A DNA stretch of 64,000 bases from an uncultured Candidatus Saccharibacteria bacterium (GTDB lineage Bacteria > Patescibacteriota > CALEFQ01), in NCBI GenBank assembly GCA_965230955.1, contig OZ246404.1, positions 289,184 through 353,183 on the forward strand, written 5' to 3'. The translations under genes were made by a program, and so were the position numbers. Positions within the stretch are counted from its first letter, which is position 1, and every line of letters starts with the position of its first letter. Of this stretch, positions 1 through 64,000 are shown one piece after another. Below the pieces are notes generated by a model. That model saw nothing but the letters and a program-made list of their open reading frames with translations. It had not been told where the DNA came from and did not search any database.

Positions 1-2
1 TG

Positions 3-2159
3 AATCCTAACGATCCGGCTTATCCTAATGACTTCCTGGTATCTCAATGGAATTGGATTCTCAAGAGTGCGACTGTTCGGGTTCAGGCCGGTCCGGTTGT
101 ATCTCCGACACCGACTCCGACACCGACCCAGCAACCTCATGCCAAATTGCAAAAAACAGTGGCGAAAGCCGGCGTGGTCCAGCCGGGCAGTGCCACCACT
201 GTCAAACCGGGCGATACGGTTGAATATACGATTCAGCTGACAAATGACGGCAATCAGGATTTGCACAATATGAAAGTCATAGATAACTACGATACTACCC
301 ATCTGGAAAATATCGCGATTACTCAAGGCGCCCAGTGTCCGACAGTTACGAATGACCAGGTTTGTTTTTCCTTGGGAACGGTGTCGGCTTCCTCTCCGTC
401 CGCGGTGCCGGTGCTGAAGTACACGGCCAAAGTAAAATCAACCGCGCCGCAAAACACGGAAGTTAATAACAATGCCAATTGTATTTCCGATGAATTTCCC
501 GTGACTGGCGGAGGCGGTATTGCCGAAGCTTGCCATGCGTCTGCGATGTTCAAAGTTAACCAAGAAATTTTGCCGGTATCGGGCTATGAATTATGGGTCA
601 ATAAAGAGGTCGACAAGGCTTCTGCCAAGGTTGGCGATAAGCTCACTTATACCACTACCGCTGGCAACAAAGGCAAAAGTTCGGCCAACCATGTCTGGAT
701 GATTGATTCTCTCCTTTTCGCTGAAAACGGGCAGGTCGTCTTATCTCAATTGCAACAAGCCTTTGGGACGCTAAGTTTAAGCGCTAATGTTCTCGAAGTA
801 CAAGGCGCCTTGCAAAAAGGATTAGGCATAACCGATTCGGCTGCCTCCGCGGTTACCGACAATACGTCTCGGGTTTTCAAAAATAAACTTGGCGATGATG
901 CCACAACGGGACTGGAAATTTCTTCGACCGGTCCGGCTCAGGAAATCCTGGATCTCGACCGCGATGGCATCAAGGATACTATTATTCATCTGAAAGATGC
1001 GACTTGGGACGGAACCAGCGGCGGAGTACAGGCGCCTCATACCCAGAAACCTTACACCGGCGTCCGCAAAGATCTCGCGCCCGGTGACCACAAAATCATC
1101 AACACCGGATTAGTCGTTAAATTCAAAGATACCGGCGCGCCTGAAATTTATAATGATCCGGCTGATACGCTGGTCAAAGTTCCGGGTGTCTTGGAACAAA
1201 ATCCGGTTATCGGCGTGACCAAAACCGTTTCCGATACCGATGAAACCAATAAAACCTCAAATACCGCGGTAGCCGGCGAGGCGATGTCCTATACCGTTAC
1301 TTATACCAATACCGGTGCCGGTATGGCTCGCGGCGCTTTCATCGAAGATGATTATGACGAGCGCTATATCAAAATCACCGACGCCGCCGGTTCGCAAGAC
1401 AGCGGTTCGGCTTTGATGTGGTCTCTCGGAAATGTGGCGGCCGGACAAACTGTGTCAAAAACATTCAAAGTCGCCATCAATAGCAACCTGGCCGAGGTCG
1501 GAGCGACCTTCAAAAATGTCGGAATTGTCGGTGCCCAGGGTCAGCCGAATAAATCAGCTGAAACCACCACCACTGTTCCGGTGAAAACTTCTCCCAGCGA
1601 TCAACCGTATCTGGTTGATTCCAAAATTGTAGTTAATGAAAACGGCGGCGCGGTTCAGCCCGGTGATACTCTGCGCTACACGGTGACCATTGAAAACAAA
1701 GGCAAAGCGGCGGCGACCAATGTTTCGGCCGATGACACGCTGCCTTCTTCTCTGGAAAACCTCAAGATCGTAAGTATCCCGACCGGCGCCAAGGATGAAA
1801 CCTCCGGCAATAAAATAAAGATTTCCGGTTTCACGGTCAACGCCGGCGCTTCGGTGCAGATTGTGTATACCGCTCAGGTTAAAGCGGGAGTAGCAAACGG
1901 CACAAAGATTACCAATGACGTGGTTGTACTTTACGGCACTACCGGTGGACGCGCCACCGGCGTAGCCACGGGCCGAGTCGGCTCCGCTTTCACCGGTCCG
2001 AATACCGGTAGCGCTGAGGCCAACTTGATCGAAGCCGGCGTGGCGAAAGCCGCGGAAACCGGCGCCAATTCTCTCACGACCGCTCTGGTTGTGATCGGAC
2101 TGGCGATTGCTACCGGTATCACCGCGGTGGTACTGCGCAAACGGTCATTGGTCAGCTAA
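3..2159 (+). CDS. Surface protein with DUF11 (conserved repeat domain) repeats and a C-terminal membrane anchor; 5' end truncated by the window
   Basis: Frame is open from nt 3 with no upstream stop (..PTPTPTPTQQP..). Repeated motifs V.PGDTV.YTI.LTN.G and V.PGDTLRYTVTIENKGKAAATNVSADDTLPSSL are typical DUF11 repeats. The C-terminus is a TM helix plus basic tail (LVVIGLAIATGITAVVLRKR) preceded by GPNTG. Confidence 0.6.
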   Translation, partial: NPNDPAYPNDFLVSQWNWILKSATVRVQAGPVVSPTPTPTPTQQPHAKLQKTVAKAGVVQPGSATTVKPGDTVEYTIQLTNDGNQDLHNMKVIDNYDTTHLENIAITQGAQCPTVTNDQVCFSLGTVSASSPSAVPVLKYTAKVKSTAPQNTEVNNNANCISDEFPVTGGGGIAEACHASAMFKVNQEILPVSGYELWVNKEVDKASAKVGDKLTYTTTAGNKGKSSANHVWMIDSLLFAENGQVVLSQLQQAFGTLSLSANVLEVQGALQKGLGITDSAASAVTDNTSRVFKNKLGDDATTGLEISSTGPAQEILDLDRDGIKDTIIHLKDATWDGTSGGVQAPHTQKPYTGVRKDLAPGDHKIINTGLVVKFKDTGAPEIYNDPADTLVKVPGVLEQNPVIGVTKTVSDTDETNKTSNTAVAGEAMSYTVTYTNTGAGMARGAFIEDDYDERYIKITDAAGSQDSGSALMWSLGNVAAGQTVSKTFKVAINSNLAEVGATFKNVGIVGAQGQPNKSAETTTTVPVKTSPSDQPYLVDSKIVVNENGGAVQPGDTLRYTVTIENKGKAAATNVSADDTLPSSLENLKIVSIPTGAKDETSGNKIKISGFTVNAGASVQIVYTAQVKAGVANGTKITNDVVVLYGTTGGRATGVATGRVGSAFTGPNTGSAEANLIEAGVAKAAETGANSLTTALVVIGLAIATGITAVVLRKRSLVS

Positions 2160-2185
2160 TACACAGTGAATTTGTTTCTCGATAT

Positions 2186-2269
2186 CCAGGTGTGGCCTGC
2201 CGATTCGGCAGGCTGCACCTGGATTTGTTAAATTGAAAAGCTCTCTCGCGACGGCGAGAGAGCTTTTCA
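2186..2269. terminator. Two tandem GC-rich hairpins: CCAGGTGTGGCCTGCCGATTCGGCAGGCTGCACCTGG (2186-2222) and AAAAGCTCTCTCGCGACGGCGAGAGAGCTTTT (2236-2269), the second with a T-tract
   Basis: Perfect inverted repeats read directly; they lie downstream of the surface-protein gene. Confidence 0.6.
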
Positions 2270-2298
2270 AATATAGCGGGAGGGAGTAGGGTAAGAGT

Positions 2299-3069
2299 AT
2301 GAAGTCCAAAAACACATCCTCTAATGATGCTACGGCTCAAGTTTATGACATTGTCTGGGGGCCATTCACTAATCGAACCAAAACGGAACGAGAAGTGAAA
2401 TTCGTTTCCCGGCGCATTCGAGCCGGCGGAACCATTTTGGATCTGGGCTGTGGCACGGGGCGCCATTTGATTCCTTTGGCCCGGCGCGGATACCGCCTGG
2501 TCGGCATAGATAATTCCCGAAAGATGCTTGATATTCTGCGAAAAAAAATATCCGCGCACATGTTTCCACCCCGCCTGATTTTCGGTGATTTGCAGAGAAA
2601 AATAAAATTGCCCTTGGCTGACGGGGCAATTTGTTTTTGGAATGCTTTTTGTGAAATGGCGCTGACACCGGCGGCGGCCAAGCGAATTTTCCGGGCGGTC
2701 AATCAATCACTGAAAAAGCCGGGGATGTTTTTAATCGAGACGCCTAATCCGTTGATCATGGATTTGCGGGCCGGAGAATTCAGGAATTCGATCAGCCGGC
2801 GCGGAATCAAATATGATATACGGTTTTGGATAAAACATTATGATGTCAGGCGTAAAATTTTGACGGCGGAAGAGGAAGTGACCATTATCCGAAAAGGGCA
2901 GGTGTCGATAAAGCTCCGAGCGGCGTGCCGGCAGAAACTGTGGTCGGCGCGCGAACTCAAACTTTTGGCGCGCCAAGCCGGTTTGGCGCACCAGGAATTG
3001 CGGGGCGATGGTTTTGGCCGATTTTCTCGGGGATCTTCCCGCCATCAGATACAGGTGTTCTCGAAGTAA
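2299..3069 (+). CDS. Class I SAM-dependent methyltransferase
   Basis: Motif I ILDLGCGTGRH and a Rossmann-type layout; GGAGGG RBS upstream. Confidence 0.65.
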   Translation: MKSKNTSSNDATAQVYDIVWGPFTNRTKTEREVKFVSRRIRAGGTILDLGCGTGRHLIPLARRGYRLVGIDNSRKMLDILRKKISAHMFPPRLIFGDLQRKIKLPLADGAICFWNAFCEMALTPAAAKRIFRAVNQSLKKPGMFLIETPNPLIMDLRAGEFRNSISRRGIKYDIRFWIKHYDVRRKILTAEEEVTIIRKGQVSIKLRAACRQKLWSARELKLLARQAGLAHQELRGDGFGRFSRGSSRHQIQVFSK

Positions 3070-3077
3070 TCAAAAAA

Positions 3078-3140
3078 ACTCCCCCCACACTCAGGATTTG
3101 AAATATCCTTTCCAATGCCTGAGTGTGTGGGGAGTTTTAA
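3078..3140. repeat. Hairpin element of the CCCCACACTCAGG family (copy 1) between convergent genes; probable bidirectional terminator
   Basis: AACTCCCCCCACACTCAGG-loop-CCTGAGTGTGTGGGGAGTT. Stem and loop are near-identical to the copy at 59389-59454. Confidence 0.6.
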
Positions 3141-3148
3141 ATTGGAGC

Positions 3149-5323
3149 CTAGGGATTACCCAACATGATGCCGACAACCTTCGAGCCGTTGAGGAGATAG
3201 GCTTTGTTGGTGGTTTCATCTATGGCCATCCCGCGCAGATCGGTGAAGGTATCGGAGATGTATTGGTTTTTCATTTGACCGTCTTTGTCGAAAACCACCA
3301 GGCGTTTGTTTTGAGGATCGAGTATATAAATGCTGGCGGAATTTTCGTTGGTATAAATGGCGGTCGGCTGGTTTAGCGGAGTAGTCATTTCTCCCAGGTT
3401 GAATTCTTGGCGATTGCCGCGCAGAAATTTCAGTACCCGGCCGTCGCTGGTCAGGACATAAACCGAGCCGTCAATAGTGAGGTCTACCGCGCCGCTGAGA
3501 TCAACATCTTCCGTTAGCCAGTTGCTGGGCTTGGAAAAACCGCCGACTGTCAGTGAATGGCGTTGAATTCGATTATTGGCCGGATCAAGCGTGTAGAGCC
3601 GGTTCCCGAAAAGGCTAAGGGCCACGATTTGTTGGTCGGCGGGGAGCTCCGCGTCGGCTTCGTCCACGCTGGTGCCGTTAAAGGTGAAGCTGATCAGGGC
3701 CGGACTCGAGGATAGCAGAGCGACTTCTTTTTCGCTGTTGGCGATTGCTTTCAGCTGACCGGATGTTTTAACTTCCACGGCTTCAAATTTTTTGTCGCTC
3801 AGAAGATAAGTGTAAATTGAAGGCTGATTGGGATTGTATGAGGCCAAATATTTATCAGCCAGGATTAAGCCTTGGGGATTCACTCCGTTGCCCAGAGTGG
3901 AAAAATCTGCAACTGATTCCGGATTTTCCACCAGGGTGATGTGGTTGAGGCGCTGGCGTTCTTTTTCGATTTGGGCCAGAACGGCGGCGGCTTCATCATT
4001 GCGGTATTTAGTGGCTTGGACATCCTCGGCAATCTTTTGCGACTCATCTAATAATTGGCGCGCCTTGGCGTCGTTGCCGTAGATCAGAGCGGCCTGAGCC
4101 TCTTCTTGTTTCTGGCGGGCTTCGGTGGTGAGATTGTTGTATATCGCTCGTTGTTCTTGTGTCTGTTTACCGCCTTGTACCGCGAATAGGCTGATCAAAA
4201 AGGCGATGATCAGCGCCACAACGACAATGAAGAGTATTTTGCTGGTTTTGGGCAGCTTGTTGAACCAAGTGACGAATGATTCCCAGATTACTTTGCTTAA
4301 GTTCTGAATTGTCAGTAATAATTTTTTCCACCAGGGTTTGCGGCGCAAATCGGTATAAGCATAGGGCTTCCGGCTGGTGAGCGGTTCTTGGAGAGAGGGA
4401 GCCGCAGCGGATGGTTTTGGAGTTCTGGCAGTTTTGTCGTTTGACGCGATTTTCTTCCCTTTGAGTAACGGTAAAATTGTATTCTTGGTGCCGGAGGCTG
4501 TCTTGGCCGCGATTGAACGCAGGATGCGTGATGTTCGAGCTAAGGCTCCCGGGGTCTGTCGGGGAGTGGCGCCGGCTCGGGGCGCGCTTTCCGACTTAAC
4601 GGTGATATTTGGCATTGCGGCCGGTGCGGGGAGAGGTGACTTGGCCGGATCGGCTGCACTGACAATCAAGGCCGCCATGGCTTTCTTTTCCTGGAAAGAC
4701 ACCAATTTGCTCTGCAGGTGGCGTGCCGCAATATCAGGGGTAAAACGATCGATAATTTCTTTTATCTTTGGTTTTTCGATGTAGTCGAGGATGGAAGGTG
4801 AGAGAAAGACGAACTTGTCGTCGGGATTGAGTTTGCCGTTGATTATATTTTCGTAAGTTTTGAGAGGGTTGGGTTTTAGCGGAACCGAAGAGCTCTCTTT
4901 ATTGAGATGGGCCAGCTGTTGTCGGCGAACCAGAAAGGCGGAAGCGAGTCCGGAAGAAGTCAGGAATATTTCCTCTCCGACGATGGCGGTGATAACGCTG
5001 TTTAGTTTTCCGATCCAGCTGATTTCTCCGGCGGAGGCGAGGTCGCCCAGGATATCATTGACGCGCTTGATGGCGTACTCGAATTGTTGCTCGGCGGTTC
5101 GCTCGCTGGGGTGGTAGTATTCGTTTTGCATGATGGAAGCGATCGCTTCGGAAATTTCGGCGGTCTTGGGTGTTTTTTCGTCCGAGCTGATTAAGATCAT
5201 TAATCGTCCGTATGGTTCTTCTTCTTTTTCTTCCGGCTCAAAAACAAAAGTTTCAGCGAAGCCTTCGGAGGCATCGGGATTATAAATCAAAAGTTCGCTG
5301 ACGGTGGTATGTAGTTTGGGCAT
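3149..5323 (-). CDS. Membrane-anchored protein with a central TM helix and coiled coil plus a C-terminal NHL/YVTN-like beta-propeller repeat region
   Basis: 724 aa. TM segment FIVVVALIIAFLISLFAV, QEEAQA coiled-coil stretch, and C-terminal repeats of the type YTLDPANNRIQRH and IYILDPQNKRLVVFDKDG. Confidence 0.45.
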   Translation of the reverse strand: MPKLHTTVSELLIYNPDASEGFAETFVFEPEEKEEEPYGRLMILISSDEKTPKTAEISEAIASIMQNEYYHPSERTAEQQFEYAIKRVNDILGDLASAGEISWIGKLNSVITAIVGEEIFLTSSGLASAFLVRRQQLAHLNKESSSVPLKPNPLKTYENIINGKLNPDDKFVFLSPSILDYIEKPKIKEIIDRFTPDIAARHLQSKLVSFQEKKAMAALIVSAADPAKSPLPAPAAMPNITVKSESAPRAGATPRQTPGALARTSRILRSIAAKTASGTKNTILPLLKGKKIASNDKTARTPKPSAAAPSLQEPLTSRKPYAYTDLRRKPWWKKLLLTIQNLSKVIWESFVTWFNKLPKTSKILFIVVVALIIAFLISLFAVQGGKQTQEQRAIYNNLTTEARQKQEEAQAALIYGNDAKARQLLDESQKIAEDVQATKYRNDEAAAVLAQIEKERQRLNHITLVENPESVADFSTLGNGVNPQGLILADKYLASYNPNQPSIYTYLLSDKKFEAVEVKTSGQLKAIANSEKEVALLSSSPALISFTFNGTSVDEADAELPADQQIVALSLFGNRLYTLDPANNRIQRHSLTVGGFSKPSNWLTEDVDLSGAVDLTIDGSVYVLTSDGRVLKFLRGNRQEFNLGEMTTPLNQPTAIYTNENSASIYILDPQNKRLVVFDKDGQMKNQYISDTFTDLRGMAIDETTNKAYLLNGSKVVGIMLGNP

Positions 5324-5737
5324 AATGTCATTCTCAAAATAAATATCTGTTTTTTTGAGGGTGTTTTCTCGAAGCGACAGTTAAAATGCAGATGACCAAA
5401 GACGTAATTTAGTATAGTATCTTTGCCTGGTTTTCGCAAGGGGAAAATTTTTCTCGATTTGGCGTTGATTTGGAAACAATTTTTATGTTTGAGTCTGTTC
5501 TTAAGCCCGTGTCTCGGAAATCGAGGGGAGTGATATAGGGGAATTGGGACTAAAATTGTTCGGGCTGAACAAAATATCTTTACAACTGAACAACGGTCTT
5601 ATATACTAACTAAATATATGTGTTCATCATGTCTCGCCCAATGCTATCTCGGTGTGGCGGATGCTTCCGATCTGGGGCTATTGCTAAATTCGGTATCGGA
5701 GCGGCTTAATACTATTCATAATCCCTAATATTTTCAT

Positions 5738-6316
5738 ATGCTGGAACATCTTTTTAGCTCAAAAGTCCGAATCAAACTTCTCAGTCTCTTCCTGCTCAAT
5801 CCCGACCAGACTTATTATGTTCGGGAATTGACTCGTCGTCTCAATGAGCGAATCAACTCCATTCGGCGGGAGCTTGATAATCTTCAGAAATTGGGCTTGT
5901 TGGTCAGCCATACGGAAGACCGCAAAAAATACTACACCGTTAATCGCGATTTTGAAATTTTTGAAGAATTGCGCTCGCTGATTATCAAATCCGGCGTTAC
6001 GCCGCAGGAAAAAGCTATGCGGATGCTCCAGGCTCTGAAAGGCGTACACTTGGTCATTTTAACCGGCGTTTTTACTCAGCAAAGATTGCCCAAGACCGAT
6101 TTGTTGTTGGTTGGCGCGCCGAAGCGAGAAAAACTTCTGGACGCAGTGGCCGAGCTGGAAAAGACTGTCGGCAAGCAGATTCGGTATTCCGTGATTGATC
6201 AAAATGAGTATGATTACCGCCGTACCATGCATGATTTATTTTTGAGCGATATCGTTTCCAGTGAACACATCAAAGTATTAGATAGAACACCAAAGAAAAA
6301 AGAAGTGAAACAATAG
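5738..6316 (+). CDS. Winged-helix DNA-binding protein (putative transcriptional regulator)
   Basis: N-terminal wHTH-like segment VRIKLLSLFLLNPDQTYYVRELTRRLNERINSIRRELDNLQKLGLL. Confidence 0.4.
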   Translation: MLEHLFSSKVRIKLLSLFLLNPDQTYYVRELTRRLNERINSIRRELDNLQKLGLLVSHTEDRKKYYTVNRDFEIFEELRSLIIKSGVTPQEKAMRMLQALKGVHLVILTGVFTQQRLPKTDLLLVGAPKREKLLDAVAELEKTVGKQIRYSVIDQNEYDYRRTMHDLFLSDIVSSEHIKVLDRTPKKKEVKQ

Positions 6317-6342
6317 TCGCGGCCAATGCTTAGAATACAAGA

Positions 6343-6375
6343 ATAGCCAAGAAAGATAATTCTTGGCTATTTTTA
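6343..6375 (+). terminator. Rho-independent terminator ATAGCCAAGAA-agataa-TTCTTGGCTAT followed by TTTTT
   Basis: Perfect 11-bp stem plus T-tract downstream of the 5738-6316 gene. Confidence 0.7.
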
Positions 6376-6411
6376 GTTTCAGCTATTTTATATGCTTTTT
6401 CGCTTATCCCC

Positions 6412-6440
6412 TTGTCGGAAATATTTAGGTGTGCTATAAT
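6412..6440 (+). promoter_or_regulatory. Sigma70-like promoter TTGTCG-N17-TGcTATAAT upstream of the metalloprotease gene
   Basis: -35 at 6412-6417 and extended -10 at 6432-6440 with 17-nt spacer. Confidence 0.45.
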
Positions 6441-6461
6441 AAGTCTAGGTAAAAACAGCGG

Positions 6462-9140
6462 GTGATCTTATTCATGTATATGAAAGCACCCTCTTTTTTT
6501 AGGCTCAAACAACCGATTGAGCTAGGCTCGGTATTCTTGGCTGTATTGGTAACTTTGTTTTTGGTTAATAATAGCCTAAATGTTCAGGCGCAATTGCCCC
6601 AGGACTTGAATCTTGCCCAACCGGCCGATAAGGCCATTGGTGGTCAAGACGACGGTCGGGCCGATGCGCTTTTTATATTTTCAGCCGAAAGTGATACTCA
6701 GATGCGGACGACAATTGATCAGATTGAACAACAAAACGGCACGGTGACTAATCGTTTTCCGCCAAAAATCGCTTGGGGAAAATTGCCGCGCGACCAGGCC
6801 GGTCAAGTCGATCAGTTGCCGGGAGTCGAGGCGGTTCGTTTCGAGCAGGTCGATCCCTCTGATTTCGGTATTATCGATCCAGCTTCTATGGCCGGAATAA
6901 ATTCATGGAACGCTCATTTTGTGGCGGCGCCGGTGAAACCGGATAGCGGCCAGCCTTTAGTCAAAGATGATCTCGCTCCCGCGCCGAACTTGGATGGTCG
7001 CGCGGCAAAATTGGCTGGTATGGCTCAGCCCGATGCCCGGCAAGCCCGGTCCAATGATGCCTATCGGGCTCCGAACGGTGCCGGGTTTTATGATACGACG
7101 GAATACATGGCCGGCAATATTTCGGTGGCGGTGATTTTGCCCGAGAGTACCGGGGCCATTGACGCACAGACTGAATCCTGGGATTTGGCGCGCGAATCAG
7201 CCGTGGCGACTGAAGTCCAAAACGGCGTCAATTGGTGGTACAATCGAGAGCCGGCGGCGCAGATGTCTTTTACCTATCATTTTTATTACGGACGGACCGA
7301 TAGCCGGGCGCGCACCAGTTATGAGCCGATCACGCGAGCGGCTGATCCGTACGGCGAAAACGGCGAAAACTTATGGGTCAGTGAGATTATGCATAATTTC
7401 GGATATAGCGATTCGCAACGGCTGGACAAAGTCCGTCACTTCAACAACGATATGCGCGAATCGGACGGCTCGGATTGGGCGGTAACGTATTTTGTGGCGG
7501 ACAGTCTCAATGACGGCAATGGCGCTTTTGCCGATAACTATTTTGCCTACATGTGGATCGGCGGGCCGTATTCGGTCATGACTTATGACAACGACGGCTA
7601 CAGCATTTCAAATATGGACGCGGTCACGGCTCATGAATTTGGCCACGCTTTCTATGCCAACGATCAATATTCTTCGGCGTGTTCTTGCGACGAGCACCGC
7701 GGGTATTTGGATTATTATAATTATAACTGTGAAAATTCTTGCCCGCATAATGTTTATAGTATTATGCGCGGCCAGATATATCCTTATTCGGTCGGAGCGG
7801 TCGATATGTACGCCCGGGGGCAACTCGGAATCATCGATACTGAGCGTAATGGAATATTAGATGTGCTGGAAACGGCCCCGGATATTGAAATAGGCGAAGT
7901 GGAAGGGGGAATCGGCACGACCCATCCCACCATGACCGGCAGTACTTCGGTCACAAAAGTGGAAAACAAAAATCCTTACGGTCTGGGGAACGATATCACG
8001 GTGGCTAAAATTTCTACCGTTCAATGCCGGGCGGACGACGGCGAATGGGAAGAGGGCGAGGCGAACGATGGCGGTTTTAATGAAACGTCCGAAGATTTTT
8101 CTTGTTCACTGAATATTTCTCGCGGACGGCATACGATCGAGGTACGTTCCCGGGATAACTATAACAATTACAGCGAGACGAAAAAAATCACCCTTTCTTC
8201 CGGCGAGGCGCGGATTATTACTGTCCCTGGCAACGGCGGCGGACCGCAAGTGCGGGAGTTTTCTACCGCCGGCAAGACTCAACCGGAAAGTTTTTTTGCC
8301 TTTCCTTCTTATACTCGCAACGGCGCTCGGGTCAGTACCGGTGACGTCGATAAAGACGGAGGCGTGGAAATCGTAGCCGGTAGCGGGATCGGCGCCCAGC
8401 CGCACGTGGTGGTTTATGAAAAAAACGGTTCCAAGCGCGGCATCGATTATCGTCCCTTTGCTTCTTCTTTCCGAGGCGGAGTTGATGTGGCCAGCGGCGA
8501 TGTCGACGGTGACGGCAAAGATGAAATTGTCACCAGTCAGTTTACTCAGGGGCATCAAGTAAAAGTTTACCGCTATAATTCCAGCCGACAGATATTGGCG
8601 ACTTTTTCTCCTTTTGGGAAAATCACGGCGGGAGTGACGGTGGCGACCGGCGATGTTGATGAAGACGGGGTTAAGGAAGTAATTTGCGGCGCCAGTGTCG
8701 GGGGCGGGCCGCACATCCGGGTTTATGATATGAAAAACGGCCAGGCGGTCCTGAAATCAAATAGTTTCTTCGCTTTTCATAAAGATTCGCGTACTGGAGT
8801 TGATGTGTCCAGTGGCGATGTTAATGCCGACGGCGTTGATGAAATCGTGGTCAGCCAGCTTTATAACGGCGAGGCTTGGATGAAAGTCTATCAGTATAAT
8901 TCCGCTCGCACCGTTCTTGGTTCCTGGCGAGCTTTTCCGGCGGGCGTGGAGTGCGGCGCCAACGTGGAGATGATGGATGTTGATGGCGACGGACGCAGTG
9001 AAATACTGGTGGGACCGAATACCGGCGGCGGGCCGCAGGTGCGAGCCTTCGAGTACAATGGGACAGCCAAGAGTTTAAATTTCTTCGCTTATAGCAAAAG
9101 TTTCCGCGGCGGCGTCGTGCCGACGGGGGGATACTTCTAA
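6462..9140 (+). CDS. Secreted zinc metalloprotease (HEFGH zincin, M6/M64-like) with C-terminal FG-GAP beta-propeller repeats
   Basis: Signal peptide, then HExxH motif VTAHEFGHAFYANDQY. Repeated [ST]GDVDxDGxxEIV units (TGDVDKDGGVEIVAGSG, SGDVDGDGKDEIVTSQ, TGDVDEDGVKEVICGAS and others) are typical FG-GAP. Confidence 0.65.
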   Translation: MILFMYMKAPSFFRLKQPIELGSVFLAVLVTLFLVNNSLNVQAQLPQDLNLAQPADKAIGGQDDGRADALFIFSAESDTQMRTTIDQIEQQNGTVTNRFPPKIAWGKLPRDQAGQVDQLPGVEAVRFEQVDPSDFGIIDPASMAGINSWNAHFVAAPVKPDSGQPLVKDDLAPAPNLDGRAAKLAGMAQPDARQARSNDAYRAPNGAGFYDTTEYMAGNISVAVILPESTGAIDAQTESWDLARESAVATEVQNGVNWWYNREPAAQMSFTYHFYYGRTDSRARTSYEPITRAADPYGENGENLWVSEIMHNFGYSDSQRLDKVRHFNNDMRESDGSDWAVTYFVADSLNDGNGAFADNYFAYMWIGGPYSVMTYDNDGYSISNMDAVTAHEFGHAFYANDQYSSACSCDEHRGYLDYYNYNCENSCPHNVYSIMRGQIYPYSVGAVDMYARGQLGIIDTERNGILDVLETAPDIEIGEVEGGIGTTHPTMTGSTSVTKVENKNPYGLGNDITVAKISTVQCRADDGEWEEGEANDGGFNETSEDFSCSLNISRGRHTIEVRSRDNYNNYSETKKITLSSGEARIITVPGNGGGPQVREFSTAGKTQPESFFAFPSYTRNGARVSTGDVDKDGGVEIVAGSGIGAQPHVVVYEKNGSKRGIDYRPFASSFRGGVDVASGDVDGDGKDEIVTSQFTQGHQVKVYRYNSSRQILATFSPFGKITAGVTVATGDVDEDGVKEVICGASVGGGPHIRVYDMKNGQAVLKSNSFFAFHKDSRTGVDVSSGDVNADGVDEIVVSQLYNGEAWMKVYQYNSARTVLGSWRAFPAGVECGANVEMMDVDGDGRSEILVGPNTGGGPQVRAFEYNGTAKSLNFFAYSKSFRGGVVPTGGYF

Positions 9141-9206
9141 CAAGTAACTGGTAACAGATAACAAGTAACAAAAAAGACGCCCGCCGATTAGGCGAGAGTC
9201 TTTTTT
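9141..9206. repeat. Heptamer tandem repeat (CAAGTAA-type) followed by a GC hairpin with GCCGATTAGGC loop; bidirectional terminator
   Basis: CAAGTAACTGGTAACAGATAACAAGTAACAAAAAA, then AAAAAAGACGCCCGCCGATTAGGCGAGAGTCTTTTTT, located between convergent genes. Confidence 0.55.
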
Positions 9207-9229
9207 CATTAGTGATATTTTGAGGCAAA

Positions 9230-9658
9230 CTATTTTTCCCGGTAGCGGTAGTCATAAGTCGCGTAGGCGACTGTCAGCTCTTCGCCTTTTTTTATCTCCC
9301 GAGAGGTGGTGAAATTTACGCCCTCTTGCGCTATCTTTAGATTCGGGGCATCGGAAGTATTGAGAAAAAAAGATATATCCATGCCGTTCAGGGCGCAATC
9401 GGGAACGGAAATCATGCCATCGGCTTCGGTCACATAAAAATCATAGATCATTTTTTGGACTTCCGGATCTAATGTTTTTAATTCAGCCGGGCTGAATTTG
9501 TACCATTGATGTTTCGTGACTCCGGGAAAGGGATTGGTATTTTGGGGGATATCTCTGATCGCAAAAATTCCGATTCCGGCGATAGCCGATGTCTTCAAGC
9601 GGCAGTAGGTATTTTTTAGGTTTTCTAATAGTTGTTTCTTGTCGGGTGGCGTAATCAT
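9230..9658 (-). CDS. SET-domain protein (putative protein lysine methyltransferase)
   Basis: SET motifs AGIGIFA (GxG), LNTSDAPN (NHS-like) and EELTVAYATY (ELxxxY). Confidence 0.55.
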   Translation of the reverse strand: MITPPDKKQLLENLKNTYCRLKTSAIAGIGIFAIRDIPQNTNPFPGVTKHQWYKFSPAELKTLDPEVQKMIYDFYVTEADGMISVPDCALNGMDISFFLNTSDAPNLKIAQEGVNFTTSREIKKGEELTVAYATYDYRYREK

Positions 9659-9841
9659 AATTTATATTTATTTCGAATCGACCGCTCCTGAATTATAGTT
9701 AATATGGGAGCAGGTGGCAAATCCGGCTGGTCGGTAAAAATTTTTAAAAATCACAATTTTATCATTCGTTTCAGCTTTTCGGAGCTTGAATAATTTTGGC
9801 TTTGACGGAAGTCGGTGCTAACTCTGTGTATGGGCTAATTA

Positions 9842-9870
9842 TTGACAGAGACCGTCTTGTGTGTTATAGA
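9842..9870 (+). promoter_or_regulatory. Sigma70-like promoter TTGACA-N17-TGtTATAGA
   Basis: -35 at 9842-9847 and extended -10 at 9861-9870, upstream of the AGGAGG RBS and ATG at 9919. Confidence 0.4.
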
Positions 9871-9918
9871 TACATTATCTGAACTGGTTGGCAGTTTCAG
9901 TCTTGAAAGGAGGCGGTT

Positions 9919-10281
9919 ATGCTACCATATGTGGAAACGCGACGTTGTTTTGCACTTCCTCGTAGGTGCAGGGAAGGAAATTTCGAGATTCCAGCCTCGC
10001 AGAATCTATTTTGGCTGGAAGAAGTTGGTTCAGGAGAATTTGTCATCGTTTCTCAATCCGTTATTGACAAAATTCCCGAATCGGACAGGATTTCGGTGGC
10101 TGATTCCAGTTGCCAGCCCGAGTTTGCTGTTTATGACGTTGCGGGGACTCTGATGCCATCGGGAGAGTTCTGGTTGCCTTGTGAAGAGGCAACAAAAAAA
10201 GGACAAATGGTTTTCCGGCTCACGGCCGAGATGGTTCAGGTCCATTTGCCGAATTCTTTCCGGATTTTTCAGGAACCATAG
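9919..10281 (+). CDS. Hypothetical protein
   Basis: ATG preceded by AGGAGG at 9907-9912; no recognisable domain. Confidence 0.35.
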   Translation: MLPYVETRRCFALPRRCREGNFEIPASQNLFWLEEVGSGEFVIVSQSVIDKIPESDRISVADSSCQPEFAVYDVAGTLMPSGEFWLPCEEATKKGQMVFRLTAEMVQVHLPNSFRIFQEP

Positions 10282-10363
10282 TCAATCTGGTGCTTGCCTC
10301 CCGATTCATTTGCGGGAGGCTTTTTCTATTGACCGAACGAGCCGCTTGTCCTACGCTACAGAT

Positions 10364-11632
10364 ATGAAAAAAAAGGAAACTCTCTTTGATCGAAAAAACA
10401 ACGCCATCCCGTCAAATGCGCCTGCACCGCTGGCCGATCGGATGCGCCCCGCGCGCTTGGCTGATTTTGTCGGGCAGGATCATGTGCTCAGCGCCGACAA
10501 ACTGTTACCGCGACTGATTTTTAATGATGAATTATCTTCTTTGATTTTCTGGGGGCCACCGGGAGTGGGGAAGACCACGCTGGCGAAAATTATCGCCCAA
10601 CTGACAAAAGCGCATTTCATTTGTTATAGCGCCGTGCAAGTGGGAACCAAAGAGGTCAAAGAAGAAATCGCGCAAGCGGAACAGCGCTGGCTGCTGACTA
10701 AACGGCGCACGATTCTTTTTTTGGATGAAATTCATCGTTTCAATAAAGCCCAGCAGGATGTGTTGTTGCCCCACGTGGAATCCGGACGTTTGATACTTAT
10801 CGGCGCGACCACCGAAAATCCGTCTTTCTCCGTCATCCCCGCTCTGCTCTCGCGCTGTCGGGTTATTGTTTTGCATCGACTGGGAGAGTTGGATCTGAAA
10901 AAGCTGATCAAACGCGTCCTGGTTGACAAAGCGCAGGGCCTCGGCCGCCAAAAATTAAAAATCGCGTCGGCGGCGACGGATTTTTTGATCGATCTCAGTC
11001 AGGGCGATGCCCGGGCATTGTACACGATCTTGGAGATCGCGGCGCGCGGGAAGAAAAATGGCTCGACCATCGCCGTGGCCGATATCAGCAACGCCGCCAT
11101 GAGCCGGAGCATGATTTATGATAAAAACGGCGAAGAACATTACAATGTCATTTCCGCCCTGCATAAAAGTCTGCGTGACAGCGACCAAGACGCGGCGCTG
11201 TACTGGATGGCGCGGATGATTGAGGCGGGGGAGGATCCGCTCTATGTCGTGCGGCGGCTGCTTCGTTTCGCTTCGGAAGACATCGGGAATGCCGATCCGC
11301 AAGCTTTGATCTTGGCGGTGAGTGTGATGGAGACGATCAAGTTCGTCGGAATGCCGGAGAGTAACGCCGCGCTGGCGCAGTTAGTAATTTATCTCGCAAA
11401 AGCGCCAAAAGATAATACCGCTTACGTCGCCTATGGCTTGGCTTCGGCCGACGCCAAGAAGACGAGCAACGAGCCGGTGCCGATTCACTTGCGCAACGCC
11501 CCGACTAAGTTGATGAAAGAGCTGGGTTATGGCCAAGGCTATAAATACGCGCATAACTTCAAAGACGCCAAGGTGGATCAAGAGCATTTTCCGGGGAAGT
11601 TGAGGGGGAGGAAGTATATAAAAAAAACCTAA
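10364..11632 (+). CDS. rarA: Replication-associated recombination protein A (MgsA/RarA AAA+ ATPase)
   Basis: Walker [12 protein letters not shown], Walker [11 protein letters not shown], and the RarA-type C-terminal domain. Start chosen at the internal [11 protein letters not shown] (10364). Confidence 0.85.
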
Positions 11633-11728
11633 GGTCACTGCCTGCCGGTAGGCAGATCCCAATGTCAAAAATCGCTCTTGCCTTTTGCTCCCTGCTTTGT
11701 TATAATATGCCTAATTAAATAAAACCTT

Positions 11729-13690
11729 ATGAAAACTAAGATTAGGTTTAGTCTGGTGGCGGTTATTATTATGGCCGCTATTTTAGTTTTCACCGGCTGG
11801 CAGTGTCCGAAAAAGCCGGCAACTGACGCCGAAGGATTCCAGCATTTCAGTTCGGGAGATGAATTGGTCCAGGCTTTCCAGAAAGTGCATGATGATAAGC
11901 AGAGTTCCAAGAGTGAGATGGCCGAAGGGACCGGATTGACCGTTCCGCAAGCGGCTCCCGGTACAGCGAGTTCTGATGGTCGCGGCGGCGGGGAATTTTC
12001 CGAGACCAATGTTCAGGTGGCCGGCGTGGATGAAGCCGATATTGTCAAAACCAACGGCGAATATATTTATGCGCTGGCGCAGGGTAATCTGGTGGTCAGT
12101 CGAGCCTATCCGGCGGAGCAGACCGAACTGGTGGCGACGGTCACAATGGGCGACTATGTTCCCGACGAAATGTTCATCGAAGGCAATCGCTTGCTGATTT
12201 TTGGGACTGAATCCGGCCGGACGACCGCGTCATCGTCAACGTCCAGCAGCGTACCGCCCCGCTACCGTTCGCTTTTCTCGGTGCGTTTGTACGACATCGC
12301 CAACCCGCGCGATCCCAAATTCGTGGAGCGGCATGATTTCGAAGGCAGTTACGTGACGGCGCGCAAAATCGCCGGCCAAGTCTATTTTGTTTTCAATACC
12401 TATCCTTCTTATCGTGCCGGAATCGACTGTGCCGAATTGGTGCCGGGATACAAAAGTAATCGGTCGGATGTCGTTCCCCAAGCGACTGATTTCCAGCCGA
12501 TTGTCCCCTGTGGCGATGTCGGCTATGTCGAACCGCTGCGGGCCGAGAATTTTATCACCGTGGCGTCGCTCTCCATGACCGATGATCGCCAGCCGGTGCA
12601 ATCAAAAGTGATTGTCGGCACCGGGCAAAATGTTTATGCTTCGCTGGATAATCTTTATGTCGCCCAGACCAATTATCCTTCGTATTACTGGTGGGAGTCG
12701 TATAATGCCAGCGATGAAAAAACCGTGGTTTCCAAGTTTAATTTGGACCAGGGTCAAGTGGCTTTTTCCGCCAACGGTGAAGTCCCCGGCCACATCTTGA
12801 ATCAGTTTTCGATGGATCAGTACGATAATCATTTCCGGATCGCCACGACCGTGGGCCAGGCCTGGAATGAAAAAGAAAAATCAAAGAATAATATTTATAT
12901 CCTGGATTCCGCCATGAAACAATCGGGAGCGCTGGAAGATCTGGCGCCGGGCGAAACCATTTACTCGGCTCGTTTTATGGGGGAGCGCGGCTACTTGGTG
13001 ACTTTTAAAAAAGTCGACCCTCTGTTTGTAGTCGACTTGTCGAATCACAGCAATCCGCGGGTGCTCGGTAAATTGAAAATCCCGGGCTACTCCGATTATT
13101 TGCATCCTTATGACGCCAACCATATCATCGGAATCGGCAAGGAGGCCGAAGATGCTTCCACGGCGGAGACCTCCAGCCGCAATTTGGATTTTGCCTGGTA
13201 TCAAGGACTGAAAATGGCGCTCTTTGATGTCACCGATGTGGCTAATCCGGTGGAAATGTATAAAGAGGTGATTGGCGATCGCGGGACCGATTCCCCGGTC
13301 CTTCATGATCATAAAGCTTTTCTTTTTGACAAGAAAAAGAATCTACTGGTAATCCCGATCAGCTTGGCGGAAATTCAGGGGGAGAGAACCGCGGCCAACC
13401 AATACGGCAATACGGTTTATCAGGGAGCTTATGTTTACGACCTGACGCTGGAAAAAGGCTTTAACCTCAAGGGACGGATCACTCACGTGACCGATGAATC
13501 GGTCTTTGTGAAGAGCGGATATTATTACGAGACACTGGAAGCGATTACGCGCAGTTTGTATATCGATAATGTTTTGTACACGCTGTCGCCCTCGCATCTC
13601 AAGGCTAATCGTTTGTCCGATCTGAGTCTGGTAAAAGAAGTTAATTTCCCCGCCGACGATACCGCCGGTGCCAGAAATTATTATTACTAA
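11729..13690 (+). CDS. Secreted beta-propeller protein (COG4880-like)
   Basis: N-terminal signal/TM segment; motif SETNVQVAGVDEADIVKTNGEYIYAL is typical of this archaeal/CPR beta-propeller family. Confidence 0.5.
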   Translation: MKTKIRFSLVAVIIMAAILVFTGWQCPKKPATDAEGFQHFSSGDELVQAFQKVHDDKQSSKSEMAEGTGLTVPQAAPGTASSDGRGGGEFSETNVQVAGVDEADIVKTNGEYIYALAQGNLVVSRAYPAEQTELVATVTMGDYVPDEMFIEGNRLLIFGTESGRTTASSSTSSSVPPRYRSLFSVRLYDIANPRDPKFVERHDFEGSYVTARKIAGQVYFVFNTYPSYRAGIDCAELVPGYKSNRSDVVPQATDFQPIVPCGDVGYVEPLRAENFITVASLSMTDDRQPVQSKVIVGTGQNVYASLDNLYVAQTNYPSYYWWESYNASDEKTVVSKFNLDQGQVAFSANGEVPGHILNQFSMDQYDNHFRIATTVGQAWNEKEKSKNNIYILDSAMKQSGALEDLAPGETIYSARFMGERGYLVTFKKVDPLFVVDLSNHSNPRVLGKLKIPGYSDYLHPYDANHIIGIGKEAEDASTAETSSRNLDFAWYQGLKMALFDVTDVANPVEMYKEVIGDRGTDSPVLHDHKAFLFDKKKNLLVIPISLAEIQGERTAANQYGNTVYQGAYVYDLTLEKGFNLKGRITHVTDESVFVKSGYYYETLEAITRSLYIDNVLYTLSPSHLKANRLSDLSLVKEVNFPADDTAGARNYYY

Positions 13691-15541
13691 ATGAACGAAT
13701 CACCGCGCCAAATCAAAAAAATAGTTTTACTGGAGCCGAAAGAAGAAGGCGTCAACGTGTTTTCGTTTTGTAAAATACCGCGGCTGGGTGTGCCCATCTT
13801 GGCGACTTTGTTGCGCGACCGGGGTTACGCGGTAAAAGTTTATATCGAGAAAATGGCGCCGATCAACTGGCGTGAAGTTTACTCGGCGGATTTGGTGGGA
13901 ATTTCGATTGTGACCAATACCGCTTTCCCCAGTTACCGGATGGCCCAAAAGATCCGTGCCCGCGGCATCCCGGTGGTCTTGGGCGGACCGCATCCGACTT
14001 TTGAGCCGGAAGAAGCTTTGCAGTACGGCGATTATGTTTTACGCGGCGAGGGCGAGGAAAGCCTGATTAAATTAATTGAAAATTTAAACCGGCGGGGAGA
14101 TTTGCGCCAGGTTGACGGTTTGTGCTTCTGGGATAAGGCTCGCCCCGTCTATAATAAAGCGGCGACTTTTTGTCCCAATATCAATATTACTCCAGATTTT
14201 TCTTTGATTCACGGGGCCAAAAAATTCTACAATCGCCGTTTTCATTTTGATGTATCCTCGCTGGAAGTCTTGACGACGCGTGGCTGTCCTTTCGGGTGTA
14301 AATTTTGTTCGGTGATCCAGATGTCGGGACGTAAGATGCGGGAGCGAAAGGTGGAGCAAGTGGTGGATGAGATCGAGCATCTGGTCACCACTTATCGCCA
14401 AAAAAAGATGTTTATCGTCGATGATAATTTTACGGCCAATCGCGATCGGGCCAAGAAACTTTTGCGCTTGATGATCGCGCGAAAAATTCAGGTGAAAATG
14501 TCGGCTCAGGTTCGGGTTGAAACAGCCAAGGATTCGGAATTGGTCCAGCTGATGAAATTGGCCGGTATCCATATGGTGCAGATCGGCCTGGAGTCGGTCA
14601 ATCCCGATACTCTGAAAAACTTCAACAAGCGCCAGCAAGTCGAAGACATGAAAGCGGCGATCAGGGCTTTTACCGATGTGGGAATATTTGTCCATGGCAT
14701 GTTTATCATCGGCTCCGATTATGATACGCCGGCTACGATCGATGTGACGATCAAATTTGCGCAAGAAATGGGTTTGGTGGCGATTCAGTTATTGCCGTTG
14801 GGGCCGTTGCCGGGGACGGAATTGACGGCGGAATTACTGCGTGAGAAACGTGTGATTACGCGCGACTGGAGTATTTATGACGGAAATCGAGTGGTTCTCT
14901 TTCCGCGGCGGATGCGGCCGTCGGCCAATCAGAAAGCCATCTTTCGCGGCTATAAAAAGTTTTATACTTTTACCCGTCCGTGGCGTTATATTTTGAAACG
15001 GCAATGGGGTTATGCCGGTATTGCTATTTTTGGCTATTTTGCCTCGCGTAGTTTTGAACGCCAGCTTGGTCCTTATATGCGCTTTCTTGAATCGGTGGAA
15101 AAGGGCAAGTATCGCCAGACGGCGACAGGCGAAGAAATCATTGAACCGGTACAGCACGAAACCGAGGAAGGAATGGCTGATAACAGTATCAGTCGTCGTT
15201 TGGCTAAATATTTTGGCCGGTATGTTCCGGTTTTGCCACAGCAAGACTCCAGGAACGTTTTTCCTTTTTCGCGCTTGCTCCCGCGCCGTTTGAAATTGCC
15301 GATGCTGTCTAATCATTCCTTGGGAAAATTTCCAAAACGTTTAGCGCGGATTTTACGCCGTAGTCAGCGTCCCTTGGTTTTGGATTTTTCCGGGGTGAAT
15401 ATAACCGATCAAAAATTCTGGATGAAAATCCACCAGGCAGTTAAGCCTTTTGGTCAGAGAGTTCGTTTGAAAGTCAAAGCCGGAACGGCGCGTCTCTGGA
15501 ACTTGAAAAATTTACGCAATTTGACTATTATTGACGGTTAG
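13691..15541 (+). CDS. B12-binding-domain radical SAM protein with an additional C-terminal roughly 200 aa extension (possible STAS-like tail)
   Basis: N-terminal cobalamin-binding-like domain (GISIVTNTAFPSYRMAQKIRARGIPVVLGGPHPT) and CxxxCxxC cluster TTRGCPFGCKFCS. The C-terminal segment LVLDFSGVNITDQ...RLKVKAGTARLWNLKNL resembles a STAS/anti-sigma-antagonist fold. The start ATG abuts the previous stop codon. Confidence 0.65.
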   Translation: MNESPRQIKKIVLLEPKEEGVNVFSFCKIPRLGVPILATLLRDRGYAVKVYIEKMAPINWREVYSADLVGISIVTNTAFPSYRMAQKIRARGIPVVLGGPHPTFEPEEALQYGDYVLRGEGEESLIKLIENLNRRGDLRQVDGLCFWDKARPVYNKAATFCPNINITPDFSLIHGAKKFYNRRFHFDVSSLEVLTTRGCPFGCKFCSVIQMSGRKMRERKVEQVVDEIEHLVTTYRQKKMFIVDDNFTANRDRAKKLLRLMIARKIQVKMSAQVRVETAKDSELVQLMKLAGIHMVQIGLESVNPDTLKNFNKRQQVEDMKAAIRAFTDVGIFVHGMFIIGSDYDTPATIDVTIKFAQEMGLVAIQLLPLGPLPGTELTAELLREKRVITRDWSIYDGNRVVLFPRRMRPSANQKAIFRGYKKFYTFTRPWRYILKRQWGYAGIAIFGYFASRSFERQLGPYMRFLESVEKGKYRQTATGEEIIEPVQHETEEGMADNSISRRLAKYFGRYVPVLPQQDSRNVFPFSRLLPRRLKLPMLSNHSLGKFPKRLARILRRSQRPLVLDFSGVNITDQKFWMKIHQAVKPFGQRVRLKVKAGTARLWNLKNLRNLTIIDG

Positions 15542-15713
15542 GGTCGGTTTGCTTTTGATCCAGTATGATGCTGGTTTTTTGTTGGAATAACTTGAAAGGG
15601 AGGCAGGAAATCGTAATTCTAATTTTGAAACTTGCTTACGCAAGCAAGTTCGATATAATTTCAGAGCCCGGTATTTGAGAGTCATAATTTCGTTTTGAAT
15701 TTATTTTTACCGT

Positions 15714-16616
15714 ATGCGCATCGGCATTCCCCAGGCATTTATTTACTACAAACATCCAGGACTCTGGGAAGATTTTTTTCGAACCCTGGGATTGGAAGTA
15801 ATCTTGTCCGGTACCACCAATCGGGATATTTTAGAAGCCGGCGTGCGTATCACCGAAAGTGAAAGCTGCCTGCCGGTCAAAATCTACTACGGGCACTGCC
15901 AAAAACTGCTGGAACAAAAAATAGACATTCTCTTTTCTCCGCGTTATATCAGCCTTAAGAAAAATCGCTTGGGCTGTCCCAAGTTTTTTGCCCTGGCGGA
16001 TGTTATTCCTTATATGTTTGACCGTCGGGTCAAGATTTGCGCGCCGTATGTCAATTTTAATGAAAAAGACTTAGCCGCTACTCTGCGCGCCGTGGCGCAA
16101 AAGTTGAATTTTTCTGATGAAAAAATCGAGTCGGTTTTGCCGGCGGTCTTGTCTCGGGAAGAGGCCCGGCGAGCCGAAAAACAACGCCAGTTCGAAAATG
16201 TCATGGCTTCATCCCGGCCGATCGTTTTACTGATCAGCCACCCTTATAATCTTTATGATTCTTTCGTCAACGCCGATTTGGTTCGGCAGTTGCGTCGTTT
16301 GAAGGTGGAAATTCTAATGATAGATTGGATTCCGGTCACGACGTCTCATCCGCAGGATTTCTTTTTCCACTGGGATTTCGCCGAAGAAATGCTGAATCAA
16401 GTGGATGAGGTGGTAAATAGTCGGATTGCCGGCGGGCTTCAGGTATCGACGTTTAATTGCGGCTGCGATTCGGTTATAAAAGAATTCGTCGAGAAAAAAT
16501 TCCGCGCCGCCCAGCGTCCGTATATGCCGTTGATTTTGGATGAACATACCGCCGAGGCGGGGATCAAGACGCGCTTGGAAGCTTTTGTCGATACTCTAAA
16601 AAAACGGAAAATTTAA
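15714..16616 (+). CDS. HgdAB/DUF2229-family subunit (acyl-CoA dehydratase/reductase-like, double-cubane-type), set A subunit 1
   Basis: N-terminus MRIGIPQAFIYYKHPGLWEDFFRTLGLEVILS. Conserved Cys in ESCLPVKIYYGH and FNCGCD, and a C-terminal LDEHTAEAGIKTRLEAFVD motif. Paralogous to 34652-35608. Confidence 0.6.
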   Translation: MRIGIPQAFIYYKHPGLWEDFFRTLGLEVILSGTTNRDILEAGVRITESESCLPVKIYYGHCQKLLEQKIDILFSPRYISLKKNRLGCPKFFALADVIPYMFDRRVKICAPYVNFNEKDLAATLRAVAQKLNFSDEKIESVLPAVLSREEARRAEKQRQFENVMASSRPIVLLISHPYNLYDSFVNADLVRQLRRLKVEILMIDWIPVTTSHPQDFFFHWDFAEEMLNQVDEVVNSRIAGGLQVSTFNCGCDSVIKEFVEKKFRAAQRPYMPLILDEHTAEAGIKTRLEAFVDTLKKRKI

Positions 16617-16617
16617 T

Positions 16618-17709
16618 ATGTCAAAACGAATACGTAAAATCACTTTTCCTCATATGGGGCACTACGATGCCGCTTTTGAGGAAATAATGCGGGCGATGGG
16701 TCATATTCCGGTCATGCCCGACCCGATCAATCGGGCGACGGTGGAAACGGGCGTGAAATACGCCCCGGAATTTATTTGTTTTCCCTGCAAAGTAAATATC
16801 GGCGATGAGTTGAACGGTATTGCCAAAGGCGCGGACACGGTGGTGATGTTTTCCTCGAACGGTCAATGTCGCTATCGATATTACGCGGCGGTTCAGCGAA
16901 AGATTTTACATGATTTGGGCCAGAAGATTGATTTTTTTATTTTCACTCCGCGAGATTGGCTGAAAAAATTCAGTGAATTGACTAATCGAAATTATTTCAG
17001 TTTGCTCCTTAGATTTGTCAGTGCTTGGCGCAAAGTGAAAACTACGGAACTGGTGGAGCAGCTCGGTTATTACTACCGTCCGCGCGCTCTGCATCCGGAA
17101 CGTGTCGGAGGCATTCAGCAACGTTGCTGGAAATTAATCAGCCAAACAAAGTTGAAGAGCTATTTTAATTACCGCCGTTTGAAGCGGCAGATCAGAGAGG
17201 AATTCGAGGAAATAGAAATCAAGGATAATTTCCAGCCGTTGCGAATCGGGATTATTGGAGAAATATATAGCGTCATCGAGCCTTTTGTGAATCAGAATAT
17301 CGAGGAGTCCCTGGGTAACCTGGGAGTGGAAGTGACGCGTCGGTTGAATTTATCTCATTTTGTAAAAGAATTTCAGCCGTGGAACAAACGGTACGAAGCG
17401 CGGTTGACCCGTCCTTATATCGGTTATGTGGTTGGCGGTCATGGTCGAACTTCCGTGCTGCATTTGCTAGAGTATTGCCGGGAAAATTTTGACGGCGTGA
17501 TCCATCTGGCGGTTTTCGGCTGTATGCCGGAAGTGACGGTTCGCCCGATCCTCTCAAAGATCAGTCAGCAAAAAAACATGCCGTTTATTTCTCTGTCCCT
17601 TGATGAGCATAGCGGCCAGGCGGGAGTCCAGACACGGGTGGAGGCGTTTGTGGATTTGATTAAAGGAAAAATCCGAAATCCGAAATCAGAAATCCGAAAC
17701 AATACTTAA
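16618..17709 (+). CDS. HgdAB/DUF2229-family subunit, set A subunit 2
   Basis: Conserved Cys in EFICFPCK and AVFGCMPE, and a C-terminal LDEHSGQAGVQTRVEAFVD motif. Paralogous to 35613-36773. The C-terminal tail IRNPKSEIRNNT is encoded by a GAAATCC heptamer repeat. Confidence 0.6.
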   Translation: MSKRIRKITFPHMGHYDAAFEEIMRAMGHIPVMPDPINRATVETGVKYAPEFICFPCKVNIGDELNGIAKGADTVVMFSSNGQCRYRYYAAVQRKILHDLGQKIDFFIFTPRDWLKKFSELTNRNYFSLLLRFVSAWRKVKTTELVEQLGYYYRPRALHPERVGGIQQRCWKLISQTKLKSYFNYRRLKRQIREEFEEIEIKDNFQPLRIGIIGEIYSVIEPFVNQNIEESLGNLGVEVTRRLNLSHFVKEFQPWNKRYEARLTRPYIGYVVGGHGRTSVLHLLEYCRENFDGVIHLAVFGCMPEVTVRPILSKISQQKNMPFISLSLDEHSGQAGVQTRVEAFVDLIKGKIRNPKSEIRNNT

Positions 17710-17796
17710 GTCCCAATCATTAAATTATAAACTTTTAAATTTTGGGATTGGAATTTGGGAATTGTTTCGTGCTTTGATATTCGAATTTCGAATTTT
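17666..17796. repeat. Heptamer (GAAATCC) tandem repeat palindromic element overlapping the 3' end of gene 16618-17709
   Basis: GAAATCCGAAATCCGAAATCAGAAATCCGAAAC ... TCGAATTTCGAATTTT, with an inner CCCAATC/GGGATTGG palindrome. Confidence 0.55.
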
Positions 17797-17815
17797 ACCT
17801 GGAAAGGAGGCCTTT

Positions 17816-18031
17816 ATGTCCTTGAAAGAGTTTTTTCAGAAGAGGTTAGCTCGGGAAATGGGTATTCGCGAGGAAGAAGTGACCGAAAAACGCTGTGCCG
17901 AGTTTGTTCTCAGGCATTGCCCTCTGCGGCATCGTTCTTCGCCGGCTGATCGACGATTTAAGCATATCAGTCGGGAAGAATTCGAAGCGCTCAAGCGCAA
18001 TAACGATGCTTTTGCGGCCAGTCTGGATTGA
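17816..18031 (+). CDS. Hypothetical small protein (71 aa)
   Basis: AGGAGG RBS 7 nt upstream of the ATG; basic/Cys-containing protein; followed by hairpin CCCGGTAACAATAAAGTTACCGGG plus T-tract. Confidence 0.4.
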   Translation: MSLKEFFQKRLAREMGIREEEVTEKRCAEFVLRHCPLRHRSSPADRRFKHISREEFEALKRNNDAFAASLD

Positions 18032-18114
18032 TAGAAAAATCTTCCCACCACCCGGTAACAATAAAGTTACCGGGTTTTATTTTACTTGTTTGAAAGTTAT
18101 CCACACCTTAAATA

Positions 18115-18143
18115 TTGACGTTCGGTTTTTGTTCGGATATGAT
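18115..18143 (+). promoter_or_regulatory. Sigma70-like promoter TTGACG-N17-TATGAT for the small-ORF/lexA unit, overlapped by inverted repeat TTGTTCG(18129-18135)/CGAACAA(18155-18161)
   Basis: Read directly. The inverted-repeat half-sites resemble Gram-positive LexA (Cheo) half-sites but in non-canonical spacing. Confidence 0.35.
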
Positions 18144-18180
18144 CAGGGTGCAGGCGAACAAAATACGAATATATAAAAAT

Positions 18181-18336
18181 ATGACTGTCAAAAGTAAAAA
18201 TGACTTGGACAAAGTCCAGCTCTATATCCAAAAACTGCAAGAGATTAAAGGCTTCCTTCAGCAGGCCCACATTGAAGAACGAGAGGAAAAAGAAGGCCTG
18301 GATCTCCGAATCAATTGCTATTGGAATAACGTTTAA
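18181..18336 (+). CDS. Hypothetical small protein (51 aa) upstream of lexA
   Basis: ORF MTVKSKNDLDKVQLYIQKLQEIKGFLQQAHIEEREEKEGLDLRINCYWNNV, promoter upstream, GC hairpin (18341-18377) downstream. Confidence 0.35.
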   Translation: MTVKSKNDLDKVQLYIQKLQEIKGFLQQAHIEEREEKEGLDLRINCYWNNV

Positions 18337-18340
18337 TAAA

Positions 18341-18377
18341 CCAGGTGCGGCCTGCCGAATCGGCAGGCTGCCCCTGG
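18341..18377. repeat. GC-rich hairpin of the GCCGATTNGGC family: CCAGGTGCGGCCTGCCGAATCGGCAGGCTGCCCCTGG
   Basis: Near-identical to the hairpin at 2186-2222. Confidence 0.6.
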
Positions 18378-18391
18378 AACGGAATGATTTT

Positions 18392-19003
18392 ATGGGTAAA
18401 TCTTTGACTAAAAAACAGACTGAAATTTTGAATTACGTGGCTGATTTTGTGGGGGAGCACAGTTATGCTCCGAGTTACCGTGAGATCGCCCAGCACTTTA
18501 AATTGTCATCGGTAGCGACCGTCCATGATCACATTTCTTCTCTGGTGGCGAAAGGTTTCTTGCGCGATGCTGATGGTGAGGCGCGCGGGATTGAGTTGGT
18601 TACCAGAGAGGATCATCCCTTAAGTACGGTCGAGTCCTTGCCGCTTTTGGGTTTAATTGCGGCTGGGGAGCCGATTGAAGCCATTGAAAGTCAAGAGAGA
18701 ATCGATGTGCCGCAAAATATGCTTGGTTCCGGTGACTATTTTGCGTTGCAGGTAAAAGGATTGTCCATGATCGAAGATGGAATCAACGATGGGGATTTTG
18801 TTATCGTGGAAAAACGCAGTGTCGCCAACAATGGCGATATCGTGGTGGCCTTGCTTAATGGCCGTGATGCTACATTGAAGCGCTTTTATCAGGAAGCACA
18901 GCGTGTTCGCTTGGAGCCGGCAAATTCCAGCATGAAACCGATCTTTGTCCGGCAGGGACTGCAAATCCAGGGCAAAGTTGTGGGGCTGATGCGTAAATAT
19001 TAA
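18392..19003 (+). CDS. lexA: LexA repressor (S24 peptidase)
   Basis: N-terminal wHTH (LTKKQTEILNYVADFVGEHSYAPSYREIAQHF) and a C-terminal S24 domain with GLSMIEDGINDGDFVIVEK and the Ser/Lys dyad region. Confidence 0.85.
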   Translation: MGKSLTKKQTEILNYVADFVGEHSYAPSYREIAQHFKLSSVATVHDHISSLVAKGFLRDADGEARGIELVTREDHPLSTVESLPLLGLIAAGEPIEAIESQERIDVPQNMLGSGDYFALQVKGLSMIEDGINDGDFVIVEKRSVANNGDIVVALLNGRDATLKRFYQEAQRVRLEPANSSMKPIFVRQGLQIQGKVVGLMRKY

Positions 19004-19150
19004 CTTTCAAATAAAATGGTCGTTACCTGGAGACAAATAAACAAAAGCGAAGAAGTATCCGCCCCTCATGCTTTCCGAGTGTTCTTTTTCGGGCTATTGC
19101 TTGGCGGCTTAGTTGCTTCCATGGTTGCCTGGATTATTTGGCGATAAGAA

Positions 19151-19220
19151 GGGTCTTTAGTCTTTGGTCTTTTGACATTTAATATCCGGCTAAAGACTAA
19201 AGACCAACGACTAAAGACCA
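19151..19220. repeat. Heptamer (GGTCTTT/AGTCTTT) palindromic element immediately upstream of dinB
   Basis: GGTCTTTAGTCTTTGGTCTTTTGAC-loop-CTAAAGACTAAAGACCAACGACTAAAGACC. Confidence 0.6.
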
Positions 19221-19223
19221 ATT

Positions 19224-20393
19224 ATGTCCTGTATAATTCACGTTGACATGGATGCCTTCTTCCCCTCAGTCGAGCAGGTGCTTAATCCGAAATTAAAAGG
19301 TAAGCCGGTTATTGTCGGGGCCAAGCCGTCAGAGCGGGGAGTCGTGTCTTCAGCCAGTTATGAAGCTCGGGTTTTTGGAGTCCATTCGGCCATGCCTTCG
19401 GTGCGGGCAGGGCAACTGTGTCCGCAGGGTATTTTCATCCACGGTCATTATGATGCTTATCAAAAATATTCGGCGGCTATTCGCCGGATTTTTTTGCATT
19501 ACACCGGGGCCATGGACATGGTGTCGCTCGATGAAGCATATTTGGATTTCACCGGCTATGAATTACTGTACTCCGATATTCCCTTGATCGGACGGCGCAT
19601 TCAACAGGATATTTTTCGCGAGACCAAGCTGTCTTGCTCGGTTGGGGTAGCATCGTCTCGGGTCGTCGCCAAGGTGGCCAGCGATTTCAAAAAACCGCGC
19701 GGATTTACGGTCGTAGCTCCAGGTTATGAAAAAGATTTTTTTGCGCCTCTGCCGATCCGCAAATTACCGGGTATCGGGCCCAAGAGCGAGGAAGCGCTCA
19801 AGAATATCGGTATCAAAAAGCTGGGTGATATTTCCCGCCGCCCTTTGGAATTTTGGGCGAGCACCTGGGGCAAAGCCGGGGTGGCGCTATGGTATGAGTC
19901 TCGGGGACAAGATTATGGCCGTTTTTCGGCTACCCCGAAAAATCATTCTGTTTCTCGAGAAACTACCTTCAAAGTTGATACTCAGAATCAAACTCTTTTG
20001 CACTCTACTTTGGCGTATCTGGTCGAAAAAGCTGCCTATGATTTGCGTTTCCAGAGCGCTAAAGCCCAGGAAGTAAAAGTAAAAGTGCGCTATGAGGATT
20101 TTACGACGACTACCAGCGGCAAAAGACTGATGTTGGCGACGAGCAATACCACCGATCTCCATCGCGCGGCCAAAAACATTTTTGAGCGTCTGTATAAAAA
20201 AGGCCAGCGGGTTCGCCTGTTGGGCGTTGGTTTCGGCTGTCTGAAGCCTGACCGGGAGCAGGGTTCGATCTTTGACCTGCTTGAATCAAAAGAAAATCAC
20301 AAGCTCATTTCGCTGAACAATGCAGCGGATAAAATCAGGGGACGGTATGGTTTTGGGTCAATTGGTGTTTTGGGGGCGGCCAAAGAAGGATAG
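19224..20393 (+). CDS. dinB: DNA polymerase IV (Y-family translesion polymerase)
   Basis: IIHVDMDAFFPSVE, SLDEAYLD and the little-finger domain; adjacent to lexA. Confidence 0.85.
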   Translation: MSCIIHVDMDAFFPSVEQVLNPKLKGKPVIVGAKPSERGVVSSASYEARVFGVHSAMPSVRAGQLCPQGIFIHGHYDAYQKYSAAIRRIFLHYTGAMDMVSLDEAYLDFTGYELLYSDIPLIGRRIQQDIFRETKLSCSVGVASSRVVAKVASDFKKPRGFTVVAPGYEKDFFAPLPIRKLPGIGPKSEEALKNIGIKKLGDISRRPLEFWASTWGKAGVALWYESRGQDYGRFSATPKNHSVSRETTFKVDTQNQTLLHSTLAYLVEKAAYDLRFQSAKAQEVKVKVRYEDFTTTTSGKRLMLATSNTTDLHRAAKNIFERLYKKGQRVRLLGVGFGCLKPDREQGSIFDLLESKENHKLISLNNAADKIRGRYGFGSIGVLGAAKEG

Positions 20394-20470
20394 TGTAGAA
20401 TTTTGCAAAAATAAAACGACCACATAATGGCGGGTCGTTGTCGCCTTGCTGTTCAATTTTCCCGGTTTGT

Positions 20471-20800
20471 TTATTTCCGGTGCATTTCTTTGGCGGGGAT
20501 AAACCGAAGAGGTTCTGATCCGAGCAGATGCGGTTCGCAGTCAACTCCTATGTCGTTGTCGGCGAGTGCATCGATGATGAGGCGGATCGTTTCATAATCA
20601 TAGGAGCAGACGAGGATAAACGGTTTTTTTTGCGCGGTTCCGTCACAGGATTCGGTTATACATCCTGGGGACGTGAAAAAAGTGGTGATTGCATCTTTTT
20701 CAAGCTTGAGATCCCGCATTACTCGATTGATGCAGGGTTTCAGCTTTTCCTCGTACATGCTCCATTCAAATCCGAAAATCATGATATTGTGCATGGTCAT
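20471..20800 (-). CDS. Hypothetical protein (109 aa)
   Basis: AGGAGG RBS upstream on the minus strand; no recognisable domain. Confidence 0.4.
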   Translation of the reverse strand: MTMHNIMIFGFEWSMYEEKLKPCINRVMRDLKLEKDAITTFFTSPGCITESCDGTAQKKPFILVCSYDYETIRLIIDALADNDIGVDCEPHLLGSEPLRFIPAKEMHRK

Positions 20801-21040
20801 TCCTCCTTTCCTTAGATGGGTTGACCAAGACCTGTGAATTTATCATGAATTGTTTTTTTTTGTCAAACCTAGCCTCTGCTGTTGTTTTATGGAGAGTGTA
20901 GGCAGTAGGATGATGAGTTTTTGGCTGATCAATCGTTTCTTTTTGAGTATCCACAACTAAAAAACAAAAATTAATTAATATTGGCTTATATTAGCCGATA
21001 TTTTTTATTGGTCACTCTATTTGACATGGTTGACAGGTGG

Positions 21041-21069
21041 TTGAGTTTAACATCTCAGTGGTGTATAAT
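21041..21069 (+). promoter_or_regulatory. Sigma70-like promoter TTGAGT-N17-TATAAT for the mraZ/dcw operon
   Basis: -35 at 21041-21046, -10 at 21064-21069. Confidence 0.45.
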
Positions 21070-21087
21070 GGATTGTAGAGGGGAATA

Positions 21088-21123
21088 GTGGATAAAAGTG
21101 GGGAAAAGCAGGCCTTTCTGTGG
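21088..21123 (+). promoter_or_regulatory. Putative MraZ operator: three GTGG(A/G) boxes (21088, 21098, 21120), the first two spaced 10 bp apart
   Basis: GTGGATAAAAGTGGGGAAAAG...CTGTGGATAAC just downstream of the -10. MraZ is known to bind direct GTGG/TGGG repeats at 10-bp periodicity upstream of mraZ. Confidence 0.35.
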
Positions 21124-21212
21124 ATAACCTCAAGAGAAATGTCCAATTTCCAGTATCTGGAGATTGGGTGTCGGTCAGTATTAATTATCTAGAAATCGGT
21201 AATTCTTTACTT

Positions 21213-21644
21213 ATGTTTATCGGCGAGTATACACATTCAGTCGATCAAAAAGGCCGGATTGCTGTTCCGGCAAAATTTCGTTTGGAATTGACCCGCGGGG
21301 CGGTAATTACTCGCGGCTTGGATAATTGTCTTTTTATTTATACCAAAAAAGAGTGGCAAAAACTGGCGGAGAAAATGACCGCTATGCCGATCGGGCAAAA
21401 AAACTCTCGCGCTTTTGCGCGTTTGATGCTGGCCGGAGCGATGGATGTTGAGTTGGATGTTCAGGGGCGAGTCGTGATTCCGGAATATTTGCGGCAGTTC
21501 GCGACCATTCAGAAGCAAGCGGTTGTGGCCGGTTTATATAATCGCATTGAAATTTGGGATCTGGCGAAATGGCAAGCTTATAAAGCGGCTACCGAAAAAA
21601 ACAGTGAAGATATCGCCGAACGAATGGGAGAATTGGGAGTCTAA
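21213..21644 (+). CDS. mraZ: Transcriptional regulator MraZ
   Basis: MFIGEYTHSVDQKGRIAVPAKFR and a second DxxxR repeat (LDVQGRVVIPE). Confidence 0.85.
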   Translation: MFIGEYTHSVDQKGRIAVPAKFRLELTRGAVITRGLDNCLFIYTKKEWQKLAEKMTAMPIGQKNSRAFARLMLAGAMDVELDVQGRVVIPEYLRQFATIQKQAVVAGLYNRIEIWDLAKWQAYKAATEKNSEDIAERMGELGV

Positions 21645-21716
21645 AATTTTAGATTCAGAGTGCAAAATTAAATCGGTATTCTTTGTGATTCTGCATTTTG
21701 AATTCTGAATTTGAAT
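21644..21716. repeat. Imperfect palindromic element with TTGAATTCTGAAT core between mraZ and rsmH; related copy upstream of mraY (61229-61258)
   Basis: AGATTCAGAGTGCAAAAT...TGCATTTTGAATTCTGAATTTGAATC, compared with GCATTATGAATTTTGAATTCTGAATTATC at 61229. Confidence 0.45.
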
Positions 21717-21722
21717 CACTTT

Positions 21723-22655
21723 ATGTCGCAACATATTCCGGTCCTATTGCGTGAAGCGATTGCTTTCCTTGATCTTACGGGAGGGGAGCGAATCATTGAT
21801 GCGAATGTCGGATTGGGCGGTCATGCTCAAGTCGTTCTGGAAAAGATCGGTAAGCACGGGCAGTTTCTCGGAATTGATCGCGATGCAGAAGCTCTGCGGG
21901 AGGCTCGGCAAAATCTTTCCGCTTATGGCGAGCAAGTGACCCTGGTTCACGACACGTTCAGCCATTTGAGTGAAATCGCTTTGAGTCATAATTTCGGCGA
22001 TGTTGATGGCATTTTGTTTGATCTGGGACTGTCCAGTTGGCAATTGGGTAGCTATAAACGAGGATTCAGTTTTCAACGGGACGAATTGCTCGATATGCGT
22101 ATGGATCAGAGCCGAGGTTTGACTGCCGCTGAATTGCTCCATGCTTCAACCGAATCGGAATTGGTACGGATATTTCGCGAATTCGGCGAAGAACCTTTCG
22201 CCCGCCAGATTGCCGGTGCCATTGTATTCCGGGAAAAGAAAGAACGTCTGAATCGGACGGGGGAGCTGGTCGAGGTGATTATGTCGGCCGTGCCGAAAAA
22301 ATTTCATCACGGAAGAATTCATCCGGCGACCAGAGTTTTTCAGGCCTTGCGCATCGCGGTCAATGATGAACTGAATGAATTGAAAAAGGTTTTACCACAG
22401 GCGCTGACGATACTCAGGCCCAAAGGGCGGCTGGTGGTAATATCCTTTCACTCGCTGGAAGATAGAATCGTCAAAGATTTTTTCAAGCAGGAGTCAAAAG
22501 ATTGTATCTGCCCGCCGGAATTGCCGGTTTGTCGCTGTAATCATCGGGCGCGACTGACAATTCTGACGAAAAAGCCCATAACGCCAACCCAAGAAGAATT
22601 ATCTAATAATCCGCGTGCGCGCAGCGCTAAGCTGCGAGCCGTCCAAAAAAAATAA
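21723..22655 (+). CDS. rsmH: 16S rRNA (cytosine1402-N4)-methyltransferase RsmH (MraW)
   Basis: MSQHIPVLL.., DANVGLGGH, position in the dcw cluster. Confidence 0.85.
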   Translation: MSQHIPVLLREAIAFLDLTGGERIIDANVGLGGHAQVVLEKIGKHGQFLGIDRDAEALREARQNLSAYGEQVTLVHDTFSHLSEIALSHNFGDVDGILFDLGLSSWQLGSYKRGFSFQRDELLDMRMDQSRGLTAAELLHASTESELVRIFREFGEEPFARQIAGAIVFREKKERLNRTGELVEVIMSAVPKKFHHGRIHPATRVFQALRIAVNDELNELKKVLPQALTILRPKGRLVVISFHSLEDRIVKDFFKQESKDCICPPELPVCRCNHRARLTILTKKPITPTQEELSNNPRARSAKLRAVQKK

Positions 22656-22662
22656 CAAAAAT

Positions 22663-23022
22663 ATGGCTCATTATCTGACCTTGACTTCAAATTTCAGCAC
22701 CGGCCTGGGTCGGCGCAAAAAAACAGTCCGCCGCAATTTACAAGCCGGTCCGGTGACCATGGGCTATGTCGTCGTTTTTATGATCGCATTGCTTTGCTTT
22801 TTCTATCTGTTTCAAGTGGTTTTTGTATCCACGGCCGGTTATGAAACTTCTGAAATGGCCGCTGACATAAAAGAACTGGAAAAATCAAACAGCCGGATCC
22901 AATTGGAAATAAACGAGGCTCAGTCATTGCAGAAAATTCAAGCCGGAATCGATCAGGCCAGCCTGGTTCCGATTGAAAAAGTGAAATTTGTTGCGGCCGA
23001 CGGTTCAATCGCCAGTCGCTAG
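22663..23022 (+). CDS. ftsL: Cell division protein FtsL-like (single TM plus coiled coil)
   Basis: 119 aa, one TM helix, coiled coil, located between rsmH and ftsI. Confidence 0.5.
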   Translation: MAHYLTLTSNFSTGLGRRKKTVRRNLQAGPVTMGYVVVFMIALLCFFYLFQVVFVSTAGYETSEMAADIKELEKSNSRIQLEINEAQSLQKIQAGIDQASLVPIEKVKFVAADGSIASR

Positions 23023-23134
23023 CGATAATGCCTAGATACTTTAAGTATGTTAAAATGGAGCCGGTCACGCTAACGTGACACTGTGCTCTCTCCGGCGAGT
23101 AGCCGAGGAGGCGAGGCGGCTCTATTTTATTTAG

Positions 23135-24880
23135 ATGATCAAAAGAAGATCTGCCGCAAAATTATTTGCCAATTTTGACCGTTCCCTGATTTTGTTGGGT
23201 ATTGTTTTTATTGTGGCGATAATTATGCTGGTTCGTTTATTTAATATCCAAATTCTGGCGGCGCCTCATTATCAGGCGCTGGCCAAGGATCAGCACGAGC
23301 TGTATGAAGAACTCGTCCCGCAACGGGGTAGTATTCTGGTGGAGGATTCTTCTTCGCCGACGGGAACTTTTACTTTGGCGGCCAATAAGGATCTTTATTT
23401 GGTTTATGCCGTGCCTCGAGAAATCGAAGACGCCACAGACGTGGCTCGGCAATTGCACGAAATTATTCAGTTGGAACCGCAGGAAATAATCGACAAAATC
23501 GGGACGGATAAAGACGATCCTTATCAACCTATTGCGCGCAAGCTGGATAAAGGACAGGCTGATCGGGTTCGGGAATTGAATCTGAAGGGTTTGCGGCTAC
23601 AATCGGAAGATGTCCGGTTTTATCCCAATAGCACTTTGGCCAGCCATGTCTTGGGCTACGTGGGCTATGACATGAATAATAAATTGGGCGGAGTCACCGG
23701 TCTGGAAAAATATTATGAAGAAGAATTATCGGGACAACGCGGCGAATTGTTGGCGGAAAAAGACGCTCGCGGCCAGTGGTTGCCGGTCGGCGACAAAACC
23801 ATGGAGCGGGCGACCGACGGTTCCGATTTGGTTTTGACGCTGGACCGTACGATTCAATTCAAGGCGGAAGAAATGATCAAGCGGGCGGTCGAAGATCACG
23901 GCGCGGATAATGGCACGGTGATTGCCATGAATCCCAAAACCGGCGAAATAATCGCCATGGCGAATTATCCGGATTTTGATCCGAACGCTTATCAGCAAGT
24001 GGAAGATATAAGCGTTTTCAACAACTCGGCTGTATTTGATCGCTATGAACCGGGTTCCACCTTCAAGGTTTTGCAAGTGGCCGCGGGAATCGACGCGAAT
24101 AAAATCAGTCCGGAAACGACCTTCAATGATAGCGGTTCCATCAAGGTGGGGAGCTATACCATTTACAATTTTGAAAATCGATCCTATGGAAATTTAACGG
24201 TAACGCAGGCTATCGAGAAGTCGGACAACGTTGTCATGACTCAGATCGCCCAATTGCTGGGGCCGGATTTGATCAATCATTATTTCGACCAATTCGGATT
24301 GCGGAAGTTGACCGGGATCGATACGTCCAAAGAAACGGAGAATTACATTAAACCGGCCAAAGAGTGGAAAGATATTGATGTGGCCACTTCGGGATTCGGG
24401 CAGGGTGTCACGATTACTCCGATCCAATTGGTGGCGGCCGTTGCATCTTTGGTAAATAATGGTAAAATGATGCAACCTCATCTGGTGAAGGAGATTCGCC
24501 ATCCAGATGGGACGATCGAAAAAATCGACCCCAAATTCGTGCAACAGACGGTTCAGGGGAAAACAGCGGCCGCTTTGGTCGCGATTATGCGCAGCTCGGT
24601 CAAGAACGGTTTTGCCAAACCGGCGGAAGTGACGGGGTATGAAATTGCCGGAAAGACCGGGACGGCTCAGGTGGCTTCCAGTGATCAAAAAGGCTACGAC
24701 GCCAATAAAAAAATCGTATCCTTTATTGGCTTTCCTTCCGGCGATCCGGAGTTTGTCATGCTGGTAAAAGTTGATAATCCCAAAGGTGCGGAAGAGGCCG
24801 GCGTGACGGTGGCGGCTCCGCTTTTCCGAGATTTATCTAAATTTATTTTTTCTTATCGCGGCATCCCCCCAACTGAATAA
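23135..24880 (+). CDS. ftsI: Penicillin-binding protein 2/FtsI (transpeptidase)
   Basis: SxxK (GSTFKV), SxN (KSDN), KTG (GKTGTA); N-terminal TM anchor. Confidence 0.85.
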   Translation: MIKRRSAAKLFANFDRSLILLGIVFIVAIIMLVRLFNIQILAAPHYQALAKDQHELYEELVPQRGSILVEDSSSPTGTFTLAANKDLYLVYAVPREIEDATDVARQLHEIIQLEPQEIIDKIGTDKDDPYQPIARKLDKGQADRVRELNLKGLRLQSEDVRFYPNSTLASHVLGYVGYDMNNKLGGVTGLEKYYEEELSGQRGELLAEKDARGQWLPVGDKTMERATDGSDLVLTLDRTIQFKAEEMIKRAVEDHGADNGTVIAMNPKTGEIIAMANYPDFDPNAYQQVEDISVFNNSAVFDRYEPGSTFKVLQVAAGIDANKISPETTFNDSGSIKVGSYTIYNFENRSYGNLTVTQAIEKSDNVVMTQIAQLLGPDLINHYFDQFGLRKLTGIDTSKETENYIKPAKEWKDIDVATSGFGQGVTITPIQLVAAVASLVNNGKMMQPHLVKEIRHPDGTIEKIDPKFVQQTVQGKTAAALVAIMRSSVKNGFAKPAEVTGYEIAGKTGTAQVASSDQKGYDANKKIVSFIGFPSGDPEFVMLVKVDNPKGAEEAGVTVAAPLFRDLSKFIFSYRGIPPTE

Positions 24881-24976
24881 GATATAAGAAATAAGATGTA
24901 AGATTTAAGAAAAAGTATTTTCTTATATCTTAACTCTTATATCTTAATTCTTACATCTTACATCTTACATCTTAAT
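24876..24976. repeat. Heptamer (TAAGAT-type) tandem repeat palindromic element between ftsI and murF
   Basis: AATAAGATATAAGAAATAAGATGTAAGATTTAAG...CTTATATCTTAACTCTTATATCTTAATTCTTACATCTTACATCTTACATCTTAAT. Confidence 0.6.
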
Positions 24977-26281
24977 ATGCCTGTTCTGAAACGAACAATT
25001 GAAAAGGTCTTGAAATTCTATGCCCGGGCTGTCATTAAACGACGGCAGCCTTTAGTTGTGGGCGTGACAGGCAGTATAGGTAAGACCAGCACGAAAGAGG
25101 CGATCGCGTTGGTGCTGGCCAGCCGTTGGTCCGTGCGCCAGAGTCAGAAAAATTATAATAATGAATTGGGCGTGCCGCTGACCATTTTGGGACTGGATAC
25201 GGGCGGTCGAAGCGCGGGAGCCTGGTTAAGGATACTCACGGTCGGATTTTTCCGGGCCTTGTTTGGTACCGGCAAATATCCCCAGGTCTTAGTCCTGGAA
25301 TTGGGGATCGATCGTCCGGGCGATATGGATCCGCTGCTGTTTATGTCGAAGCCGGCGATCGGCGTCATCACTACCATTGGTCCCACCCATTTGGAATTTT
25401 TCGATAGCATCAATGAAATCGCCAAGGAAAAAGGCAAACTGGTGCGCTCTCTGAATCACGGCGGTTTCGCGGTGCTGAATTTTGACGATCAGCGCGTCAG
25501 TGATTTGGCCAATACCGTTACGGCGGAAGTATTGACTTATGGATTTCAAAAAGGAGCGGCGGTTCGCGGCTTAGTTACTCCGGCTGGCATGAGTTTGGAT
25601 AGCGACCATTGGCTGGATAGCCCGGCGAGCGGAAGAACGGGTTTGAGCCTAAAAATTTCCTACCGCGGCAATATTGTGCCCGTCCGTCTGCCGTCGGTCG
25701 GGTTGCCTCAGGCCTACGCGGCTCTGGCAGCGGCGGCGGTGGGTTTGTCTCAGAAGATGAATTTGATTGAAATCGCCAATGCTTTGCACCGATGTTGTTC
25801 TTTGCCCGGACGTATGAATCTGATAGAAGGAATAAAGAAAACACTGATTGTGGATGATTCATATAATTCAGCCCCGGTTTCAGCCATTTCCGCGCTGTCT
25901 TATCTCCAGAGCATGAAAGGCAGCGGGCGCAAAATCGCGGTTTTGGGCGATATGCTGGAATTGGGAATTTATACCGAAGAGGGACATCGCGAGGTGGGGA
26001 CGCGCGCGGCCGAGGCGGTTGATATTTTGGTGACTGTCGGTCGACGAGCGAAATTCATGGCTGAGGCGGCTCGCACGGCCGGGATCTCCATGGCGAAGGA
26101 ATTTGACAGTTATCAGGAAGTCGGTAAATACTTAGAAAGTATTTTGCATCCCTATGACATGGTGTTAATCAAGGCGTCGCAGGGAATTCGTCTGGAAAAA
26201 GTGGTAAAAGAGATTATGGCTCGACCCCAAGACGCGGAAAAATTGTTGGTCCGGCAGGGGAAGAGATGGCAGGAAATATAG
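24977..26281 (+). CDS. murF: UDP-N-acetylmuramoyl-tripeptide--D-alanyl-D-alanine ligase
   Basis: Mur ligase P-loop GVTGSIGKTSTKE and MurF-type NYNNELGVPLT. Confidence 0.75.
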   Translation: MPVLKRTIEKVLKFYARAVIKRRQPLVVGVTGSIGKTSTKEAIALVLASRWSVRQSQKNYNNELGVPLTILGLDTGGRSAGAWLRILTVGFFRALFGTGKYPQVLVLELGIDRPGDMDPLLFMSKPAIGVITTIGPTHLEFFDSINEIAKEKGKLVRSLNHGGFAVLNFDDQRVSDLANTVTAEVLTYGFQKGAAVRGLVTPAGMSLDSDHWLDSPASGRTGLSLKISYRGNIVPVRLPSVGLPQAYAALAAAAVGLSQKMNLIEIANALHRCCSLPGRMNLIEGIKKTLIVDDSYNSAPVSAISALSYLQSMKGSGRKIAVLGDMLELGIYTEEGHREVGTRAAEAVDILVTVGRRAKFMAEAARTAGISMAKEFDSYQEVGKYLESILHPYDMVLIKASQGIRLEKVVKEIMARPQDAEKLLVRQGKRWQEI

Positions 26282-26287
26282 TCGCTG

Positions 26288-26333
26288 GTCATTAGTCGTT
26301 AGTCTTTAGCCAACGACTAATGACTAAAGACTA
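26288..26333. repeat. Palindrome GTCATTAGTCG-N15-CGACTAATGAC with AGTCTTTAG repeats (murF terminator region)
   Basis: Perfect 11-bp stem; same heptamer family as at 19151 and 30034. Confidence 0.55.
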
Positions 26334-26339
26334 TTTTAT

Positions 26340-26415
26340 GGCGCCATCGTCTAGTGGTCTAGGACACTGCCCTCTCACGGCAGGAACCTGGGTTCAAATC
26401 CCAGTGGCGCTACCA
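26340..26415 (+). tRNA. tRNA-Glu (anticodon CTC)
   Basis: Cloverleaf GGCGCCA-TC-GTCTAGTGGTCTAGGAC-A-CTGCC-CTCTCAC-GGCAG-..-CTGGGTTCAAATCCCAG-TGGCGCT-A-CCA. Confidence 0.85.
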
Positions 26416-26497
26416 ACGAATTTTGCTTCTCTTGGGAAGCAAAAAAGACAGTAAAAGATGATAAATCGCATAAATAAGTAAAATTAGCTGTGGATAT

Positions 26498-26998
26498 ATG
26501 ACAATTAAGAAAAAAGTACAATATATTGAGGGCTTAATTTCTGGTTGTCAGCGGAATGATTGCCAGGATACTTGTTGTGATGACGATCAGGTGGAAGAAT
26601 GGGTAAATGAATATTTTGCATTTCACGAAAGAATGAAAGATCATTTGACGTCACTAGGGATAAAGATTGAGTTCATTGGAGATAGAGTCCGTTTTAAAAA
26701 CTGCACAGATGGCAAAAGATGTAAACTCTTAAAACACTCTCTAAACAAAGATGTTGATCCGCGCCCCATCGATTGCAAAATATTTCCTTTTGTCGTGGAT
26801 TGGGATTCGATAGACTTTGATAGGAAAATAGTAGATTTATATTATTGGGATGATTCTTGTCCCTTGGTTAAGGAAAATAAAATTCCTGGTGATTTTCTGA
26901 AAGAAGTAGAGAATATAATAAAGCGGGACTTTGCTGTGCTATTTTACGGAGCGAGGTTTGCAGTCAGATTTAAAGATAAACCGACTGCCACAGCCTGA
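26498..26998 (+). CDS. Cys-rich hypothetical protein, possibly YkgJ/UPF0153-like (CxxCxxCC-type metal-binding)
   Basis: N-terminal GCQRNDCQDTCCDDD plus additional conserved Cys; lies in the low-GC islet. Confidence 0.35.
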   Translation: MTIKKKVQYIEGLISGCQRNDCQDTCCDDDQVEEWVNEYFAFHERMKDHLTSLGIKIEFIGDRVRFKNCTDGKRCKLLKHSLNKDVDPRPIDCKIFPFVVDWDSIDFDRKIVDLYYWDDSCPLVKENKIPGDFLKEVENIIKRDFAVLFYGARFAVRFKDKPTATA

Positions 26999-27142
26999 TT
27001 ATCTGTGAAGGATGGGAATATGGAAATCACCATCCAATTCCCTGGAAAAGGTTCCGATTATGTCTACTGTGGCCTACCAAGTTACTTTCTTTTGGTTGGA
27101 ATTAAATTACCAGGCCAAATCACGAAAAAATAATAGCCATTT

Positions 27143-27397
27143 ATGGAACTTATAGACATAGTGGGTTATTGCGCCGGAATTCTGGTTGTCATATCCTTAC
27201 TTCCGCAGACGATTAAAAGTTGGCGGACAAAATCAACAAAAGATTTATCTTATTGGAGATATATTATTTATGTCGTTGGGTTGGTCTTATGGATTACATA
27301 TGCAATCATAATTCATAACGGACCTGTGGCGGTAATGAATAGTGCCGGGTTGGTTCTTGCTGTTTCGATTCTTATGCTCAAGATAAAATACGGATAA
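27143..27397 (+). CDS. SemiSWEET (PQ-loop, 3-TM sugar transporter)
   Basis: 84 aa, three TM helices, PQ motif LLPQTIKSWRTKSTKDLS; low-GC islet. Confidence 0.6.
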   Translation: MELIDIVGYCAGILVVISLLPQTIKSWRTKSTKDLSYWRYIIYVVGLVLWITYAIIIHNGPVAVMNSAGLVLAVSILMLKIKYG

Positions 27398-27489
27398 TTC
27401 ATTTTGTCACATTATCTTGTTCCTGAGTAACGTCTGTGTAACAAGTTTTTGAACTATTTCGGCCTCAAGAATATTTAAATATCAAATTT

Positions 27490-27735
27490 ATGGTCATGGA
27501 ACTTAAGGGTAACGAGCTATATAATCTAAAAGTCCCGGCCGGAAAACATACCTATTTTTTTGATGTTAGAAAATCAGAGAGCGGCAATTATATCGTGATT
27601 ACCGAGACGCGGCGGGATGGTAAAAAATTTATCCATGACAGAATAACGGTCTTCGACGACCAACTTGATAATTTTGTCAAAGGCTTGGAGGAGGTAAAGA
27701 AATTTCTCCGAGGGAAACAGATTAAATATAGCTAG
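27490..27735 (+). CDS. DUF3276/PUR-alpha-like small nucleic-acid-binding protein
   Basis: 81 aa; KTYFFDVRKSESGNYIVITETRRDGKKFIHDRITVFDDQLDNF resembles bacterial Pur-alpha repeat proteins. Confidence 0.4.
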   Translation: MVMELKGNELYNLKVPAGKHTYFFDVRKSESGNYIVITETRRDGKKFIHDRITVFDDQLDNFVKGLEEVKKFLRGKQIKYS

Positions 27736-27871
27736 AACGCAATTTCTATAACTTCTTTGGTTGAAAAAGATTGAATCGTTTTGGGGTTTATTCTGAAATT
27801 CAATCGAATAGTTTTTGAGAAATCGTGGTTGATAGGTAGAAGCCATTTAAGCGCCTAAAGCGTTTTTTATT

Positions 27872-28954
27872 ATGTCGGATAATTTACCGGGACTTACTCA
27901 AATTTTGAAACAGATGTTTCGGCTATGGAGCCGAACCGGCTGGTCCGCCAAATGGCGGCTGGTCGTTTTGGGCTGGCATTTAAAACAAACGGAAAAACGG
28001 CGCCGTCAGCTCTGGCTGGAAAAAAAGCTTTTGGTCCCGATGGGTCTGGGTTTAAGCCCGACGATGAAATGCGATCTGGCTTGCCAAGGTTGTTACGCGC
28101 GTAACTATCCCCGTGGTCGGGAATTACCTCTGGCGGTTTGGAATCGGTTTCTCGGACAAGCCGTGGACTCCGGTGTTTTTTTCTTCGTGGTGACCGGGGG
28201 AGAGCCGCTCGAGCGTCCGGAGATTTTAAATTTGTTCGAAAATTATCCTTCGGCCTTGTTTTTACTGGTGACCAATGGCTTGAAAATAGATGAAACACTG
28301 GCATGCCGCCTGGCGCGTTTGGGGAATGTTATGCCGATGGTGAGTGTCGAGGGGTTTGAACCGGAGACTGATCAGCGCCGCGGGAAAGGAATGTATCGCA
28401 ATATCTTGAAGACATTGGAAATACTCAAGAAACAAAAAATATTGTTTGGGTTTTCCGCCACGGTGACCAAAAATAATGCGGCTGTTTTGGGGAGTGACCG
28501 ATTCATTGACGAAATGATTGACCGGGGCTGCACGGCCGGCTTCTATAATGATCTCATTCCCGTCCAAGCGGAAGATTTTTCTCTGCTTCCCGATAAATCC
28601 GCGGCGGAAAATTTCCGGTGGAACCTGAAAAATTGGCGTCAGCGGAAGCCGATTCTTTTGGTTCATTTACCGGATGATGAATATGATGAACAGGGCTTTT
28701 GCCGAGCGGTCCGTAGCGGAGCGATGCACGTCAATGCCCAAGGATTTGTTGAGCCTTGTCCTTTTGCCCATGTGGCACGGGAGAATATCAGCGACTGCTC
28801 TTTTGAACAGATTCTCGGCTCTCCTTTTTTGACGGCGATTCGTCAGCATCCGACAATGCTCAAGCAGGGCGATGTCGGTTGCGCGCTGGTGAGCAATCGA
28901 GCTGAACTGAATCTGCTGATGAAAAAACATCAGGCTCAGCCGACCGAGAAGTAA
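27872..28954 (+). CDS. Radical SAM protein with a C-terminal Cys cluster (SPASM/twitch-like)
   Basis: CxxxCxxC CDLACQGCY, glycine-rich VVTGGEPL, and C-terminal Cys in CRAVRSG...EPCPF...DCSF. Confidence 0.6.
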   Translation: MSDNLPGLTQILKQMFRLWSRTGWSAKWRLVVLGWHLKQTEKRRRQLWLEKKLLVPMGLGLSPTMKCDLACQGCYARNYPRGRELPLAVWNRFLGQAVDSGVFFFVVTGGEPLERPEILNLFENYPSALFLLVTNGLKIDETLACRLARLGNVMPMVSVEGFEPETDQRRGKGMYRNILKTLEILKKQKILFGFSATVTKNNAAVLGSDRFIDEMIDRGCTAGFYNDLIPVQAEDFSLLPDKSAAENFRWNLKNWRQRKPILLVHLPDDEYDEQGFCRAVRSGAMHVNAQGFVEPCPFAHVARENISDCSFEQILGSPFLTAIRQHPTMLKQGDVGCALVSNRAELNLLMKKHQAQPTEK

Positions 28955-29000
28955 AATTTTGCTAAATCGGCCGGATTTGATATATACTAGCTATTGTCTT

Positions 29001-30035
29001 ATGAATAAATTACTACTGATTGTAATTGTCTGTTTGATTATCGGCATAGCCGTTGTTTGGTGGTGGGGACGCAGTCCTTCCCCGGCGGCTGATATTTTGG
29101 ACGTGGGGCAAGAGTTGGTGGCCGATAATCAGGATCAAAGCTTCAAAAAAGAACCGGCAGTGCCAATTGTTTCCAAGGAGCCGGTTACTCTGCTGGCGGT
29201 CGGCGATGTGATGCTTTCTCGGCATGTCTGGACCAAGATCAAAGAGCACGGGGGAGATCCGCGTTATCCTTTTGTGGAAACGGCTCAATTTACCAAATCC
29301 GCGGATATTACTTTTGGAAATGTGGAAACGGCGGTTTCCGATCTATCCGCTCCGCCGGCCGAAGGGATGAGTTTCATCACTCCGACCAAGGCGATTGAGG
29401 GTCTCAAATATGCCGGGTTTGATATCGTGTCGCTGGCGAATAATCACTCGCTCAATTTCGGACGTGAAGCCCTGCTGGATAGCGTCAATCAATTGGCCGA
29501 CCAGGGAATCAAGTCCGCCGGCGCCGGCGAAAACATCGAATCGGCGCACGCCCCGGCGATTTTGGAAGTGAAGGGAAACAAAATAGCGTTCTTGGCTTAT
29601 CAGAATGTCGGTCCGGAAGACGCCTGGGCCGCCACGGCGACCAAAACTGGTCTAGCGTGGATGAATATTCCACAACTGCAACAAGATATTAAGGCGATTC
29701 GCGACCAGGTCGATTATGTCATCGTTTCGATGCATGCCGGCACTGAGTATGTCTTTGACCCGATTGCTTCGCAAAAAGAATTTGCTCATGCGGCAGTTGA
29801 CTCCGGGGCCGATTTAGTCATCGGTCATCATCCTCATGTGATTCAGGACAAAGAGATCTACAAAGACAAACAGATTATTTATAGTCTGGGCAACTTTGTT
29901 TTCGACCAGATGTGGTCGGAAGAAACCCGATTGGGTGAAGTCATGACGGCCACTCTCGATAACGGGAAGATTGAGGATATTAATTTTAAAACAGTTAAAA
30001 TCTTTGATTATTGCCAGCCGAAGCTTATTGATTAG
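29001..30035 (+). CDS. CapA/PgsA-family metallophosphoesterase (poly-gamma-glutamate synthesis/capsule family)
   Basis: N-terminal TM, LLAVGDVMLSRH, GFDIVSLANNHS, MHAGTEY, GHHPHVIQ motifs. Confidence 0.65.
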   Translation: MNKLLLIVIVCLIIGIAVVWWWGRSPSPAADILDVGQELVADNQDQSFKKEPAVPIVSKEPVTLLAVGDVMLSRHVWTKIKEHGGDPRYPFVETAQFTKSADITFGNVETAVSDLSAPPAEGMSFITPTKAIEGLKYAGFDIVSLANNHSLNFGREALLDSVNQLADQGIKSAGAGENIESAHAPAILEVKGNKIAFLAYQNVGPEDAWAATATKTGLAWMNIPQLQQDIKAIRDQVDYVIVSMHAGTEYVFDPIASQKEFAHAAVDSGADLVIGHHPHVIQDKEIYKDKQIIYSLGNFVFDQMWSEETRLGEVMTATLDNGKIEDINFKTVKIFDYCQPKLID

Positions 30036-30100
30036 TCTTTGGTCTTTAGTCTTTAGCCATAAAAAAAAGGCCAAAGACCAAAGACTAGAGACCAAAGACC
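30034..30100. repeat. Heptamer (AGTCTTT/GGTCTTT) palindromic element between capA-like and trxA
   Basis: TAGTCTTTGGTCTTTAGTCTTTAGCC-ataaaaaaaa-GGCCAAAGACCAAAGACTAGAGACCAAAGACC. Confidence 0.6.
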
Positions 30101-30114
30101 TTAATCAAAACCCC

Positions 30115-30429
30115 ATGACCATTCTTACGAAGGACAACTTCGACCAAGAAGTACTTCAATCTAAAGTGCCCGTCTACGTCGATTTTTTCGCCACCTGGTG
30201 CGGCCCCTGCCGGGCTTTCGCGCCGATTTTTGAGGAATTCGCTCAGGAAATGGGCGATAAAATCAAAGCTTATAAATTTGATGTCGATTCCTCCCAGGAT
30301 TTGGCGGCTCGATATGAAGTTCAGACCATTCCGACTATCGTACTTTTTAAGCAAGGGAAGGTCGCCGAGAGAGTGATGGGCGTAAAATCGAAAGAAGAAC
30401 TGCGCGGTATGCTGGAGAAAGAGGAATAA
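30115..30429 (+). CDS. trxA: Thioredoxin
   Basis: WCGPC active site; 104 aa. Confidence 0.85.
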   Translation: MTILTKDNFDQEVLQSKVPVYVDFFATWCGPCRAFAPIFEEFAQEMGDKIKAYKFDVDSSQDLAARYEVQTIPTIVLFKQGKVAERVMGVKSKEELRGMLEKEE

Positions 30430-30572
30430 TTCCCGCTATTTTGCTTCGAATTTTATTTAAAAAGCGAGGTCGAAACTCGCTTTTTAATATAATTGATTAA
30501 TTGCCGGTATCGGGACGAATGTTTATGGGCCATAAAAAAACCACCAACGTGGAGGTTGGTGGTTTTTACTGA

Positions 30573-31139
30573 TTATAGATCAGCGGAAGATGTCTTATAC
30601 ACAGTTACGGTCACCAGTGTTTTTTCAGTGAAGCTTACGCCGACCGACATGGTTCTCTCACCTTTAGTGGCGGTGTAATTCACGTATTTTTCGGCGCCTG
30701 AGCCCCAGGTATCCGTGGCATCAATGGTCCAGCCATTGGATTCGATTTGGGCTTTGTACCAGTCGGAGACTTTATCGACGCTGTCATCGGTCTCAAAAGT
30801 AGCGGAAGCGGAATCAGCATCTTCGCCGGAACCGACATGAGAAAAAGTCAGGGTCTTTTGGGCGTACAACGGCACGTCAGTCGGAAAATTCTTGGGCAGT
30901 TCAGAGGAGCCGAAGCTCATGGTGCCTTCTTCAGAGGTGATGGTCAGTGAATTGTCGGCTGAATTGACATCAACTTTTTCGCCGGTCGCTTTTTCCAGAA
31001 TTCGTTCGGTAGCGAGATCGGTAGTTTGCTCGGAAACCGCTTTCTGCAACGGATTGGTGCAGCCGGTGGCCGTCAGGGTAAAAATGGTGGCGACAGTCGC
31101 CAAACTCATGATGAGGGTCGTTTTTTTTGACATAAACAT
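30573..31139 (-). CDS. Lipoprotein, function unknown
   Basis: Signal peptide with lipobox LTATGC; Ser/Thr/Asp-rich mature part. Confidence 0.5.
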   Translation of the reverse strand: MFMSKKTTLIMSLATVATIFTLTATGCTNPLQKAVSEQTTDLATERILEKATGEKVDVNSADNSLTITSEEGTMSFGSSELPKNFPTDVPLYAQKTLTFSHVGSGEDADSASATFETDDSVDKVSDWYKAQIESNGWTIDATDTWGSGAEKYVNYTATKGERTMSVGVSFTEKTLVTVTVYKTSSADL

Positions 31140-31242
31140 TGGAATGCCGGTACTGCCGGTCTAGTTAGAACCTAAAACAGTACTGACTAAATTAAGCTGA
31201 CTGAGGCAGTTTAGCATAAGTGATAGAATTCTGCCAGCTCGC

Positions 31243-31300
31243 TTGACAGGTGCCGGCGAATAACTATAATGAATTTAGCACTCACCGCTTTCGAGTGCTA
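31243..31300 (+). promoter_or_regulatory. hrcA promoter (TTGACA-N15-TATAAT) with a perfect CIRCE operator TTAGCACTC-N9-GAGTGCTAA (31274-31300)
   Basis: -35 at 31243-31248, -10 at 31264-31269. CIRCE TTAGCACTCACCGCTTTCGAGTGCTAA matches the HrcA operator consensus exactly. Confidence 0.85.
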
Positions 31301-31349
31301 ATAAAGGCCGCTGTCGCTTTACCTGAGCGGACATCGGCGGATAAACGAT

Positions 31350-32117
31350 ATGACTGATCGACAAAAAGCCATTCTGGGAGCGATTGTCCGCGAATATACC
31401 GAAACAGCGGAACCTGTCGGGTCAAAAGTGCTTGTGGAAAAGTACTTCTTTAAGCTCTCGCCGGCTACGATTCGAAATGAAATGAAAGTGCTCGAAGAAG
31501 AAAAATTCATTGAGCAGCCGCATACATCCGCCGGCCGGGTGCCTACCAGCCGCGGTTATCGATTTTTTGTCGATACCATGATCAATTATGTCGATCTGGC
31601 GCGGCGCGAGCAGGTTAAATTTGAAACCAAGTTAAAGCAGATTCGTCTCGGTTACGACCGGGTTTTGAAAGAAGCGGCGAATATGATGGCCAAAATTTCC
31701 GGTAACGCTGCCTTGACGGAGACGGACCGCGAACACGCTTTCTGTTCCGGTATCGCGAATTTGCTGCATTTGCCGGAATTTTCCAATGTGGAAAAGGCTT
31801 GCAAGCTGGCAGAAGTTTTTGAACGCTTGAGCGAAGAGATTCCGGAAATCGAGCACAAAAAACCGGCGGCCAAAACGGGTGAAGTGGTTGTCTATATCGG
31901 CGCCGAAACAAAATTAACCAAAGAACTGGATTGCAGCTTGGTGATTTCCAATTATCAATTGCCGTCGGGGGAGACGGGGCATATCGCTATTATGGGGCCG
32001 ACGCGCATGAAGTACGATAAAAATATTTCCCTGGTCCGTTATTTGTCCAAACTGCTGGGCAGCACTATTTTCCCGGTTTTAGCGATAGTCATTTTAGACG
32101 CGACTAATGTTATCTAA
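31350..32117 (+). CDS. hrcA: Heat-inducible transcription repressor HrcA (short form)
   Basis: N-terminal wHTH with SPATIRNEM; located upstream of grpE-dnaK behind CIRCE. Confidence 0.75.
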   Translation: MTDRQKAILGAIVREYTETAEPVGSKVLVEKYFFKLSPATIRNEMKVLEEEKFIEQPHTSAGRVPTSRGYRFFVDTMINYVDLARREQVKFETKLKQIRLGYDRVLKEAANMMAKISGNAALTETDREHAFCSGIANLLHLPEFSNVEKACKLAEVFERLSEEIPEIEHKKPAAKTGEVVVYIGAETKLTKELDCSLVISNYQLPSGETGHIAIMGPTRMKYDKNISLVRYLSKLLGSTIFPVLAIVILDATNVI

Positions 32118-32122
32118 TCAAT

Positions 32123-32623
32123 ATGGTTATCAAGAAACCCGCCGATGCTTCGCCGGCCGCTATGCGTAAATTGGAATCGGAACTGAAGAAATTTCGCGAT
32201 TTGGCTGAGGAAAATCTGCGTGGTTGGCAGCGCGCCCGGGCGGATTATCAGAACTTGCTCAAACAATCGGCGCGGGAAAAAGACGACTGGGTGAACACCG
32301 CCAACGAACAATTGATTCTGGAAATCTTGCCGGTGCTGGATAATTTCAATCATGCTCTCAAGCACTTGTCGCCGGAGGCCGCTCGGCAGGATTGGGTAAA
32401 AGGAATATTATTCATCAAAACTCAGTTGGAAAATGTTCTTTCGGCTCAGGGCGTTTCCCCGCTGAAATCATGGCATCAGCCGTTTGATCCGCATCGACAC
32501 GAAGCGGTGGAAACGGTGCCTGGCCCGAGAGAGTTAAAGGATAAGGTGGTGGAAGAACTGCAAAAGGGTTATTTGCGCCAAGGCCGAGTGATTCGGGCGG
32601 CGCGAGTGAAAGTAGGAGGCTAA
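32123..32623 (+). CDS. grpE: Nucleotide exchange factor GrpE
   Basis: Coiled-coil N-terminus and GrpE C-terminal beta domain; operon context. Confidence 0.8.
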   Translation: MVIKKPADASPAAMRKLESELKKFRDLAEENLRGWQRARADYQNLLKQSAREKDDWVNTANEQLILEILPVLDNFNHALKHLSPEAARQDWVKGILFIKTQLENVLSAQGVSPLKSWHQPFDPHRHEAVETVPGPRELKDKVVEELQKGYLRQGRVIRAARVKVGG

Positions 32624-32681
32624 CCAGATTATTTATTAAAAGTTTAATCCCGTCCCGGGATTAAACAGCAAGCTAAATATC

Positions 32682-34568
32682 ATGTCAAAAATTCTCGGAA
32701 TCGATTTGGGGACGACTTTTTCCGCCATGTCCGTCGTCGAAGGCGGTAACTCCAAAATTGTCGAAAACAAAGAGGGCAATCGTACTACTCCTTCGGTAGT
32801 GGCGATGAGCAAATCCGGCGAAAGATTGGTGGGCTTGGTGGCCAAACGCCAGGCGGCGACTAATCCGGAAAATACCATTTTCAGCGCCAAGCGTTTTATC
32901 GGCCGCCGGTATTCCGATCCGGAAGTCCAGCGCGATAAGGAGCTGGTGCCGTTTGAGGTTCGGGAAGGGCGAGATAACGGCGTCGAAATCAAAATGGGCG
33001 ATAAATGGTTTACCCCGCCGGAAATTTCTGCGATGGTTTTGCAGAAGCTAAAGGCCGATGCGGAAGCCAAGCTCGGGACTACGATCAAAGAGGCGATTAT
33101 TACCGTGCCGGCTTATTTCGATGATTCTCAGCGCCAGGCGACCAAGGACGCCGGCAAGATCGCCGGTTTTGACGTGAAGAGAATTATCAACGAGCCGACG
33201 GCGGCGGCGCTGGCTTACGGCTTCGATAAAAAGAAAAATGAAAAGATCGTCATCTACGATTTGGGCGGCGGTACTTTTGATGTCTCTGTCCTGGAAGTCG
33301 GCGATGATACGGTGGAAGTAAAAGCCTCGACGGGCGACACCCACCTGGGTGGCGATGATTTTGACCAGATGATCATGGGGTGGATTTTGGATGAATTCAA
33401 GAAAGATCAGGGAATTGATTTGAAAAAGGATCAGCAGGCTCTGCAACGCGTCAAAGAAGCGGCGGAAAAGGCCAAATGCGAATTGTCGACTACGAATGAA
33501 ACCGAAATCAATCAGCCTTTCATCACGGTGGATTCTTCCGGTCCCAAGCATTTGAACATGAAGCTCACTCGGGCGAAATTGGAAGAACTGGTGGCTGATC
33601 TGGTGGAAAAAACCATGATCCCTCTCAAGAAAGCTTTGGAGGAATCCAAATTAGATAAGAACCAGATTGATGAAGTGGTTTTGGTCGGCGGGCAGACTCG
33701 CATGCCGAAAATTCAGCAAGTGGTGAAAGAATTTTTCGGCAAAGAACCGAACAAATCGATCAATCCGGATGAGGTTGTGGCGCTGGGCGCGGCTCTCCAG
33801 GGCGGTGTGATGCAGGGAGATGTCAAAGATGTCTTACTGCTTGATGTCACGCCTCTGTCTCTCGGCATTGAAACGCTGGGCCGGGTTAATACGACGCTGA
33901 TCGGTAAAAATACTACTATTCCGACATCGAAAACCCAGATTTTTTCCACAGCTTCTGACAACCAGCCCTCGGTGGAAATAAATGTTCTCCAGGGCGAACG
34001 GCCGATGGCCGCGGATTGCAAATCTCTCGGGCGCTTTGTGCTGGATGGCATCCCGCCGTCGCCTCGGGGCGTGCCGCAGATTGAAGTTAAATTCGATATT
34101 GACGCCAACGGCATCCTGAACGTTTCCGCGCTGGACAAAGCGACCAATAAGAAACAGCACATCACTATTACCGCTTCTTCCGGCTTGACCGACGCCGAAA
34201 TTGAAAAGATGCGCAAAGATGCCGAAGTCCATGCCGGCGAGGATAAAAAGAAACGCGAATTGATCGAAGAAAAAAATAAAGCCGAATCTTTGATTTTTCA
34301 GACTGAAAAAGTTCTGAAAGATGCGGGCGGTAAAGTCGATGACAAGATAAAGAAATCTGTTCAGGAAAAGGTGGATGCCCTGAAAAAGGTCAAAGACGGT
34401 GACGATACGGAAAAGATAAAGAAAGCGGCGGATGAATTATCCGTTGAAATCCAAAAGGTCGGATCACAAATGTACCAATCCGCCCAGGGAGCGGCGGCGG
34501 GCAAGGGCGGTCAACCGGGGAAAGATGAACCGGTTCAGGGGAAGGTGAAGGACGACAAAAAGAAATAA
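32682..34568 (+). CDS. dnaK: Chaperone DnaK (Hsp70)
   Basis: [16 protein letters not shown], and full-length Hsp70 architecture. Confidence 0.95.
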
Positions 34569-34587
34569 CAGTCGTTAATAATGTTCC

Positions 34588-34630
34588 GGTAGGGGCAGGC
34601 CCCGCCGATTCGGCGGGGGCCGCCCCTACC
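34588..34630. repeat. GC-rich hairpin of the GCCGATTCGGC family: GGTAGGGGCAGGCCCCGCCGATTCGGCGGGGGCCGCCCCTACC
   Basis: Nested perfect palindrome downstream of dnaK. Confidence 0.6.
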
Positions 34631-34651
34631 AATGCAAAAAACCACTATCAA

Positions 34652-35608
34652 ATGACCATCGGCATCCCGCGCGCGGGACTTTACTATTTATATTATCCGT
34701 TTTGGAAAGCGTTTCTCGAAACGCTGGGTTTTACTGTTGTCTTGTCCGCTCCGACCAATCGCAATCTTTTGGAAGCGGGGTTGAAGGTGGCCAACAGCGA
34801 AACTTGTTTACCGATGAAATTACTGTACGGCCATATTCTGGATTTGCGCGGACGAGTTGATGCTGTTTTCTTGCCTCAAATGGATGAATGTCGTTGGGGA
34901 GAAGGCACTTACGGGACTTCGACTTACTTTTGCCCTTATTTTGTCGGTTTGGCGGATGTGATGGAAGCGGAATTTCCCGATCTGAAAATTTTGCGACCGG
35001 TCATGATGTTGCATGATAATGAGATAGTGTCCGAGACTTGGCTGGAATTCGGCCGTTCTCTCGGGAAAAAACCGGCTCTGGTGAAACAAGCCTTTGAAAC
35101 GGCGAATCGTGTTTATCGGTTATTTATCGACGAGCGCGAGAAACACAAACGGACGCCGATAGAAATTTTGGAGAAGCAGAAGCTGAACACGGGTAATTTT
35201 CGGAAGACGATTGCCTTGGTCGGACGTCCTTATCTCGTGTATGAAAGCGCGGCCAATTTGGAAATTATCAAAAAAATCAATCAGCGCGGCTATCGGGTCG
35301 AGACCATGGAAATGGTGTCCCTGGCCGACAGCCGGAGTGGTTTGCGGCAACTGCCTTATGCCCAGCGATCGCACTGGTACCAAACAAATGAAGAATACGG
35401 ATCGCTGATTCATTTTGGCCGGCGGTCCGATATCAAGGGAATCATTTATCTGGTGCCGTTCAATTGCGGTCCTGATTTCATGCTGGAAGAAGTTGTCATT
35501 TCCGACTTGCGTAAGCGAAAACCGGTGGCTATAATTTCCATCGATGAATCTACCGGCGAGGCCGGGCTGACGACGAGATTGGATGCCTTCCTTGATATGC
35601 TAAAGTAA
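34652..35608 (+). CDS. HgdAB/DUF2229-family subunit, set B subunit 1
   Basis: MTIGIPRAGLYYLYYPFWKAFLETLGFTVVLS; NSETCLPMKLLYGH; PFNCGPD; C-terminal IDESTGEAGLTTRLDAFLD. Confidence 0.6.
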   Translation: MTIGIPRAGLYYLYYPFWKAFLETLGFTVVLSAPTNRNLLEAGLKVANSETCLPMKLLYGHILDLRGRVDAVFLPQMDECRWGEGTYGTSTYFCPYFVGLADVMEAEFPDLKILRPVMMLHDNEIVSETWLEFGRSLGKKPALVKQAFETANRVYRLFIDEREKHKRTPIEILEKQKLNTGNFRKTIALVGRPYLVYESAANLEIIKKINQRGYRVETMEMVSLADSRSGLRQLPYAQRSHWYQTNEEYGSLIHFGRRSDIKGIIYLVPFNCGPDFMLEEVVISDLRKRKPVAIISIDESTGEAGLTTRLDAFLDMLK

Positions 35609-35612
35609 TTAT

Positions 35613-36773
35613 ATGATTTACGCTTCTTATCCGGCGCTCAACGAATACTTGGCCATGCGGGCTATGTTTCAATTTTTCGGCAAAAAATTTGCCGATTTGC
35701 CGCCGATTACCGATGAAATGCTGACCTGGGGTGAAGCCAAATCGCCGGAGTATGCTTGCTTGCCTTTTAAGATTTATCTCGCTTTTTGCCGGGAATTGGC
35801 TCGCCGAGGGATTAATGCTTTCTTTGTTCACGGTATCAGAAATATCCGCGCTTGCCGGTATATAGATTTATGGGAGGGAATTCAGAAAATAGTTCGGCGC
35901 GAGGGCTACCCTGATTTCACGGTTTATTCCTGGAGCGGTTATGGAGCGAAAAAATCATTCCAGACTTTACAAGAAATCATGGGCGGTCCGTCATACGCCA
36001 AAATGATTATCGGCGTTCTGGTATATTGCGCGACGCTTGATGCGACCGACCGTTTGAATGACTTGGCCAATGCCGCCCGGCCGCGGGAAATAATCGCCGG
36101 CAGCGTCGATAAGTGGCTGAGTGGCTGGCTGAAAAAGTTAGAAGCGGTTAATCGCAAAAGCCAACCGCCCCGGATTGTCGCGGCGGCTCGGAAGGATTTC
36201 AAAAAAATCAAACTGGATCAATCTCGTCCGATCGTTCGGGTGGCCTTGGCCGGTGATCTTTTCAAAATTCATGAACCGTTTTTCAATTTCGACACTATCC
36301 GGAAATTGAATCGTCTGGGAGTGGAGGTAAAACAGCCCCAGTCTTTTTCCCTGCTCTTCATGGGCGATAACAAAATTTGGCCGGGCGGTTATTATCATCG
36401 CCAAATCGCGAAATGCAAGAAAAAATCCAAGAAATATTTGAAATCCATCCCGGGCTCTTATTTGGATGTCGGCATCGGAGAAATTGTCGATCAATTGGAC
36501 GAGGGAGCGCAAGGCGTGGTGCATTTCCAATCTTTTGGCTGCATGCCCGATATTATGTTAAAACCGATCTTGGATCGGATCGCCAGAGATTATAAAGTTC
36601 CGATTATTCACTATATGCGCGATACTCATGCTTCGGACGCGGCCTACCAGACTCGTTTGGAAGCTTTTGCCGATTTATTAAAGCGAAAGGAACTAAATAA
36701 TAAAAATCAGAAGTACGAAATTAGAAATTCGAAACAATATTCAAATTCTAAGCACGGAAACCCCGGTGTTTAG
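35613..36773 (+). CDS. HgdAB/DUF2229-family subunit, set B subunit 2
   Basis: EYACLPFKIYLAFC; QSFGCMPD; DAAYQTRLEAFADLL. The C-terminal tail KYEIRNSKQYSNSKHG is encoded by a heptamer repeat. Confidence 0.6.
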   Translation: MIYASYPALNEYLAMRAMFQFFGKKFADLPPITDEMLTWGEAKSPEYACLPFKIYLAFCRELARRGINAFFVHGIRNIRACRYIDLWEGIQKIVRREGYPDFTVYSWSGYGAKKSFQTLQEIMGGPSYAKMIIGVLVYCATLDATDRLNDLANAARPREIIAGSVDKWLSGWLKKLEAVNRKSQPPRIVAAARKDFKKIKLDQSRPIVRVALAGDLFKIHEPFFNFDTIRKLNRLGVEVKQPQSFSLLFMGDNKIWPGGYYHRQIAKCKKKSKKYLKSIPGSYLDVGIGEIVDQLDEGAQGVVHFQSFGCMPDIMLKPILDRIARDYKVPIIHYMRDTHASDAAYQTRLEAFADLLKRKELNNKNQKYEIRNSKQYSNSKHGNPGV

Positions 36774-36824
36774 ACATTTTATTTATGATTTATGATTTGT
36801 TTCTGATTTCTAATTTCGGATTTC
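36715..36824. repeat. Heptamer (GAAATTC/GAAATTA) palindromic element overlapping the 3' end of gene 35613-36773
   Basis: ACGAAATTAGAAATTCGAAACAATATTCAAATTC ... ATTTGTTTCTGATTTCTAATTTCGGATTTC. Confidence 0.55.
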
Positions 36825-36852
36825 TTGCTTTATTTCATTAAAGAAATTAATT

Positions 36853-37833
36853 ATGCCTAAATCTTTTTTGGGAGTCGATGTCGGTTCGGTCAGTTGCAAT
36901 GTAATTGCGATTGATGAATCCGGTAAACTTTTAGCCAAAACTTATATTCGCACCCATGGCCAGCCGATTCAGGCGATCAAAAAAGGCGTGGCGGAAATTG
37001 AGCCGAAACTGAAAGATTATACCGTCGCCGGCGTAGGAACTACCGGGAGCGGCCGCAATCTCGCCGGAGTTTTGGTCGGGGCAGATGTCGTCAAAAACGA
37101 AATTACGGCGCATGCGGTCGCTGCCGCCAAAGAAATACCGGACGTGAGTACTGTTTTGGAAATAGGCGGCCAAGATTCAAAAATTATCATCCTGCGCGAC
37201 GGCATCGTGACCGATTTTGCTATGAATACAGTCTGTGCCGCCGGTACCGGCTCATTTTTGGATCAGCAGTGCGGTCGATTGGGAATTCAAATTGAAGATT
37301 TCGGCGATTTGGCCCTGCAATCAAAAACCAACGTCAATATTGCCGGCCGGTGCACGGTTTTTGCCGAATCGGACATGATCCACAAACAGCAGACCGGCGC
37401 CAGCCGCGAAGATATTATCCGCGGCTTGTGCGAAGCTCTGGTGCGCAATTACTTGAACAATGTCGCGAAAGGCAAGGATATCCAGGAAACGGTTGTTTTC
37501 CAGGGTGGAGTGGCCGCCAATAAAGGGATCAAAGCCGAATTTGAAAAGGCCTTGAAAAAAAAGGTGATCATTCCCAAAAACTTTGATGTTATGGGGGCGA
37601 TTGGTGCCGCAATTTTGGCGCAGGAATCGGCGCCGGTTCAGACAAAGTTCAAAGGTTTTAATATCGCCCAAACTGAATTCAAGACAACCGCTTTCCAGTG
37701 CCTCGATTGCGCCAATAAATGTGAAGTGGTGGAATTTCGCGAGAATGGCAAAGTTATTGCCCGGTGGGGTGACCGTTGCGGCAAATGGAGCGAAAATTTG
37801 GGCAAAAATCCGGCGGATAAAATAGAAAAGTAA
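36853..37833 (+). CDS. BadF/BadG/BcrA/BcrD-type ATPase (HgdC-like activase / archerase) with an extra C-terminal 4-Cys motif
   Basis: Acetate/sugar kinase fold motifs LGVDVGSVSCNV, VAGVGTTGSG, NTVCAAGTGSF and FQGGVAANKG; C-terminal CLDCANKCEVV...GDRCGKW. Confidence 0.7.
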   Translation: MPKSFLGVDVGSVSCNVIAIDESGKLLAKTYIRTHGQPIQAIKKGVAEIEPKLKDYTVAGVGTTGSGRNLAGVLVGADVVKNEITAHAVAAAKEIPDVSTVLEIGGQDSKIIILRDGIVTDFAMNTVCAAGTGSFLDQQCGRLGIQIEDFGDLALQSKTNVNIAGRCTVFAESDMIHKQQTGASREDIIRGLCEALVRNYLNNVAKGKDIQETVVFQGGVAANKGIKAEFEKALKKKVIIPKNFDVMGAIGAAILAQESAPVQTKFKGFNIAQTEFKTTAFQCLDCANKCEVVEFRENGKVIARWGDRCGKWSENLGKNPADKIEK

Positions 37834-37859
37834 ATTAGTTAATTGGGAGATAAAATGAT

Positions 37860-38597
37860 ATGGAAGTTGCCGGCCGCGAAAAATTTACCACGTTAGTCAT
37901 ATTCCTGTTGTCGGTAATTATCGTTTTGGCGGGAGCGGTTGTTTTTCTCTGGCGGGCCGCCGATCAATCGTTGGTCAACCGCTCTAAACAAGCCGAAGCC
38001 AGCGTGGTCGGTGTCGTGGCTACTAAAAACGTTGAAGAATCGTCCGGTCTTTTCTTCGGCGGCGCGGTGAACAGCGATGTTTTGGAGGCGGCCGGCGGGG
38101 GGACGGGATTTTTTGTCAGCCCCGAAGGCTTAATCGCCACCAATGACCATATCTTGGCTGGAGAAAATTACACGGCTGTTACCGCGTCCGGAGAAAAATT
38201 TCCGGCTCGAGTGATCCGGCAGTTTCCCGAAAAAGATATCGCCTTTTTGAAAATAGACGGCGGTACTTGGCCGGCAGTGGAATTTAAATTGTTACCCCCG
38301 GTGGTTAAGGGACAAAAAGTTTTTTCCCTGGGGAATAGTCTCGGATACTATTCCGGCACGCTGCATACGGGCGTGGTTTCAGCGCCTAATCGAAGGATCG
38401 AGAAGAATGGCCTGTCTTTTGAGGAGATGGTTCAGGTGGAAATGCATATTGCCGAAGGTGATTCCGGTGCTCCGTTGTTTGACGAGACCGGTCGGGTGAT
38501 TGGAATGTTGACGGCCTTTGATGATCGAGCCGAGGGTTTGGCCTTTGCCATCCCCGGCCGCCGGATTGTCGAGGCTTTAGATCTTCTGGAAGAGTAA
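37860..38597 (+). CDS. Trypsin-like serine protease (S1C, no PDZ domain), membrane-anchored
   Basis: GTGFFVSPEGLIATNDHI (His), D, GDSGAPLF (Ser); N-terminal TM. Confidence 0.7.
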   Translation: MEVAGREKFTTLVIFLLSVIIVLAGAVVFLWRAADQSLVNRSKQAEASVVGVVATKNVEESSGLFFGGAVNSDVLEAAGGGTGFFVSPEGLIATNDHILAGENYTAVTASGEKFPARVIRQFPEKDIAFLKIDGGTWPAVEFKLLPPVVKGQKVFSLGNSLGYYSGTLHTGVVSAPNRRIEKNGLSFEEMVQVEMHIAEGDSGAPLFDETGRVIGMLTAFDDRAEGLAFAIPGRRIVEALDLLEE

Positions 38598-38633
38598 GTT
38601 ATAAGCCTTTCATCGATAACTATAAATAATCAG

Positions 38634-39896
38634 ATGGAAAATCAAACTGCTAATAATTTTTCCGCTTCCGGCAATGTTTCGGGCAACTTGCCTTCCGGCT
38701 CGAAGCCTAAAACTCCCTGGACGGGCGTGATTATTTTATCGTTGGTTGTCAGTTTTGTCGTCAGTTCCACGGTGGGGTATCTGACCGGCGGCAAAATCGG
38801 CAATCTATTCAATAAAAATTCGGTGCGGGGAGAGATTCCTGGATTGACCACGGTAGTCGATCAAGCGCAAGAGGAATCGGCTGTTATTTCCGCCGTGGAA
38901 AAAGCGCAGTCGGCCGTGGTGAGTATTGTAGTGACCAAGGATCTGAGCAAGCTGTATCAGGAAAATAATTCTTTTTCCCCTTTTATGTTCCAACTGCCGA
39001 GTTCCGGACAGGATCAAAAACAGGAAATCGGCGGCGGTACGGGTTTCTTCTTGAGTTCCGACGGATTGGTTTTGACCAACCGTCACGTGGTAGCTGATGA
39101 CACGGCCGAGTATACCGCGATCACCCCGGACGGTACCCGCTATGACCAGGTCAGAGTGCTGGCGCGCGATTCGGTTAATGATATGGCTTTGCTGAAAGTG
39201 GAGGGCGATAATTTTCCCACCGTTGAACTGGGTGATTCCAGCAATCTGAAAGTCGGCCAGACCGTTATCGCCATCGGCAATACTTTGGGCGAGTATCAAA
39301 ATTCCGTGACCCAGGGCATTGTGAGCGGTTTGGGAAGAAGTATCACGGCCGGCGGCAGTTATGGTCAATCCTCAGAACGTTTGACCGATATCATACAAAC
39401 CGATGCCGCCATTAATTCCGGCAATTCCGGCGGACCGCTGGTAAATCTGGCCGGGCAGGTAATCGGGGTTAATACCGCGGTGGATTTTTCCGGACAATCG
39501 GTGGGATTCGCTCTGCCGATCAATAGCCTAAAGCCTGAAATTCAAAGCGTTAAAGAGCAAGGCAAGATTATCCGTCCGTATCTCGGGGTGCGATATGTTT
39601 TACTGAATGATCAAATTTCCAAACAAAATAATTTGCCGGTGAATTACGGCGCTTTGCTGATTCGGGGGCAAAAAATTTCCGATCTGGCTATTTTACCCGG
39701 AAGCCCGGCCGATAAAGCCGGCCTAGAAGAAAATGACATTGTGCTGGAAATCAACGGCCAGCGTTTGGATGAAAATAACGACTTGACAGCCGAGATAAAT
39801 AAATTTAAGGTTAGCGATCAAGTCAAACTCAAGGTCTGGCATGACGGCAAGGAAAAAGAAGTAACGGTGAATTTACAGGAACGGCCCAATCAATAG
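38634..39896 (+). CDS. htrA: HtrA/DegP-family serine protease with PDZ domain
   Basis: GTGFFLSSDGLVLTNRHV, GNSGGPLVN, and PDZ segment ILPGSPADKAGLEENDIVLEINGQ. Confidence 0.8.
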   Translation: MENQTANNFSASGNVSGNLPSGSKPKTPWTGVIILSLVVSFVVSSTVGYLTGGKIGNLFNKNSVRGEIPGLTTVVDQAQEESAVISAVEKAQSAVVSIVVTKDLSKLYQENNSFSPFMFQLPSSGQDQKQEIGGGTGFFLSSDGLVLTNRHVVADDTAEYTAITPDGTRYDQVRVLARDSVNDMALLKVEGDNFPTVELGDSSNLKVGQTVIAIGNTLGEYQNSVTQGIVSGLGRSITAGGSYGQSSERLTDIIQTDAAINSGNSGGPLVNLAGQVIGVNTAVDFSGQSVGFALPINSLKPEIQSVKEQGKIIRPYLGVRYVLLNDQISKQNNLPVNYGALLIRGQKISDLAILPGSPADKAGLEENDIVLEINGQRLDENNDLTAEINKFKVSDQVKLKVWHDGKEKEVTVNLQERPNQ

Positions 39897-39902
39897 AGGG
39901 AG

Positions 39903-40136
39903 GTGAAGGTGAGACGAGATAAAATTTCGAAAGAAGAGTATCTAGCGGATCAGCGGGGCGGGGCAACACGATTGCGCTGGCGGGCGATACGGGCGCATTT
40001 TTCCGACAAGCCGGTAGAAGCGGCTCGCTTCTGCCTCCGGCATGGTCCCTGTCCGGAAATCATTTTTACCGGCCTGGAGTTCAATGACCCGGACTGGTAC
40101 AATGAATTTTTCATGGAGTATTTTCGACGGGCCTAA
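39903..40136 (+). CDS. Hypothetical small protein (GTG start)
   Basis: GAGGGAGG RBS; followed by hairpin GGGCCTAAAGC/GCTTTAGGCCC at 40130-40154. Confidence 0.3.
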   Translation: MKVRRDKISKEEYLADQRGGATRLRWRAIRAHFSDKPVEAARFCLRHGPCPEIIFTGLEFNDPDWYNEFFMEYFRRA

Positions 40137-40199
40137 AGCATCGCTTTAGGCCCTCAACCTTTTATTTTTTACCATTTTATCTGTTTAAACGCGGAGTCC

Positions 40200-41279
40200 A
40201 TGGCTAAAGATTATTACGAAATTCTAGGAGTTGCCAAAGACGCTTCCGATGACGACATCAAGCGGGCTTTTCGGAAACTGGCGCATCAGCACCATCCGGA
40301 TAAAAACGGCGGCGACGCGGAAAAATTCAAAGAAATCAACTCTGCCTACCAAGTATTGTCGGATAAACAAAAACGCGCGCAATATGACCAATTTGGTTCC
40401 TCCTTTGAAGGGGCGGGGCCGGGCGGTCCATCGGCGGGCGGTTTTGGAGGATTCGACTTTTCCAATTTCGGTGGCGCCGGCGGGGCGCAACAATTTGATT
40501 TTAGTGATTTAGGCGATATTTTTGGTGGCGTATTTGGTGGTCGGTCGCGTCGTCGATCCGGTCCGGTGCCGGGCGACGATATAGAAATGGTTGTCAATCT
40601 GGAGTTCATGGAAGCGGTTCAAGGGACTCAAAAACAATTACGCGTTTTTAAGCGAATGAATTGTTCCCATTGTCACGGAAATGGAGCGGAACCGGGGACC
40701 CCGATCGTGACCTGTACCGAATGCGGTGGGACCGGCCAAGTAACTACCGTTCGCCAAACTATTTTAGGCGCTTTTCAACAAGTCACTACTTGTCCCAAGT
40801 GTCGGGGCGAGGGAAAATCTGCTAAAAAACCGTGCCGGCAATGCGGGGGAGACGGCCGGGTGCGGGATTATGATACATTTACCGTGAAAATTCCAGCGGG
40901 TATTGATAACGGTCAGACTATTCAGCTCGACGGCCGCGGCGAAGCGGGCGAGAAGGGCGGGCCGGCGGGCGATTTATATTTGCGAATCAAGGTCAAGGCG
41001 CACGATGTTTTCCGCCGCGATGGTTTTGATATTTTTTCGCGCCAGCCGATAAGCTTCAAGCAGGCGGCGCTGGGCGATAGAATCACAGTGGCCGGATTGG
41101 AAGGGGAAGAGGAAATAAAAATCCCGGCCGGCACTCAGACCGGAACTGTTTTCAAACTGCGGGGAAAAGGGATTGTGCACCTGCACAGCACTCGGCGCGG
41201 CGATCAACTGGTGGAAGTGGTTTTGGTCACCCCCAGAAAACTGACTCGAGAACAAAGAAAAGGTCTGGAAATCTTATAA
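40200..41279 (+). CDS. dnaJ: Chaperone DnaJ
   Basis: J-domain [15 protein letters not shown] region, and four CxxCxGxG zinc-finger repeats. Confidence 0.9.
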
Positions 41280-41283
41280 ATAT

Positions 41284-41316
41284 AAAACAGCCCGTGTCTG
41301 ATCCGGGCTGTTTTTA
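41284..41316 (+). terminator. Rho-independent terminator AACAGCCCG-tgtctgat-CCGGGCTGTT followed by TTTTATT
   Basis: Perfect stem plus T-tract after dnaJ; also serves the convergent minus-strand gene. Confidence 0.7.
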
Positions 41317-42870
41317 TTGGGGCAGGATTAATCCCCGTCCCAGGATGATCAAAGCTGTCACCGCAATAAAGCAGTAAATAGTGAGCAGATAATATTTATC
41401 CTGAGCTTTAATTTCGCCGATCAGCCAATAAATGAAAAAGGCAAACAGAGCCGTGAAAATAAACAATATCCAACTGAAATATTGGTAGAGAATAAATGGT
41501 ACGGTGAGAAAAGAAATAGCGACAAGTATTCCGACCAGGCGATGGGTAATGGCCGGTGAAAATCGCCGGCTTAACAGTGACGGTATCGTATTGACGCGGT
41601 TGGCTGTATCGCCGGCGATATCTTTCAGGTCTTTCACGATGGAAACAATTGTGACCAGTACCAGTGTCATAAAAACCAGGGCCGGGGGAAAGCTTTGGAA
41701 ACTCTGCTCGGGCGAAAATACGGCAAACCCGGCCAGCAAGCAGATCAGGGCGGCCAGGGCGATGACAAAATTAGAAATCCCGGCGAGTTGCCGCAGGCGC
41801 AGGGGCGGGCAGGAATAAAGAAAAGTTAAGATTATAAAGGCGAGTAGCAACATAAAAAAGGTGTGACTGACATAGCCGGCCGCTCCCAAGGAAATGATGA
41901 TCAATATGGCCGCGCCCCACCAGTAATCAGCGGGAATCAATTGCCCGGTGATTAATCCCCGGTGCGGATTCGATACTTGATCGATTTTTCGGTCCATCAC
42001 GTCATTAACCAGCGCTGCTTGCCCCCAGGCGCCCAAAATAGAGCAGACGGCTAGGATCATAGTGAAAATTATGTCCAACGACCAATCGATTAGCGCTCCA
42101 TAATAAGCCAGGCTGATGGCGATTCCCAGTCCGAGAAAAACTATGTAAATCAGGCCGCGATTTAAACGGGCGTTTTTAAATACTTGTTTAAAGGTGTCGG
42201 GTTGGTAAAGGCGCAGGAAAATTACTACGGCCAGAACTAGTAATAAATAGAAAAAACCGCCGACCGAGATTGAGGTCAGTGGAAAGTTGGCCAAAGAGAG
42301 TCCATTGGATAATTTTACCAGTAGTATTGGAGCGACTCCGGCGATCATGATAATCAGGTAAACGAGGATGGAAGCCAGGATCGCCTTGATGATATTTTTT
42401 GCCACCAGGATGACATAAGTGAAACAGCCGGTCATTATGACCAGTAGTTCGGTCATGATGCCGATCGTGACGCCGGTTTGATGATTGGGTCCGCACATGG
42501 TCAAAAGAGCGGAGCCCAATTCCGCCCAGGAATTGGGCTGGCAGTAGGCGATATCCAATCCCCGGCCTCCCGATACCGCCAGGTCGATCACCGGGGGCAG
42601 TAAAATAATCAGCGAGCCGAGGGTGATAAATTTAAAAACTGCGCCGATCGGGTGTTTTGTGATCAGGTGCAGAGCGATGATAATTACCAAGAAAACTAGC
42701 AGATACCAGGGCAAGAAATGCAGAAAAATCTCAGGCGCGATTTCTAAGGTCTTGGGTGTCCGGTAGAGATCTGTATCGGAAAAGCCTTCGAGGATGTTGC
42801 GTAAAATAATAATACCCGGCAAAAGCAGGGCGTAGGGCCAGATATTTTTTGGGGAGAAGTTTATTTTCAT
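41314..42870 (-). CDS. Polytopic membrane protein: N-terminal membrane domain fused to a UbiA-family prenyltransferase domain
   Basis: About 14 TM segments; UbiA motif NDVMDRKIDQVSNPHRGLITG in the second half. Confidence 0.5.
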   Translation of the reverse strand: MKINFSPKNIWPYALLLPGIIILRNILEGFSDTDLYRTPKTLEIAPEIFLHFLPWYLLVFLVIIIALHLITKHPIGAVFKFITLGSLIILLPPVIDLAVSGGRGLDIAYCQPNSWAELGSALLTMCGPNHQTGVTIGIMTELLVIMTGCFTYVILVAKNIIKAILASILVYLIIMIAGVAPILLVKLSNGLSLANFPLTSISVGGFFYLLLVLAVVIFLRLYQPDTFKQVFKNARLNRGLIYIVFLGLGIAISLAYYGALIDWSLDIIFTMILAVCSILGAWGQAALVNDVMDRKIDQVSNPHRGLITGQLIPADYWWGAAILIIISLGAAGYVSHTFFMLLLAFIILTFLYSCPPLRLRQLAGISNFVIALAALICLLAGFAVFSPEQSFQSFPPALVFMTLVLVTIVSIVKDLKDIAGDTANRVNTIPSLLSRRFSPAITHRLVGILVAISFLTVPFILYQYFSWILFIFTALFAFFIYWLIGEIKAQDKYYLLTIYCFIAVTALIILGRGLILPQ

Positions 42871-42937
42871 GAGACTCCATCTTATAAAATCACTCTAACA
42901 AAAAAGAGCCCGGCTGACCAGGCTCTTTTTTCGTCGA

Positions 42938-43612
42938 TTAGAGGAGCATCATGAGGGCTCCGAAGAACATTCCGCAACCGAAAGGATGTGACGTGCACCA
43001 TCCATTGGCCCAGCGGTAGGCATCACTGAACCAGCCGGCGTCTTTGACGCTACAGGCATCGGCGGCTTGGAGCGGTTCGGCAACTTGTAGGCCGCTTTTC
43101 AAATTATCACTGAGAGCGATCTTGGAAGCACCGGTGGCGTTTTTGATATTGGTAGCGATAGTTTGTACGTTGCTTGTGTCGCTACTGGTATTCGGCATTG
43201 CACCAGCAATTTCCACTGTAGTCGGAGATTTGATTTGTCGGTCTTTGGTTTTGGCGGTGTCGCTCATGTCAACCAGGTTGGCTTCGGTAATGGTAAAGGT
43301 GTCACCGCATTTCTTCCCGGTAACTTTTCCATCCATCCAGTATTTTGTCCCGTTGGAAGTCCATTCAAATTTTTGGGTGTCGATATTATAGGTTTGGCAT
43401 TGGACACTCAGAGGGGCGCCTTGTGTGTTGGCTTTTAGTCCGGAAACTTGAGTGGAAGTGGGCGTCGGGGTTGGAGTGGTGGTGTTGGAGGTGACGCCGT
43501 TATAGCGCAGGACCATGGTAGATCCCAGAGTCGTAAACGACATTACCAGCCAAATTGCTAATGCTCCGATGATCAGGCCGAGCACCAGCGAGATGACATT
43601 TTTTTTGTCCAT
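42938..43612 (-). CDS. Membrane-anchored secreted protein with PT linker, function unknown
   Basis: N-terminal TM, TTTPTPTPTSTQ linker, Cys-containing C-terminal domain; terminator hairpin AAAAGAGCCCGGCTGACCAGGCTCTTTT at 42910-42942. Confidence 0.45.
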   Translation of the reverse strand: MDKKNVISLVLGLIIGALAIWLVMSFTTLGSTMVLRYNGVTSNTTTPTPTPTSTQVSGLKANTQGAPLSVQCQTYNIDTQKFEWTSNGTKYWMDGKVTGKKCGDTFTITEANLVDMSDTAKTKDRQIKSPTTVEIAGAMPNTSSDTSNVQTIATNIKNATGASKIALSDNLKSGLQVAEPLQAADACSVKDAGWFSDAYRWANGWCTSHPFGCGMFFGALMMLL

Positions 43613-43797
43613 AAAATTAAATTAATTTTTGTTGGTTAAATAACGAAGAAGTTCGACCAACTTCTCAAATATTTGATTATATTATTGTACCTAAATATGT
43701 CGTAAAAATCAACTTTTTATCCACACCTGAACGCGGCTCTTTTTTTACAAAAAGGCGCGATTGTTGTATAATTTCATCATTGGTGAAATAAAAATAA

Positions 43798-44349
43798 ATG
43801 TCGTTTGATTTTTCCCAGCTGGCGGACGCAAGCACGCTCAACTGGGATGGTTTAACACAATTTTTGCAGCAAAATAACACCAGCTGGAATACAGCTATTT
43901 TGGTTTTATTTGCCGGTTTGATTATTTTCTATTTTGGCGCCGGTCTGGGTAAAACAGCCAAAGGAATTATGTCGGTCTATGTGGCTTTGGCGATTGTGAA
44001 TACCGTCAGTTTCTTCCGGCCGGATGGTCCGGAAGTAAATATTCCCGGCCTATTGGTGCTTAAACTCGGTTCATTTGTCGGGCTAAGCTTGATCATTCTG
44101 ATGCTGATTTCGCGATATTCTTTTCATCCGGTGATGCGGATTGATTTGTCGGGAAATGTGATCGAGCGGGTGATTTTCGGAGTTTTGGGTTCCGGTATGT
44201 TGATCGCGATCTTGATGTCATTTCTCCCATCGGAAATTATGGGCACGATCACTCCCGTTTTACGGTCAGTTTTCAATTCCGATATCGGTTTCGCCGCCTG
44301 GCTGATCGGGCCGCTAGTTTGCTTGTTATTTGTAAAATCTGACAAATAG
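43798..44349 (+). CDS. Integral membrane protein, function unknown
   Basis: Four or five predicted TM helices, no motif. Confidence 0.4.
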   Translation: MSFDFSQLADASTLNWDGLTQFLQQNNTSWNTAILVLFAGLIIFYFGAGLGKTAKGIMSVYVALAIVNTVSFFRPDGPEVNIPGLLVLKLGSFVGLSLIILMLISRYSFHPVMRIDLSGNVIERVIFGVLGSGMLIAILMSFLPSEIMGTITPVLRSVFNSDIGFAAWLIGPLVCLLFVKSDK

Positions 44350-44435
44350 ACTTGATTTTTCTGGATAAATAAGTATAGTTAGTGAGGTTGATTTGTGTTT
44401 TGACTTTTGACTTAGTTTTAGGCCCTTAGATCATC

Positions 44436-44533
44436 CTATTGCGCGCTCACTTCGTTCGCGCTTCGTAGAACAGGAACCGATAGATTAATGCGGGCCTGTC
44501 CTACGAAGCTCTCGCGAAGCGAGAGCGTAGTAG
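44436..44533. mobile_element. MITE-like inverted-repeat element (about 100 bp) inserted immediately 5' of tRNA-Ala(GGC); flanked by a duplicated tRNA 5' end (GGCCCTTAGaTCATC at 44421-44435 vs GGCCCTTAGcTCATC at 44535-44549)
   Basis: Terminal inverted repeats CGCTCACTTCGTTCGCGCTTCGTAGAACAGG / CCTGTCCTACGAAGCTCTCGCGAAGCGAGAGCG; direct repeat read from sequence. A paralogous element lies upstream of tRNA-Lys. Confidence 0.5.
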
Positions 44534-44609
44534 GGGCCCTTAGCTCATCTGGTAGAGCGTTCCCATGGCATGGGAGAGGTGACCGGTTCGAGTCCGGTAG
44601 GGTCCACCA
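44534..44609 (+). tRNA. tRNA-Ala (anticodon GGC)
   Basis: GGGCCCT-TA-GCTCATCTGGTAGAGC-G-TTCCC-ATGGCAT-GGGAG-..-ACCGGTTCGAGTCCGGT-AGGGTCC-A-CCA; G3:U70 Ala identity pair present. Confidence 0.85.
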
Positions 44610-44686
44610 TGTATCATTCTTGCGCATAGCAGAAATGCAATGCCGATTGTAAGAACCTTTGAGCTATTTGATAATTTCAAGAAATT

Positions 44687-45229
44687 ATGGCAATACGAAT
44701 AACTTATTTTGTTCACGGAACAACGACTGATAATGAAAAAAATGTTTCATCCGGTTGGTTTGATGTGGAACTTTCAAAGCTCGGTGTCAAGCAGTCAATT
44801 GAGCTGAAAGATAAGATCAAGGATAAAAAATTTGATATTGTCTTTTGTTCTGACTTGAAGAGGGCGGTCGACTCGGCAAAGCTTACCTTTGAGGGACAAG
44901 TCCCAATTTTGCAAGAGAAGAGATTGCGGGAATGCAATTATGGCAAGTATAATGCTCAGCCATCTGAGATCGTTGAACCAATGCAGGAAAAAAGCATTTT
45001 CGAAAGATTTCCCGAAGGTGAAAGCTATGAAGATGTGAAATTGAGAATTGCTGATTTTCTAGAGTTTCTGAAAAAAAACTATGACGGGAAATCGGTTGCG
45101 ATCGTAGCCCACAAGGCACCACAACTCGCATTAGATGTTTTGCTGAAAAAGAAGACTTGGGAACAAGCTTTCGCAGAAGATTGGCGTAAACGAAAAGCTT
45201 GGCAGCCTGGCTGGGAGTATAATATCTAG
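44687..45229 (+). CDS. Histidine phosphatase superfamily protein (phosphoglycerate mutase-like)
   Basis: N-terminal ITYFVHGTTTDNE (RHG-like) and overall branch-1 layout. Confidence 0.5.
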   Translation: MAIRITYFVHGTTTDNEKNVSSGWFDVELSKLGVKQSIELKDKIKDKKFDIVFCSDLKRAVDSAKLTFEGQVPILQEKRLRECNYGKYNAQPSEIVEPMQEKSIFERFPEGESYEDVKLRIADFLEFLKKNYDGKSVAIVAHKAPQLALDVLLKKKTWEQAFAEDWRKRKAWQPGWEYNI

Positions 45230-45342
45230 AGCGTGATGTTTTCTATCGGGAAATATATAGTTATGTTAATTGAATAGTAGGAATTTGTGTTTCCTTGCCG
45301 GTGTCCATGAAAAAAGTTCGAACATCCTCCGCTAGGGACCAC

Positions 45343-45390
45343 CAGCCCCACACTCAAGTTTTTTTCAAAAAAAACTTGAGTGTGGGGCTG
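45343..45390. repeat. Perfect palindrome of the CCCCACACTCA family (copy 2)
   Basis: CAGCCCCACACTCAAGTTTTTTT-C-AAAAAAAACTTGAGTGTGGGGCTG. Confidence 0.6.
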
Positions 45391-45519
45391 GAAAACCAAA
45401 GTTCAAAGCTTAAAATTCAAAGGAAATTTAAAATACAAACTTCAAGTGGTTTTGAATTTTGAGTTTTGCACTTTAGATTTTCAGTCCGTCTTGGGCGGAC
45501 TGTCCATGGGCACATAGCT

Positions 45520-45622
45520 TCCTCTCTCGCGCTTACTTCGTTCGCGCTTCGTAGAACAGGCTGCTGGCAATCAACCAGCAACGGGCCTGCCCTACGAAGC
45601 TCTCGCGAAGCGAGAGCGTAGT
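45520..45622. mobile_element. Second MITE-like inverted-repeat element inserted immediately 5' of tRNA-Lys; flanked by a 12-nt direct repeat of the tRNA 5' end (GGGCACATAGCT at 45508-45519 and 45623-45634)
   Basis: TIRs CGCTTACTTCGTTCGCGCTTCGTAGAACAGG / CCTGCCCTACGAAGCTCTCGCGAAGCGAGAGCG; the right end is identical to the copy at 44496-44533. Confidence 0.5.
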
Positions 45623-45698
45623 AGGGCACATAGCTCAGTCGGTAGAGCAGCTCCCTTTTAAGGAGAAGGTCGCAGGTTCGATTCCTGCTGTGCCCACC
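45623..45698 (+). tRNA. tRNA-Lys (anticodon TTT)
   Basis: GGGCACA-TA-GCTCAGTCGGTAGAGC-A-GCTCC-CTTTTAA-GGAGA-AGGTC-GCAGGTTCGATTCCTGC-TGTGCCC-A-CCA. Confidence 0.85.
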
Positions 45699-45864
45699 AC
45701 GCCACATCCCGGCCAGAGCCGGGAGTGGAAATCTAAAGCTTAAAGTTTAAAATTCAAAGGAAATTCAAAAACCAAAGTCTAAAACCGATTTCATATTTAA
45801 ATTTTGATCTTCCTTTGAATTTTTTTCTTTAAACCTTGGACTTTCACCGACGGGCGGTTACCCC

Positions 45865-45940
45865 GGGCCCATAGCTCAGTTGGTAGAGCGCGCCCTTCGC
45901 ATGGGCGAGGTCAGCGGTTCAAATCCGCTTGGGTCCACCA
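45865..45940 (+). tRNA. tRNA-Ala (anticodon CGC)
   Basis: GGGCCCA-TA-GCTCAGTTGGTAGAGC-G-CGCCC-TTCGCAT-GGGCG-AGGTC-AGCGGTTCAAATCCGCT-TGGGTCC-A-CCA; G3:U70 present. Confidence 0.85.
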
Positions 45941-45988
45941 AACCGCGCGCCTGGAGTTTAGGCGAGGTCAGCGGTTACCAGAGATCCA

Positions 45989-46411
45989 ATGAACTTTCCG
46001 GAACCAAAAAATGATCGTATGGGAAAAAAGGTTAACAGGTATATTTTTTGGGCACCGAGAATATTTACTATAGTATTTATCGCGTTTTTGGCGATGTTTT
46101 CATTGGATGTTTTTGGAAATAATTATAGCTTGGGTGAACTGACATTAGGACTGTTCATGCATAATATACCGGGATTGATCTTGATAGTAATTTTGTTGAT
46201 TTCTTGGAAATATGAAATAGTCGGTGCCATCACTTTTATTCTGCTTGGCATCGTGTACATTGCCATGATTACTGTTGGTCGTACTGACATTGACCAGTCG
46301 TCGGTATTTCAAATATTGATTAATTCCTTAGTTATTTCCGGGCTGGCATTTCTTATTGGAATTCTGTTTTTCTTGGGCTGGAAGCAAAAGAAGAACTTGA
46401 CTGTAAGGTGA
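45989..46411 (+). CDS. Small integral membrane protein, function unknown
   Basis: Four TM helices; start uncertain. Confidence 0.35.
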   Translation: MNFPEPKNDRMGKKVNRYIFWAPRIFTIVFIAFLAMFSLDVFGNNYSLGELTLGLFMHNIPGLILIVILLISWKYEIVGAITFILLGIVYIAMITVGRTDIDQSSVFQILINSLVISGLAFLIGILFFLGWKQKKNLTVR

Positions 46412-46444
46412 TTTCAAATTTTAAAAACCAATCGAATTCGTTGT

Positions 46445-46861
46445 ATGGGTGATATCAAAAAAATCGGATTATTGGTACTAAATGCTTCGGGTGATAAATT
46501 TTTGGTTTGCGAAAAAGACAAAAAAGACGTCACCTCTGATTACTTGATGCCGGGCGGACAATTGGAAGAACAGGGCGATCTCGCTTGCTTGCGTCGTGAG
46601 ATCAGGGAAGAATTAAACTGTGCTATCAATTTTGATACCGTGCAATATCTGGGTTTGTATGAAGATATTGCCGCCGGATTTACTGATCGGCTGGTGAAAA
46701 TAAAACTATACAGCGGAGAACTGATTGGCCAGCCGGTGGCTTCTTCGGAAATCAAATACTTGCATTGGATTGGCCGATCAGATGCTGAAAACCAGCGGGT
46801 GTCGCCGATTATCAGGAAAAAGATTATTCCGGATCTGATAAAGAGAGATATCCTAAAATAG
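46445..46861 (+). CDS. NUDIX hydrolase
   Basis: Nudix box GGQLEEQGDLACLRREIREELN. Confidence 0.65.
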   Translation: MGDIKKIGLLVLNASGDKFLVCEKDKKDVTSDYLMPGGQLEEQGDLACLRREIREELNCAINFDTVQYLGLYEDIAAGFTDRLVKIKLYSGELIGQPVASSEIKYLHWIGRSDAENQRVSPIIRKKIIPDLIKRDILK

Positions 46862-46917
46862 CCGGATATCTTGTTTTTTCTGGGACTACAGAGGATAAAA
46901 TTCACATCTAAATTTTA

Positions 46918-46994
46918 GGGCGCATAGCTCAGTTGGTTAGAGCGCACGCTTCACACGCGTGAGGTCTCAGGTTCGAATCCTGATGCGCCCACCA
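46918..46994 (+). tRNA. tRNA-Val (anticodon CAC)
   Basis: GGGCGCA-TA-GCTCAGTTGGTTAGAGC-G-CACGC-TTCACAC-GCGTG-AGGTC-TCAGGTTCGAATCCTGA-TGCGCCC-A-CCA. Confidence 0.85.
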
Positions 46995-47080
46995 GTAAGT
47001 TTGTTATAGCCTCAACGGCTTTTTATTTTTCTTTAGAATAGTGGTAAACTTTAAGGGGTGAGATATTTCATGCTTTTTAT

Positions 47081-47884
47081 ATGAAAACTGATTATAAAAA
47101 ATTTGCTGAAAATTTAGCACGCCAGTCAGGAAAGATTATCAGGAAAAATTTTAGTTTGGGAATGGAAAAAAAATGGAAAAAAGATATCACGCCGGTAACG
47201 GTCACAGATTTAGCTGTCAATAAATTGGTTTTGGATGCGGTAGTCAAAAATTTTCCGGATCATAGCGTGATTGCTGAAGAGGGAAGCTATTTGGTCCCAG
47301 GGAGTAATTATGCCTGGGTTTGTGACCCGGTCGATGGCACTATCCCTTTTTCGCATGGAGTGCCAACTGGCATTTTCTTGCTTGCTTTGGTCAAGTCGGG
47401 AGAACCTATTCTCGGTATTGCTTATGATCCTTTTCTCGATCGGGTATTTTTGGCGGAGAAAGGGCGAGGCGCCACGCTAAATGGTCAACCGATTAGGGTA
47501 AATAAGGAAAAACAACTTCAGGGACAATCGGTCGTGGGTCTAGTGCACTGGGGATTAAAGAATGATCCAATGGAAAAGGCTTTTATCGAGATGAATGATC
47601 GCTGGGGTTTTATTCAAATGTGCCTGTGCTCTATTGGTTACATGACTGTGTTGGTTGCTGGCGGAGAATTTACGGCGGCTATTTTCCAGGGCCGGCATCC
47701 ATGGGATGCGGCTGCCATGAAATTGCTAGTCGAGGAAGCTGGGGGTAAAGTCACTAATATTTTTGGAGAAGAGCAGCGCTATGATCGAGATACGCTGGGA
47801 TTTATTGCCAGCAACGGTCTCGTCCATGGTGAATTGGTGCGATTAATTAAGAAATATGTTAAGCCGGCCGATCTCCCGAAATAA
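47081..47884 (+). CDS. Inositol monophosphatase family protein (IMPase/SuhB-like)
   Basis: Motifs AEEG, WVCDPVDGT and WDAAAM. Confidence 0.75.
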   Translation: MKTDYKKFAENLARQSGKIIRKNFSLGMEKKWKKDITPVTVTDLAVNKLVLDAVVKNFPDHSVIAEEGSYLVPGSNYAWVCDPVDGTIPFSHGVPTGIFLLALVKSGEPILGIAYDPFLDRVFLAEKGRGATLNGQPIRVNKEKQLQGQSVVGLVHWGLKNDPMEKAFIEMNDRWGFIQMCLCSIGYMTVLVAGGEFTAAIFQGRHPWDAAAMKLLVEEAGGKVTNIFGEEQRYDRDTLGFIASNGLVHGELVRLIKKYVKPADLPK

Positions 47885-48434
47885 ATTTGCCTCCCGCGCG
47901 GGAGAAAAACTCGATTTTGCCATGGCGCATTTCAAAATTGACGTCCGGGGTTTAGTTTGCGCCGATCTGGGATCGGATCGTGGCGGTTTCACGGACTGCT
48001 TGTTGCAACGCGGAGCAAAAAAAGTTTACGCGGTGGAGCGCGGTTATGGCCTGCTGGAGTGGAAACTGCGCCAAGATTCGCGCGTAGCGGCGCTGGAGAG
48101 GACGAATGCTTTACATGTGAAATTGCCGGAGCCGGTTGATTTTATCTCAATTGATGTCGGCTGGACGCAACAAAAGATGATTATTCCGAAAGCGCTGGAA
48201 TTGCTAAAACCGCAGGGCCGGATAGTGTCACTGCTAAAACCTCAATATGAGGTCGAAAAGAAGTTTCTGCGCGAGGGGAAAGTTTTGGCGGAAAAACTAC
48301 CGGAAGTAATCAGCGGGGTCAAGCAAGCTTTGACGGCCTTGCCAAATTGCCGAATTATCGGTTGCGTCGAATCGCCTTTGGTCGGGAAAAGCGGGGGAAA
48401 TGTCGAGTACTTATTTTTTTTGGCGAAAAAATAA
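47856..48434 (+). CDS. TlyA/FtsJ-like rRNA 2'-O-methyltransferase (no S4 domain)
   Basis: SRAGEKLDFAMAHF...VCADLGSDRGGFTDCLLQRGAKKVYAVE closely matches the TlyA methyltransferase core. Overlaps the previous gene by 29 nt in another frame. Confidence 0.6.
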   Translation: MLSRPISRNKFASRAGEKLDFAMAHFKIDVRGLVCADLGSDRGGFTDCLLQRGAKKVYAVERGYGLLEWKLRQDSRVAALERTNALHVKLPEPVDFISIDVGWTQQKMIIPKALELLKPQGRIVSLLKPQYEVEKKFLREGKVLAEKLPEVISGVKQALTALPNCRIIGCVESPLVGKSGGNVEYLFFLAKK

Positions 48435-48569
48435 TTTTTGAGACTGAGTAAACGGTCTTTTTTTATTGTCATTTTATTTGACAGTGACTGCATTGACAGG
48501 GGGAGTGGCTGGTGCTAAAAGGAGAGGAATAGTTCCATGACAACAACCATTCCTTAGAAGGAGGAAAAT

Positions 48570-49436
48570 ATGAAATGGTTAATTCTGTGTTGGTTCTGTT
48601 TTTCCATTGCGTTGGCGTCGATCGATCTTCGGGCGGCGACACTGGATACTCCCACTCCAACGAATCCTTGGATTGCTTTCACTGAAGTTTCGGAATATGG
48701 CGATCCGAACGGATACGCCAGTGGCGAAGTGGGCAATGTCGCTTATCAGGATTATCAGGTCGAAGTGTACATCAAAGTGGGAGATTCGTGGTGGACCAAG
48801 CCTTACTCCGAATATCCGTTTACGGACGTCAATGATTCTACCGGGGCTTGGGATTGTGACATTGTCACTTATTACACCGACAAATTTGCGACTGAGATTG
48901 CTGCCTTCTTGCTTCCGATTGGCGCGTCAGCCAACCTGTGCCTGCCTTGCTACACCTTGCCTTCAATCCCCGGAGCTCCTTATGTCTGGTTTGATCGTAG
49001 TGCTCCGCCGAGATATGTCTCTTTTGCCGGCTATACCTGGCAAGTTAAGCGCGCCGATGTCCCGATGGGTCCCGGTCCCAACCGTTTCTCTGTTCGGCCG
49101 GAGGATGTCTGGGTTGATCCCGAAGGAAATCTGCATCTGACAATCAATCAGGTTGGTGGTTACTGGTGGTGCACGGAAGTGATCAATACTTCCTCGCTGG
49201 GATATGGGACTTACATCATCCAGACTCGAAGCCGGGTTGATATCATCGATCCCAATATGGTGGTTGGTCTGTTCACTTGGGATACCGGTTCTCCCGAAAC
49301 AAGCTATCGCGAAATGGATATTGAGTTTGCCAGATGGGGCAATCCTTCTAATTTCACCAACTCGCAGTACGCGGTTCAGCCTTGTTCGAGTGCCCAGGAT
49401 GCGAGGACCGCTGTCATCGTTTCCAAGTCGATTTGA
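48570..49436 (+). CDS. Secreted concanavalin-like/GH16-like beta-sandwich protein, N-terminal part; probably continues in the 49382-50281 frame (frameshift)
   Basis: Signal peptide; ExDxE-type motif REMDIEFARWGNPSN typical of GH16 catalytic strands. The reading frame ends at 49436 while an overlapping frame continues. Confidence 0.4.
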   Translation: MKWLILCWFCFSIALASIDLRAATLDTPTPTNPWIAFTEVSEYGDPNGYASGEVGNVAYQDYQVEVYIKVGDSWWTKPYSEYPFTDVNDSTGAWDCDIVTYYTDKFATEIAAFLLPIGASANLCLPCYTLPSIPGAPYVWFDRSAPPRYVSFAGYTWQVKRADVPMGPGPNRFSVRPEDVWVDPEGNLHLTINQVGGYWWCTEVINTSSLGYGTYIIQTRSRVDIIDPNMVVGLFTWDTGSPETSYREMDIEFARWGNPSNFTNSQYAVQPCSSAQDARTAVIVSKSI

Positions 49437-50281
49437 CCGAGGCGGAGAAGGATCTGACAAATTATCTGATCTGGCAACCGGGCAGTGTCACCTTCAAATC
49501 TTATCTGGGCGCGCATTTGGGACATGAGCCGCCGTCGGAAGATCTGATTGCCGAATGGACTTATACCGGTCCGTATACCAAGGTCCCGGGCGATGAAAAT
49601 TTCCGGATCAATTTCTGGCTTCTCAACGGACTGGCTCCGATTAGCGGTTTGGGCGACGAACTGATTGTTACCGGTTTTGCTTGCCAGGATTGTGCGCCGA
49701 CGCCGACTCCCTCTCCCACCAATACCGGTAGCGGTTCGCCGACGCCGACTATGACGCCCACGAAAACACCAACGATTGTGCCCAGTGCTTCGCCGACAGC
49801 CGTGCCGACAGCGACGCCGACCGAAACAGTCGGTCCGGGGACTCCGACTTATACTCCAGTTCCACCGACGTTTACGCCTTCGCCATGTCCAACCGACACG
49901 CCATTTGAGACCCCGACCGCTATTCCTACCGGCCGAGGGGTTGAGCTGTATCTGCCGTCCGATTTTTTCCATCCTGGTGATTCGTTCGAAGTCAAAGCTT
50001 TTGTCTACTGCTGGGAAGAATGCAATCTGGATGTATACTTCTTTGCTTTTCTCGATATTCACGGCAGTTACTGGTTCGCGCCATCTTTCTCCACCGGCTT
50101 TGACTACTTGGAGATTTTTCTCTCCCCAGGCATGGTAAGCTTCGAAATTGTGCCTCCGATTATTTGGCCGTCTGGTGTCGGAACGCAAACCGGCCTCAAG
50201 TTCTGGGGAGCGCTGACCGATACTGAGATCACTGAAATTCTCGGCGAGTATGCGGTCTGGGAATTCGGGTACTCTGAGTAA
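49382..50281 (+). CDS. Continuation of the GH16-like protein (beta-sandwich end NFWLLNG), PT-rich linker and C-terminal domain of unknown function
   Basis: The frame opens at 49352 with no ATG before the overlap; PTPTPSPT...TPTYTP linker; possibly one disrupted gene with 48570-49436. Confidence 0.4.
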   Translation: MFECPGCEDRCHRFQVDLTEAEKDLTNYLIWQPGSVTFKSYLGAHLGHEPPSEDLIAEWTYTGPYTKVPGDENFRINFWLLNGLAPISGLGDELIVTGFACQDCAPTPTPSPTNTGSGSPTPTMTPTKTPTIVPSASPTAVPTATPTETVGPGTPTYTPVPPTFTPSPCPTDTPFETPTAIPTGRGVELYLPSDFFHPGDSFEVKAFVYCWEECNLDVYFFAFLDIHGSYWFAPSFSTGFDYLEIFLSPGMVSFEIVPPIIWPSGVGTQTGLKFWGALTDTEITEILGEYAVWEFGYSE

Positions 50282-50578
50282 GGGAACTATGTCAATTTGC
50301 AGGGTGAATCTCGCGATTCGCCCTGTTTTCTTTTTTATTGCCAAACTGTCGGTTTATCGGTATAATTTTATACGCCGTCGACCGGGAAAAAGGCGGCGGT
50401 TTGAGCCTTTAAAGTATTTCCGAAAACATGGAAATCAATAATTTCTTCTTCGTCGTAGTGCTGGTTGTGGCTTTGTTTGTATTGGGCTTGGTTTTCTTGG
50501 GGACGGATGAGGGAAGCTTCCAAGAAGTTTCCGCCTCGCTCGAGGCCGAAGTCCACAGTATCGGTATAAATTAATTTC

Positions 50579-50959
50579 ATGAAATTTACCTTGCAAAATT
50601 CGCGCGGATGGCTTGAGCGTGATTTTATGCGCAAGATAAATTATATCGAGCACCGCGATCGCTACTCGCCCGGGACCAGTTATATTCGTCGTGCCAAACC
50701 GGGTGGTTCATTTTATCCCCGCTATCATGCCCATGTTCGCCTGCAGGGGACGCAAGTCGAAATCGATTTGCATTACGATTGGCGCCGTCCGATGCACGTA
50801 AAAGAAGCGCGGTCGTCCGATTCCGCCGGTGATGTGGTGGAGCGCGAAGTTGAACGCATCAAGGCCGTGGCGGCGCGTTTAGCGGCGGAAGAACCGGCCG
50901 TAACCTCCGAAGATGATCAGCCCAAAAAAGGATTTTGGGGCAGGCTGTTTAAGAAATAA
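50579..50959 (+). CDS. Hypothetical protein
   Basis: 126 aa, basic, no motif. Confidence 0.35.
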   Translation: MKFTLQNSRGWLERDFMRKINYIEHRDRYSPGTSYIRRAKPGGSFYPRYHAHVRLQGTQVEIDLHYDWRRPMHVKEARSSDSAGDVVEREVERIKAVAARLAAEEPAVTSEDDQPKKGFWGRLFKK

Positions 50960-50961
50960 AT

Positions 50962-51028
50962 AGTCAAAAATCAAAAGTCAAAAGTGCGATGATTTAACTT
51001 TGGACCTTTGACTTTTTACTTTTGACTT
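50962..51028. repeat. Heptamer (GTCAAAA) palindromic element
   Basis: AGTCAAAAATCAAAAGTCAAAAGT...TTTGACTTTTTACTTTTGACTT. Confidence 0.6.
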
Positions 51029-51466
51029 ATGAAAAGAGAGCATTCAGCCGGCATAATTCCAGTATGGATCAAGGATGAGCAGGTCCGGTTTTTGTTGCTG
51101 AAAAGTAAAACATACGGTCATTGGATGTTTCCCAAGGGGCGTTCGGAACCGGGTGAAGATGACCGGGCGACCGCTCACCGGGAATTGTTTGAAGAGACCG
51201 GGATCGATAATATTTCTTTAATTGATAAAGCGGTTTTTACGGAAAACTGGTGTTATTCCCGAGCGGGAGAAGATATTTCCAAAGACGCGAAATATTTTTT
51301 GGGAGTAGTCACGGCCGGAGACGTAAAGCCGCAGCCGGAAGAAATTACGGACTACCGCTGGGTGACGCTTCCCGAAGCCCAAAAATTATTGACGCCACAT
51401 CCGAGCAAGGCGGGAATATTGAAGCAGGCGTTTAGAGTATTGCAGCAGGAACAGCTGATTGATTAA
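51029..51466 (+). CDS. NUDIX hydrolase
   Basis: Nudix box GRSEPGEDDRATAHRELFEETGI. Confidence 0.65.
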   Translation: MKREHSAGIIPVWIKDEQVRFLLLKSKTYGHWMFPKGRSEPGEDDRATAHRELFEETGIDNISLIDKAVFTENWCYSRAGEDISKDAKYFLGVVTAGDVKPQPEEITDYRWVTLPEAQKLLTPHPSKAGILKQAFRVLQQEQLID

Positions 51467-51534
51467 GTCAAAAGTCAAAAGTCAAAAGTCAAAAGTTCAT
51501 AACTTTTTGCTTTTGATTTATTACTTTTGACTTT
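51467..51534. repeat. Heptamer (GTCAAAA x4) palindromic element between the NUDIX gene and aspS
   Basis: AGTCAAAAGTCAAAAGTCAAAAGTCAAAAGT-tcataa-CTTTTTGCTTTTGATTTATTACTTTTGACTTT. Confidence 0.65.
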
Positions 51535-51540
51535 ACACCA

Positions 51541-53307
51541 ATGCTTCGTACCAACACTTGCGGCGAACTTACCAAGAAGCACGTTGCTAAAAAAACCATC
51601 CTTTGCGGCTGGGTCAATTCCCGGCGCGATCATGGCGGTTTGATTTTTGTTGATCTGCGGGATCGCTATGGGCTGACGCAGGTGGTATTCGATCCCAAAA
51701 AACAAGAAGTTTTTAAATTGGCGGACAGTTGCCGTCCGGAATTTGTTATCCGGGTAGAAGGCGAGGTGCGGGCGCGGCCGGCCAGCATGATCAATCCCGA
51801 TTTAACGACGGGGGAGATCGAAGTGGCGGCTGAGGCGATCGTGATTTTATCGAAATCATTGACTCCGCCGTTTGAGATCAATGATAAAAAGCGGACGATG
51901 GCGAACGAGGAACTGCGGTTGAAATACCGGTATTTGGATTTGCGCCATCGGTATTATTTGGAAATACTTCAGAAAAGGGATGAAATTTTTACTTTCATCC
52001 GGGAATTTTTTCATCGAAAAAAATTCATCGAAGTCCAGACGCCGATTCTGGCCAATTCCAGTCCCGAGGGAGCGCGTGATTATCTGGTGCCGTCGCGCTT
52101 GCATCCGGGAAAGTTTTACGCCTTGCCCCAGGCGCCCCAGCAATTCAAACAATTGCTGATGGTCGGGGGCTTTGATCGTTATTTTCAAATTGCTCCTTGT
52201 TTCCGCGATGAAGATCCGCGGGCCGACCGCCATCCGGGCAGCTTTTACCAGATCGATTTTGAAATGAGTTTTATCGAGCGGGAAGATTTATATGAATTGC
52301 TCGAGCCTTTTTTCATTGAAATGACGGAAAAGTTTTCTTCCAAGAAAGTAATGACCAAACCTTTCCCGCGGTTGAGTTGGGACGAGGCGATGGACACCTA
52401 CGGTTCGGACAAGCCGGATTTGCGTTATGAATTGAAATTTGTCGATGTTACTAAAGTATTTGCGGCCACCAAATTTCAGGTTTTCGCCAAAAGTTTGGGA
52501 AAAGGCGGCCTGCTCAAAGCTTTGCGCGTGCCGCAAGGCTCCAAGCTGACTCGCAAGCAGATCGATGAGCTGACGGAATTGGCTAAGCAGCAGGGACTGG
52601 GCGGGCTGGCCTATATTTCTTACAAAGAAAAGCCGATTTCGCCGATTCTTAAATTTTTGTCCGAAAAAGAGATTGCATCCATAAAAAGTGAAACCAAGGC
52701 TCAAGACGGTGATATCGTATTTTTTGCGGCCGATCAATGGGAAACCGTGGTCAAGGCTCTGGGGAAAGTGCGCTCCCGGGTCGCTGAAATGCTGAAATTG
52801 GCCGATCCTAATGTACTGGCCTGGGCCTGGATTTACGATTTTCCGATGTATACGGTCAGCGATGTCACCGGCCAGCTTGATTTTGAGCATAATCCTTTCA
52901 GTATGCCGGTCGGCGAGGAAAAAGCTTTAGAGCAAAAAGACAAAACCAAGATTCGTTCCCAGCAATTTGATGTGGTGGCTAACGGCTACGAGTTGGGAAG
53001 CGGATCAATTCGGAATCATAAGCCCGAATTATTGTACAAAGCTTTTGAATTGGCCGGTTATACCCGAGTTGAGGTTGACCAGAAATTCAAGCATATGATT
53101 GAAGCCCTGAAATTCGGCGCGCCGCCTCATGGGGGAGCGGCGCCGGGGATTGATCGCATCCTCATGCTGTTGCTTGATTGCCATAGTATCCGTGATATTT
53201 ACGCTTTCCCTCTTTCCGGTAACGCGCAGGATTTGATGACCGGCGCGCCGAGTGAAGTGGGAGAGAAGCAGTTGAAGGAATTGCATATTAAAATTGCAAA
53301 ATCTTAG
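51541..53307 (+). CDS. aspS: Aspartyl-tRNA synthetase
   Basis: Class II aaRS motifs, N-terminal OB fold, GWVNSRRDHGGLIFVDLRDRYG. Confidence 0.9.
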   Translation: MLRTNTCGELTKKHVAKKTILCGWVNSRRDHGGLIFVDLRDRYGLTQVVFDPKKQEVFKLADSCRPEFVIRVEGEVRARPASMINPDLTTGEIEVAAEAIVILSKSLTPPFEINDKKRTMANEELRLKYRYLDLRHRYYLEILQKRDEIFTFIREFFHRKKFIEVQTPILANSSPEGARDYLVPSRLHPGKFYALPQAPQQFKQLLMVGGFDRYFQIAPCFRDEDPRADRHPGSFYQIDFEMSFIEREDLYELLEPFFIEMTEKFSSKKVMTKPFPRLSWDEAMDTYGSDKPDLRYELKFVDVTKVFAATKFQVFAKSLGKGGLLKALRVPQGSKLTRKQIDELTELAKQQGLGGLAYISYKEKPISPILKFLSEKEIASIKSETKAQDGDIVFFAADQWETVVKALGKVRSRVAEMLKLADPNVLAWAWIYDFPMYTVSDVTGQLDFEHNPFSMPVGEEKALEQKDKTKIRSQQFDVVANGYELGSGSIRNHKPELLYKAFELAGYTRVEVDQKFKHMIEALKFGAPPHGGAAPGIDRILMLLLDCHSIRDIYAFPLSGNAQDLMTGAPSEVGEKQLKELHIKIAKS

Positions 53308-53362
53308 AATAATAAAAAAGCGGCTGCCAAATGGTAGCCGCTCAATATGCCGAGAAAAGGCG

Positions 53363-53758
53363 TTAACGATTTCGAAAACAGTCCAGTTCTTTGCTCATTG
53401 TCTCGATCAGTTTGGTGGCAAGTATCAGATCGCGCTCTCGGAATTTTGTGCGGCGGATATTGCTTCGCGAATCTGTCAATACGACCCCTCTGGTAATTTG
53501 TCCTTGTTTTTTGCTCCAAACGGGGCTGGAGATACTTGCTCGGCGGTAAATGTAAACAAAATATTTACCGTTTAACTGGATGGCGACTATATCGCCGTTG
53601 TGAAATTTCTGCTTTTTCATGTCGGCACCTTGTCCCAATGCTGTTCCGGATACTGTTCCATAGGACCTTCCTCCTTTTTTCAAAAAAGCTTTTCTGGTAT
53701 TACTGCCGAGGGCAGTTTCTTGTTCCTGTTGAATTTGCTTCCATTCTTTCTTTGTCAA
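53363..53758 (-). CDS. Hypothetical protein
   Basis: 131 aa, basic, no confident motif. Confidence 0.3.
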   Translation of the reverse strand: MTKKEWKQIQQEQETALGSNTRKAFLKKGGRSYGTVSGTALGQGADMKKQKFHNGDIVAIQLNGKYFVYIYRRASISSPVWSKKQGQITRGVVLTDSRSNIRRTKFRERDLILATKLIETMSKELDCFRNR

Positions 53759-53850
53759 TATACAATTTACTTAACGGTAAAGTATATCAATAGATATCTT
53801 GGAAGTCAACTGTAGGAAAGACGGTAAAGCGCACTAGGGTGGGGTAGACC

Positions 53851-53883
53851 GCCCCCACACTCAAGTACCTTGAGTGTGGGGGC
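53851..53883. repeat. Perfect palindrome of the CCCCACACTCA family (copy 3) in a divergent intergenic region
   Basis: GCCCCCACACTCAAGTACCTTGAGTGTGGGGGC. Confidence 0.6.
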
Positions 53884-53981
53884 TCCCCTATCGTTTTAAA
53901 AAAATATTTTTTCCCGATTAATAATACCCGGCATAATAATTAAAAAAGGGGACTTGCCGGTCTCTGCCCTATCAGTTTCTC

Positions 53982-54806
53982 ATGGCTGAAATCTTGACGG
54001 TCCAAAACAAAAAGTCTTTTGACCTTCCCGGCGGAGTGATCGAGAAGTATACGTTTGTTTTGTCTGACGGGGAAAAAATCGAATCGGTTTATCGCAAATC
54101 AAAGGGGCAAGCGGAAGTATATTTGTCGTCGCAGGTGGGCTGCGGCGTCGGCTGCTCTTTTTGCGCCTGTTCGGAAGAATGGCTGATTCGCGATTTGACC
54201 TGGAAAGAAGTAGCCGCCCAGGTGGAAGCGGTTTTGGAGAACAAAAAATACCACCAGTTATCAATCCTGTTCAACGGTATCGGCGAACCGACGGATAATG
54301 GCGCGGCGGTGACCAAAGCGATTAAATATCTGCTTAAGCATTATCCTGGCGCGCACATCAAAGTGACAACCACGGGATTAAGGGAAAAAGTTTTGAAATC
54401 CTGGGCTCGCCTGCCGGTGTCACTCCAGCTGTCATTACACGCCCCGACCACGCAGTCGCGGGAAAAAATCATTCAGACCTTGATTGATATCAAACGTATC
54501 GTCAAGGCTGCTCGGCAGTGGTCCAAAGCCCGCGGAGAAAAAGTGACGGTCAATTATCTTCTCTTGAAAGATTTCAATGATTCTTACTCGGCGATTGATC
54601 AATTACTGAAACTGCTGGATCCCAGGTTTTTTCGGATTATGTTTTCTCATCTCAATCAGGTGGCTAATCGAGATTTCCCCTACCTAGAATCAGATAGATT
54701 TGCTATCCTAAAAGAGTATGTGGCGGAAAAAGGCTATGAGGTGACGGAATTCGATGATGCCGGGAAACGCGCCGGGGCGGGGTGTGGGCAGCTCACTAGC
54801 AGTTAA
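53982..54806 (+). CDS. rlmN: RlmN/Cfr-family radical SAM RNA methyltransferase (short form)
   Basis: SSQVGCGVGCSFCAC cluster motif and C-terminal GAGCGQL (methyl-transfer Cys motif). Confidence 0.6.
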   Translation: MAEILTVQNKKSFDLPGGVIEKYTFVLSDGEKIESVYRKSKGQAEVYLSSQVGCGVGCSFCACSEEWLIRDLTWKEVAAQVEAVLENKKYHQLSILFNGIGEPTDNGAAVTKAIKYLLKHYPGAHIKVTTTGLREKVLKSWARLPVSLQLSLHAPTTQSREKIIQTLIDIKRIVKAARQWSKARGEKVTVNYLLLKDFNDSYSAIDQLLKLLDPRFFRIMFSHLNQVANRDFPYLESDRFAILKEYVAEKGYEVTEFDDAGKRAGAGCGQLTSS

Positions 54807-54861
54807 AAAAGATATTAAGACGTTAAGAAAATTAAGATATTAAGATATAATTTTAAGTAGC
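54806..54861. repeat. TTAAGAT-type heptamer tandem repeats
   Basis: AAAAAGATATTAAGACGTTAAGAAAATTAAGATATTAAGATATAATTTTAAG. Confidence 0.5.
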
Positions 54862-54864
54862 ATC

Positions 54865-55185
54865 ATGATTATAAAGAAATTAGATAAGCCGGATCGTATT
54901 ATTGCCCCGCCGGTGTCGAGATATCTCAAGTCGCGTTTCCAGATATTGGCTCCGGGCGAGGAAGTCGGGGAACACGTGACCGATCAGCGGGAAGAAATAA
55001 TCATAATCCTGAAAGGAGTCGCGACTATCGTGGAAAAGGGTCAGCCTCAGGTCTTGGCTTCGGGACACGCGGTCTACTTGCCTTCCGGCGTCCGGCACAA
55101 TGTCCGCAACGACGGGACAGAGCCGTTGCACTATGTTTATGTGGTGGCGTTGTTTGATGGCGAGGATCATCACCACCATCACTAA
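54865..55185 (+). CDS. Cupin-domain protein ending in a native penta-histidine tail
   Basis: Cupin-like core (GEEVGEHVTDQREEIIIILKG...HNVRNDGTEPL) and C-terminus DGEDHHHHH encoded by CATCACCACCATCAC. Confidence 0.5.
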   Translation: MIIKKLDKPDRIIAPPVSRYLKSRFQILAPGEEVGEHVTDQREEIIIILKGVATIVEKGQPQVLASGHAVYLPSGVRHNVRNDGTEPLHYVYVVALFDGEDHHHHH

Positions 55186-55244
55186 GTCAAAAGTAAAAAG
55201 TAAAAAGTTCTGAACTTTTGACTTTTGACCTTTGACTTTTGACT
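55186..55244. repeat. Heptamer (GTCAAAA/GTAAAAA) palindromic element
   Basis: AGTCAAAAGTAAAAAGTAAAAAGT-tctgaa-CTTTTGACTTTTGACCTTTGACTTTTGACTT. Confidence 0.6.
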
Positions 55245-55252
55245 TAAAATTT

Positions 55253-55762
55253 ATGCCTCTCCTACCCAAATTCCAAAAATTTCTCGATGCCAACAAGGCT
55301 AAGTATGAAATTTTGGCGCACAAGAAAGTTTTTACCACTTATGACACGGCGCAGACTTTGCACGTGGATCTCAAGAGTGTCGCCAAAACACTGTTCGTCA
55401 AAACCGACAGTGATTATGTTTTCGTGATTTTGCCAGGCACCAAGCGATTCGACCAAACCAAGCTGAAAAAGCTGATCAATGATACTCGGAAAAAAGAAGC
55501 CAAGAAAGCCGGCGCGAAGCCGAAATTGGTCAAAAAAGTTGAGCTGACCAGAGAAGCGGCCATCAAGAAAATGGTGACCAAGAAAGTCGGCGCGCTGGTA
55601 CCCTTCGGGCATCTCTATGATCTGCAGACTTTTTACGATAAAGGGCTGGACAATGCCAAGAAGCTGATTCTCAATGCCGGCTCTTTCACGGATTCCGTGA
55701 TGATGACCCCGAAAGAATATTTGAGATTGGAGAAAGCGGTGGCGGGGAGATTCTCGAAATAG
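55253..55762 (+). CDS. YbaK/ProX-like aminoacyl-tRNA deacylase domain protein with a Lys-rich insert
   Basis: HKKVFTTYDTAQTLHVDLKSVAKTLFVK and the C-terminal deacylase-like fold; start chosen at the ATG after the repeat. Confidence 0.45.
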   Translation: MPLLPKFQKFLDANKAKYEILAHKKVFTTYDTAQTLHVDLKSVAKTLFVKTDSDYVFVILPGTKRFDQTKLKKLINDTRKKEAKKAGAKPKLVKKVELTREAAIKKMVTKKVGALVPFGHLYDLQTFYDKGLDNAKKLILNAGSFTDSVMMTPKEYLRLEKAVAGRFSK

Positions 55763-55780
55763 ATTTAAAAACATAAAATC

Positions 55781-55800
55781 CCTGCCTGCCGGCAGGCAGG
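55781..55800. terminator. Perfect GC palindrome CCTGCCTGCCGGCAGGCAGG after the ybaK-like gene
   Basis: Read directly. Confidence 0.5.
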
Positions 55801-55896
55801 TAAAAGAAATTTAAAGGCAAGAGCTTAAAGCATGACCCTTTAGATTTTAAGCTTTGAATTTCTTTTAAACTTTTCGTCTTTTAGCTTTAGATTTTC

Positions 55897-56592
55897 ATGT
55901 ACAAGGTTCAACTCGCTCAATTTACCGGTCCGCTCGATTTACTCCTGCAGCTGATCGAGAAAGAAGAAATGGACATCACGACTGTCAGCCTGGCCAAGGT
56001 GGCGGATCAGTATTTGGATTACATGAATCAGATTGAAAACTTGAGCCCGCGGGATATCGCCGAATTTTTAGAGGTGGCGGCGCGCCTGATCTTGATCAAG
56101 TCCAAAGCGCTTTTGCCTCAGCTGGAATTCAGCGATGATGAAGAATTAAGCGCCGAGGAATTGGCCCTGCGTCTGCAGGAATACAAAAAGTTCAAGCAAG
56201 CCGGGCTGGGATTACGCCGGCTTTTGGATCGGAAGCATTATTCTTTCGGCCGGCAGATTTATCTGGAGGAAGAAAAAGTATTCAGCCCCCCGCCGGACTT
56301 GACGACGCAGACTTTGCGCGAAACTTTTGCCGCTGTTTTGGGCGCGGTGCCCCAGATGGATTATTTGGAAGAAGAGGTAATGGTTGACGTCGTGTCGCTG
56401 GAGGATAAAATAGACCATATCCGTAGTACTCTGACGGAGAAATTAAATACCCATTTTCATAAGTTGCATGATTCCAAGTCCAAGATGGAAATTATCGTTA
56501 CTTTCCTGGCTATGCTAGAATTGATGAAACAGCGAATCATTGACGTGAACCAGGATCAGATTTTCGGCGCGATTGAGTTGAAAAAGATATAA
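55897..56592 (+). CDS. scpA: Segregation and condensation protein A
   Basis: MYKVQLAQFTGPLDLLLQLIEKEEMDITTVSLAKVADQYL. Confidence 0.8.
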   Translation: MYKVQLAQFTGPLDLLLQLIEKEEMDITTVSLAKVADQYLDYMNQIENLSPRDIAEFLEVAARLILIKSKALLPQLEFSDDEELSAEELALRLQEYKKFKQAGLGLRRLLDRKHYSFGRQIYLEEEKVFSPPPDLTTQTLRETFAAVLGAVPQMDYLEEEVMVDVVSLEDKIDHIRSTLTEKLNTHFHKLHDSKSKMEIIVTFLAMLELMKQRIIDVNQDQIFGAIELKKI

Positions 56593-56632
56593 AAGATATT
56601 AAGAGTATTAAGATATTAAGAAAGTTAAGAGT
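56590..56632. repeat. TTAAGAT-type heptamer tandem repeats between scpA and scpB
   Basis: AAAAGATATTAAGAGTATTAAGATATTAAGAAAGTTAAGAGTT. Confidence 0.5.
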
Positions 56633-56645
56633 TTGATGGTAAATT

Positions 56646-57338
56646 ATGGCTAGTTTGAAGCAAAAAGTTGAAGCTTTGTTGTTTGTCGCCGGGCGGCCGG
56701 TGGCGCTGTCTGATTTGATTAAATTTACGCAAGCCGACGAGGCGGCGGTGAGCGCGGCCGTGGATGAATTGGGGCGCGATTACCAGGCCAGCGAACGGGG
56801 AATTCAATTGATGAGAAATGCCGGTGAAGTTCAGCTGGTTTCTCACGGCGAAACGCGGTCAGTGACCGAGCCTTTTCTGAAAGAAGATATCGAGGGCAAT
56901 CTTTCCCGTTCGGCGCTAGAAACTCTTTCGATTATCGCCTACCGCCAGCCGATTACCAGGCCCGAGATTGATTTCATTCGCGGGGTAAACAGTACTATTA
57001 TGCTGCGCAATTTGTTGATGCGCGGGTTGGTGGATCGCAAGCGATCGGGCAAAGACGCTCGTATGTTTGAATACGTGATAAGTTTTGATTTGCTGAAAAT
57101 GCTGGGTATTTCCAAAATCCAGGATTTACCGGAGTTCGTGGCCCTCAATCAGAGCCAATCGATGAAATTGATCGAGAAAAATATGAAAGTGACTGAGGCG
57201 GACGACGTCGAATCGGCGGACAAATCGGTTCAGGAAAATGTCGAAGCGCCGGCCAAAGAAGAAAATGAACCTGCGCCGGAAAAAAATACTTCGGTCTCAA
57301 TTCCGGTGAAAATCGTGAAAGAAAACCCTACTGAATAG
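56646..57338 (+). CDS. scpB: Segregation and condensation protein B with an acidic C-terminal extension
   Basis: Tandem winged-helix ScpB motifs (LEALLFVAGRPV, LETLSIIAYRQPITRPEIDFIRG). Confidence 0.8.
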   Translation: MASLKQKVEALLFVAGRPVALSDLIKFTQADEAAVSAAVDELGRDYQASERGIQLMRNAGEVQLVSHGETRSVTEPFLKEDIEGNLSRSALETLSIIAYRQPITRPEIDFIRGVNSTIMLRNLLMRGLVDRKRSGKDARMFEYVISFDLLKMLGISKIQDLPEFVALNQSQSMKLIEKNMKVTEADDVESADKSVQENVEAPAKEENEPAPEKNTSVSIPVKIVKENPTE

Positions 57339-57434
57339 CGCAAAAAAGTTCTCAAATAGAAAAATTTCGGTGTAATTAGATAAATGATTAAAATTTTTTC
57401 TATCGTTTGATTTTTAGCAAAATAAAACAAAAAT

Positions 57435-58607
57435 ATGGACAACCCAAACCAACCAAAGCCTGTGCACAAAACCAACTGGATGGTCATCATTCTGTTGATT
57501 ATTATCTGTGCTGTCGTGGCGTTAGGTATTTGGTGGTGGCAGCAGGAAACGACCAGAGTGGCGCAATTGGAGTGGCAGCTAGGGCAGTTGCAATCTAACT
57601 CAGACTGGGAAGTCTACAGTAATCCTGATCTAGGTTTTTCCTTGCGACATCCGGTGGCGGCCAAGCTCACGCACGAAACAAATCTGTTCTCCGGTGGTTT
57701 GGTTTCGTTTTCGGGCTCGGGTCTGTCATTCGACGTTACTACCCTGGTGGCCAATAACAAATCTTTAGCCGACTATTCATACCTGGATACGGCAGTTTCC
57801 TCCGAAACGACATTGGGTGATAGCCCGGCTCTAGTATTCAAATCAGCCACGGGATTTTGCGGTACCGGTAGCTGTGGCCTGCCTTTTGTGGCTATCTCCA
57901 CCAAACACGGCGACTATTTTTATAATTTGATTTTTTCCGGTGACGCGGTCTGGGATGAGACCGAGCGCGAAATAGCCAATTCCTTCACTTTTGTCAGCCA
58001 ACCGACGGTGATAGCGACTCCGACTCCGACTCCAACCCCGACTGCGACGGCGAATGAATATGCCGGCTGGAAAACATATACCGATGAAAAATTAAAAATA
58101 GAATTTAAATATCCCGCGGACTGGAAAGGAATTGAAGAGGAAGCTCGAAAATGCGATAATCCCGCGGCCGCGACCGGATCGGACCCGTGCGAGCATATAA
58201 ATTTATTAGTAACGGCTTTCAAAAACCTGCAAGCTTATATGGCGGGACCGAGCATCGCTTCGGCCAAGAGCGTGCTTTATGAGAAATATCCGGTTGGTCG
58301 GGGCGGGTATTGGGGCGATGAGGTCAATAAAATCACCGATCTCAATTCGGTAAAAAATTATTGCGCCAAGATCGGCGGTACGAAATGCCGCGTATACCAA
58401 AATACTAACGGCGTTACCATTGCCCGCAGTGTTGAGCAGAATTGCAGCGAAGCCGGATGCAGTGGTGAAATTGTCATGTACTATGTAAAACTGAATAATG
58501 ACATTTTCCCGGCGATGGTTTTTTCCACCGCCGCCTTGAAAGATACGGGGGTAGTTGATTTGGAAGTAGATATGGACAAACTAGTCAACAGCTTGAAATT
58601 TATATAA
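57435..58607 (+). CDS. Membrane-anchored secreted protein with PT linker, unknown function (paralog 1)
   Basis: N-terminus MDNPNQPKPVHKTNWMVIILLIIICAVVALGIWWW is near-identical to the next gene; PTPTPTPTPTAT linker. Confidence 0.5.
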   Translation: MDNPNQPKPVHKTNWMVIILLIIICAVVALGIWWWQQETTRVAQLEWQLGQLQSNSDWEVYSNPDLGFSLRHPVAAKLTHETNLFSGGLVSFSGSGLSFDVTTLVANNKSLADYSYLDTAVSSETTLGDSPALVFKSATGFCGTGSCGLPFVAISTKHGDYFYNLIFSGDAVWDETEREIANSFTFVSQPTVIATPTPTPTPTATANEYAGWKTYTDEKLKIEFKYPADWKGIEEEARKCDNPAAATGSDPCEHINLLVTAFKNLQAYMAGPSIASAKSVLYEKYPVGRGGYWGDEVNKITDLNSVKNYCAKIGGTKCRVYQNTNGVTIARSVEQNCSEAGCSGEIVMYYVKLNNDIFPAMVFSTAALKDTGVVDLEVDMDKLVNSLKFI

Positions 58608-58622
58608 TTTAAGTCGAAACCT

Positions 58623-59369
58623 ATGGACAACTCTAATCAACCTAAGCCAGCTCACAAAACCAACTGGATGGTCATTGTTCTATTGATCGTGATCGTTGGC
58701 ATTGTTGGCGTAGGTATTTATTGGTGGGTACTTGATACCGCCAAGATCAATGACTTAAAATATGAATTGGCTCAAAAAGGAATTTCAGTGACCGCTACGC
58801 CGACTGCGACTGTTACGCCGACGGCTACGACTACTGTTACTCCAACCGCGACGGCAGCTGATCCATATGCCGGCTGGAGAACTTATCGGAATGATTATTA
58901 CGGATTCGAAGTAAGATACCCCAAAGAATGGCAAGTTTCCAATCCGAAAACCTCTGTTATGAGTACTAAAAAAGATGAATTCATCGATCAGCCGCATGAC
59001 GGGATTTTGACTGTTTTTGCTGGTCCGGGTAATTTTGATTTTCATATCACCACCCAAAAAACAAACGAACCTTTCTCGATTGGACCAACTGGCATCGGCT
59101 GGATCCGGACGGAGGCGGGGAACAAGGTGTCTTTTTCCGGAACAGAAGCGCAAAAGTACTACCAAATCTACTACACCGAAGAAAACAAGCATAGCAGTTT
59201 CCATTATACAAAGATCGGGCAGAAAGATAGTCTGATGTTTACTATCGGTGATCGCGAATACATATTGGCTTGTACGCGCAAGAGCGGTCAGGAATATCTT
59301 AATTCAGTGGTGGATCAAAAAACCGAGGATACGGTTGATAAGATGGTGGAATCTTTTCGGCTAATCTAG
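58623..59369 (+). CDS. Membrane-anchored secreted protein with PT linker, unknown function (paralog 2)
   Basis: N-terminus MDNSNQPKPAHKTNWMVIVLLIVIVGIVGVGIYWW; TATPTATVTPTATTTVTPTAT linker. Confidence 0.5.
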   Translation: MDNSNQPKPAHKTNWMVIVLLIVIVGIVGVGIYWWVLDTAKINDLKYELAQKGISVTATPTATVTPTATTTVTPTATAADPYAGWRTYRNDYYGFEVRYPKEWQVSNPKTSVMSTKKDEFIDQPHDGILTVFAGPGNFDFHITTQKTNEPFSIGPTGIGWIRTEAGNKVSFSGTEAQKYYQIYYTEENKHSSFHYTKIGQKDSLMFTIGDREYILACTRKSGQEYLNSVVDQKTEDTVDKMVESFRLI

Positions 59370-59388
59370 GCGAATAAGTCATTATCAA

Positions 59389-59454
59389 AAATTCCCCTCA
59401 CACTCAGGATTTGGAATGACCTTTCCGTGCCTGAGTGTGGGGGGAATTTTTTTG
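59389..59454. repeat. Hairpin element of the CCCCACACTCAGG family (copy 4)
   Basis: AAAATTCCCCTCACACTCAGG-ATTTGGAATGACCTTTCCGTG-CCTGAGTGTGGGGGGAATTTTT; the loop is conserved with copy 1. Confidence 0.6.
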
Positions 59455-59486
59455 ACAAAAAATTGGTTTTGTGTTAAGTTTGCCTT

Positions 59487-59546
59487 AATTCCCCTTCGTC
59501 CCGCGAGGCGGGACTTCGGCCTACGGCCGACAAAGGTCGGGGAATT
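59487..59546 (+). ncRNA. Candidate structured leader RNA (multi-stem) upstream of the D-Ala-D-Ala carboxypeptidase gene
   Basis: Outer stem AATTCCCC/GGGGAATT encloses hairpins GTCCCGC-gag-GCGGGAC and GGCC-tac-GGCC. Secondary structure is inferred from sequence only. Confidence 0.25.
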
Positions 59547-59598
59547 TACGTTCCGGAGAGTTTTGCTCTACGAATAATCTTAGCTGCTGGGAACTTCA

Positions 59599-60552
59599 AT
59601 GTTTAGCCAAATCGCCACAATTTTCTTTGTCTTAGTTTCGCAACTGGGCATTTCCGCTTCGGCCAAGGATGTTTTGGCGTCAGCGCTACAGAGTTACACT
59701 CCGCAAAAAGAATATGTTATGGCCCAGACCGATGGTTTGCAAGATAGCCAAGTGGCTTCGGAAGTGATCAGTACTCTGTCGCCCTTACCAGGCAAAATCG
59801 GGTCGGAAGCCACGATTTTCGTTGACGCCCGTTCGGCGATCGTACTGGATTCCGCCACCAAGGAAGTGCTGTTTGAATCCGACGCGCACAAGGAAATGGC
59901 CATGGCCTCGATCACCAAGTTGATGACGGCCTTGCTGGTGATCGAAAAAGGCAATTTAAATGATGTCGTGACCGTGACCCAGGAAGATGTCATTGAAACC
60001 GGCTCGGATATTGATTTGCGAAGCGGCGAACAAGTTCGGCTCGGCGATTTGCTCCGGGCCACCTTGATCAAATCGGCTAACGACGCGGCTTATACGATGG
60101 CGCATCATGTCGGCGGGACGACGGAAGATTTTGTCAAAATGATGAATCAAAAAGCTGAAGAACTGGGGCTGAAAGAGACTCACTATATGAATCCTCACGG
60201 TTTTGATGAAGTCGGCCACCATTCCAGCGCTTATGATATTTCCTTGCTGATGTCGCATGCCATGGAAAACAAGACTTTTAGCGATATCATGAAAATGAAA
60301 GAATGCGATGTGGCTATTCTTAATTCTGACCGGATATCCCACGTCTCCACGACGAACGAATTGTTGAAGAGCGATGATCCGCTGATCGAGGGCGGAAAAA
60401 CCGGTTTTACCGATGAAGCGGGAGAGGCGGTCGTGCTTGCGGCCAAAAATCCGGCCGGACATCGGATTATCACCGTGATTCTCAATAGCCCACGCCGTTT
60501 TGCCGAAGGAAAAAAATTGATCGATTTTGTATATGAGAAGTACCAATGGTAG
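59599..60552 (+). CDS. dacA: D-alanyl-D-alanine carboxypeptidase (PBP5/DacA-like, S11)
   Basis: SxxK (SITKLMT), SxN (KSAND), KTG (GKTGFT). Confidence 0.75.
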   Translation: MFSQIATIFFVLVSQLGISASAKDVLASALQSYTPQKEYVMAQTDGLQDSQVASEVISTLSPLPGKIGSEATIFVDARSAIVLDSATKEVLFESDAHKEMAMASITKLMTALLVIEKGNLNDVVTVTQEDVIETGSDIDLRSGEQVRLGDLLRATLIKSANDAAYTMAHHVGGTTEDFVKMMNQKAEELGLKETHYMNPHGFDEVGHHSSAYDISLLMSHAMENKTFSDIMKMKECDVAILNSDRISHVSTTNELLKSDDPLIEGGKTGFTDEAGEAVVLAAKNPAGHRIITVILNSPRRFAEGKKLIDFVYEKYQW

Positions 60553-60600
60553 AAATAAGTCAAAAGTCAAAGGTCAAAAGTGAAGACGTTGAAGATAATA

Positions 60601-60632
60601 AAAAAGCGCGGCGGAAGGTCGCGCTTTTGTGA
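60601..60632. terminator. Rho-independent terminator AAAAGCGCG-gcggaaggt-CGCGCTTTT
   Basis: Lies between convergent genes; the stem is flanked by A and T runs. Confidence 0.65.
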
Positions 60633-60649
60633 TTGATCTGGAGACAGAG

Positions 60650-61060
60650 CTAATTACTTTTCTGTCCAAAATCTGGATGTTGAGATAGAAAAGTATCCAG
60701 AGTGTTTTTGTCGGTAAACATGATCAGGTTACAATCATCATGCCCTTCGATAGTTCTGCCGTAATCGCTTTTAGCGAGCCAGATGGTATCAAAAGGCTGG
60801 GGCCATTTGTCACCGGCCAAAAGTGATCGGGATTCGTTCCAGCTGATAATTTCCACTTTCTTGAGAAGTTGGCTTGATTGTGGCAATATCAGCAATTGAG
60901 GCGAATCACCTTTGGGGGAGTAAGAAATGTTTAGAATCTTAATCTCCTGTACTTCCCATAAGGGTGCAGCCTCCGCCCGCAAGCTGATGTAAACCACGCC
61001 GGCAACGAAAAAAAGGGCAATGGTTAGGGCAATGCTAAAGGGATGTTTTATTACTGCCAT
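60650..61060 (-). CDS. Secreted/membrane-anchored hypothetical protein
   Basis: N-terminal TM/signal peptide; no motif. Confidence 0.4.
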   Translation of the reverse strand: MAVIKHPFSIALTIALFFVAGVVYISLRAEAAPLWEVQEIKILNISYSPKGDSPQLLILPQSSQLLKKVEIISWNESRSLLAGDKWPQPFDTIWLAKSDYGRTIEGHDDCNLIMFTDKNTLDTFLSQHPDFGQKSN

Positions 61061-61264
61061 AAAGACCTCCTTTGTTAGCAGTCAATGAGAAAACTAGGGC
61101 TAAATTAACAATTATTCAGGGGCCGGTCAAGTAGTTTTTCCATTAGACAAGGGGCGTTTCTTATGGTAATTTATAAGTAGCTAAAACTGTGCAAAACTGG
61201 TGTTTTTGGTTAATTATCTTAGTTAGTTTTGCATTATGAATTTTGAATTCTGAATTATCTTCTT

Positions 61265-62308
61265 ATGCTTGAACTCTTTGAATTCCAAGATCCGGAGAAG
61301 GTGAATAACCTGATCTTTGTATTGGCAATGTCGATCGGGTCTTTTGGTTTGGCTATGGCTCTGACCCCGTTGTTGACTCATTTTTTGTACAAATACAAAT
61401 TTTGGAAAGTCCAACAGAAAAAATCGGAAGTGACGGGAGAACAAACTCCGATTATTCAAAAACTTCACGCTCAAAAACACCAGCGTAATCTGCCGACCAT
61501 GGCCGGAGTGCTGATTGTTTTTGTGGTGATTGCGCTTACTTTGGTTTTCAATCTCGATCGTTCGCAGACATTTTTGCCCCTGTTTGCGATCGGCAGTTTC
61601 GCCGTGATTGGGATTATCAACGATTATATCAATGTTCGCCGGATTGGCGCCTCGGCCGGTATCAGTTCGCGTTTGAAATGGATTTTACTTCTGGCTTTGG
61701 CCGCAGGTTGCGCCTGGTGGTTTTACTATAAACTGGGTTGGAGCACCATTCATATCCCAGCTTGGGGCGATTTGGAAATCGGTTGGTGGTATTTCCCGCT
61801 GTTCATGCTCGTCATTGTTTCTACCGCCAATGCGGTCAATATTACCGATGGTTTGGATGGTTTGGCCGGCGGGTTGACTTCGATGGCTTTCGGCGCTTTT
61901 GGTGCGATTGCTTTTGCCCGAGGACAGATCGGTCTGGCGGTTTTTTGCGCCACGGTTATGGGAGCGCTATTGGCCTATACTTGGTTCAATATTTATCCGG
62001 CGCGTTTCATCATGGGCGATACCGGCTCACTGGCGCTGGGAGCGACGCTGGGCGTGGTGGCCATGCTGACTAATTCGGTTTTGATTTTACCGATCATCGG
62101 TTTTGTTTTCGTGATTGATACCGGGTCTTCCTTACTCCAGTTATCTTCGAAAAAACTTTTCAAGCGGAAGATTTGGCCGATCGCGCCGCTACATCATTAT
62201 TTTGAATACAAGGGCTGGCCGGAGACCAAGGTGACGATGCGCTTCTGGGTGATCGGGGCGATTTTCGCCATCATCGGCCTGGCGATTGGGTTGATTGGCA
62301 GGGGGTAA
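61265..62308 (+). CDS. mraY: Phospho-N-acetylmuramoyl-pentapeptide transferase
   Basis: HAQKHQRNLPTMAG (KxxTPTMGG-like), NAVNITDGLDGLAGG, ten TM helices. Confidence 0.75.
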   Translation: MLELFEFQDPEKVNNLIFVLAMSIGSFGLAMALTPLLTHFLYKYKFWKVQQKKSEVTGEQTPIIQKLHAQKHQRNLPTMAGVLIVFVVIALTLVFNLDRSQTFLPLFAIGSFAVIGIINDYINVRRIGASAGISSRLKWILLLALAAGCAWWFYYKLGWSTIHIPAWGDLEIGWWYFPLFMLVIVSTANAVNITDGLDGLAGGLTSMAFGAFGAIAFARGQIGLAVFCATVMGALLAYTWFNIYPARFIMGDTGSLALGATLGVVAMLTNSVLILPIIGFVFVIDTGSSLLQLSSKKLFKRKIWPIAPLHHYFEYKGWPETKVTMRFWVIGAIFAIIGLAIGLIGRG

Positions 62309-62376
62309 GTAACAAGTAACAAGTAACAAATAGGAATATATCTATTTTTGTTACTTTTTACCTGATACCTGTTAAT
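62306..62376. repeat. Heptamer (GTAACAA) palindromic element starting at the mraY stop codon
   Basis: GTAAGTAACAAGTAACAAGTAACAAAT...TTTGTTACTTTTTACCTGATACCTGTTAAT. Confidence 0.6.
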
Positions 62377-62383
62377 TGTTTCC

Positions 62384-63517
62384 ATGTTTCTCAAAAAAGA
62401 TAAAAAAGAGCCGCCAAAGTATTATGTCTGGATTCTCCTGGGGATTATTGTGTTTGGCCTGATCCTTTGGGTTTGGCAATGGTGGCAAGCTCGCTTGCCG
62501 GAGGATCCGAAAAAGGCCGTGGCGGAAGTGACGGCCAAAATGGATAAGATCAAATCGGTCGACCTGCAAATCACCCATGTCTTATCCGCTCCGGATAGTG
62601 AAGCGGTCGAGGTTAGCGCGCAGGTTGAGCTGAAGCTTCCCGATGAATATCAAGGAAAAATGAAAATCACCGGTCCTGATTCATTTCTGAAAGATTTGCC
62701 GTTTTCGGCCGAGCGTGATTTCGCGCGAATTCAGCACAAAGAGTATACCCGGGATCAGGGCCAGGCCGACTGGGTTGATCAGTCGGTTGATCCGGATTAT
62801 GTCCCATTTTTGAAAATTGAACCGTTGTCATTCCTGAATTTTTCTTTGGACAACGCCGACATTGCTCGGGAAAAAGACGAAACAATCGCGGGCACAAATT
62901 ATGCCGTGTATTCTTTCGGCTATTCTCGGGAAAAATTGGCGGAAGCTCTCAAGCCTTTCTCTCTTTTGATTGATGAAATTCCGGCGGAGGCGGAAGTCCG
63001 CGGGCAAATTTGGTTTAATCCCAAAACTAGATTGCTCTACCAACAAAAAGTGTCGGTGCTATTGCCGGGGCTGGGCGGAGAAGAAGCCACGACGGTTTTT
63101 TCGGATTATGACGGAATGGTGATGATAACTCCTATGGATAAAGTCGTGTCGGCGACGCCGGCTGATTCCGGGCAAACCAACCAGGAAGGCAGTCAAGAGC
63201 GCGAGGAGCGCAATCAGAAACGGCAGGTCGATTTATTGGCAATCAAAGCCGCGCTGGAAAAAATCTACGATGACGAGCATGTTTACCCCGAATCGGCCGA
63301 ATCGGCTAACATCGGCGATGATCAGTCGGAAGTTCATCAGAAACTTTTGAAATACTTAAAAGAAGTGCCGGCCGATCCCCAGTCGCCGAAATATTATTAC
63401 GCCTATAAATGCACCGGGGGAGAACAATTCGAGCTGACCGGTATTCAGGAAAGCGAGGCCGGCAGTCCTAAAGTCATCATGCTGACTCAGGGGTTTGATT
63501 ATTTTAAAGATAAGTAA
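62384..63517 (+). CDS. Membrane-anchored secreted hypothetical protein
   Basis: N-terminal TM; no recognisable domain. Confidence 0.45.
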   Translation: MFLKKDKKEPPKYYVWILLGIIVFGLILWVWQWWQARLPEDPKKAVAEVTAKMDKIKSVDLQITHVLSAPDSEAVEVSAQVELKLPDEYQGKMKITGPDSFLKDLPFSAERDFARIQHKEYTRDQGQADWVDQSVDPDYVPFLKIEPLSFLNFSLDNADIAREKDETIAGTNYAVYSFGYSREKLAEALKPFSLLIDEIPAEAEVRGQIWFNPKTRLLYQQKVSVLLPGLGGEEATTVFSDYDGMVMITPMDKVVSATPADSGQTNQEGSQEREERNQKRQVDLLAIKAALEKIYDDEHVYPESAESANIGDDQSEVHQKLLKYLKEVPADPQSPKYYYAYKCTGGEQFELTGIQESEAGSPKVIMLTQGFDYFKDK

Positions 63518-63588
63518 CAAGTAACAGGTAACAAGTAACAAATTGGAAAAACAGCCATTTTGTTACCTGTTACTTGTTAACTGTTAAT
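63512..63588. repeat. Heptamer (GTAACAA/GTAACAG) palindromic element starting at the stop codon
   Basis: TAAGTAACAAGTAACAGGTAACAAGTAACAAATT...TTTGTTACCTGTTACTTGTTAACTGTTAAT. Confidence 0.6.
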
Positions 63589-63596
63589 TGAATCAT

Positions 63597-64000
63597 ATGT
63601 ACGATATCATCATTCGCCAGGGGACGATTATTGACGGTACCAATCGCCGGAAGTATTTGGGCGATGTCGGTATCAAAAACGGGCGTATCGCAAAAATTGG
63701 AGAACTAAAAAATGACCGAGCGACCAGCATTATCGAAGCCAAGGAAAAATTGGTTGTGCCTGGTTTTATTGATATTCTCAATCACAGCGATGGCTACTGG
63801 ACGATGTTTAATTTCCCCCGAGTGGAAAGTCTGACCCATCAGGGGATTACGACTATGATTGGCGGCGGGAGCGGGACTTCTCTGGCTCCGCTGGTTTCAC
63901 CTCAAACTATTCAGACCATTCGGCGTTGGACCAATGTGGAAGAAATCACCCTGAACTGGTTGACGGTGGCGGAATTGTTGGATGAAATTGAGCGCCAGAA
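63597..64000 (+). CDS. Amidohydrolase-family protein (D-aminoacylase/N-acyl-D-amino-acid deacylase-like), 3' end beyond the window
   Basis: MYDIIIRQGTIIDGTNRRKYLGDVGIKNGRIAKIG...PGFIDILNHSD is typical of the metal-dependent amidohydrolase N-terminus. Confidence 0.55.
   Translation, partial: MYDIIIRQGTIIDGTNRRKYLGDVGIKNGRIAKIGELKNDRATSIIEAKEKLVVPGFIDILNHSDGYWTMFNFPRVESLTHQGITTMIGGGSGTSLAPLVSPQTIQTIRRWTNVEEITLNWLTVAELLDEIERQ

Follow-up and report, generated by a model that had tools for sequence, protein, structure and literature searches.

Palindromic inserts abutting tRNA genes in a Candidatus Saccharibacteria genome: a possible mobile element of the tRNA 5' edge

Introduction

In a stretch of 64,000 nucleotides from an uncultured Candidatus Saccharibacteria bacterium (contig OZ246404.1, positions 289,184 to 353,183; hereafter the window, numbered from its first letter), two tRNA genes are preceded by a palindrome, on the far side of which the first bases of the same tRNA stand once more. 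What is this insert, and how did it come to lie between two copies of one tRNA 5' end? The earlier note, made from the letters of the window, took it for a small non-autonomous element that targets tRNA genes and duplicates its target site; this reading is partly supported by the analysis given below.

Inserts in the window

Two imperfect palindromes of ca. 100 nt (44434–44533 and 45520–45623) abut base +1 of tRNA-Ala(GGC) and tRNA-Lys(UUU), respectively; such an insert is carried by 2/5 tRNAs of the window. The features are as follows (all + strand; the partial tRNA copy upstream of an insert is called a ghost):

44352–44379, +: promoter-like site TTGATT-16-TATAGT upstream of the Ala ghost (consensus scan)
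44421–44435, +: Ala ghost GGCCCTTAGaTCATC, copy of tRNA-Ala(GGC) bases 2–16 (14/15)
44434–44474, +: left hairpin module (Ala copy), TCCTATTGCGCGCTCACTTCGTTCGCGCTTCGTAGAACAGG; homologues are the TCCTCC-type modules in contigs L054 and L047
44475–44494, +: variable centre of the Ala copy, AACCGATAGATTAATGCGGG; the same centre type occurs in the tRNA-Lys copy of contig L022
44495–44533, +: right module of the Ala copy, reverse-orientation hp1-type hairpin, inner stem CTCTCGC/GCGAGAG
44534–44609, +: tRNA-Ala(GGC), intact (ARAGORN; Rfam 55.5 bits)
45484–45507, +: native leader of tRNA-Lys, hairpin GTCCGTCTTGGGCGGAC followed by TGTCCAT
45508–45519, +: Lys ghost GGGCACATAGCT, copy of tRNA-Lys bases 1–12
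45520–45560, +: left hairpin module of the Lys copy
45561–45585, +: variable centre of the Lys copy, small hairpin CTGCTGG-CAATCAA-CCAGCA
45586–45623, +: right hairpin module of the Lys copy, in contact with tRNA +1
45624–45699, +: tRNA-Lys(TTT), intact (ARAGORN; Rfam)
46918–46994, +: tRNA-Val(CAC), empty site

The tRNAs directly downstream of the inserts are uninterrupted (55–76 bits). The Lys ghost recurs at 45624–45635 (12/12, spacing 116); the Ala ghost recurs at 44535–44549 (14/15, spacing 114), beginning at tRNA base 2 with one mismatch, with its final two bases shared with the element, which starts at 44434. The number of chance 12-mers (≤1 mismatch) expected within 350 nt upstream of the five tRNAs was 0.004, which rules out chance repeats as the source of the duplicates. 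An assembly artefact was likewise ruled out; identical junctions were found in independent Logan assemblies (four runs) and in the relative L022.

Comparison of the two copies gave 90% identity over 41 nt for the left arms (44434–44474 and 45520–45560) and 98% over 45 nt for the right arms (44491–44535 and 45582–45626); the last 33 nt before the tRNA are identical, the middle 20–25 nt are unrelated, and the Ala right module ends one base before tRNA +1. The insert is a short non-coding unit of 100–104 nt bounded by terminal inverted repeats, the sole ORF spanning it being an antisense frame of 96 aa, which extends over the tRNA as well. What the earlier note had stated of the letters, namely a repeated non-coding palindromic insert exactly at tRNA +1, a copy of the tRNA's own 5' end upstream, identical right ends and differing centres, holds throughout. 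It had also seen neither further copies nor a transposase; no other place in the 64 kb matches either arm with ≤3 mismatches (the same by nhmmer; shuffles with a match, 0/100), and no transposase, integrase or RAYT (Y1 transposase) was detected by Pfam among the 50 ORFs of the window.

The candidate promoter at 44352–44379 would, judged from the letters, put the ghost and the element inside the leader of tRNA-Ala. At tRNA-Lys, the copy lying upstream represents the original 5' end, because the ghost fragments of L022 are preceded by the same leader; bases 9–12 (AGCT) of the Lys ghost may be derived from the element, as in the case of tRNA-Leu of L054 (see below). Two 3' fragments of tRNA lie in the window at 45316–45344 and 45945–45976.

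Hairpin modules, fold and conservation

Each unit is composed of a left module starting (AGCT)TCCTC, a short variable centre and a reverse hp1-type right module, the end of which touches +1. The modules face each other, so that together they give a long imperfect palindrome; this is what had been described as terminal inverted repeats of about 33 bp. Inverted arms do exist, although they are somewhat longer and less perfect (40 nt, 75–78% complementary within each copy), and they are really two hairpin modules of different build, oriented oppositely. For both window copies, long hairpins were predicted whichever strand was folded (z = −4 to −6), the whole unit folding as a single hairpin, and the right module was detected by a structural descriptor. 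The ghost is able to pair with the 3' acceptor strand of the tRNA in the predicted fold.

Both modules belong to a hairpin family that is widespread in Patescibacteria and occurs at tRNA loci. The hairpin-module descriptor gave 29 matches in ca. 0.4 Mb versus ca. 1 in shuffles, in both orientations; all but about five are located at tRNA genes or tRNA fragments. Four of the others are apparently spurious or lie in a non-Patescibacteria contig, and one is L046 4944–4975, near the contig end.

The clade of the window and L022 and that of L054 and L047 are only 53–61% identical; three helices are common to both, with 96.5% of cells paired, and 9 pairs are changed on both sides (≤3 in slid controls), this evidence coming from essentially two clades. 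In a DNA palindrome, compensatory changes can also stem from arm-to-arm templated correction. The earlier note had held that a leader conserved across distant taxa would argue against a mobile element; such conservation was found in part, since the architecture is kept in distant lineages with compensatory changes, and the unit may therefore be a selected DNA or RNA structure.

Rfam 15 at the gathering threshold and at E ≤ 10 returned tRNAs only, plus sub-threshold chance microRNA-like hairpins; on this result self-cleaving ribozymes, group I introns and known leaders were rejected. A hammerhead-like core suspected in the CTCTGAT stem proved to be only a stem, and is missing from the window copies.

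Close relatives

Syntenic relatives were reached through the 90% clusters of AspRS and FtsJ. The tRNA-Lys of L022 carries an orthologous copy of the element (locus 94% identical overall), the centre of which is swapped for the Ala-type centre of the window. At the tRNA-Val that is empty in the window, the leader and bases 1–12 are the same in L022, L024 and L025 and are followed there by a 175-nt insert and then by the repeat of GGGCGCATAGCT; the two GGGCGCATAGCT repeats are 187 nt apart, start to start, and it is the upstream copy that retains the native leader. This insert belongs to the same hairpin family but is not the two-module unit of ca. 100 nt. Empty sites in related genomes, proposed earlier as a check on mobility, are thus represented by one tRNA, which lacks an insert in the window and carries one in a close relative.

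Stacked ghosts of differing lengths precede tRNA-Val and tRNA-Ala(CGC) of L022, and the 'B' hairpin type of this contig is accompanied by a duplicate of 19 nt. A GIY-YIG gene lies in L022 between tRNA-Lys and a duplicated 3' part of tRNA-Lys; the tRNA-Ala(CGC) of L025 is chimeric. The histidine-phosphatase gene between the two tRNAs of the window was found in unrelated contexts elsewhere; relatives of the DUF7670 neighbour showed ≤60% identity, and one of them proved archaeal.

Copies in contig L054

In the unrelated contig L054, six or more near-identical copies are distributed over four tRNAs, namely Ile(TAT), Val(GAC), Val(TAC) and Leu(TAA), the last with three tandem units; 4/7 tRNAs of the contig carry the unit. 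Four copies compared (three tRNAs) showed 89–98% mutual identity; further copies are that of tRNA-Ile, with nested inserts inside, and a partial third unit at tRNA-Leu. Every copy has the first bases of its own tRNA in front and ends at +1. The claim of a multi-copy element is supported by this contig, with related copies at four tRNAs, each with its own duplicate, and a tandem array. The tRNA cluster of L054 contains an HTH ORF with a LAGLIDADG-like motif, as judged by eye.

The tRNA-Leu ghost of L054 reads GCCGAGGT and then AGCT, whereas the tRNA itself reads GCCGAGGTGGTG. It differs from the tRNA after 8 nt, so that AGCTTCC...GTGGG appears to travel as a block and the duplicate amounts there to 8 nt. 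The AGCT that follows these 8 tRNA-derived nt is probably borne by the element; elsewhere it merely coincides with tRNA bases 9–12 in most targets. Duplicate lengths are therefore spread: 8 nt (L054 tRNA-Leu), mostly 12 nt or 8 nt plus AGCT, and at least 14 nt (tRNA-Ala of the window). As to the target-site duplication of 12–15 nt proposed at first, a repeat of the own tRNA is present at every copy; its length is not clean, and in other members of the family the upstream copy continues past the hairpin (bases 13–19, up to 62). The latter are 'ghost' tRNA genes invaded by hairpins and not target-site duplications.

Long ghosts and syntenic copies

In L039 and L051, bases 1–62 of tRNA-Val are copied upstream of the intact gene, identical in the tRNA parts and with three hairpins inside; the hairpins within the 1–62 ghost of L039 are not flanked by repeats. 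Many single-module units have the order [1–12][hairpin][CAGTTGG = bases 13–19], in which the tRNA sequence resumes past the hairpin. Two 5' halves are present in L030, the ghost of L053 extends to the anticodon arm, and in L031 and L034 the native leader recurs in the final 6–10 nt that precede the intact tRNA. For the single-module relatives and L039, invasion of a duplicated gene by hairpins fits better than insertion with target-site duplication. A whole tRNA-Val gene with 14-nt inverted repeats on its flanks lies in L030 inside the anticodon loop of another.

Three syntenic contig pairs (L030/L039, L031/L045 and L034/L042), each of two different GTDB species representatives, have a unit at the same tRNA; many copies are therefore old and vertically inherited. 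Between the syntenic copies of L031 and L045, two stems differ by compensatory changes and the flanks are unalignable. Small GIY-YIG genes adjoin such tRNAs in L042 and L050.

Searches for an enzyme and further copies

No transposase, integrase or RAYT was detected beside the copies of L054 and L022 by Pfam or NCBIfam, and neither an autonomous full-length relative nor a copy with an ORF between the modules was found among the loci examined. The exact 24-mer of the right arm had no match in GTDB species representatives or JGI metagenome contigs; evidently the source genome and its same-species relatives are not in these collections. Viral contigs scanned with both arms, the junction and the L054-type right module gave no match, so a phage origin is unsupported. 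The six-frame peptide concatenate of both copies, meant to reveal ORFs called spuriously over further copies, returned nothing at E ≤ 10 from 5.8 billion proteins. No published description of such elements was found in a literature search; the tRNA inserts of Patescibacteria described there are group I introns (PMC13011429).

Discussion

In the explanation that we prefer, with a probability of about 0.5, the units are a palindromic, non-autonomous element whose specificity is for the 5' edge of tRNA genes; it would duplicate the first 8–16 nt of its target and become a co-transcribed leader hairpin. Entry into the first 8–16 bp of the tRNA gene would duplicate those bases; an intact tRNA would thereby be regenerated downstream, and a short ghost of the 5' strand of the acceptor stem would keep the native leader and the promoter. 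The old promoter would still transcribe the tRNA, through ghost and element, and the resulting leader with its hairpin of ca. 40 bp would have to be removed by RNase P, possibly after cleavage by RNase III. Mobilisation would be effected in trans by an enzyme encoded outside the window; since Ala, Lys, Val, Ile and Leu are all targeted, this enzyme would have to read a feature common to tRNA starts and not one sequence. The direct repeats around the palindrome would later permit slippage, giving tandem arrays, precise loss and swapped centres. Against this explanation count the negative searches for an enzyme and for a full-length autonomous relative, the tRNA sequence that resumes past the hairpin in single-module units, the age of many copies and the spread of duplicate lengths, which a single transposase would not normally yield.

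An unlikely alternative, yet the best of the rivals, begins with tandem duplication of the tRNA gene together with a few leader bases; the spare copy upstream would then have taken up hairpins in its loops (at 12/13, behind G19, in the anticodon loop and in the T-loop) and would have shrunk by deletions, its complete loss being barred because the only promoter sits upstream of it. The repeat of 12–15 nt would then be the last remnant of a dead gene and not a target-site duplication. The tRNA-Val copies 1–62 of L039 and L051 broken by three hairpins, the two 5' halves of L030, the ghost of L053 that reaches the anticodon arm, the many units in which bases 13–19 follow the hairpin, the leader repeat just before the intact tRNA in L031 and L034 and the stacked ghosts of varied lengths at tRNA-Val and tRNA-Ala(CGC) of L022 all favour such an origin. 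It leaves unexplained, however, GCCGAGGT plus AGCT at tRNA-Leu of L054, where bases 9–12 are not those of the tRNA, the near-identical whole units at four tRNAs of one genome, and the constant end of the right module at +1. A mobile hairpin that seeks tRNAs is required here as well, so that the two explanations differ only in the origin of the duplicate.

Selection for function is still less probable. Hairpin and acceptor-strand copy would be a selected part of the pre-tRNA leader, spread by gene conversion and not by transposition, and might serve as a platform for processing by RNase III and RNase P, as a chaperone or decoy of the 3' acceptor strand, or as an insulator from upstream transcripts. 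The architecture kept across lineages of 53–61% identity with compensatory pairs in three helices, the fixed orientation of a unit that always abuts +1, the stem changes between L031 and L045 despite their unalignable flanks, and the predicted pairing of the ghost with the 3' acceptor strand are consistent with this proposal. It is difficult to reconcile with a unit that is present at only two of the five tRNAs of the window and four of the seven of L054, is absent from the tRNA-Val of the window and replaced by a different insert in the 94%-identical relative; the modules occur in both orientations and within dead tRNA fragments, the centres are freely swapped, no Rfam family matches, and the tandem triplication has no obvious use.

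That the direct repeats are attL/attR-like remnants of a lost integrase or homing-endonuclease cassette with the palindrome as its ends is highly improbable: tRNA loci are clearly recombination hot spots here (GIY-YIG genes near tRNAs in L022, L042 and L050, the HTH ORF of L054, the nested tRNA-Val of L030, the chimeric tRNA-Ala(CGC) of L025 and the 3' fragments of the window), but the repeats vary with the target and match its own acceptor stem including bases 5 and 7, the attP-borne core of one element could not supply the ends of four or five tRNAs, no ORF lies between the modules in any copy found and no integrase in the window, and the repeats correspond to the 5' end of the tRNA, whereas integrases normally target the 3' part of the gene. 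A simple att-site remnant was rejected on the same grounds (5' end; Ala, Lys, Val, Ile and Leu differing; no integrase in the window).

A broader reading that joins the observations can be put forward tentatively, as one with the odds against it: an undescribed class of tiny palindromic mobile modules in Patescibacteria would recognise tRNA genes by their shape or a shared processing landmark, not by sequence, entering at +1 and at single-stranded loops (12/13, after G19, the anticodon loop, the T-loop). Partial gene duplication would be the only route by which these essential single-copy genes survive each invasion, and the outcome a continual birth and death of tRNAs (ghosts, nested tRNAs, chimeras) in otherwise extremely streamlined genomes.

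Comparison with known systems

Bacterial MITEs (Correia/NEMIS, RUP, ERIC) are non-coding units of ca. 100 bp with inverted-repeat ends and a flanking direct repeat of the target, without a transposase of their own; several near-identical copies occur per genome, and presence or absence differs among relatives. The units of the window and L054 resemble them in being small, non-coding and multi-copy, with inverted repeats, direct target repeats and no own transposase, and in the empty and filled tRNA-Val of relatives (filled by the same hairpin family). They differ in that all of them stand at +1 in one orientation, whereas MITEs are scattered in intergenic DNA; in addition, no parent IS with matching ends was found, and the arms are two unlike hairpin modules instead of simple transposase-binding ends. 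The direct repeat of MITEs is 2–10 bp (PMC11602168). That of the tRNA units is 8–16 nt, a length which is uncertain and possibly variable.

REP sequences are imperfect hairpins of ca. 35–40 nt with a conserved internal mismatch; as inverted doublets (REPINs) they form hairpins of ca. 100 nt with a variable spacer, are mobilised by RAYTs and occupy hundreds of dispersed extragenic sites without target duplication, with genome-specific stem sequences. Modules of this size that are imperfect hairpins with a conserved internal mismatch and genome-specific stems, paired in inverted orientation as a hairpin of ca. 100 nt with a variable centre, are in line with REPINs, as are the CGTAG motifs at the module borders in the window. 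Not in line are the low copy number (two in the 64 kb, each at base +1 of a tRNA), the location of nearly all descriptor matches at tRNA genes or fragments, the flanking duplicate and the absence of a RAYT from the window by Pfam.

The GC-rich mobile hairpins of fungal mitochondria (yeast GC clusters, double-hairpin elements of Allomyces) are found in or near structural RNA genes of an AT-rich reduced genome; no enzyme is known for them, nor any reported tRNA +1 specificity or acceptor-strand duplication. Short GC-rich single or double hairpins inserting at structural RNA genes of an AT-rich, reduced genome are common to both cases; the domain of life and the sequences are different.

Yeast Ty3 is a retrotransposon aimed at the upstream edge of tRNA genes. 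The retrotransposon TRE5-A of Dictyostelium integrates at the same edge (PMC3159450). Both use it as a 'safe haven' that leaves the tRNA functional, as the bacterial unit does; however, they are autonomous, are guided by Pol III transcription factors and land some distance upstream, whereas the bacterial palindrome of 100 nt is placed exactly at +1 and accompanied by a repeat of the tRNA's first bases.

Group I introns in tRNAs of Patescibacteria are self-splicing ribozymes of more than 200 nt in the anticodon loop of otherwise single genes (PMC13011429). They share with the inserts the phylum and tRNA genes as targets; the window insert lies outside the intact downstream tRNA, and Rfam shows no intron or ribozyme. 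A tRNA intron, either group I or bulge-helix-bulge, was rejected, the intact tRNA standing directly downstream and no family matching at E ≤ 10.

Significance

If the preferred reading is correct, a bacterial mobile element with an undescribed specificity, the exact 5' boundary of tRNA across several isoacceptors, is at hand; it would account for puzzling tRNA fragments and hairpins near tRNA genes in metagenome assemblies of Patescibacteria, raise the question of how RNase P deals with a hairpin of 40 bp directly before +1, and offer a natural system for the survival of invaded essential single-copy RNA genes. The mobilising enzyme, with a compact unit of ca. 100 nt and a strict target, would be attractive as a tool for site-specific insertion. 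Should recognition by shape apply, this would be the first prokaryotic counterpart of the tRNA-targeted integration of Ty3 and TRE5, and would imply a new targeting mechanism. Such repeats break short-read assemblies; Logan contigs of the source genome terminate in the insert repeat.

Units preceding tRNA-Ala and tRNA-Lys

Five tRNA genes were located in the window (ARAGORN; Rfam agrees). Two of them, tRNA-Ala(GGC) and tRNA-Lys(TTT), are immediately preceded by an inverted-repeat unit of about 100 nt, as the earlier note had described and alignment of the arms confirmed; the short copy of the tRNA's own first bases left of each unit is called the ghost.

44352-44379, promoter-like site upstream of the Ala ghost
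44421, Ala ghost (GGCCCTTAGaTCATC)
44434-44474, left arm of the Ala unit
44491-44535, right arm of the Ala unit
44534-44609, tRNA-Ala(GGC)
45508, Lys ghost (GGGCACATAGCT)
45520-45560, left arm of the Lys unit
45582-45626, right arm of the Lys unit
45624-45699, tRNA-Lys(TTT)

The left arms are 90% identical, the right arms 98%, and the two centres are unrelated to each other; the right ends, previously given as identical, are so over the final 33 nt. The two 40-nt arms of a unit are 75–78% complementary to each other, and each unit folds, whichever strand is taken, into a single long hairpin (z = −4 to −6). The Lys ghost reproduces bases 1–12 of its tRNA; the Ala ghost matches bases 2–16 at 14/15 positions; chance expectation for such a 5'-end duplicate: 0.004. 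No further copy of either arm was found in the 64-kb window, and an exact 24-mer from the right arm gave no match in GTDB representatives or JGI metagenomes; Logan contigs with the unit were short and terminated within the repeat. The best relatives of the neighbouring proteins are from Patescibacteria, labelled Pacebacteria or Shapirobacteria in the sources.

Empty and filled sites

L022, a contig of a close relative, was reached via the 90% cluster containing the AspRS of the window. Over 419 aligned columns the tRNA-Lys loci of L022 and the window agree at 94%, and L022 has the same ghost, arms and +1 junction; its centre is swapped for the type seen in the tRNA-Ala copy of the window. Since the native tRNA-Lys leader (hairpin GTCCGCCTTGGGCGGAC + TGTCCATG) precedes the upstream 12-mer in both genomes, this 12-mer is the original 5' end and the downstream tRNA the new copy. 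At tRNA-Val(CAC) of the window the leader joins the tRNA directly, with no insert; in L022 and two further relatives (L024, L025) the same leader and bases 1–12 are followed by a 175-nt insert starting TCCTCCTTCG, then by a repeated GGGCGCATAGCT and the intact tRNA. Judged by sequence, this is an empty-site/filled-site pair between genomes 94% identical in non-coding DNA, of the kind that the earlier note had proposed to look for at orthologous tRNA loci.

The hp1 hairpin family

One junction, tRNA bases 1–12 followed by TCCTC..TCG, is common to the element at tRNA-Lys and the insert at tRNA-Val. A scan of GTDB representatives for it gave 17 matches, as many as chance alone would give; 7 of the 17 sit ahead of a tRNA gene, in six cases with an intact tRNA of identical first 12 bases 90–230 nt downstream. 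Four of these seven are named Patescibacteria, and L034, labelled Gammaproteobacteria, shares synteny with L042, a contig of Patescibacteria. A tighter pattern gave nine additional matches in JGI metagenomes. What these loci have in common is a hairpin, named hp1, with TCCTCC/GGAGGA as its outer stem, a 3 × 3 pyrimidine internal loop (TTC or TAC opposite TTC) and a variable inner stem-loop, followed by CAGG, CAAG or CGGG. Its structural descriptor, which found both orientations, gave 29 instances in about 0.4 Mb (about 1 in shuffles). With about five exceptions they are located at tRNA genes or tRNA fragments; the exceptions comprise four that seem spurious or belong to a contig from outside Patescibacteria, and one close to a contig end (L046, 4944-4975). 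The right arm of each window unit is, by the descriptor, a reversed hp1-type hairpin, and the left arm can be aligned with the forward TCCTCC-type module; the 33-bp imperfect terminal repeats proposed earlier are therefore inverted arms, as claimed, made of two opposed hp1-family modules.

Two-module units in other contigs

The layout of the window (ghost, left module, spacer, right module, tRNA) recurs in the unrelated contig L054, in L047 of the same clade and in L046. Further tRNAs with duplicated 5' ends, which the earlier note had proposed to search for in the whole genome, occur in these and other contigs, and the finding is more general than was visible from the window. In L054 tRNA-Ile(TAT), Val(GAC) and Val(TAC) have one unit each in front and Leu(TAA) has three in tandem, every unit standing behind the first bases of its own tRNA. 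Mutual identity is 89–98% among the copies at Val(GAC), Val(TAC) and two of those at Leu, and a further three tRNAs within this 10 kb carry no unit. By these sequence comparisons, units with two modules behave as mobile DNA would.

The Leu ghost of L054 reads GCCGAGGT-AGCT and the tRNA itself GCCGAGGT-GGTG; AGCT is therefore part of the unit and the duplicate only 8 nt long, appearing as 12 nt at Val, Ala, Lys and Ile because bases 9–12 of these tRNAs happen to read AGCT. In the Ala ghost of the window CA comes next (tRNA bases 13–14), so that the length is only bracketed, uncertainly, between 8 and 16 nt. The duplicate of 12–15 nt reported earlier stands as a match (12/12 Lys, 14/15 Ala); at L054 Leu the tRNA-derived part is 8 nt.

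Conserved structure

The window/L022 and L054/L047 clades are only 53–61% identical. RNAalifold across both gave three consecutive helices with 96.5% of cells paired; in this alignment of essentially two clades, nine pairs are changed on both sides (at most three with partners slid), and the observed covariation score was reached by no shuffle. This shows that the palindromic shape is maintained, whether as DNA or RNA; arm-to-arm templated correction in a DNA palindrome can imitate selection.

Origin of the units

Units of this anatomy occur exclusively at tRNA +1, with a duplicate of each target's first bases, in several copies per genome, at sites found empty and filled, and with conserved helices. 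We put at about one in two the probability that they are a palindromic, non-autonomous element with the 5' edge of tRNA genes as its specific target.

The main rival, that hairpins invade duplicated tRNA genes which decay afterwards, is favoured at least for part of the family. In single-module relatives the tRNA sequence picks up again past hp1 (CAGTTGG = bases 13–19); in L039/L051 the upstream copy (bases 1–62) is identical to the intact gene except where hairpins interrupt it at three points (following base 12, following G19 and within the T-loop), none of them bordered by repeats; in L030 a 5' half is present twice and a whole second tRNA-Val lies within the anticodon loop of the first; in L022 a tRNA-Ala gene is split around a second tRNA-Ala, and a second hairpin type ('B') is located after 19-nt ghosts. 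The unit is also shared at the same tRNA in three syntenic contig pairs (L030/L039, L031/L045, L034/L042), each from two different GTDB species representatives, and many copies are therefore old. Invasion of duplicated genes would still require a tRNA-seeking mobile hairpin, and it cannot account for the L054 Leu ghost or the near-identical units at four tRNAs.

For the 5'-edge element, insertion would proceed by staggered cleavage inside the first 8–16 bp of the tRNA gene, by a trans-acting enzyme recognising a feature common to tRNA gene starts. Transcription would start from the old promoter, the site at 44352-44379 being a candidate; the hairpin leader would be taken off by RNase P, possibly with help of RNase III; slippage between the flanking repeats could give tandem arrays, precise loss and exchanged centres.

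Pfam detected no transposase, integrase or Y1/HUH protein among the 50 window ORFs, in line with the earlier note, and none was found beside the L054 and L022 copies. Rfam held no family matching the units and the viral collection no copy of them. The literature searched made no mention of such elements; only Patescibacteria tRNA introns (group I; PMC13011429) and general MITE surveys (PMC11602168) were found, in which these palindromes are not mentioned. A parent IS is a defining feature of a MITE, and none was found for the tRNA units in the window or the contigs compared; their tRNA-only location and flanking duplicates contradict a defining REPIN feature. They were consequently placed in neither family and are best filed near the MITE/REPIN kind, with an unprecedented target. 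The MITE-like reading of the earlier note is supported in part, by the multiple copies and the empty and filled sites; the longer ghosts of other family members go beyond a simple target duplication.

Neighbouring genes

Small GIY-YIG genes adjoin such tRNAs in L022, L042 and L050 (in the latter two, no more than about 300 nt from tRNAs with ghosts). That of L022 (3447-3733, 78 aa, without counterpart in the window) directly follows tRNA-Lys and is followed by a duplicate of the tRNA-Lys 3' part with an 18-nt palindrome in its T-arm. In L054 the genes of tRNA-Phe and tRNA-Gly flank a 223-aa ORF (8462-9133) with an HTH at its N-terminus (weak Pfam matches) and a stretch, LFLIGVALYWAEGYK, resembling by eye a LAGLIDADG motif; this ORF is possibly a free-standing homing endonuclease, and a C-terminal sequence resembling its own by eye is encoded just upstream of tRNA-Ile in L046. 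Such neighbours mark the loci as hot spots of selfish DNA, without tying any enzyme to the palindromes.

Between tRNA-Ala(GGC) and tRNA-Lys of the window lies a histidine-phosphatase gene (44687-45229) that looks horizontally mobile: its relatives number thousands (best 120 at 79–87% identity), spread over many Patescibacteria and over unrelated neighbourhoods, one of them within a resolvase/HNH/abortive-infection-like island. Relatives of its neighbour DUF7670 are at most 60% identical. L034, with two tandem ghost-plus-hairpin units, shares ClpB, MazG-like and small membrane proteins (about 75% identical) with L042, and is probably mis-binned under its GTDB label (uncultured Gammaproteobacteria).

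Other repeats and tRNA fragments

A perfect 13-bp hairpin (GTCATTAGTCGTT / AACGACTAATGAC) at 26290-26332, just upstream of tRNA-Glu(CTC), has no sequence kinship to the studied elements, and a duplicate of the tRNA-Glu 5' end is absent. A second, AT-rich inverted-repeat family of about 100 nt lies upstream of the tRNA-Lys ghost (45385-45487) and of tRNA-Ala(CGC) (45722-45847), with left halves 82% identical; it is kept in L022, has weaker intergenic copies (55800-55900, 50963-51026, 17668-17789) and may carry tRNA promoters (TGGAAA-16-TAAAAT sites). An apparent tRNA 3' end without body (GTTCGAACATCCTCCGCTAGGGACCACCA), a 3' ghost, comes after the leader motif GTCCATG at 45303-45344, just ahead of the phosphatase-gene terminator; the perfect 24-bp palindrome with A/T-rich centre at 45342-45391 (CCAGCCCCACACTCAAGTTTTTTT / AAAAAAACTTGAGTGTGGGGCTGG) is probably a bidirectional terminator; both are kept in L022.

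The nested tRNA-Val(TAC) of L030 (minus strand, about 2900-3230) is complete and lies between 14-nt inverted repeats (CCCCGTTAAATTTT / AAAATTAACGGGG) at position 35/36 of a split tRNA-Val whose 5' half is itself duplicated. The tRNA-Ala(CGC) of L025 (20-95) differs from that of L022 (4004-4079) in its 5' two-thirds and has the same 3' end, hence a 5:68 acceptor-stem mismatch; it looks like a chimera from recombination within the tRNA. Directly after tRNA-Ala(CGC) of the window, the 32 nt at 45945-45976 partially duplicate that gene from its anticodon to its T-arm (78% identical; anticodon loop scrambled, GGAGTTT); L022, L024 and L025 contain two longer versions of this duplicate, in which hairpins interrupt the anticodon loop and the T-arm.

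Follow-up and report, generated by a model that had tools for sequence, protein, structure and literature searches.

Inverted pairs of tandem heptanucleotide arrays form intergenic quasi-palindromes in a Candidatus Saccharibacteria genome

The gene spacers of a 64,000-nucleotide stretch of a Candidatus Saccharibacteria genome (the window) contain heptanucleotide microsatellites, most of which are accompanied by an inverted partner. Anatomy, statistics, position, turnover and distribution of these elements were observed directly. On balance, they appear to be slippage-driven quasi-palindromes that act as transcribed intercistronic hairpins. The underlying mechanism, slippage together with template switching, is probable; any function of the hairpins at the RNA level is proposed tentatively. 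In their layout, 3-5 AT-rich 7-nt units are followed by a short loop and an inverted array. Units would be gained and lost by replication slippage, the arms would be kept complementary, most simply by templated copying from arm to arm (quasi-palindrome correction), and a whole element would occasionally be copied from one spacer into another.

The intergenic family of tandem-heptamer palindromes described in an earlier, sequence-only reading of this DNA was confirmed by shuffles, a partner test and folding, and lies far above chance. Arrays were detected with Tandem Repeats Finder (TRF) and a separate lag-7 scan. Over periods 4-12, the window showed 21 period-7 runs versus 0-3 runs for each other period. 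The intergenic spacers (10.1 kb in total) contained 19 period-7 runs, compared with 0.07 +/- 0.27 expected from 200 dinucleotide shuffles and 0-1 runs of other periods. Although 86% of the window belongs to ORFs of at least 100 aa, 20 of the 21 arrays lie outside them (P = 2e-16). Heptamer arrays occupy about one third of the spacers of this streamlined genome, with about 20 elements in 64 kb. Their units consist of 43% A, 36.5% T, 10% G and 10% C, have no G-tracts and belong to at least six families, which occur side by side. Arrays of the same family in neighbouring spacers were not significantly enriched (four adjacent pairs versus about 2.6 expected, calculated by hand from the coordinates). 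Tandem 7-nt copies above chance, a preference for non-coding DNA and copy-number change among relatives, the hallmarks of heptanucleotide SSRs, were all found.

A reverse-complement partner within 120 nt was detected for 17 of the 21 arrays (81%), versus 3 of 21 for a complement-only control. In total, the window contains 14 long AU-rich hairpins and six one-armed arrays. The hairpins have stems of 23-54 bp with about 80% A+T, and their fold energies range between -18 and -43 kcal/mol. In 13 of the 14, z lies between -3.9 and -8.7; the 62300 element is weakest, with z -2.2. An Rfam scan revealed only tRNAs above the gathering threshold; with permissive thresholds, the hairpins gave sub-threshold chance matches to miRNA-precursor models.

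Eleven of the 15 sites listed in the sequence-only reading are true heptamer palindromes and four are not; the list lacked the hairpins at 21648-21709, 45385-45487 and 45725-45847. In the following, fold energies are given in kcal/mol, and no strand is assigned to hairpins. In the element at 17664-17800, outer arms of GAAATCC units enclose a second palindrome (-43.2, z -5.4), and the one at 36709-36825 has GAAATYN outer arms with a GC hairpin nested in the loop (-38.8, z -6.9). ORF 16618-17709, upstream of the former, reads through its 5' arm, as does ORF 35613-36773 through the 5' arm of the latter. AGTCTTT/GGTCTTT hairpins with the T-rich arm first lie in the lexA-dinB spacer (19152-19219; -29.2, z -6.2; ending 4 nt short of the ATG at 19224) and at the end of a PGA_cap gene, from its stop codon onwards (30030-30106; -32.4, z -8.1). 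An AGATTCA/TGAATTC-type hairpin fills the mraZ-rsmH spacer (21648-21709; -19.4, z -3.9). Between the genes for an ftsI-type PBP and a Mur ligase, a TAAGATA hairpin (24878-24976; -29.5, z -6.2) has the stop codon TAA as its first three stem bases and additional units in its 3' arm. A TAGTCNT hairpin (26278-26334; -29.3, z -8.7) leads from the Mur ligase stop codon to tRNA-Glu (26340). Hairpins of the TTCAAAG/TTTGAAT type (45385-45487; -37.9, z -6.6) and the TTAAAG/TTCAAAG type (45725-45847; -34.6, z -5.3) were found upstream of tRNA-Lys and between tRNA-Lys and tRNA-Ala, respectively. A GTCAAAA hairpin fills the spacer between a 126-aa gene and a NUDIX gene (50962-51027; -21.4, z -5.7) and ends 1 nt short of the ATG at 51029. 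The NUDIX-AspRS spacer harbours a hairpin with a perfect (GTCAAAA)x4 5' arm opposite a decayed, degenerate 3' arm (51465-51533; -28.1, z -8.3), which begins at the stop codon of NUDIX and ends 7 nt short of the AspRS ATG. A GTCAAAA/GTAAAAA hairpin between a cupin and a YbaK-like gene (55183-55246; -19.4, z -4.6) has the stop codon in its stem. Finally, in a GTAACAA element after a MraY-like gene, three perfect units, (GTAACAA)x3, make up the 5' arm and the 3' arm has decayed (62300-62373; -18.3, z -2.2); another GTAACAA element follows a gene whose stop codon is the TAA of unit 1 (63515-63586; -31.9, z -6.9).

The one-armed arrays are all given for the + strand. Two of them, listed as palindromes at 9141-9175 and 60557-60585 by the sequence-only reading, have a single arm followed by an ordinary GC-rich hairpin and T-run: a TAACAAG array from a stop codon (9138-9171, TRF; terminator-like hairpin at 9170-9206) and a GTCAAAA array after a stop codon (60555-60581, TRF; terminator-like hairpin at 60602-60628). 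Two others were new to the list, an unstructured TTTTGAC array upstream of tRNA-Ala (44392-44413, z +0.4) and a TGAATTN array directly 5' of the ATG at 61265 (61233-61258, lag-7 scan). The supposed heptamer palindromes at 54806-54861 and 56590-56632 turned out to be unstructured AAGATATT arrays without an inverted partner, the first with period 8 (z -0.25), the second with period 8-9 and located in the scpA-scpB spacer (z -0.75).

The hairpins fill the spacers: they begin at the stop codon of one gene and come within 1-12 nt of the start codon of the next. Most of the junctions that bear them have no Shine-Dalgarno sequence. They occupy the mraZ-rsmH and ftsI-mur ligase junctions in the window and the scpA-scpB junction in relatives, which we take to be classical operon junctions (dcw and scpAB operons). 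Given this intra-operon, stop-to-start placement, the hairpins must be transcribed within polycistronic RNA. Contrary to the earlier suggestion of terminators, they are not canonical intrinsic terminators: their long AT-rich stems have no separate U-tract, they lie within operons, and a terminator scan of 44-64 kb picked up no heptamer hairpin. The form of an intrinsic terminator (short GC-rich stem, 3-8 nt loop and U-tract) was not found in them, nor do they appear to mark the ends of transcription units; the junctions leave no space for a downstream promoter. Ordinary GC-hairpin/T-run terminators are used at convergent gene ends; ordinary terminators lie at 9170-9206, 53310-53345 and 60602-60628. 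Manual spacing checks and a promoter scan revealed no consistent promoter concealed in the 3' arm, with TTGAC of TTTTGAC as -35 or TAAGAT as -10 box. Some hairpins adjoin tRNA genes and one convergent gene end, and at these sites translational coupling is impossible.

According to the sequence-only reading, the elements are stop-plus-terminator cassettes, selected for stops in three frames on both strands. The arithmetic behind it is correct (7 and 3 are coprime), first arms made of GTAACAA, TAAGATA and TAGTCNT hold stops in all three frames, and several genes end in the first unit. As had also been noted, elements begin at stop codons: the stop lies no more than 3 nt from the first paired base at eight sites (21648, 24878, 26278, 30030, 50962, 51465, 55183 and 63515), and within the stem of the 62300 element. 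When first arms were read on the sense strand, however, only 6 of the 15 sites had stops in all three frames. The first arms of GTCAAAA, the commonest family, at 50962 and 51465 and of GAAATCC have no sense-strand stop, and the two ORFs mentioned above pass through the GAAATCC arrays. Among 99 arrays, 66.7% of the units contained a stop triplet on the strand as given versus 63.0% expected by composition, and 84.8% versus 85.3% on either strand. The units are thus not enriched in stop codons over composition, of which the stops are a by-product. In metagenomes, the stop-free strand is even preferred: the sense strand after genes reads GTCAAAA in 21 and TTTTGAC in 7 cases, counted for the co-directional subset only, as contigs were classified crudely by their ORFs. 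A further 45 GTCAAAA metagenome arrays fall within long ORFs, which may be spurious because this strand has no stops. Together with the intra-operon position of hairpins that do not resemble terminators in the consensus scan, these data largely refute the idea of a selected stop cassette, which we regard as very improbable. GAAATCC arrays encode the tails of two HGD-D-like genes, for which none of the loci compared contained a homologue.

Relatives with 81-89% identical AspRS carry a hairpin at the same spacers, but its unit, its copy number or the whole element differs. In the NUDIX-AspRS spacer, the arms are GTCAAAA/TTTTGAC in the window, L005 and L002, GGCAAAA and GGTAAAA/TTTTGCC and TTTTACC in L207, and CGCAAAA/ACGTTTT in L206; the two arms change together, and five of five orthologues fold as hairpins. 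Arm lengths vary at every orthologous spacer. The array at 61233 has three units in the window versus two in L005, so that slippage is seen directly, as it is where the perfect (GTCAAAA)x4 arm is opposed by a decayed one. The array at 60555 is missing in L005, where its adjoining terminator is conserved. The scpA-scpB spacer contains a full TAAGAT(A/T) hairpin in L002 and L005 and the unstructured array in the window (56590). L001, the one further contig whose AspRS is identical, matches the window in every base and gives no information on strain-level polymorphism in the population.

That the unit sequence differs between close relatives at one and the same spacer argues against a conserved sequence-specific binder and bears on the suggestion that heptamers are protein-binding sites, or form cruciforms, which organise or insulate the chromosome. 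Fold energies are strand-symmetric, periodic units suggest cooperative binding, and some units recur in distant genomes, GAAATCC being common to the window and L013 and GTCAAAA being very widespread, all of which would fit such a DNA-level element. Nevertheless, at least six families of units coexist in one genome, no protein emerged as a candidate binder, and a position so close to stop and start codons indicates a link with gene expression and not with chromosome structure. We consider this reading improbable.

Copying between loci, as proposed in the sequence-only reading, does occur in some instances. The spacer after the MraY-like gene holds a GTCAAAA element in L005 versus GTAACAA in the window and L002, and an irregular stretch in the 3' arm of the L005 element, GACTTATTACTTTTGACTT, recurs in the NUDIX-AspRS element of L005. 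This replacement of a whole element, the palindromic form of intergenic elements and the small GC-rich inserts nested in relatives' arrays might suggest that a transposase has inserted non-autonomous mobile elements, similar to MITEs or REPINs, into the spacers. An alignment of nine GTCAAAA elements showed, however, that copies group by locus across genomes and not by genome. These elements share no termini beyond the units, show neither target duplication nor uniform size, with lengths of 55 to 137 nt, and their units differ between sites. A Pfam scan of about 40 window ORFs (64 kb of the genome) detected no transposase, and mobile elements of this type are a very unlikely explanation.

More distant Patescibacteria also carry heptamer hairpins, and one metagenome scan revealed arrays of the same kind in very many unrelated contigs with GC contents of 0.30-0.66. 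Some closer relatives (L004, L007, L018 at 72% AspRS identity; L065 and L069) have no elements and much tighter spacers. Absence from some closer relatives and rapid turnover imply that the elements are dispensable. They could therefore be a neutral or selfish by-product without function in RNA or DNA, in which heptamers expand in tolerated spacers and template switching keeps the palindromes. Patchy distribution, wide occurrence in unrelated contigs, gain, loss and copy-number change of units, stop content at the level of composition and symmetric folding of sense and antisense strands are all in line with this, as is the published proposal, in the form in which these papers relate it, of polymerase slippage as cause of the heptamer excess (PMC4692102, PMC4679880). 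Against it, the hairpin is kept at the same spacers in five relatives although its sequence is replaced, and about a third of the spacers of a streamlined genome are filled. Among 38 independent hairpins of 10 genomes, the A-rich arm precedes its partner in 27 and follows it in 11 (p = 0.014). Among one-armed arrays between co-directional genes, mostly located shortly after a stop codon, 43 have their A-rich strand as the sense strand and 20 do not; a strand-symmetric process does not obviously explain either bias. We regard a purely neutral origin as possible but rather doubtful.

If the quasi-palindromes act as transcribed hairpins, they would fold within polycistronic RNA as AU-rich stems of 23-54 bp. 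Their most likely effect would be intercistronic punctuation by a leaky terminator or a barrier to 3'-exonucleases with an A-rich 5' and a U-rich 3' arm, and, as a side effect, initiation at the downstream cistron would depend on the ribosome that unwinds the hairpin as it finishes the upstream one. The order of an A-rich arm before its partner, which is the same on both strands, matches the A-tract/hairpin/U-tract order of bidirectional terminators. This bias is moderate, and a mutational cause could be conceived. A G-U asymmetry test with the 14 hairpins and five orthologous spacers gave summed fold energies of -413 kcal/mol for the sense and -415 kcal/mol for the antisense strand of the window hairpins, and the stronger-folding strand of orthologous hairpins may be either one. 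Hence selection on the sense RNA receives no specific support, although equal folds in so small a set do not refute an RNA function. An extension of this idea, which we think unlikely, is that certain Patescibacteria use lineage-wide punctuation, with a 7-nt-periodic AU hairpin in nearly every intercistronic spacer. Such a hairpin could be read as leaky terminator, RNase III site or 3' barrier, could serve as a translational-coupling switch opened by the ribosome terminating upstream, and might be sensed by a dedicated factor that recognises the 7-nt periodicity. Structure would be selected and sequence free to turn over, in streamlined host genomes with few Shine-Dalgarno sequences and promoters.

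Since 2007, the excess of heptamer microsatellites in prokaryotes has awaited an explanation, and this lineage represents an extreme and compact case of it. Replacement of units with retention of the hairpin in orthologous spacers makes it possible to test why the unit has seven nucleotides and whether structure or sequence is selected; metagenomes and metatranscriptomes are suitable material for both questions. With ORFs running on into GAAATCC arrays, the arrays give rise to apparent stop codons and C-terminal tails or displace them. In Patescibacteria genomics, gene callers and terminator predictors can be led astray by the arrays, and assemblies probably break at them. Should the hairpins indeed punctuate operon RNAs, they would join the small set of known regulatory features of this uncultured phylum.

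The sequence-only reading took the architecture to be undescribed, which does not hold: inverted heptamer pairs are known in Xanthomonas (PMC4692102) and the heptamer excess has been known since 2007 (PMC4679880). As related in these two papers, long prokaryotic SSRs show an over-representation of 7-nt units, an intergenic bias and a scattered phylogeny (Mrazek et al. 2007, via PMC4679880, PMC4692102); unlike our elements, those of the survey are, by the same account, direct arrays without palindromic architecture, and it predates Patescibacteria genomes. Xanthomonas contains intergenic tandem GGGAATC heptamers with 70-75 convergent array pairs per genome, which are capable of forming stem-loops (Rehm et al. 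2015, PMC4692102). Between two species, 83% are found in the same gene context, with varying length and sequence; the repeats are transcribed, and their G-rich units form G-quadruplexes, with essentially one unit family in each genome (PMC4692102). The window elements are similar in being intergenic tandem heptamers with convergent same-unit arrays capable of stem-loops, and in constant gene context with variable length and sequence (L002, L005, L206 and L207). In contrast, their units have about 80% A+T and include no G-rich GGGAATC, so that no G-quadruplex is possible, at least six families occur in 64 kb, 81% of the arrays are paired, the whole stop-to-start spacer is filled and the host belongs to the Patescibacteria.

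TAACTGA repeats of Beggiatoaceae, Cyanobacteria and Bacteroidetes occur in 2-6 copies in spacers (MacGregor 2015, PMC4679880). They adjoin start codons without Shine-Dalgarno sequence, also within ribosomal-protein operons, and a post-transcriptional role has been proposed; with 169 direct sets versus one inverted set, they consist of a single fixed unit (PMC4679880). Our elements resemble them as short heptamer arrays in spacers before such start codons and differ in having several units and mostly inverted pairs. The window contains no TAACTGA array, the two matches with two mismatches both lying within GTAACAA arrays. In the literature covered, which excluded most subscription journals and in which absence is no proof, we found no description of heptamer, SSR or palindrome elements in Patescibacteria/CPR.

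The STRR sequences of heterocystous cyanobacteria (Mazel et al. 1990) are reportedly direct arrays of several tandem heptamer families per genome in non-coding DNA, similar to the families described here; to our knowledge, neither palindromic pairing nor stop-to-start placement has been reported for them. REP, BIME and REPIN sequences of proteobacteria are intergenic, often intra-operonic, transcribed palindromes that can act as 3'-exonuclease barriers or weak terminators, and by likeness to REP/BIME the hairpins may have a comparable role. REPs measure about 20-40 nt, are GC-rich and fixed in sequence, occur in many near-identical copies and are mobilised by RAYT transposases. The arms of our elements, in contrast, are internally periodic, AT-rich and different from site to site, and the many near-identical fixed palindromes typical of REPs were not found among their unit families and locus-wise copies. 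With bidirectional intrinsic terminators they share a hairpin directly 3' of genes with an A-rich 5' and a U-rich 3' side on both strands, and differ in their long AT-rich stems, lack of a discrete U-tract and intra-operon position. The elements described here are an AT-rich version of a repeat class already known from other bacteria.

The segment 50962-51534 contains two heptamer elements, one on each side of a NUDIX gene. The first (50962-51027) consists of imperfect AGTCAAA units, an 18-nt loop and TTTGACT units, and the second (51465-51533) of a perfect (GTCAAAA)x4 array and, 3 nt further on, its degenerate inverted copy. Tandem Repeats Finder detected many period-7 arrays across the window. 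A lag-p scan of the window revealed 21 period-7 runs and 0-3 runs for each other period from 4 to 12. In the spacers (10.1 kb) 19 period-7 runs were found versus 0.07 +/- 0.27 expected from 200 dinucleotide-preserving shuffles, and 0-1 runs for the other periods from 4 to 12. ORFs of 100 aa or more make up 86% of the window, yet 20 of the 21 arrays fall outside them (P = 2e-16). A reverse-complement partner within 120 nt (16 nt, at most 3 mismatches) was present for 17/21 arrays versus 3/21 in a complement-only control of identical composition. RNA folding of the palindromic elements showed -19 to -43 kcal/mol for 13 of 14 (z -3.9 to -8.7) and a weaker fold (z -2.2) for element 62300, the hairpin after the MraY-like gene. 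Run counts, exclusion from ORFs, partner test and fold z-scores together establish that the pattern is real and specific to period 7 and to spacers, which bears out the sequence-only reading of intergenic palindromes built from tandem heptamers. The 64 kb contain about 20 elements, and about 17 of roughly 50 spacers measuring 30 nt or more are occupied.

Eleven of the 15 sites that had been listed as palindromes are indeed heptamer palindromes. The other four are not: 9141-9175 and 60557-60585 are one-armed arrays, without inverted partner, and in both cases an ordinary GC-rich hairpin plus T-run comes next; 54806-54861 and 56590-56632 consist of AAGATATT repeated with period 8-9 and have neither partner nor structure. 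That list lacked three hairpins (21648-21709, 45385-45487, 45725-45847) and two one-armed arrays (44392-44413, 61233-61258).

The window has 47.5% GC, a positive GC skew throughout and almost all genes on the + strand. The nearest homologues of its AspRS (51541-53307) are found in Patescibacteria/CPR metagenome bins, including Falkowbacteria, Buchananbacteria and Uhrbacteria. The genes beside the elements are housekeeping genes and mutually unrelated (mraZ, rsmH, ftsI-type PBP, Mur ligase, lexA, dinB; hrcA, dnaK, dnaJ; NUDIX, AspRS, radical-SAM protein, cupin, YbaK-like protein; scpA, scpB, D-Ala-D-Ala carboxypeptidase, MraY-like transferase). Hairpins occupy the mraZ-rsmH and ftsI-mur ligase junctions in the window and the scpA-scpB junction in relatives, pairs that are presumably co-transcribed, judging from the known dcw and scpAB operons. 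Hairpins are also located between a gene and tRNA-Glu, and between tRNA-Lys and tRNA-Ala. In the lexA-dinB/Pol IV region (18200-20393), where lexA lies directly upstream, the 220-nt spacer carries a heptamer hairpin at its end.

The hairpins fit tightly between neighbouring genes. The first paired base lies at most 3 nt from the upstream stop codon at eight elements (21648, 24878, 26278, 30030, 50962, 51465, 55183, 63515), and at 62300 this stop codon is within the stem, confirming that several elements begin at stop codons; at 17664 and 36709 the upstream ORF continues through the 5' arm. Since an AT-rich array abutting a gene sets the first stop, or lets the ORF run on if it is stop-free, starting at a stop codon is a trivial consequence of an AT-rich array adjoining a gene. 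The last paired base is 1-12 nt, mostly 1-10, from the downstream start codon at eight elements; at 24878 the distance is 16 nt in the minimum-energy register, and extra 3' units permit other registers. Start codons after hairpins mostly have no Shine-Dalgarno sequence. The same applies to most starts window-wide (e.g. 19224, 24977, 51029, 51541, 62384), with clear exceptions ahead of a small ORF at 17817 (GGAAAGGAGG) and of the minus-strand gene 60650-61060 (AAAGGAGG).

Three heptamers containing a stop codon do place one in each frame, as had been argued, but the sense first arm carries all-frame stops at only 6/15 sites, and it has none in the GTCAAAA (50962, 51465) or GAAATCC elements. We found no sign that the stop block is a selected feature. 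In 99 arrays, taken from the window and from relatives that carry arrays (units 43% A, 36.5% T, 10% G, 10% C), 66.7% of consensus units contain TAA, TAG or TGA on the given strand versus 63.0% predicted from composition, and 84.8% versus 85.3% on either strand. Moreover, on the sense strand after genes in metagenome contigs, stop-free GTCAAAA occurs 21 times versus 7 for TTTTGAC, the strand with stops in all frames. That the units carry stop codons is a by-product of their composition. ORFs 16618-17709 and 35613-36773 run through GAAATCC-type arrays and gain similar tails (IRNPKSEIRN and NKNQKYEIRN). They end two anciently duplicated gene pairs (15714-17709 and 34652-36773; DUF2229 plus HGD-D-like gene, 25% identical), and the arrays at these pairs are either partly coding or an artificial ORF extension.

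The proposed role as terminator cassette was not supported. Ordinary terminator-like hairpins with GC stem, A-run and T-run are located at convergent gene ends (3075-3138, 9170-9206, 53310-53345, 60602-60628). The heptamer hairpins, by contrast, consist of 23-54 pairs at ~80% A+T and lack a discrete U-tract; a consensus terminator scan of 44-64 kb flagged none of them. Where they sit within operons, no promoter would fit, and efficient termination is excluded. The A-rich arm precedes the T-rich arm in 27/38 independent hairpins from 10 genomes (p = 0.014; 38 versus 13 before de-duplication). This order is the same on both strands of a palindrome, so that strand-specific mutational bias is not an easy cause; it mirrors the layout of bidirectional terminators, the sole terminator-like property noted. 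Among one-armed arrays between co-directional genes, most of which lie just 3' of the stop codon, the sense strand is A-rich in 43 cases versus 20.

A second, GC-rich hairpin family with the common stem CCCCACACTCARG / CYTGAGTGTGGGG is present at 3075-3138, 45342-45391, 53849-53885 and 59387-59451 (8 arms versus 0.11 expected by chance), and in the AspRS-anchored loci L003 (~4080-4110) and L005 (~2600-2630) of relatives; it is kept at the orthologous post-AspRS spacer in close relatives. Most copies have an A-run at one flank and a T-run at the opposite flank, and so resemble bidirectional terminators whose conserved stem is REP-like. Two related GC-rich imperfect palindromes of ~100 nt (CGCGCTCACTTCGTTCGCGCTTCGTAGAACAGG...; 44435-44534 and 45528-45618) lie directly 5' of tRNA-Ala(GGC) and tRNA-Lys(UUU). 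Further GC-rich, strongly structured non-heptamer spacers, at 2160-2298 (-73 kcal/mol), 34569-34651 (-44), 39897-40199 (-108), 45230-45623 (-157) and 59370-59598 (-91), had no match in Rfam.

Contigs syntenic with window 50.5-64 kb were available for L002 (AspRS identity 84%), L003 and L005 (89%), L206 (87%) and L207 (81%); at the nucleotide level the window AspRS is 83% identical to that of L005 and 79% to that of L002, and third positions are 58% identical for L002. An AT-rich heptamer hairpin recurs in almost every orthologous spacer, with changes in unit, copy number or the element itself. Array 61233 has three units in the window and two in L005, and the one-armed array 60555 is absent from L005, where the neighbouring terminator has hardly changed. 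In the scpA-scpB spacer, L002 and L005 carry complete TAAGAT(A/T) hairpins, in contrast to a degenerate one-armed AAGATATT array in the window. The NUDIX-AspRS spacer contains GTCAAAA/TTTTGAC in the window, L005 and L002, GGCAAAA and GGTAAAA with TTTTGCC and TTTTACC in L207, and CGCAAAA/ACGTTTT in L206; as all five nevertheless fold as hairpins, both arms changed together. After the MraY-like gene the entire spacer is replaced (GTAACAA in the window and L002, GTCAAAA in L005), and the irregular stretch GACTTATTACTTTTGACTT is common to the 3' arm of this L005 element and the NUDIX-AspRS element of L005. Nine aligned GTCAAAA elements otherwise group by locus, not by genome. The suggested spread by copying thus applies occasionally, between loci, and inheritance is mainly vertical.

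Small GC-rich inserts are nested within arrays of relatives. In L002 (~5780-5810 and ~9800-9830) a ~30-nt insert, CCGCCC[GA]AGGC[GT]GATC[TC]GTCTTGGGC, interrupts or abuts GTCAAAA-type arrays in two spacers, an arrangement reminiscent of Nostoc, where small dispersed repeats lie within heptamer arrays. The perfect GC palindrome CCTGCCTGCCGGCAGGCAGG in the YbaK-scpA spacer (55781-55800) has an identical copy inside the L207 NUDIX-AspRS element (~470-490), which suggests a tiny palindrome that is mobile or arises convergently.

The summed folds of the 14 elements are -413 kcal/mol for sense and -415 for antisense, and in orthologues either strand may fold better; these elements and their orthologues therefore give no sign, in the form of a G-U signature, that the sense RNA is under selection. 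Equal folding fits maintenance at the DNA level, through arm-to-arm template switching that would correct the quasi-palindrome, a process known from E. coli genetics. It is also compatible with a structural role that the transcript may have. We consider it probable that slippage, templated correction between arms and occasional inter-locus copying generate and maintain the elements: slippage during replication would alter the arrays, correction would keep the quasi-palindrome, and now and then an element would be copied to another locus. With somewhat less than even confidence, we propose that transcribed elements would fold into intercistronic AU hairpins acting as leaky terminators or 3' barriers, which would tie downstream initiation to upstream termination. 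The main rival, a purely neutral or selfish element, appears less likely.

Among 80 AspRS-anchored loci from GTDB species representatives, a period-7 excess was detected in several Patescibacteria at 56-60% AspRS identity, with 18 runs in 21.8 kb of L012, 14 in L013 (Falkowbacteria), and also in L008-L011 and L060. Units in these more distant genomes are CGAAATA, TAAATGC, GAAATTG, TTTTGAA and again GAAATCC. No excess was found in the closer relatives L004, L007, L018 (72%), L065 and L069 (66-67%), whose genes are packed and spacers much shorter, nor in the Clostridia or Alphaproteobacteria loci of this set. At least 120 JGI metagenome contigs (L085-L204; GC 0.30-0.66) contain exact (GTCAAAA)3G arrays, some arrays being very long (36 units in L099), so this unit recurs in very different organisms. 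In high-GC contigs among the matches listed, GTCAAAA arrays often have a perfect inverted partner. Paired arrays amount to 54/78 in array-bearing Patescibacteria (26 in the control) and to 71/307 among the JGI matches listed (27 in the control). Heptamer arrays are thus widespread, and the predominance of palindromes characterizes particular lineages, this one among them.

Rfam contained no family matching the elements, and our literature search found no description of such elements in Patescibacteria/CPR. Multi-family heptamer arrays are known as STRR in cyanobacteria. Heptanucleotide repeats are described as the commonest long microsatellite class in most prokaryotic genomes, with polymerase footprint/slippage as proposed cause (Mrazek et al. 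2007, as cited in PMC4679880 and PMC4692102). TAACTGA direct repeats lie just upstream of starts without Shine-Dalgarno sequence in Beggiatoaceae, cyanobacteria and Bacteroidetes (PMC4679880). In Xanthomonas, GGGAATC arrays form 70-75 convergent inverted pairs per genome; they lie between genes and are transcribed, and 83% have kept their gene context in a comparison of two species, differing in length but usually agreeing in type, whether single or inverted pair (PMC4692102). As these inverted pairs share the architecture of the window elements, the latter are not an undescribed family in this respect. They are slippage-prone heptamer microsatellites arranged as quasi-palindromes, the Patescibacterial form of a known, unexplained class. 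They differ from known heptamer systems in their AT-rich units, which are unable to form G4, in the many unit families within one genome, in the ~80% of paired arrays and the A-first bias, in occupying the whole stop-to-start spacer inside operons, and in the documented replacement of units and elements at orthologous sites.
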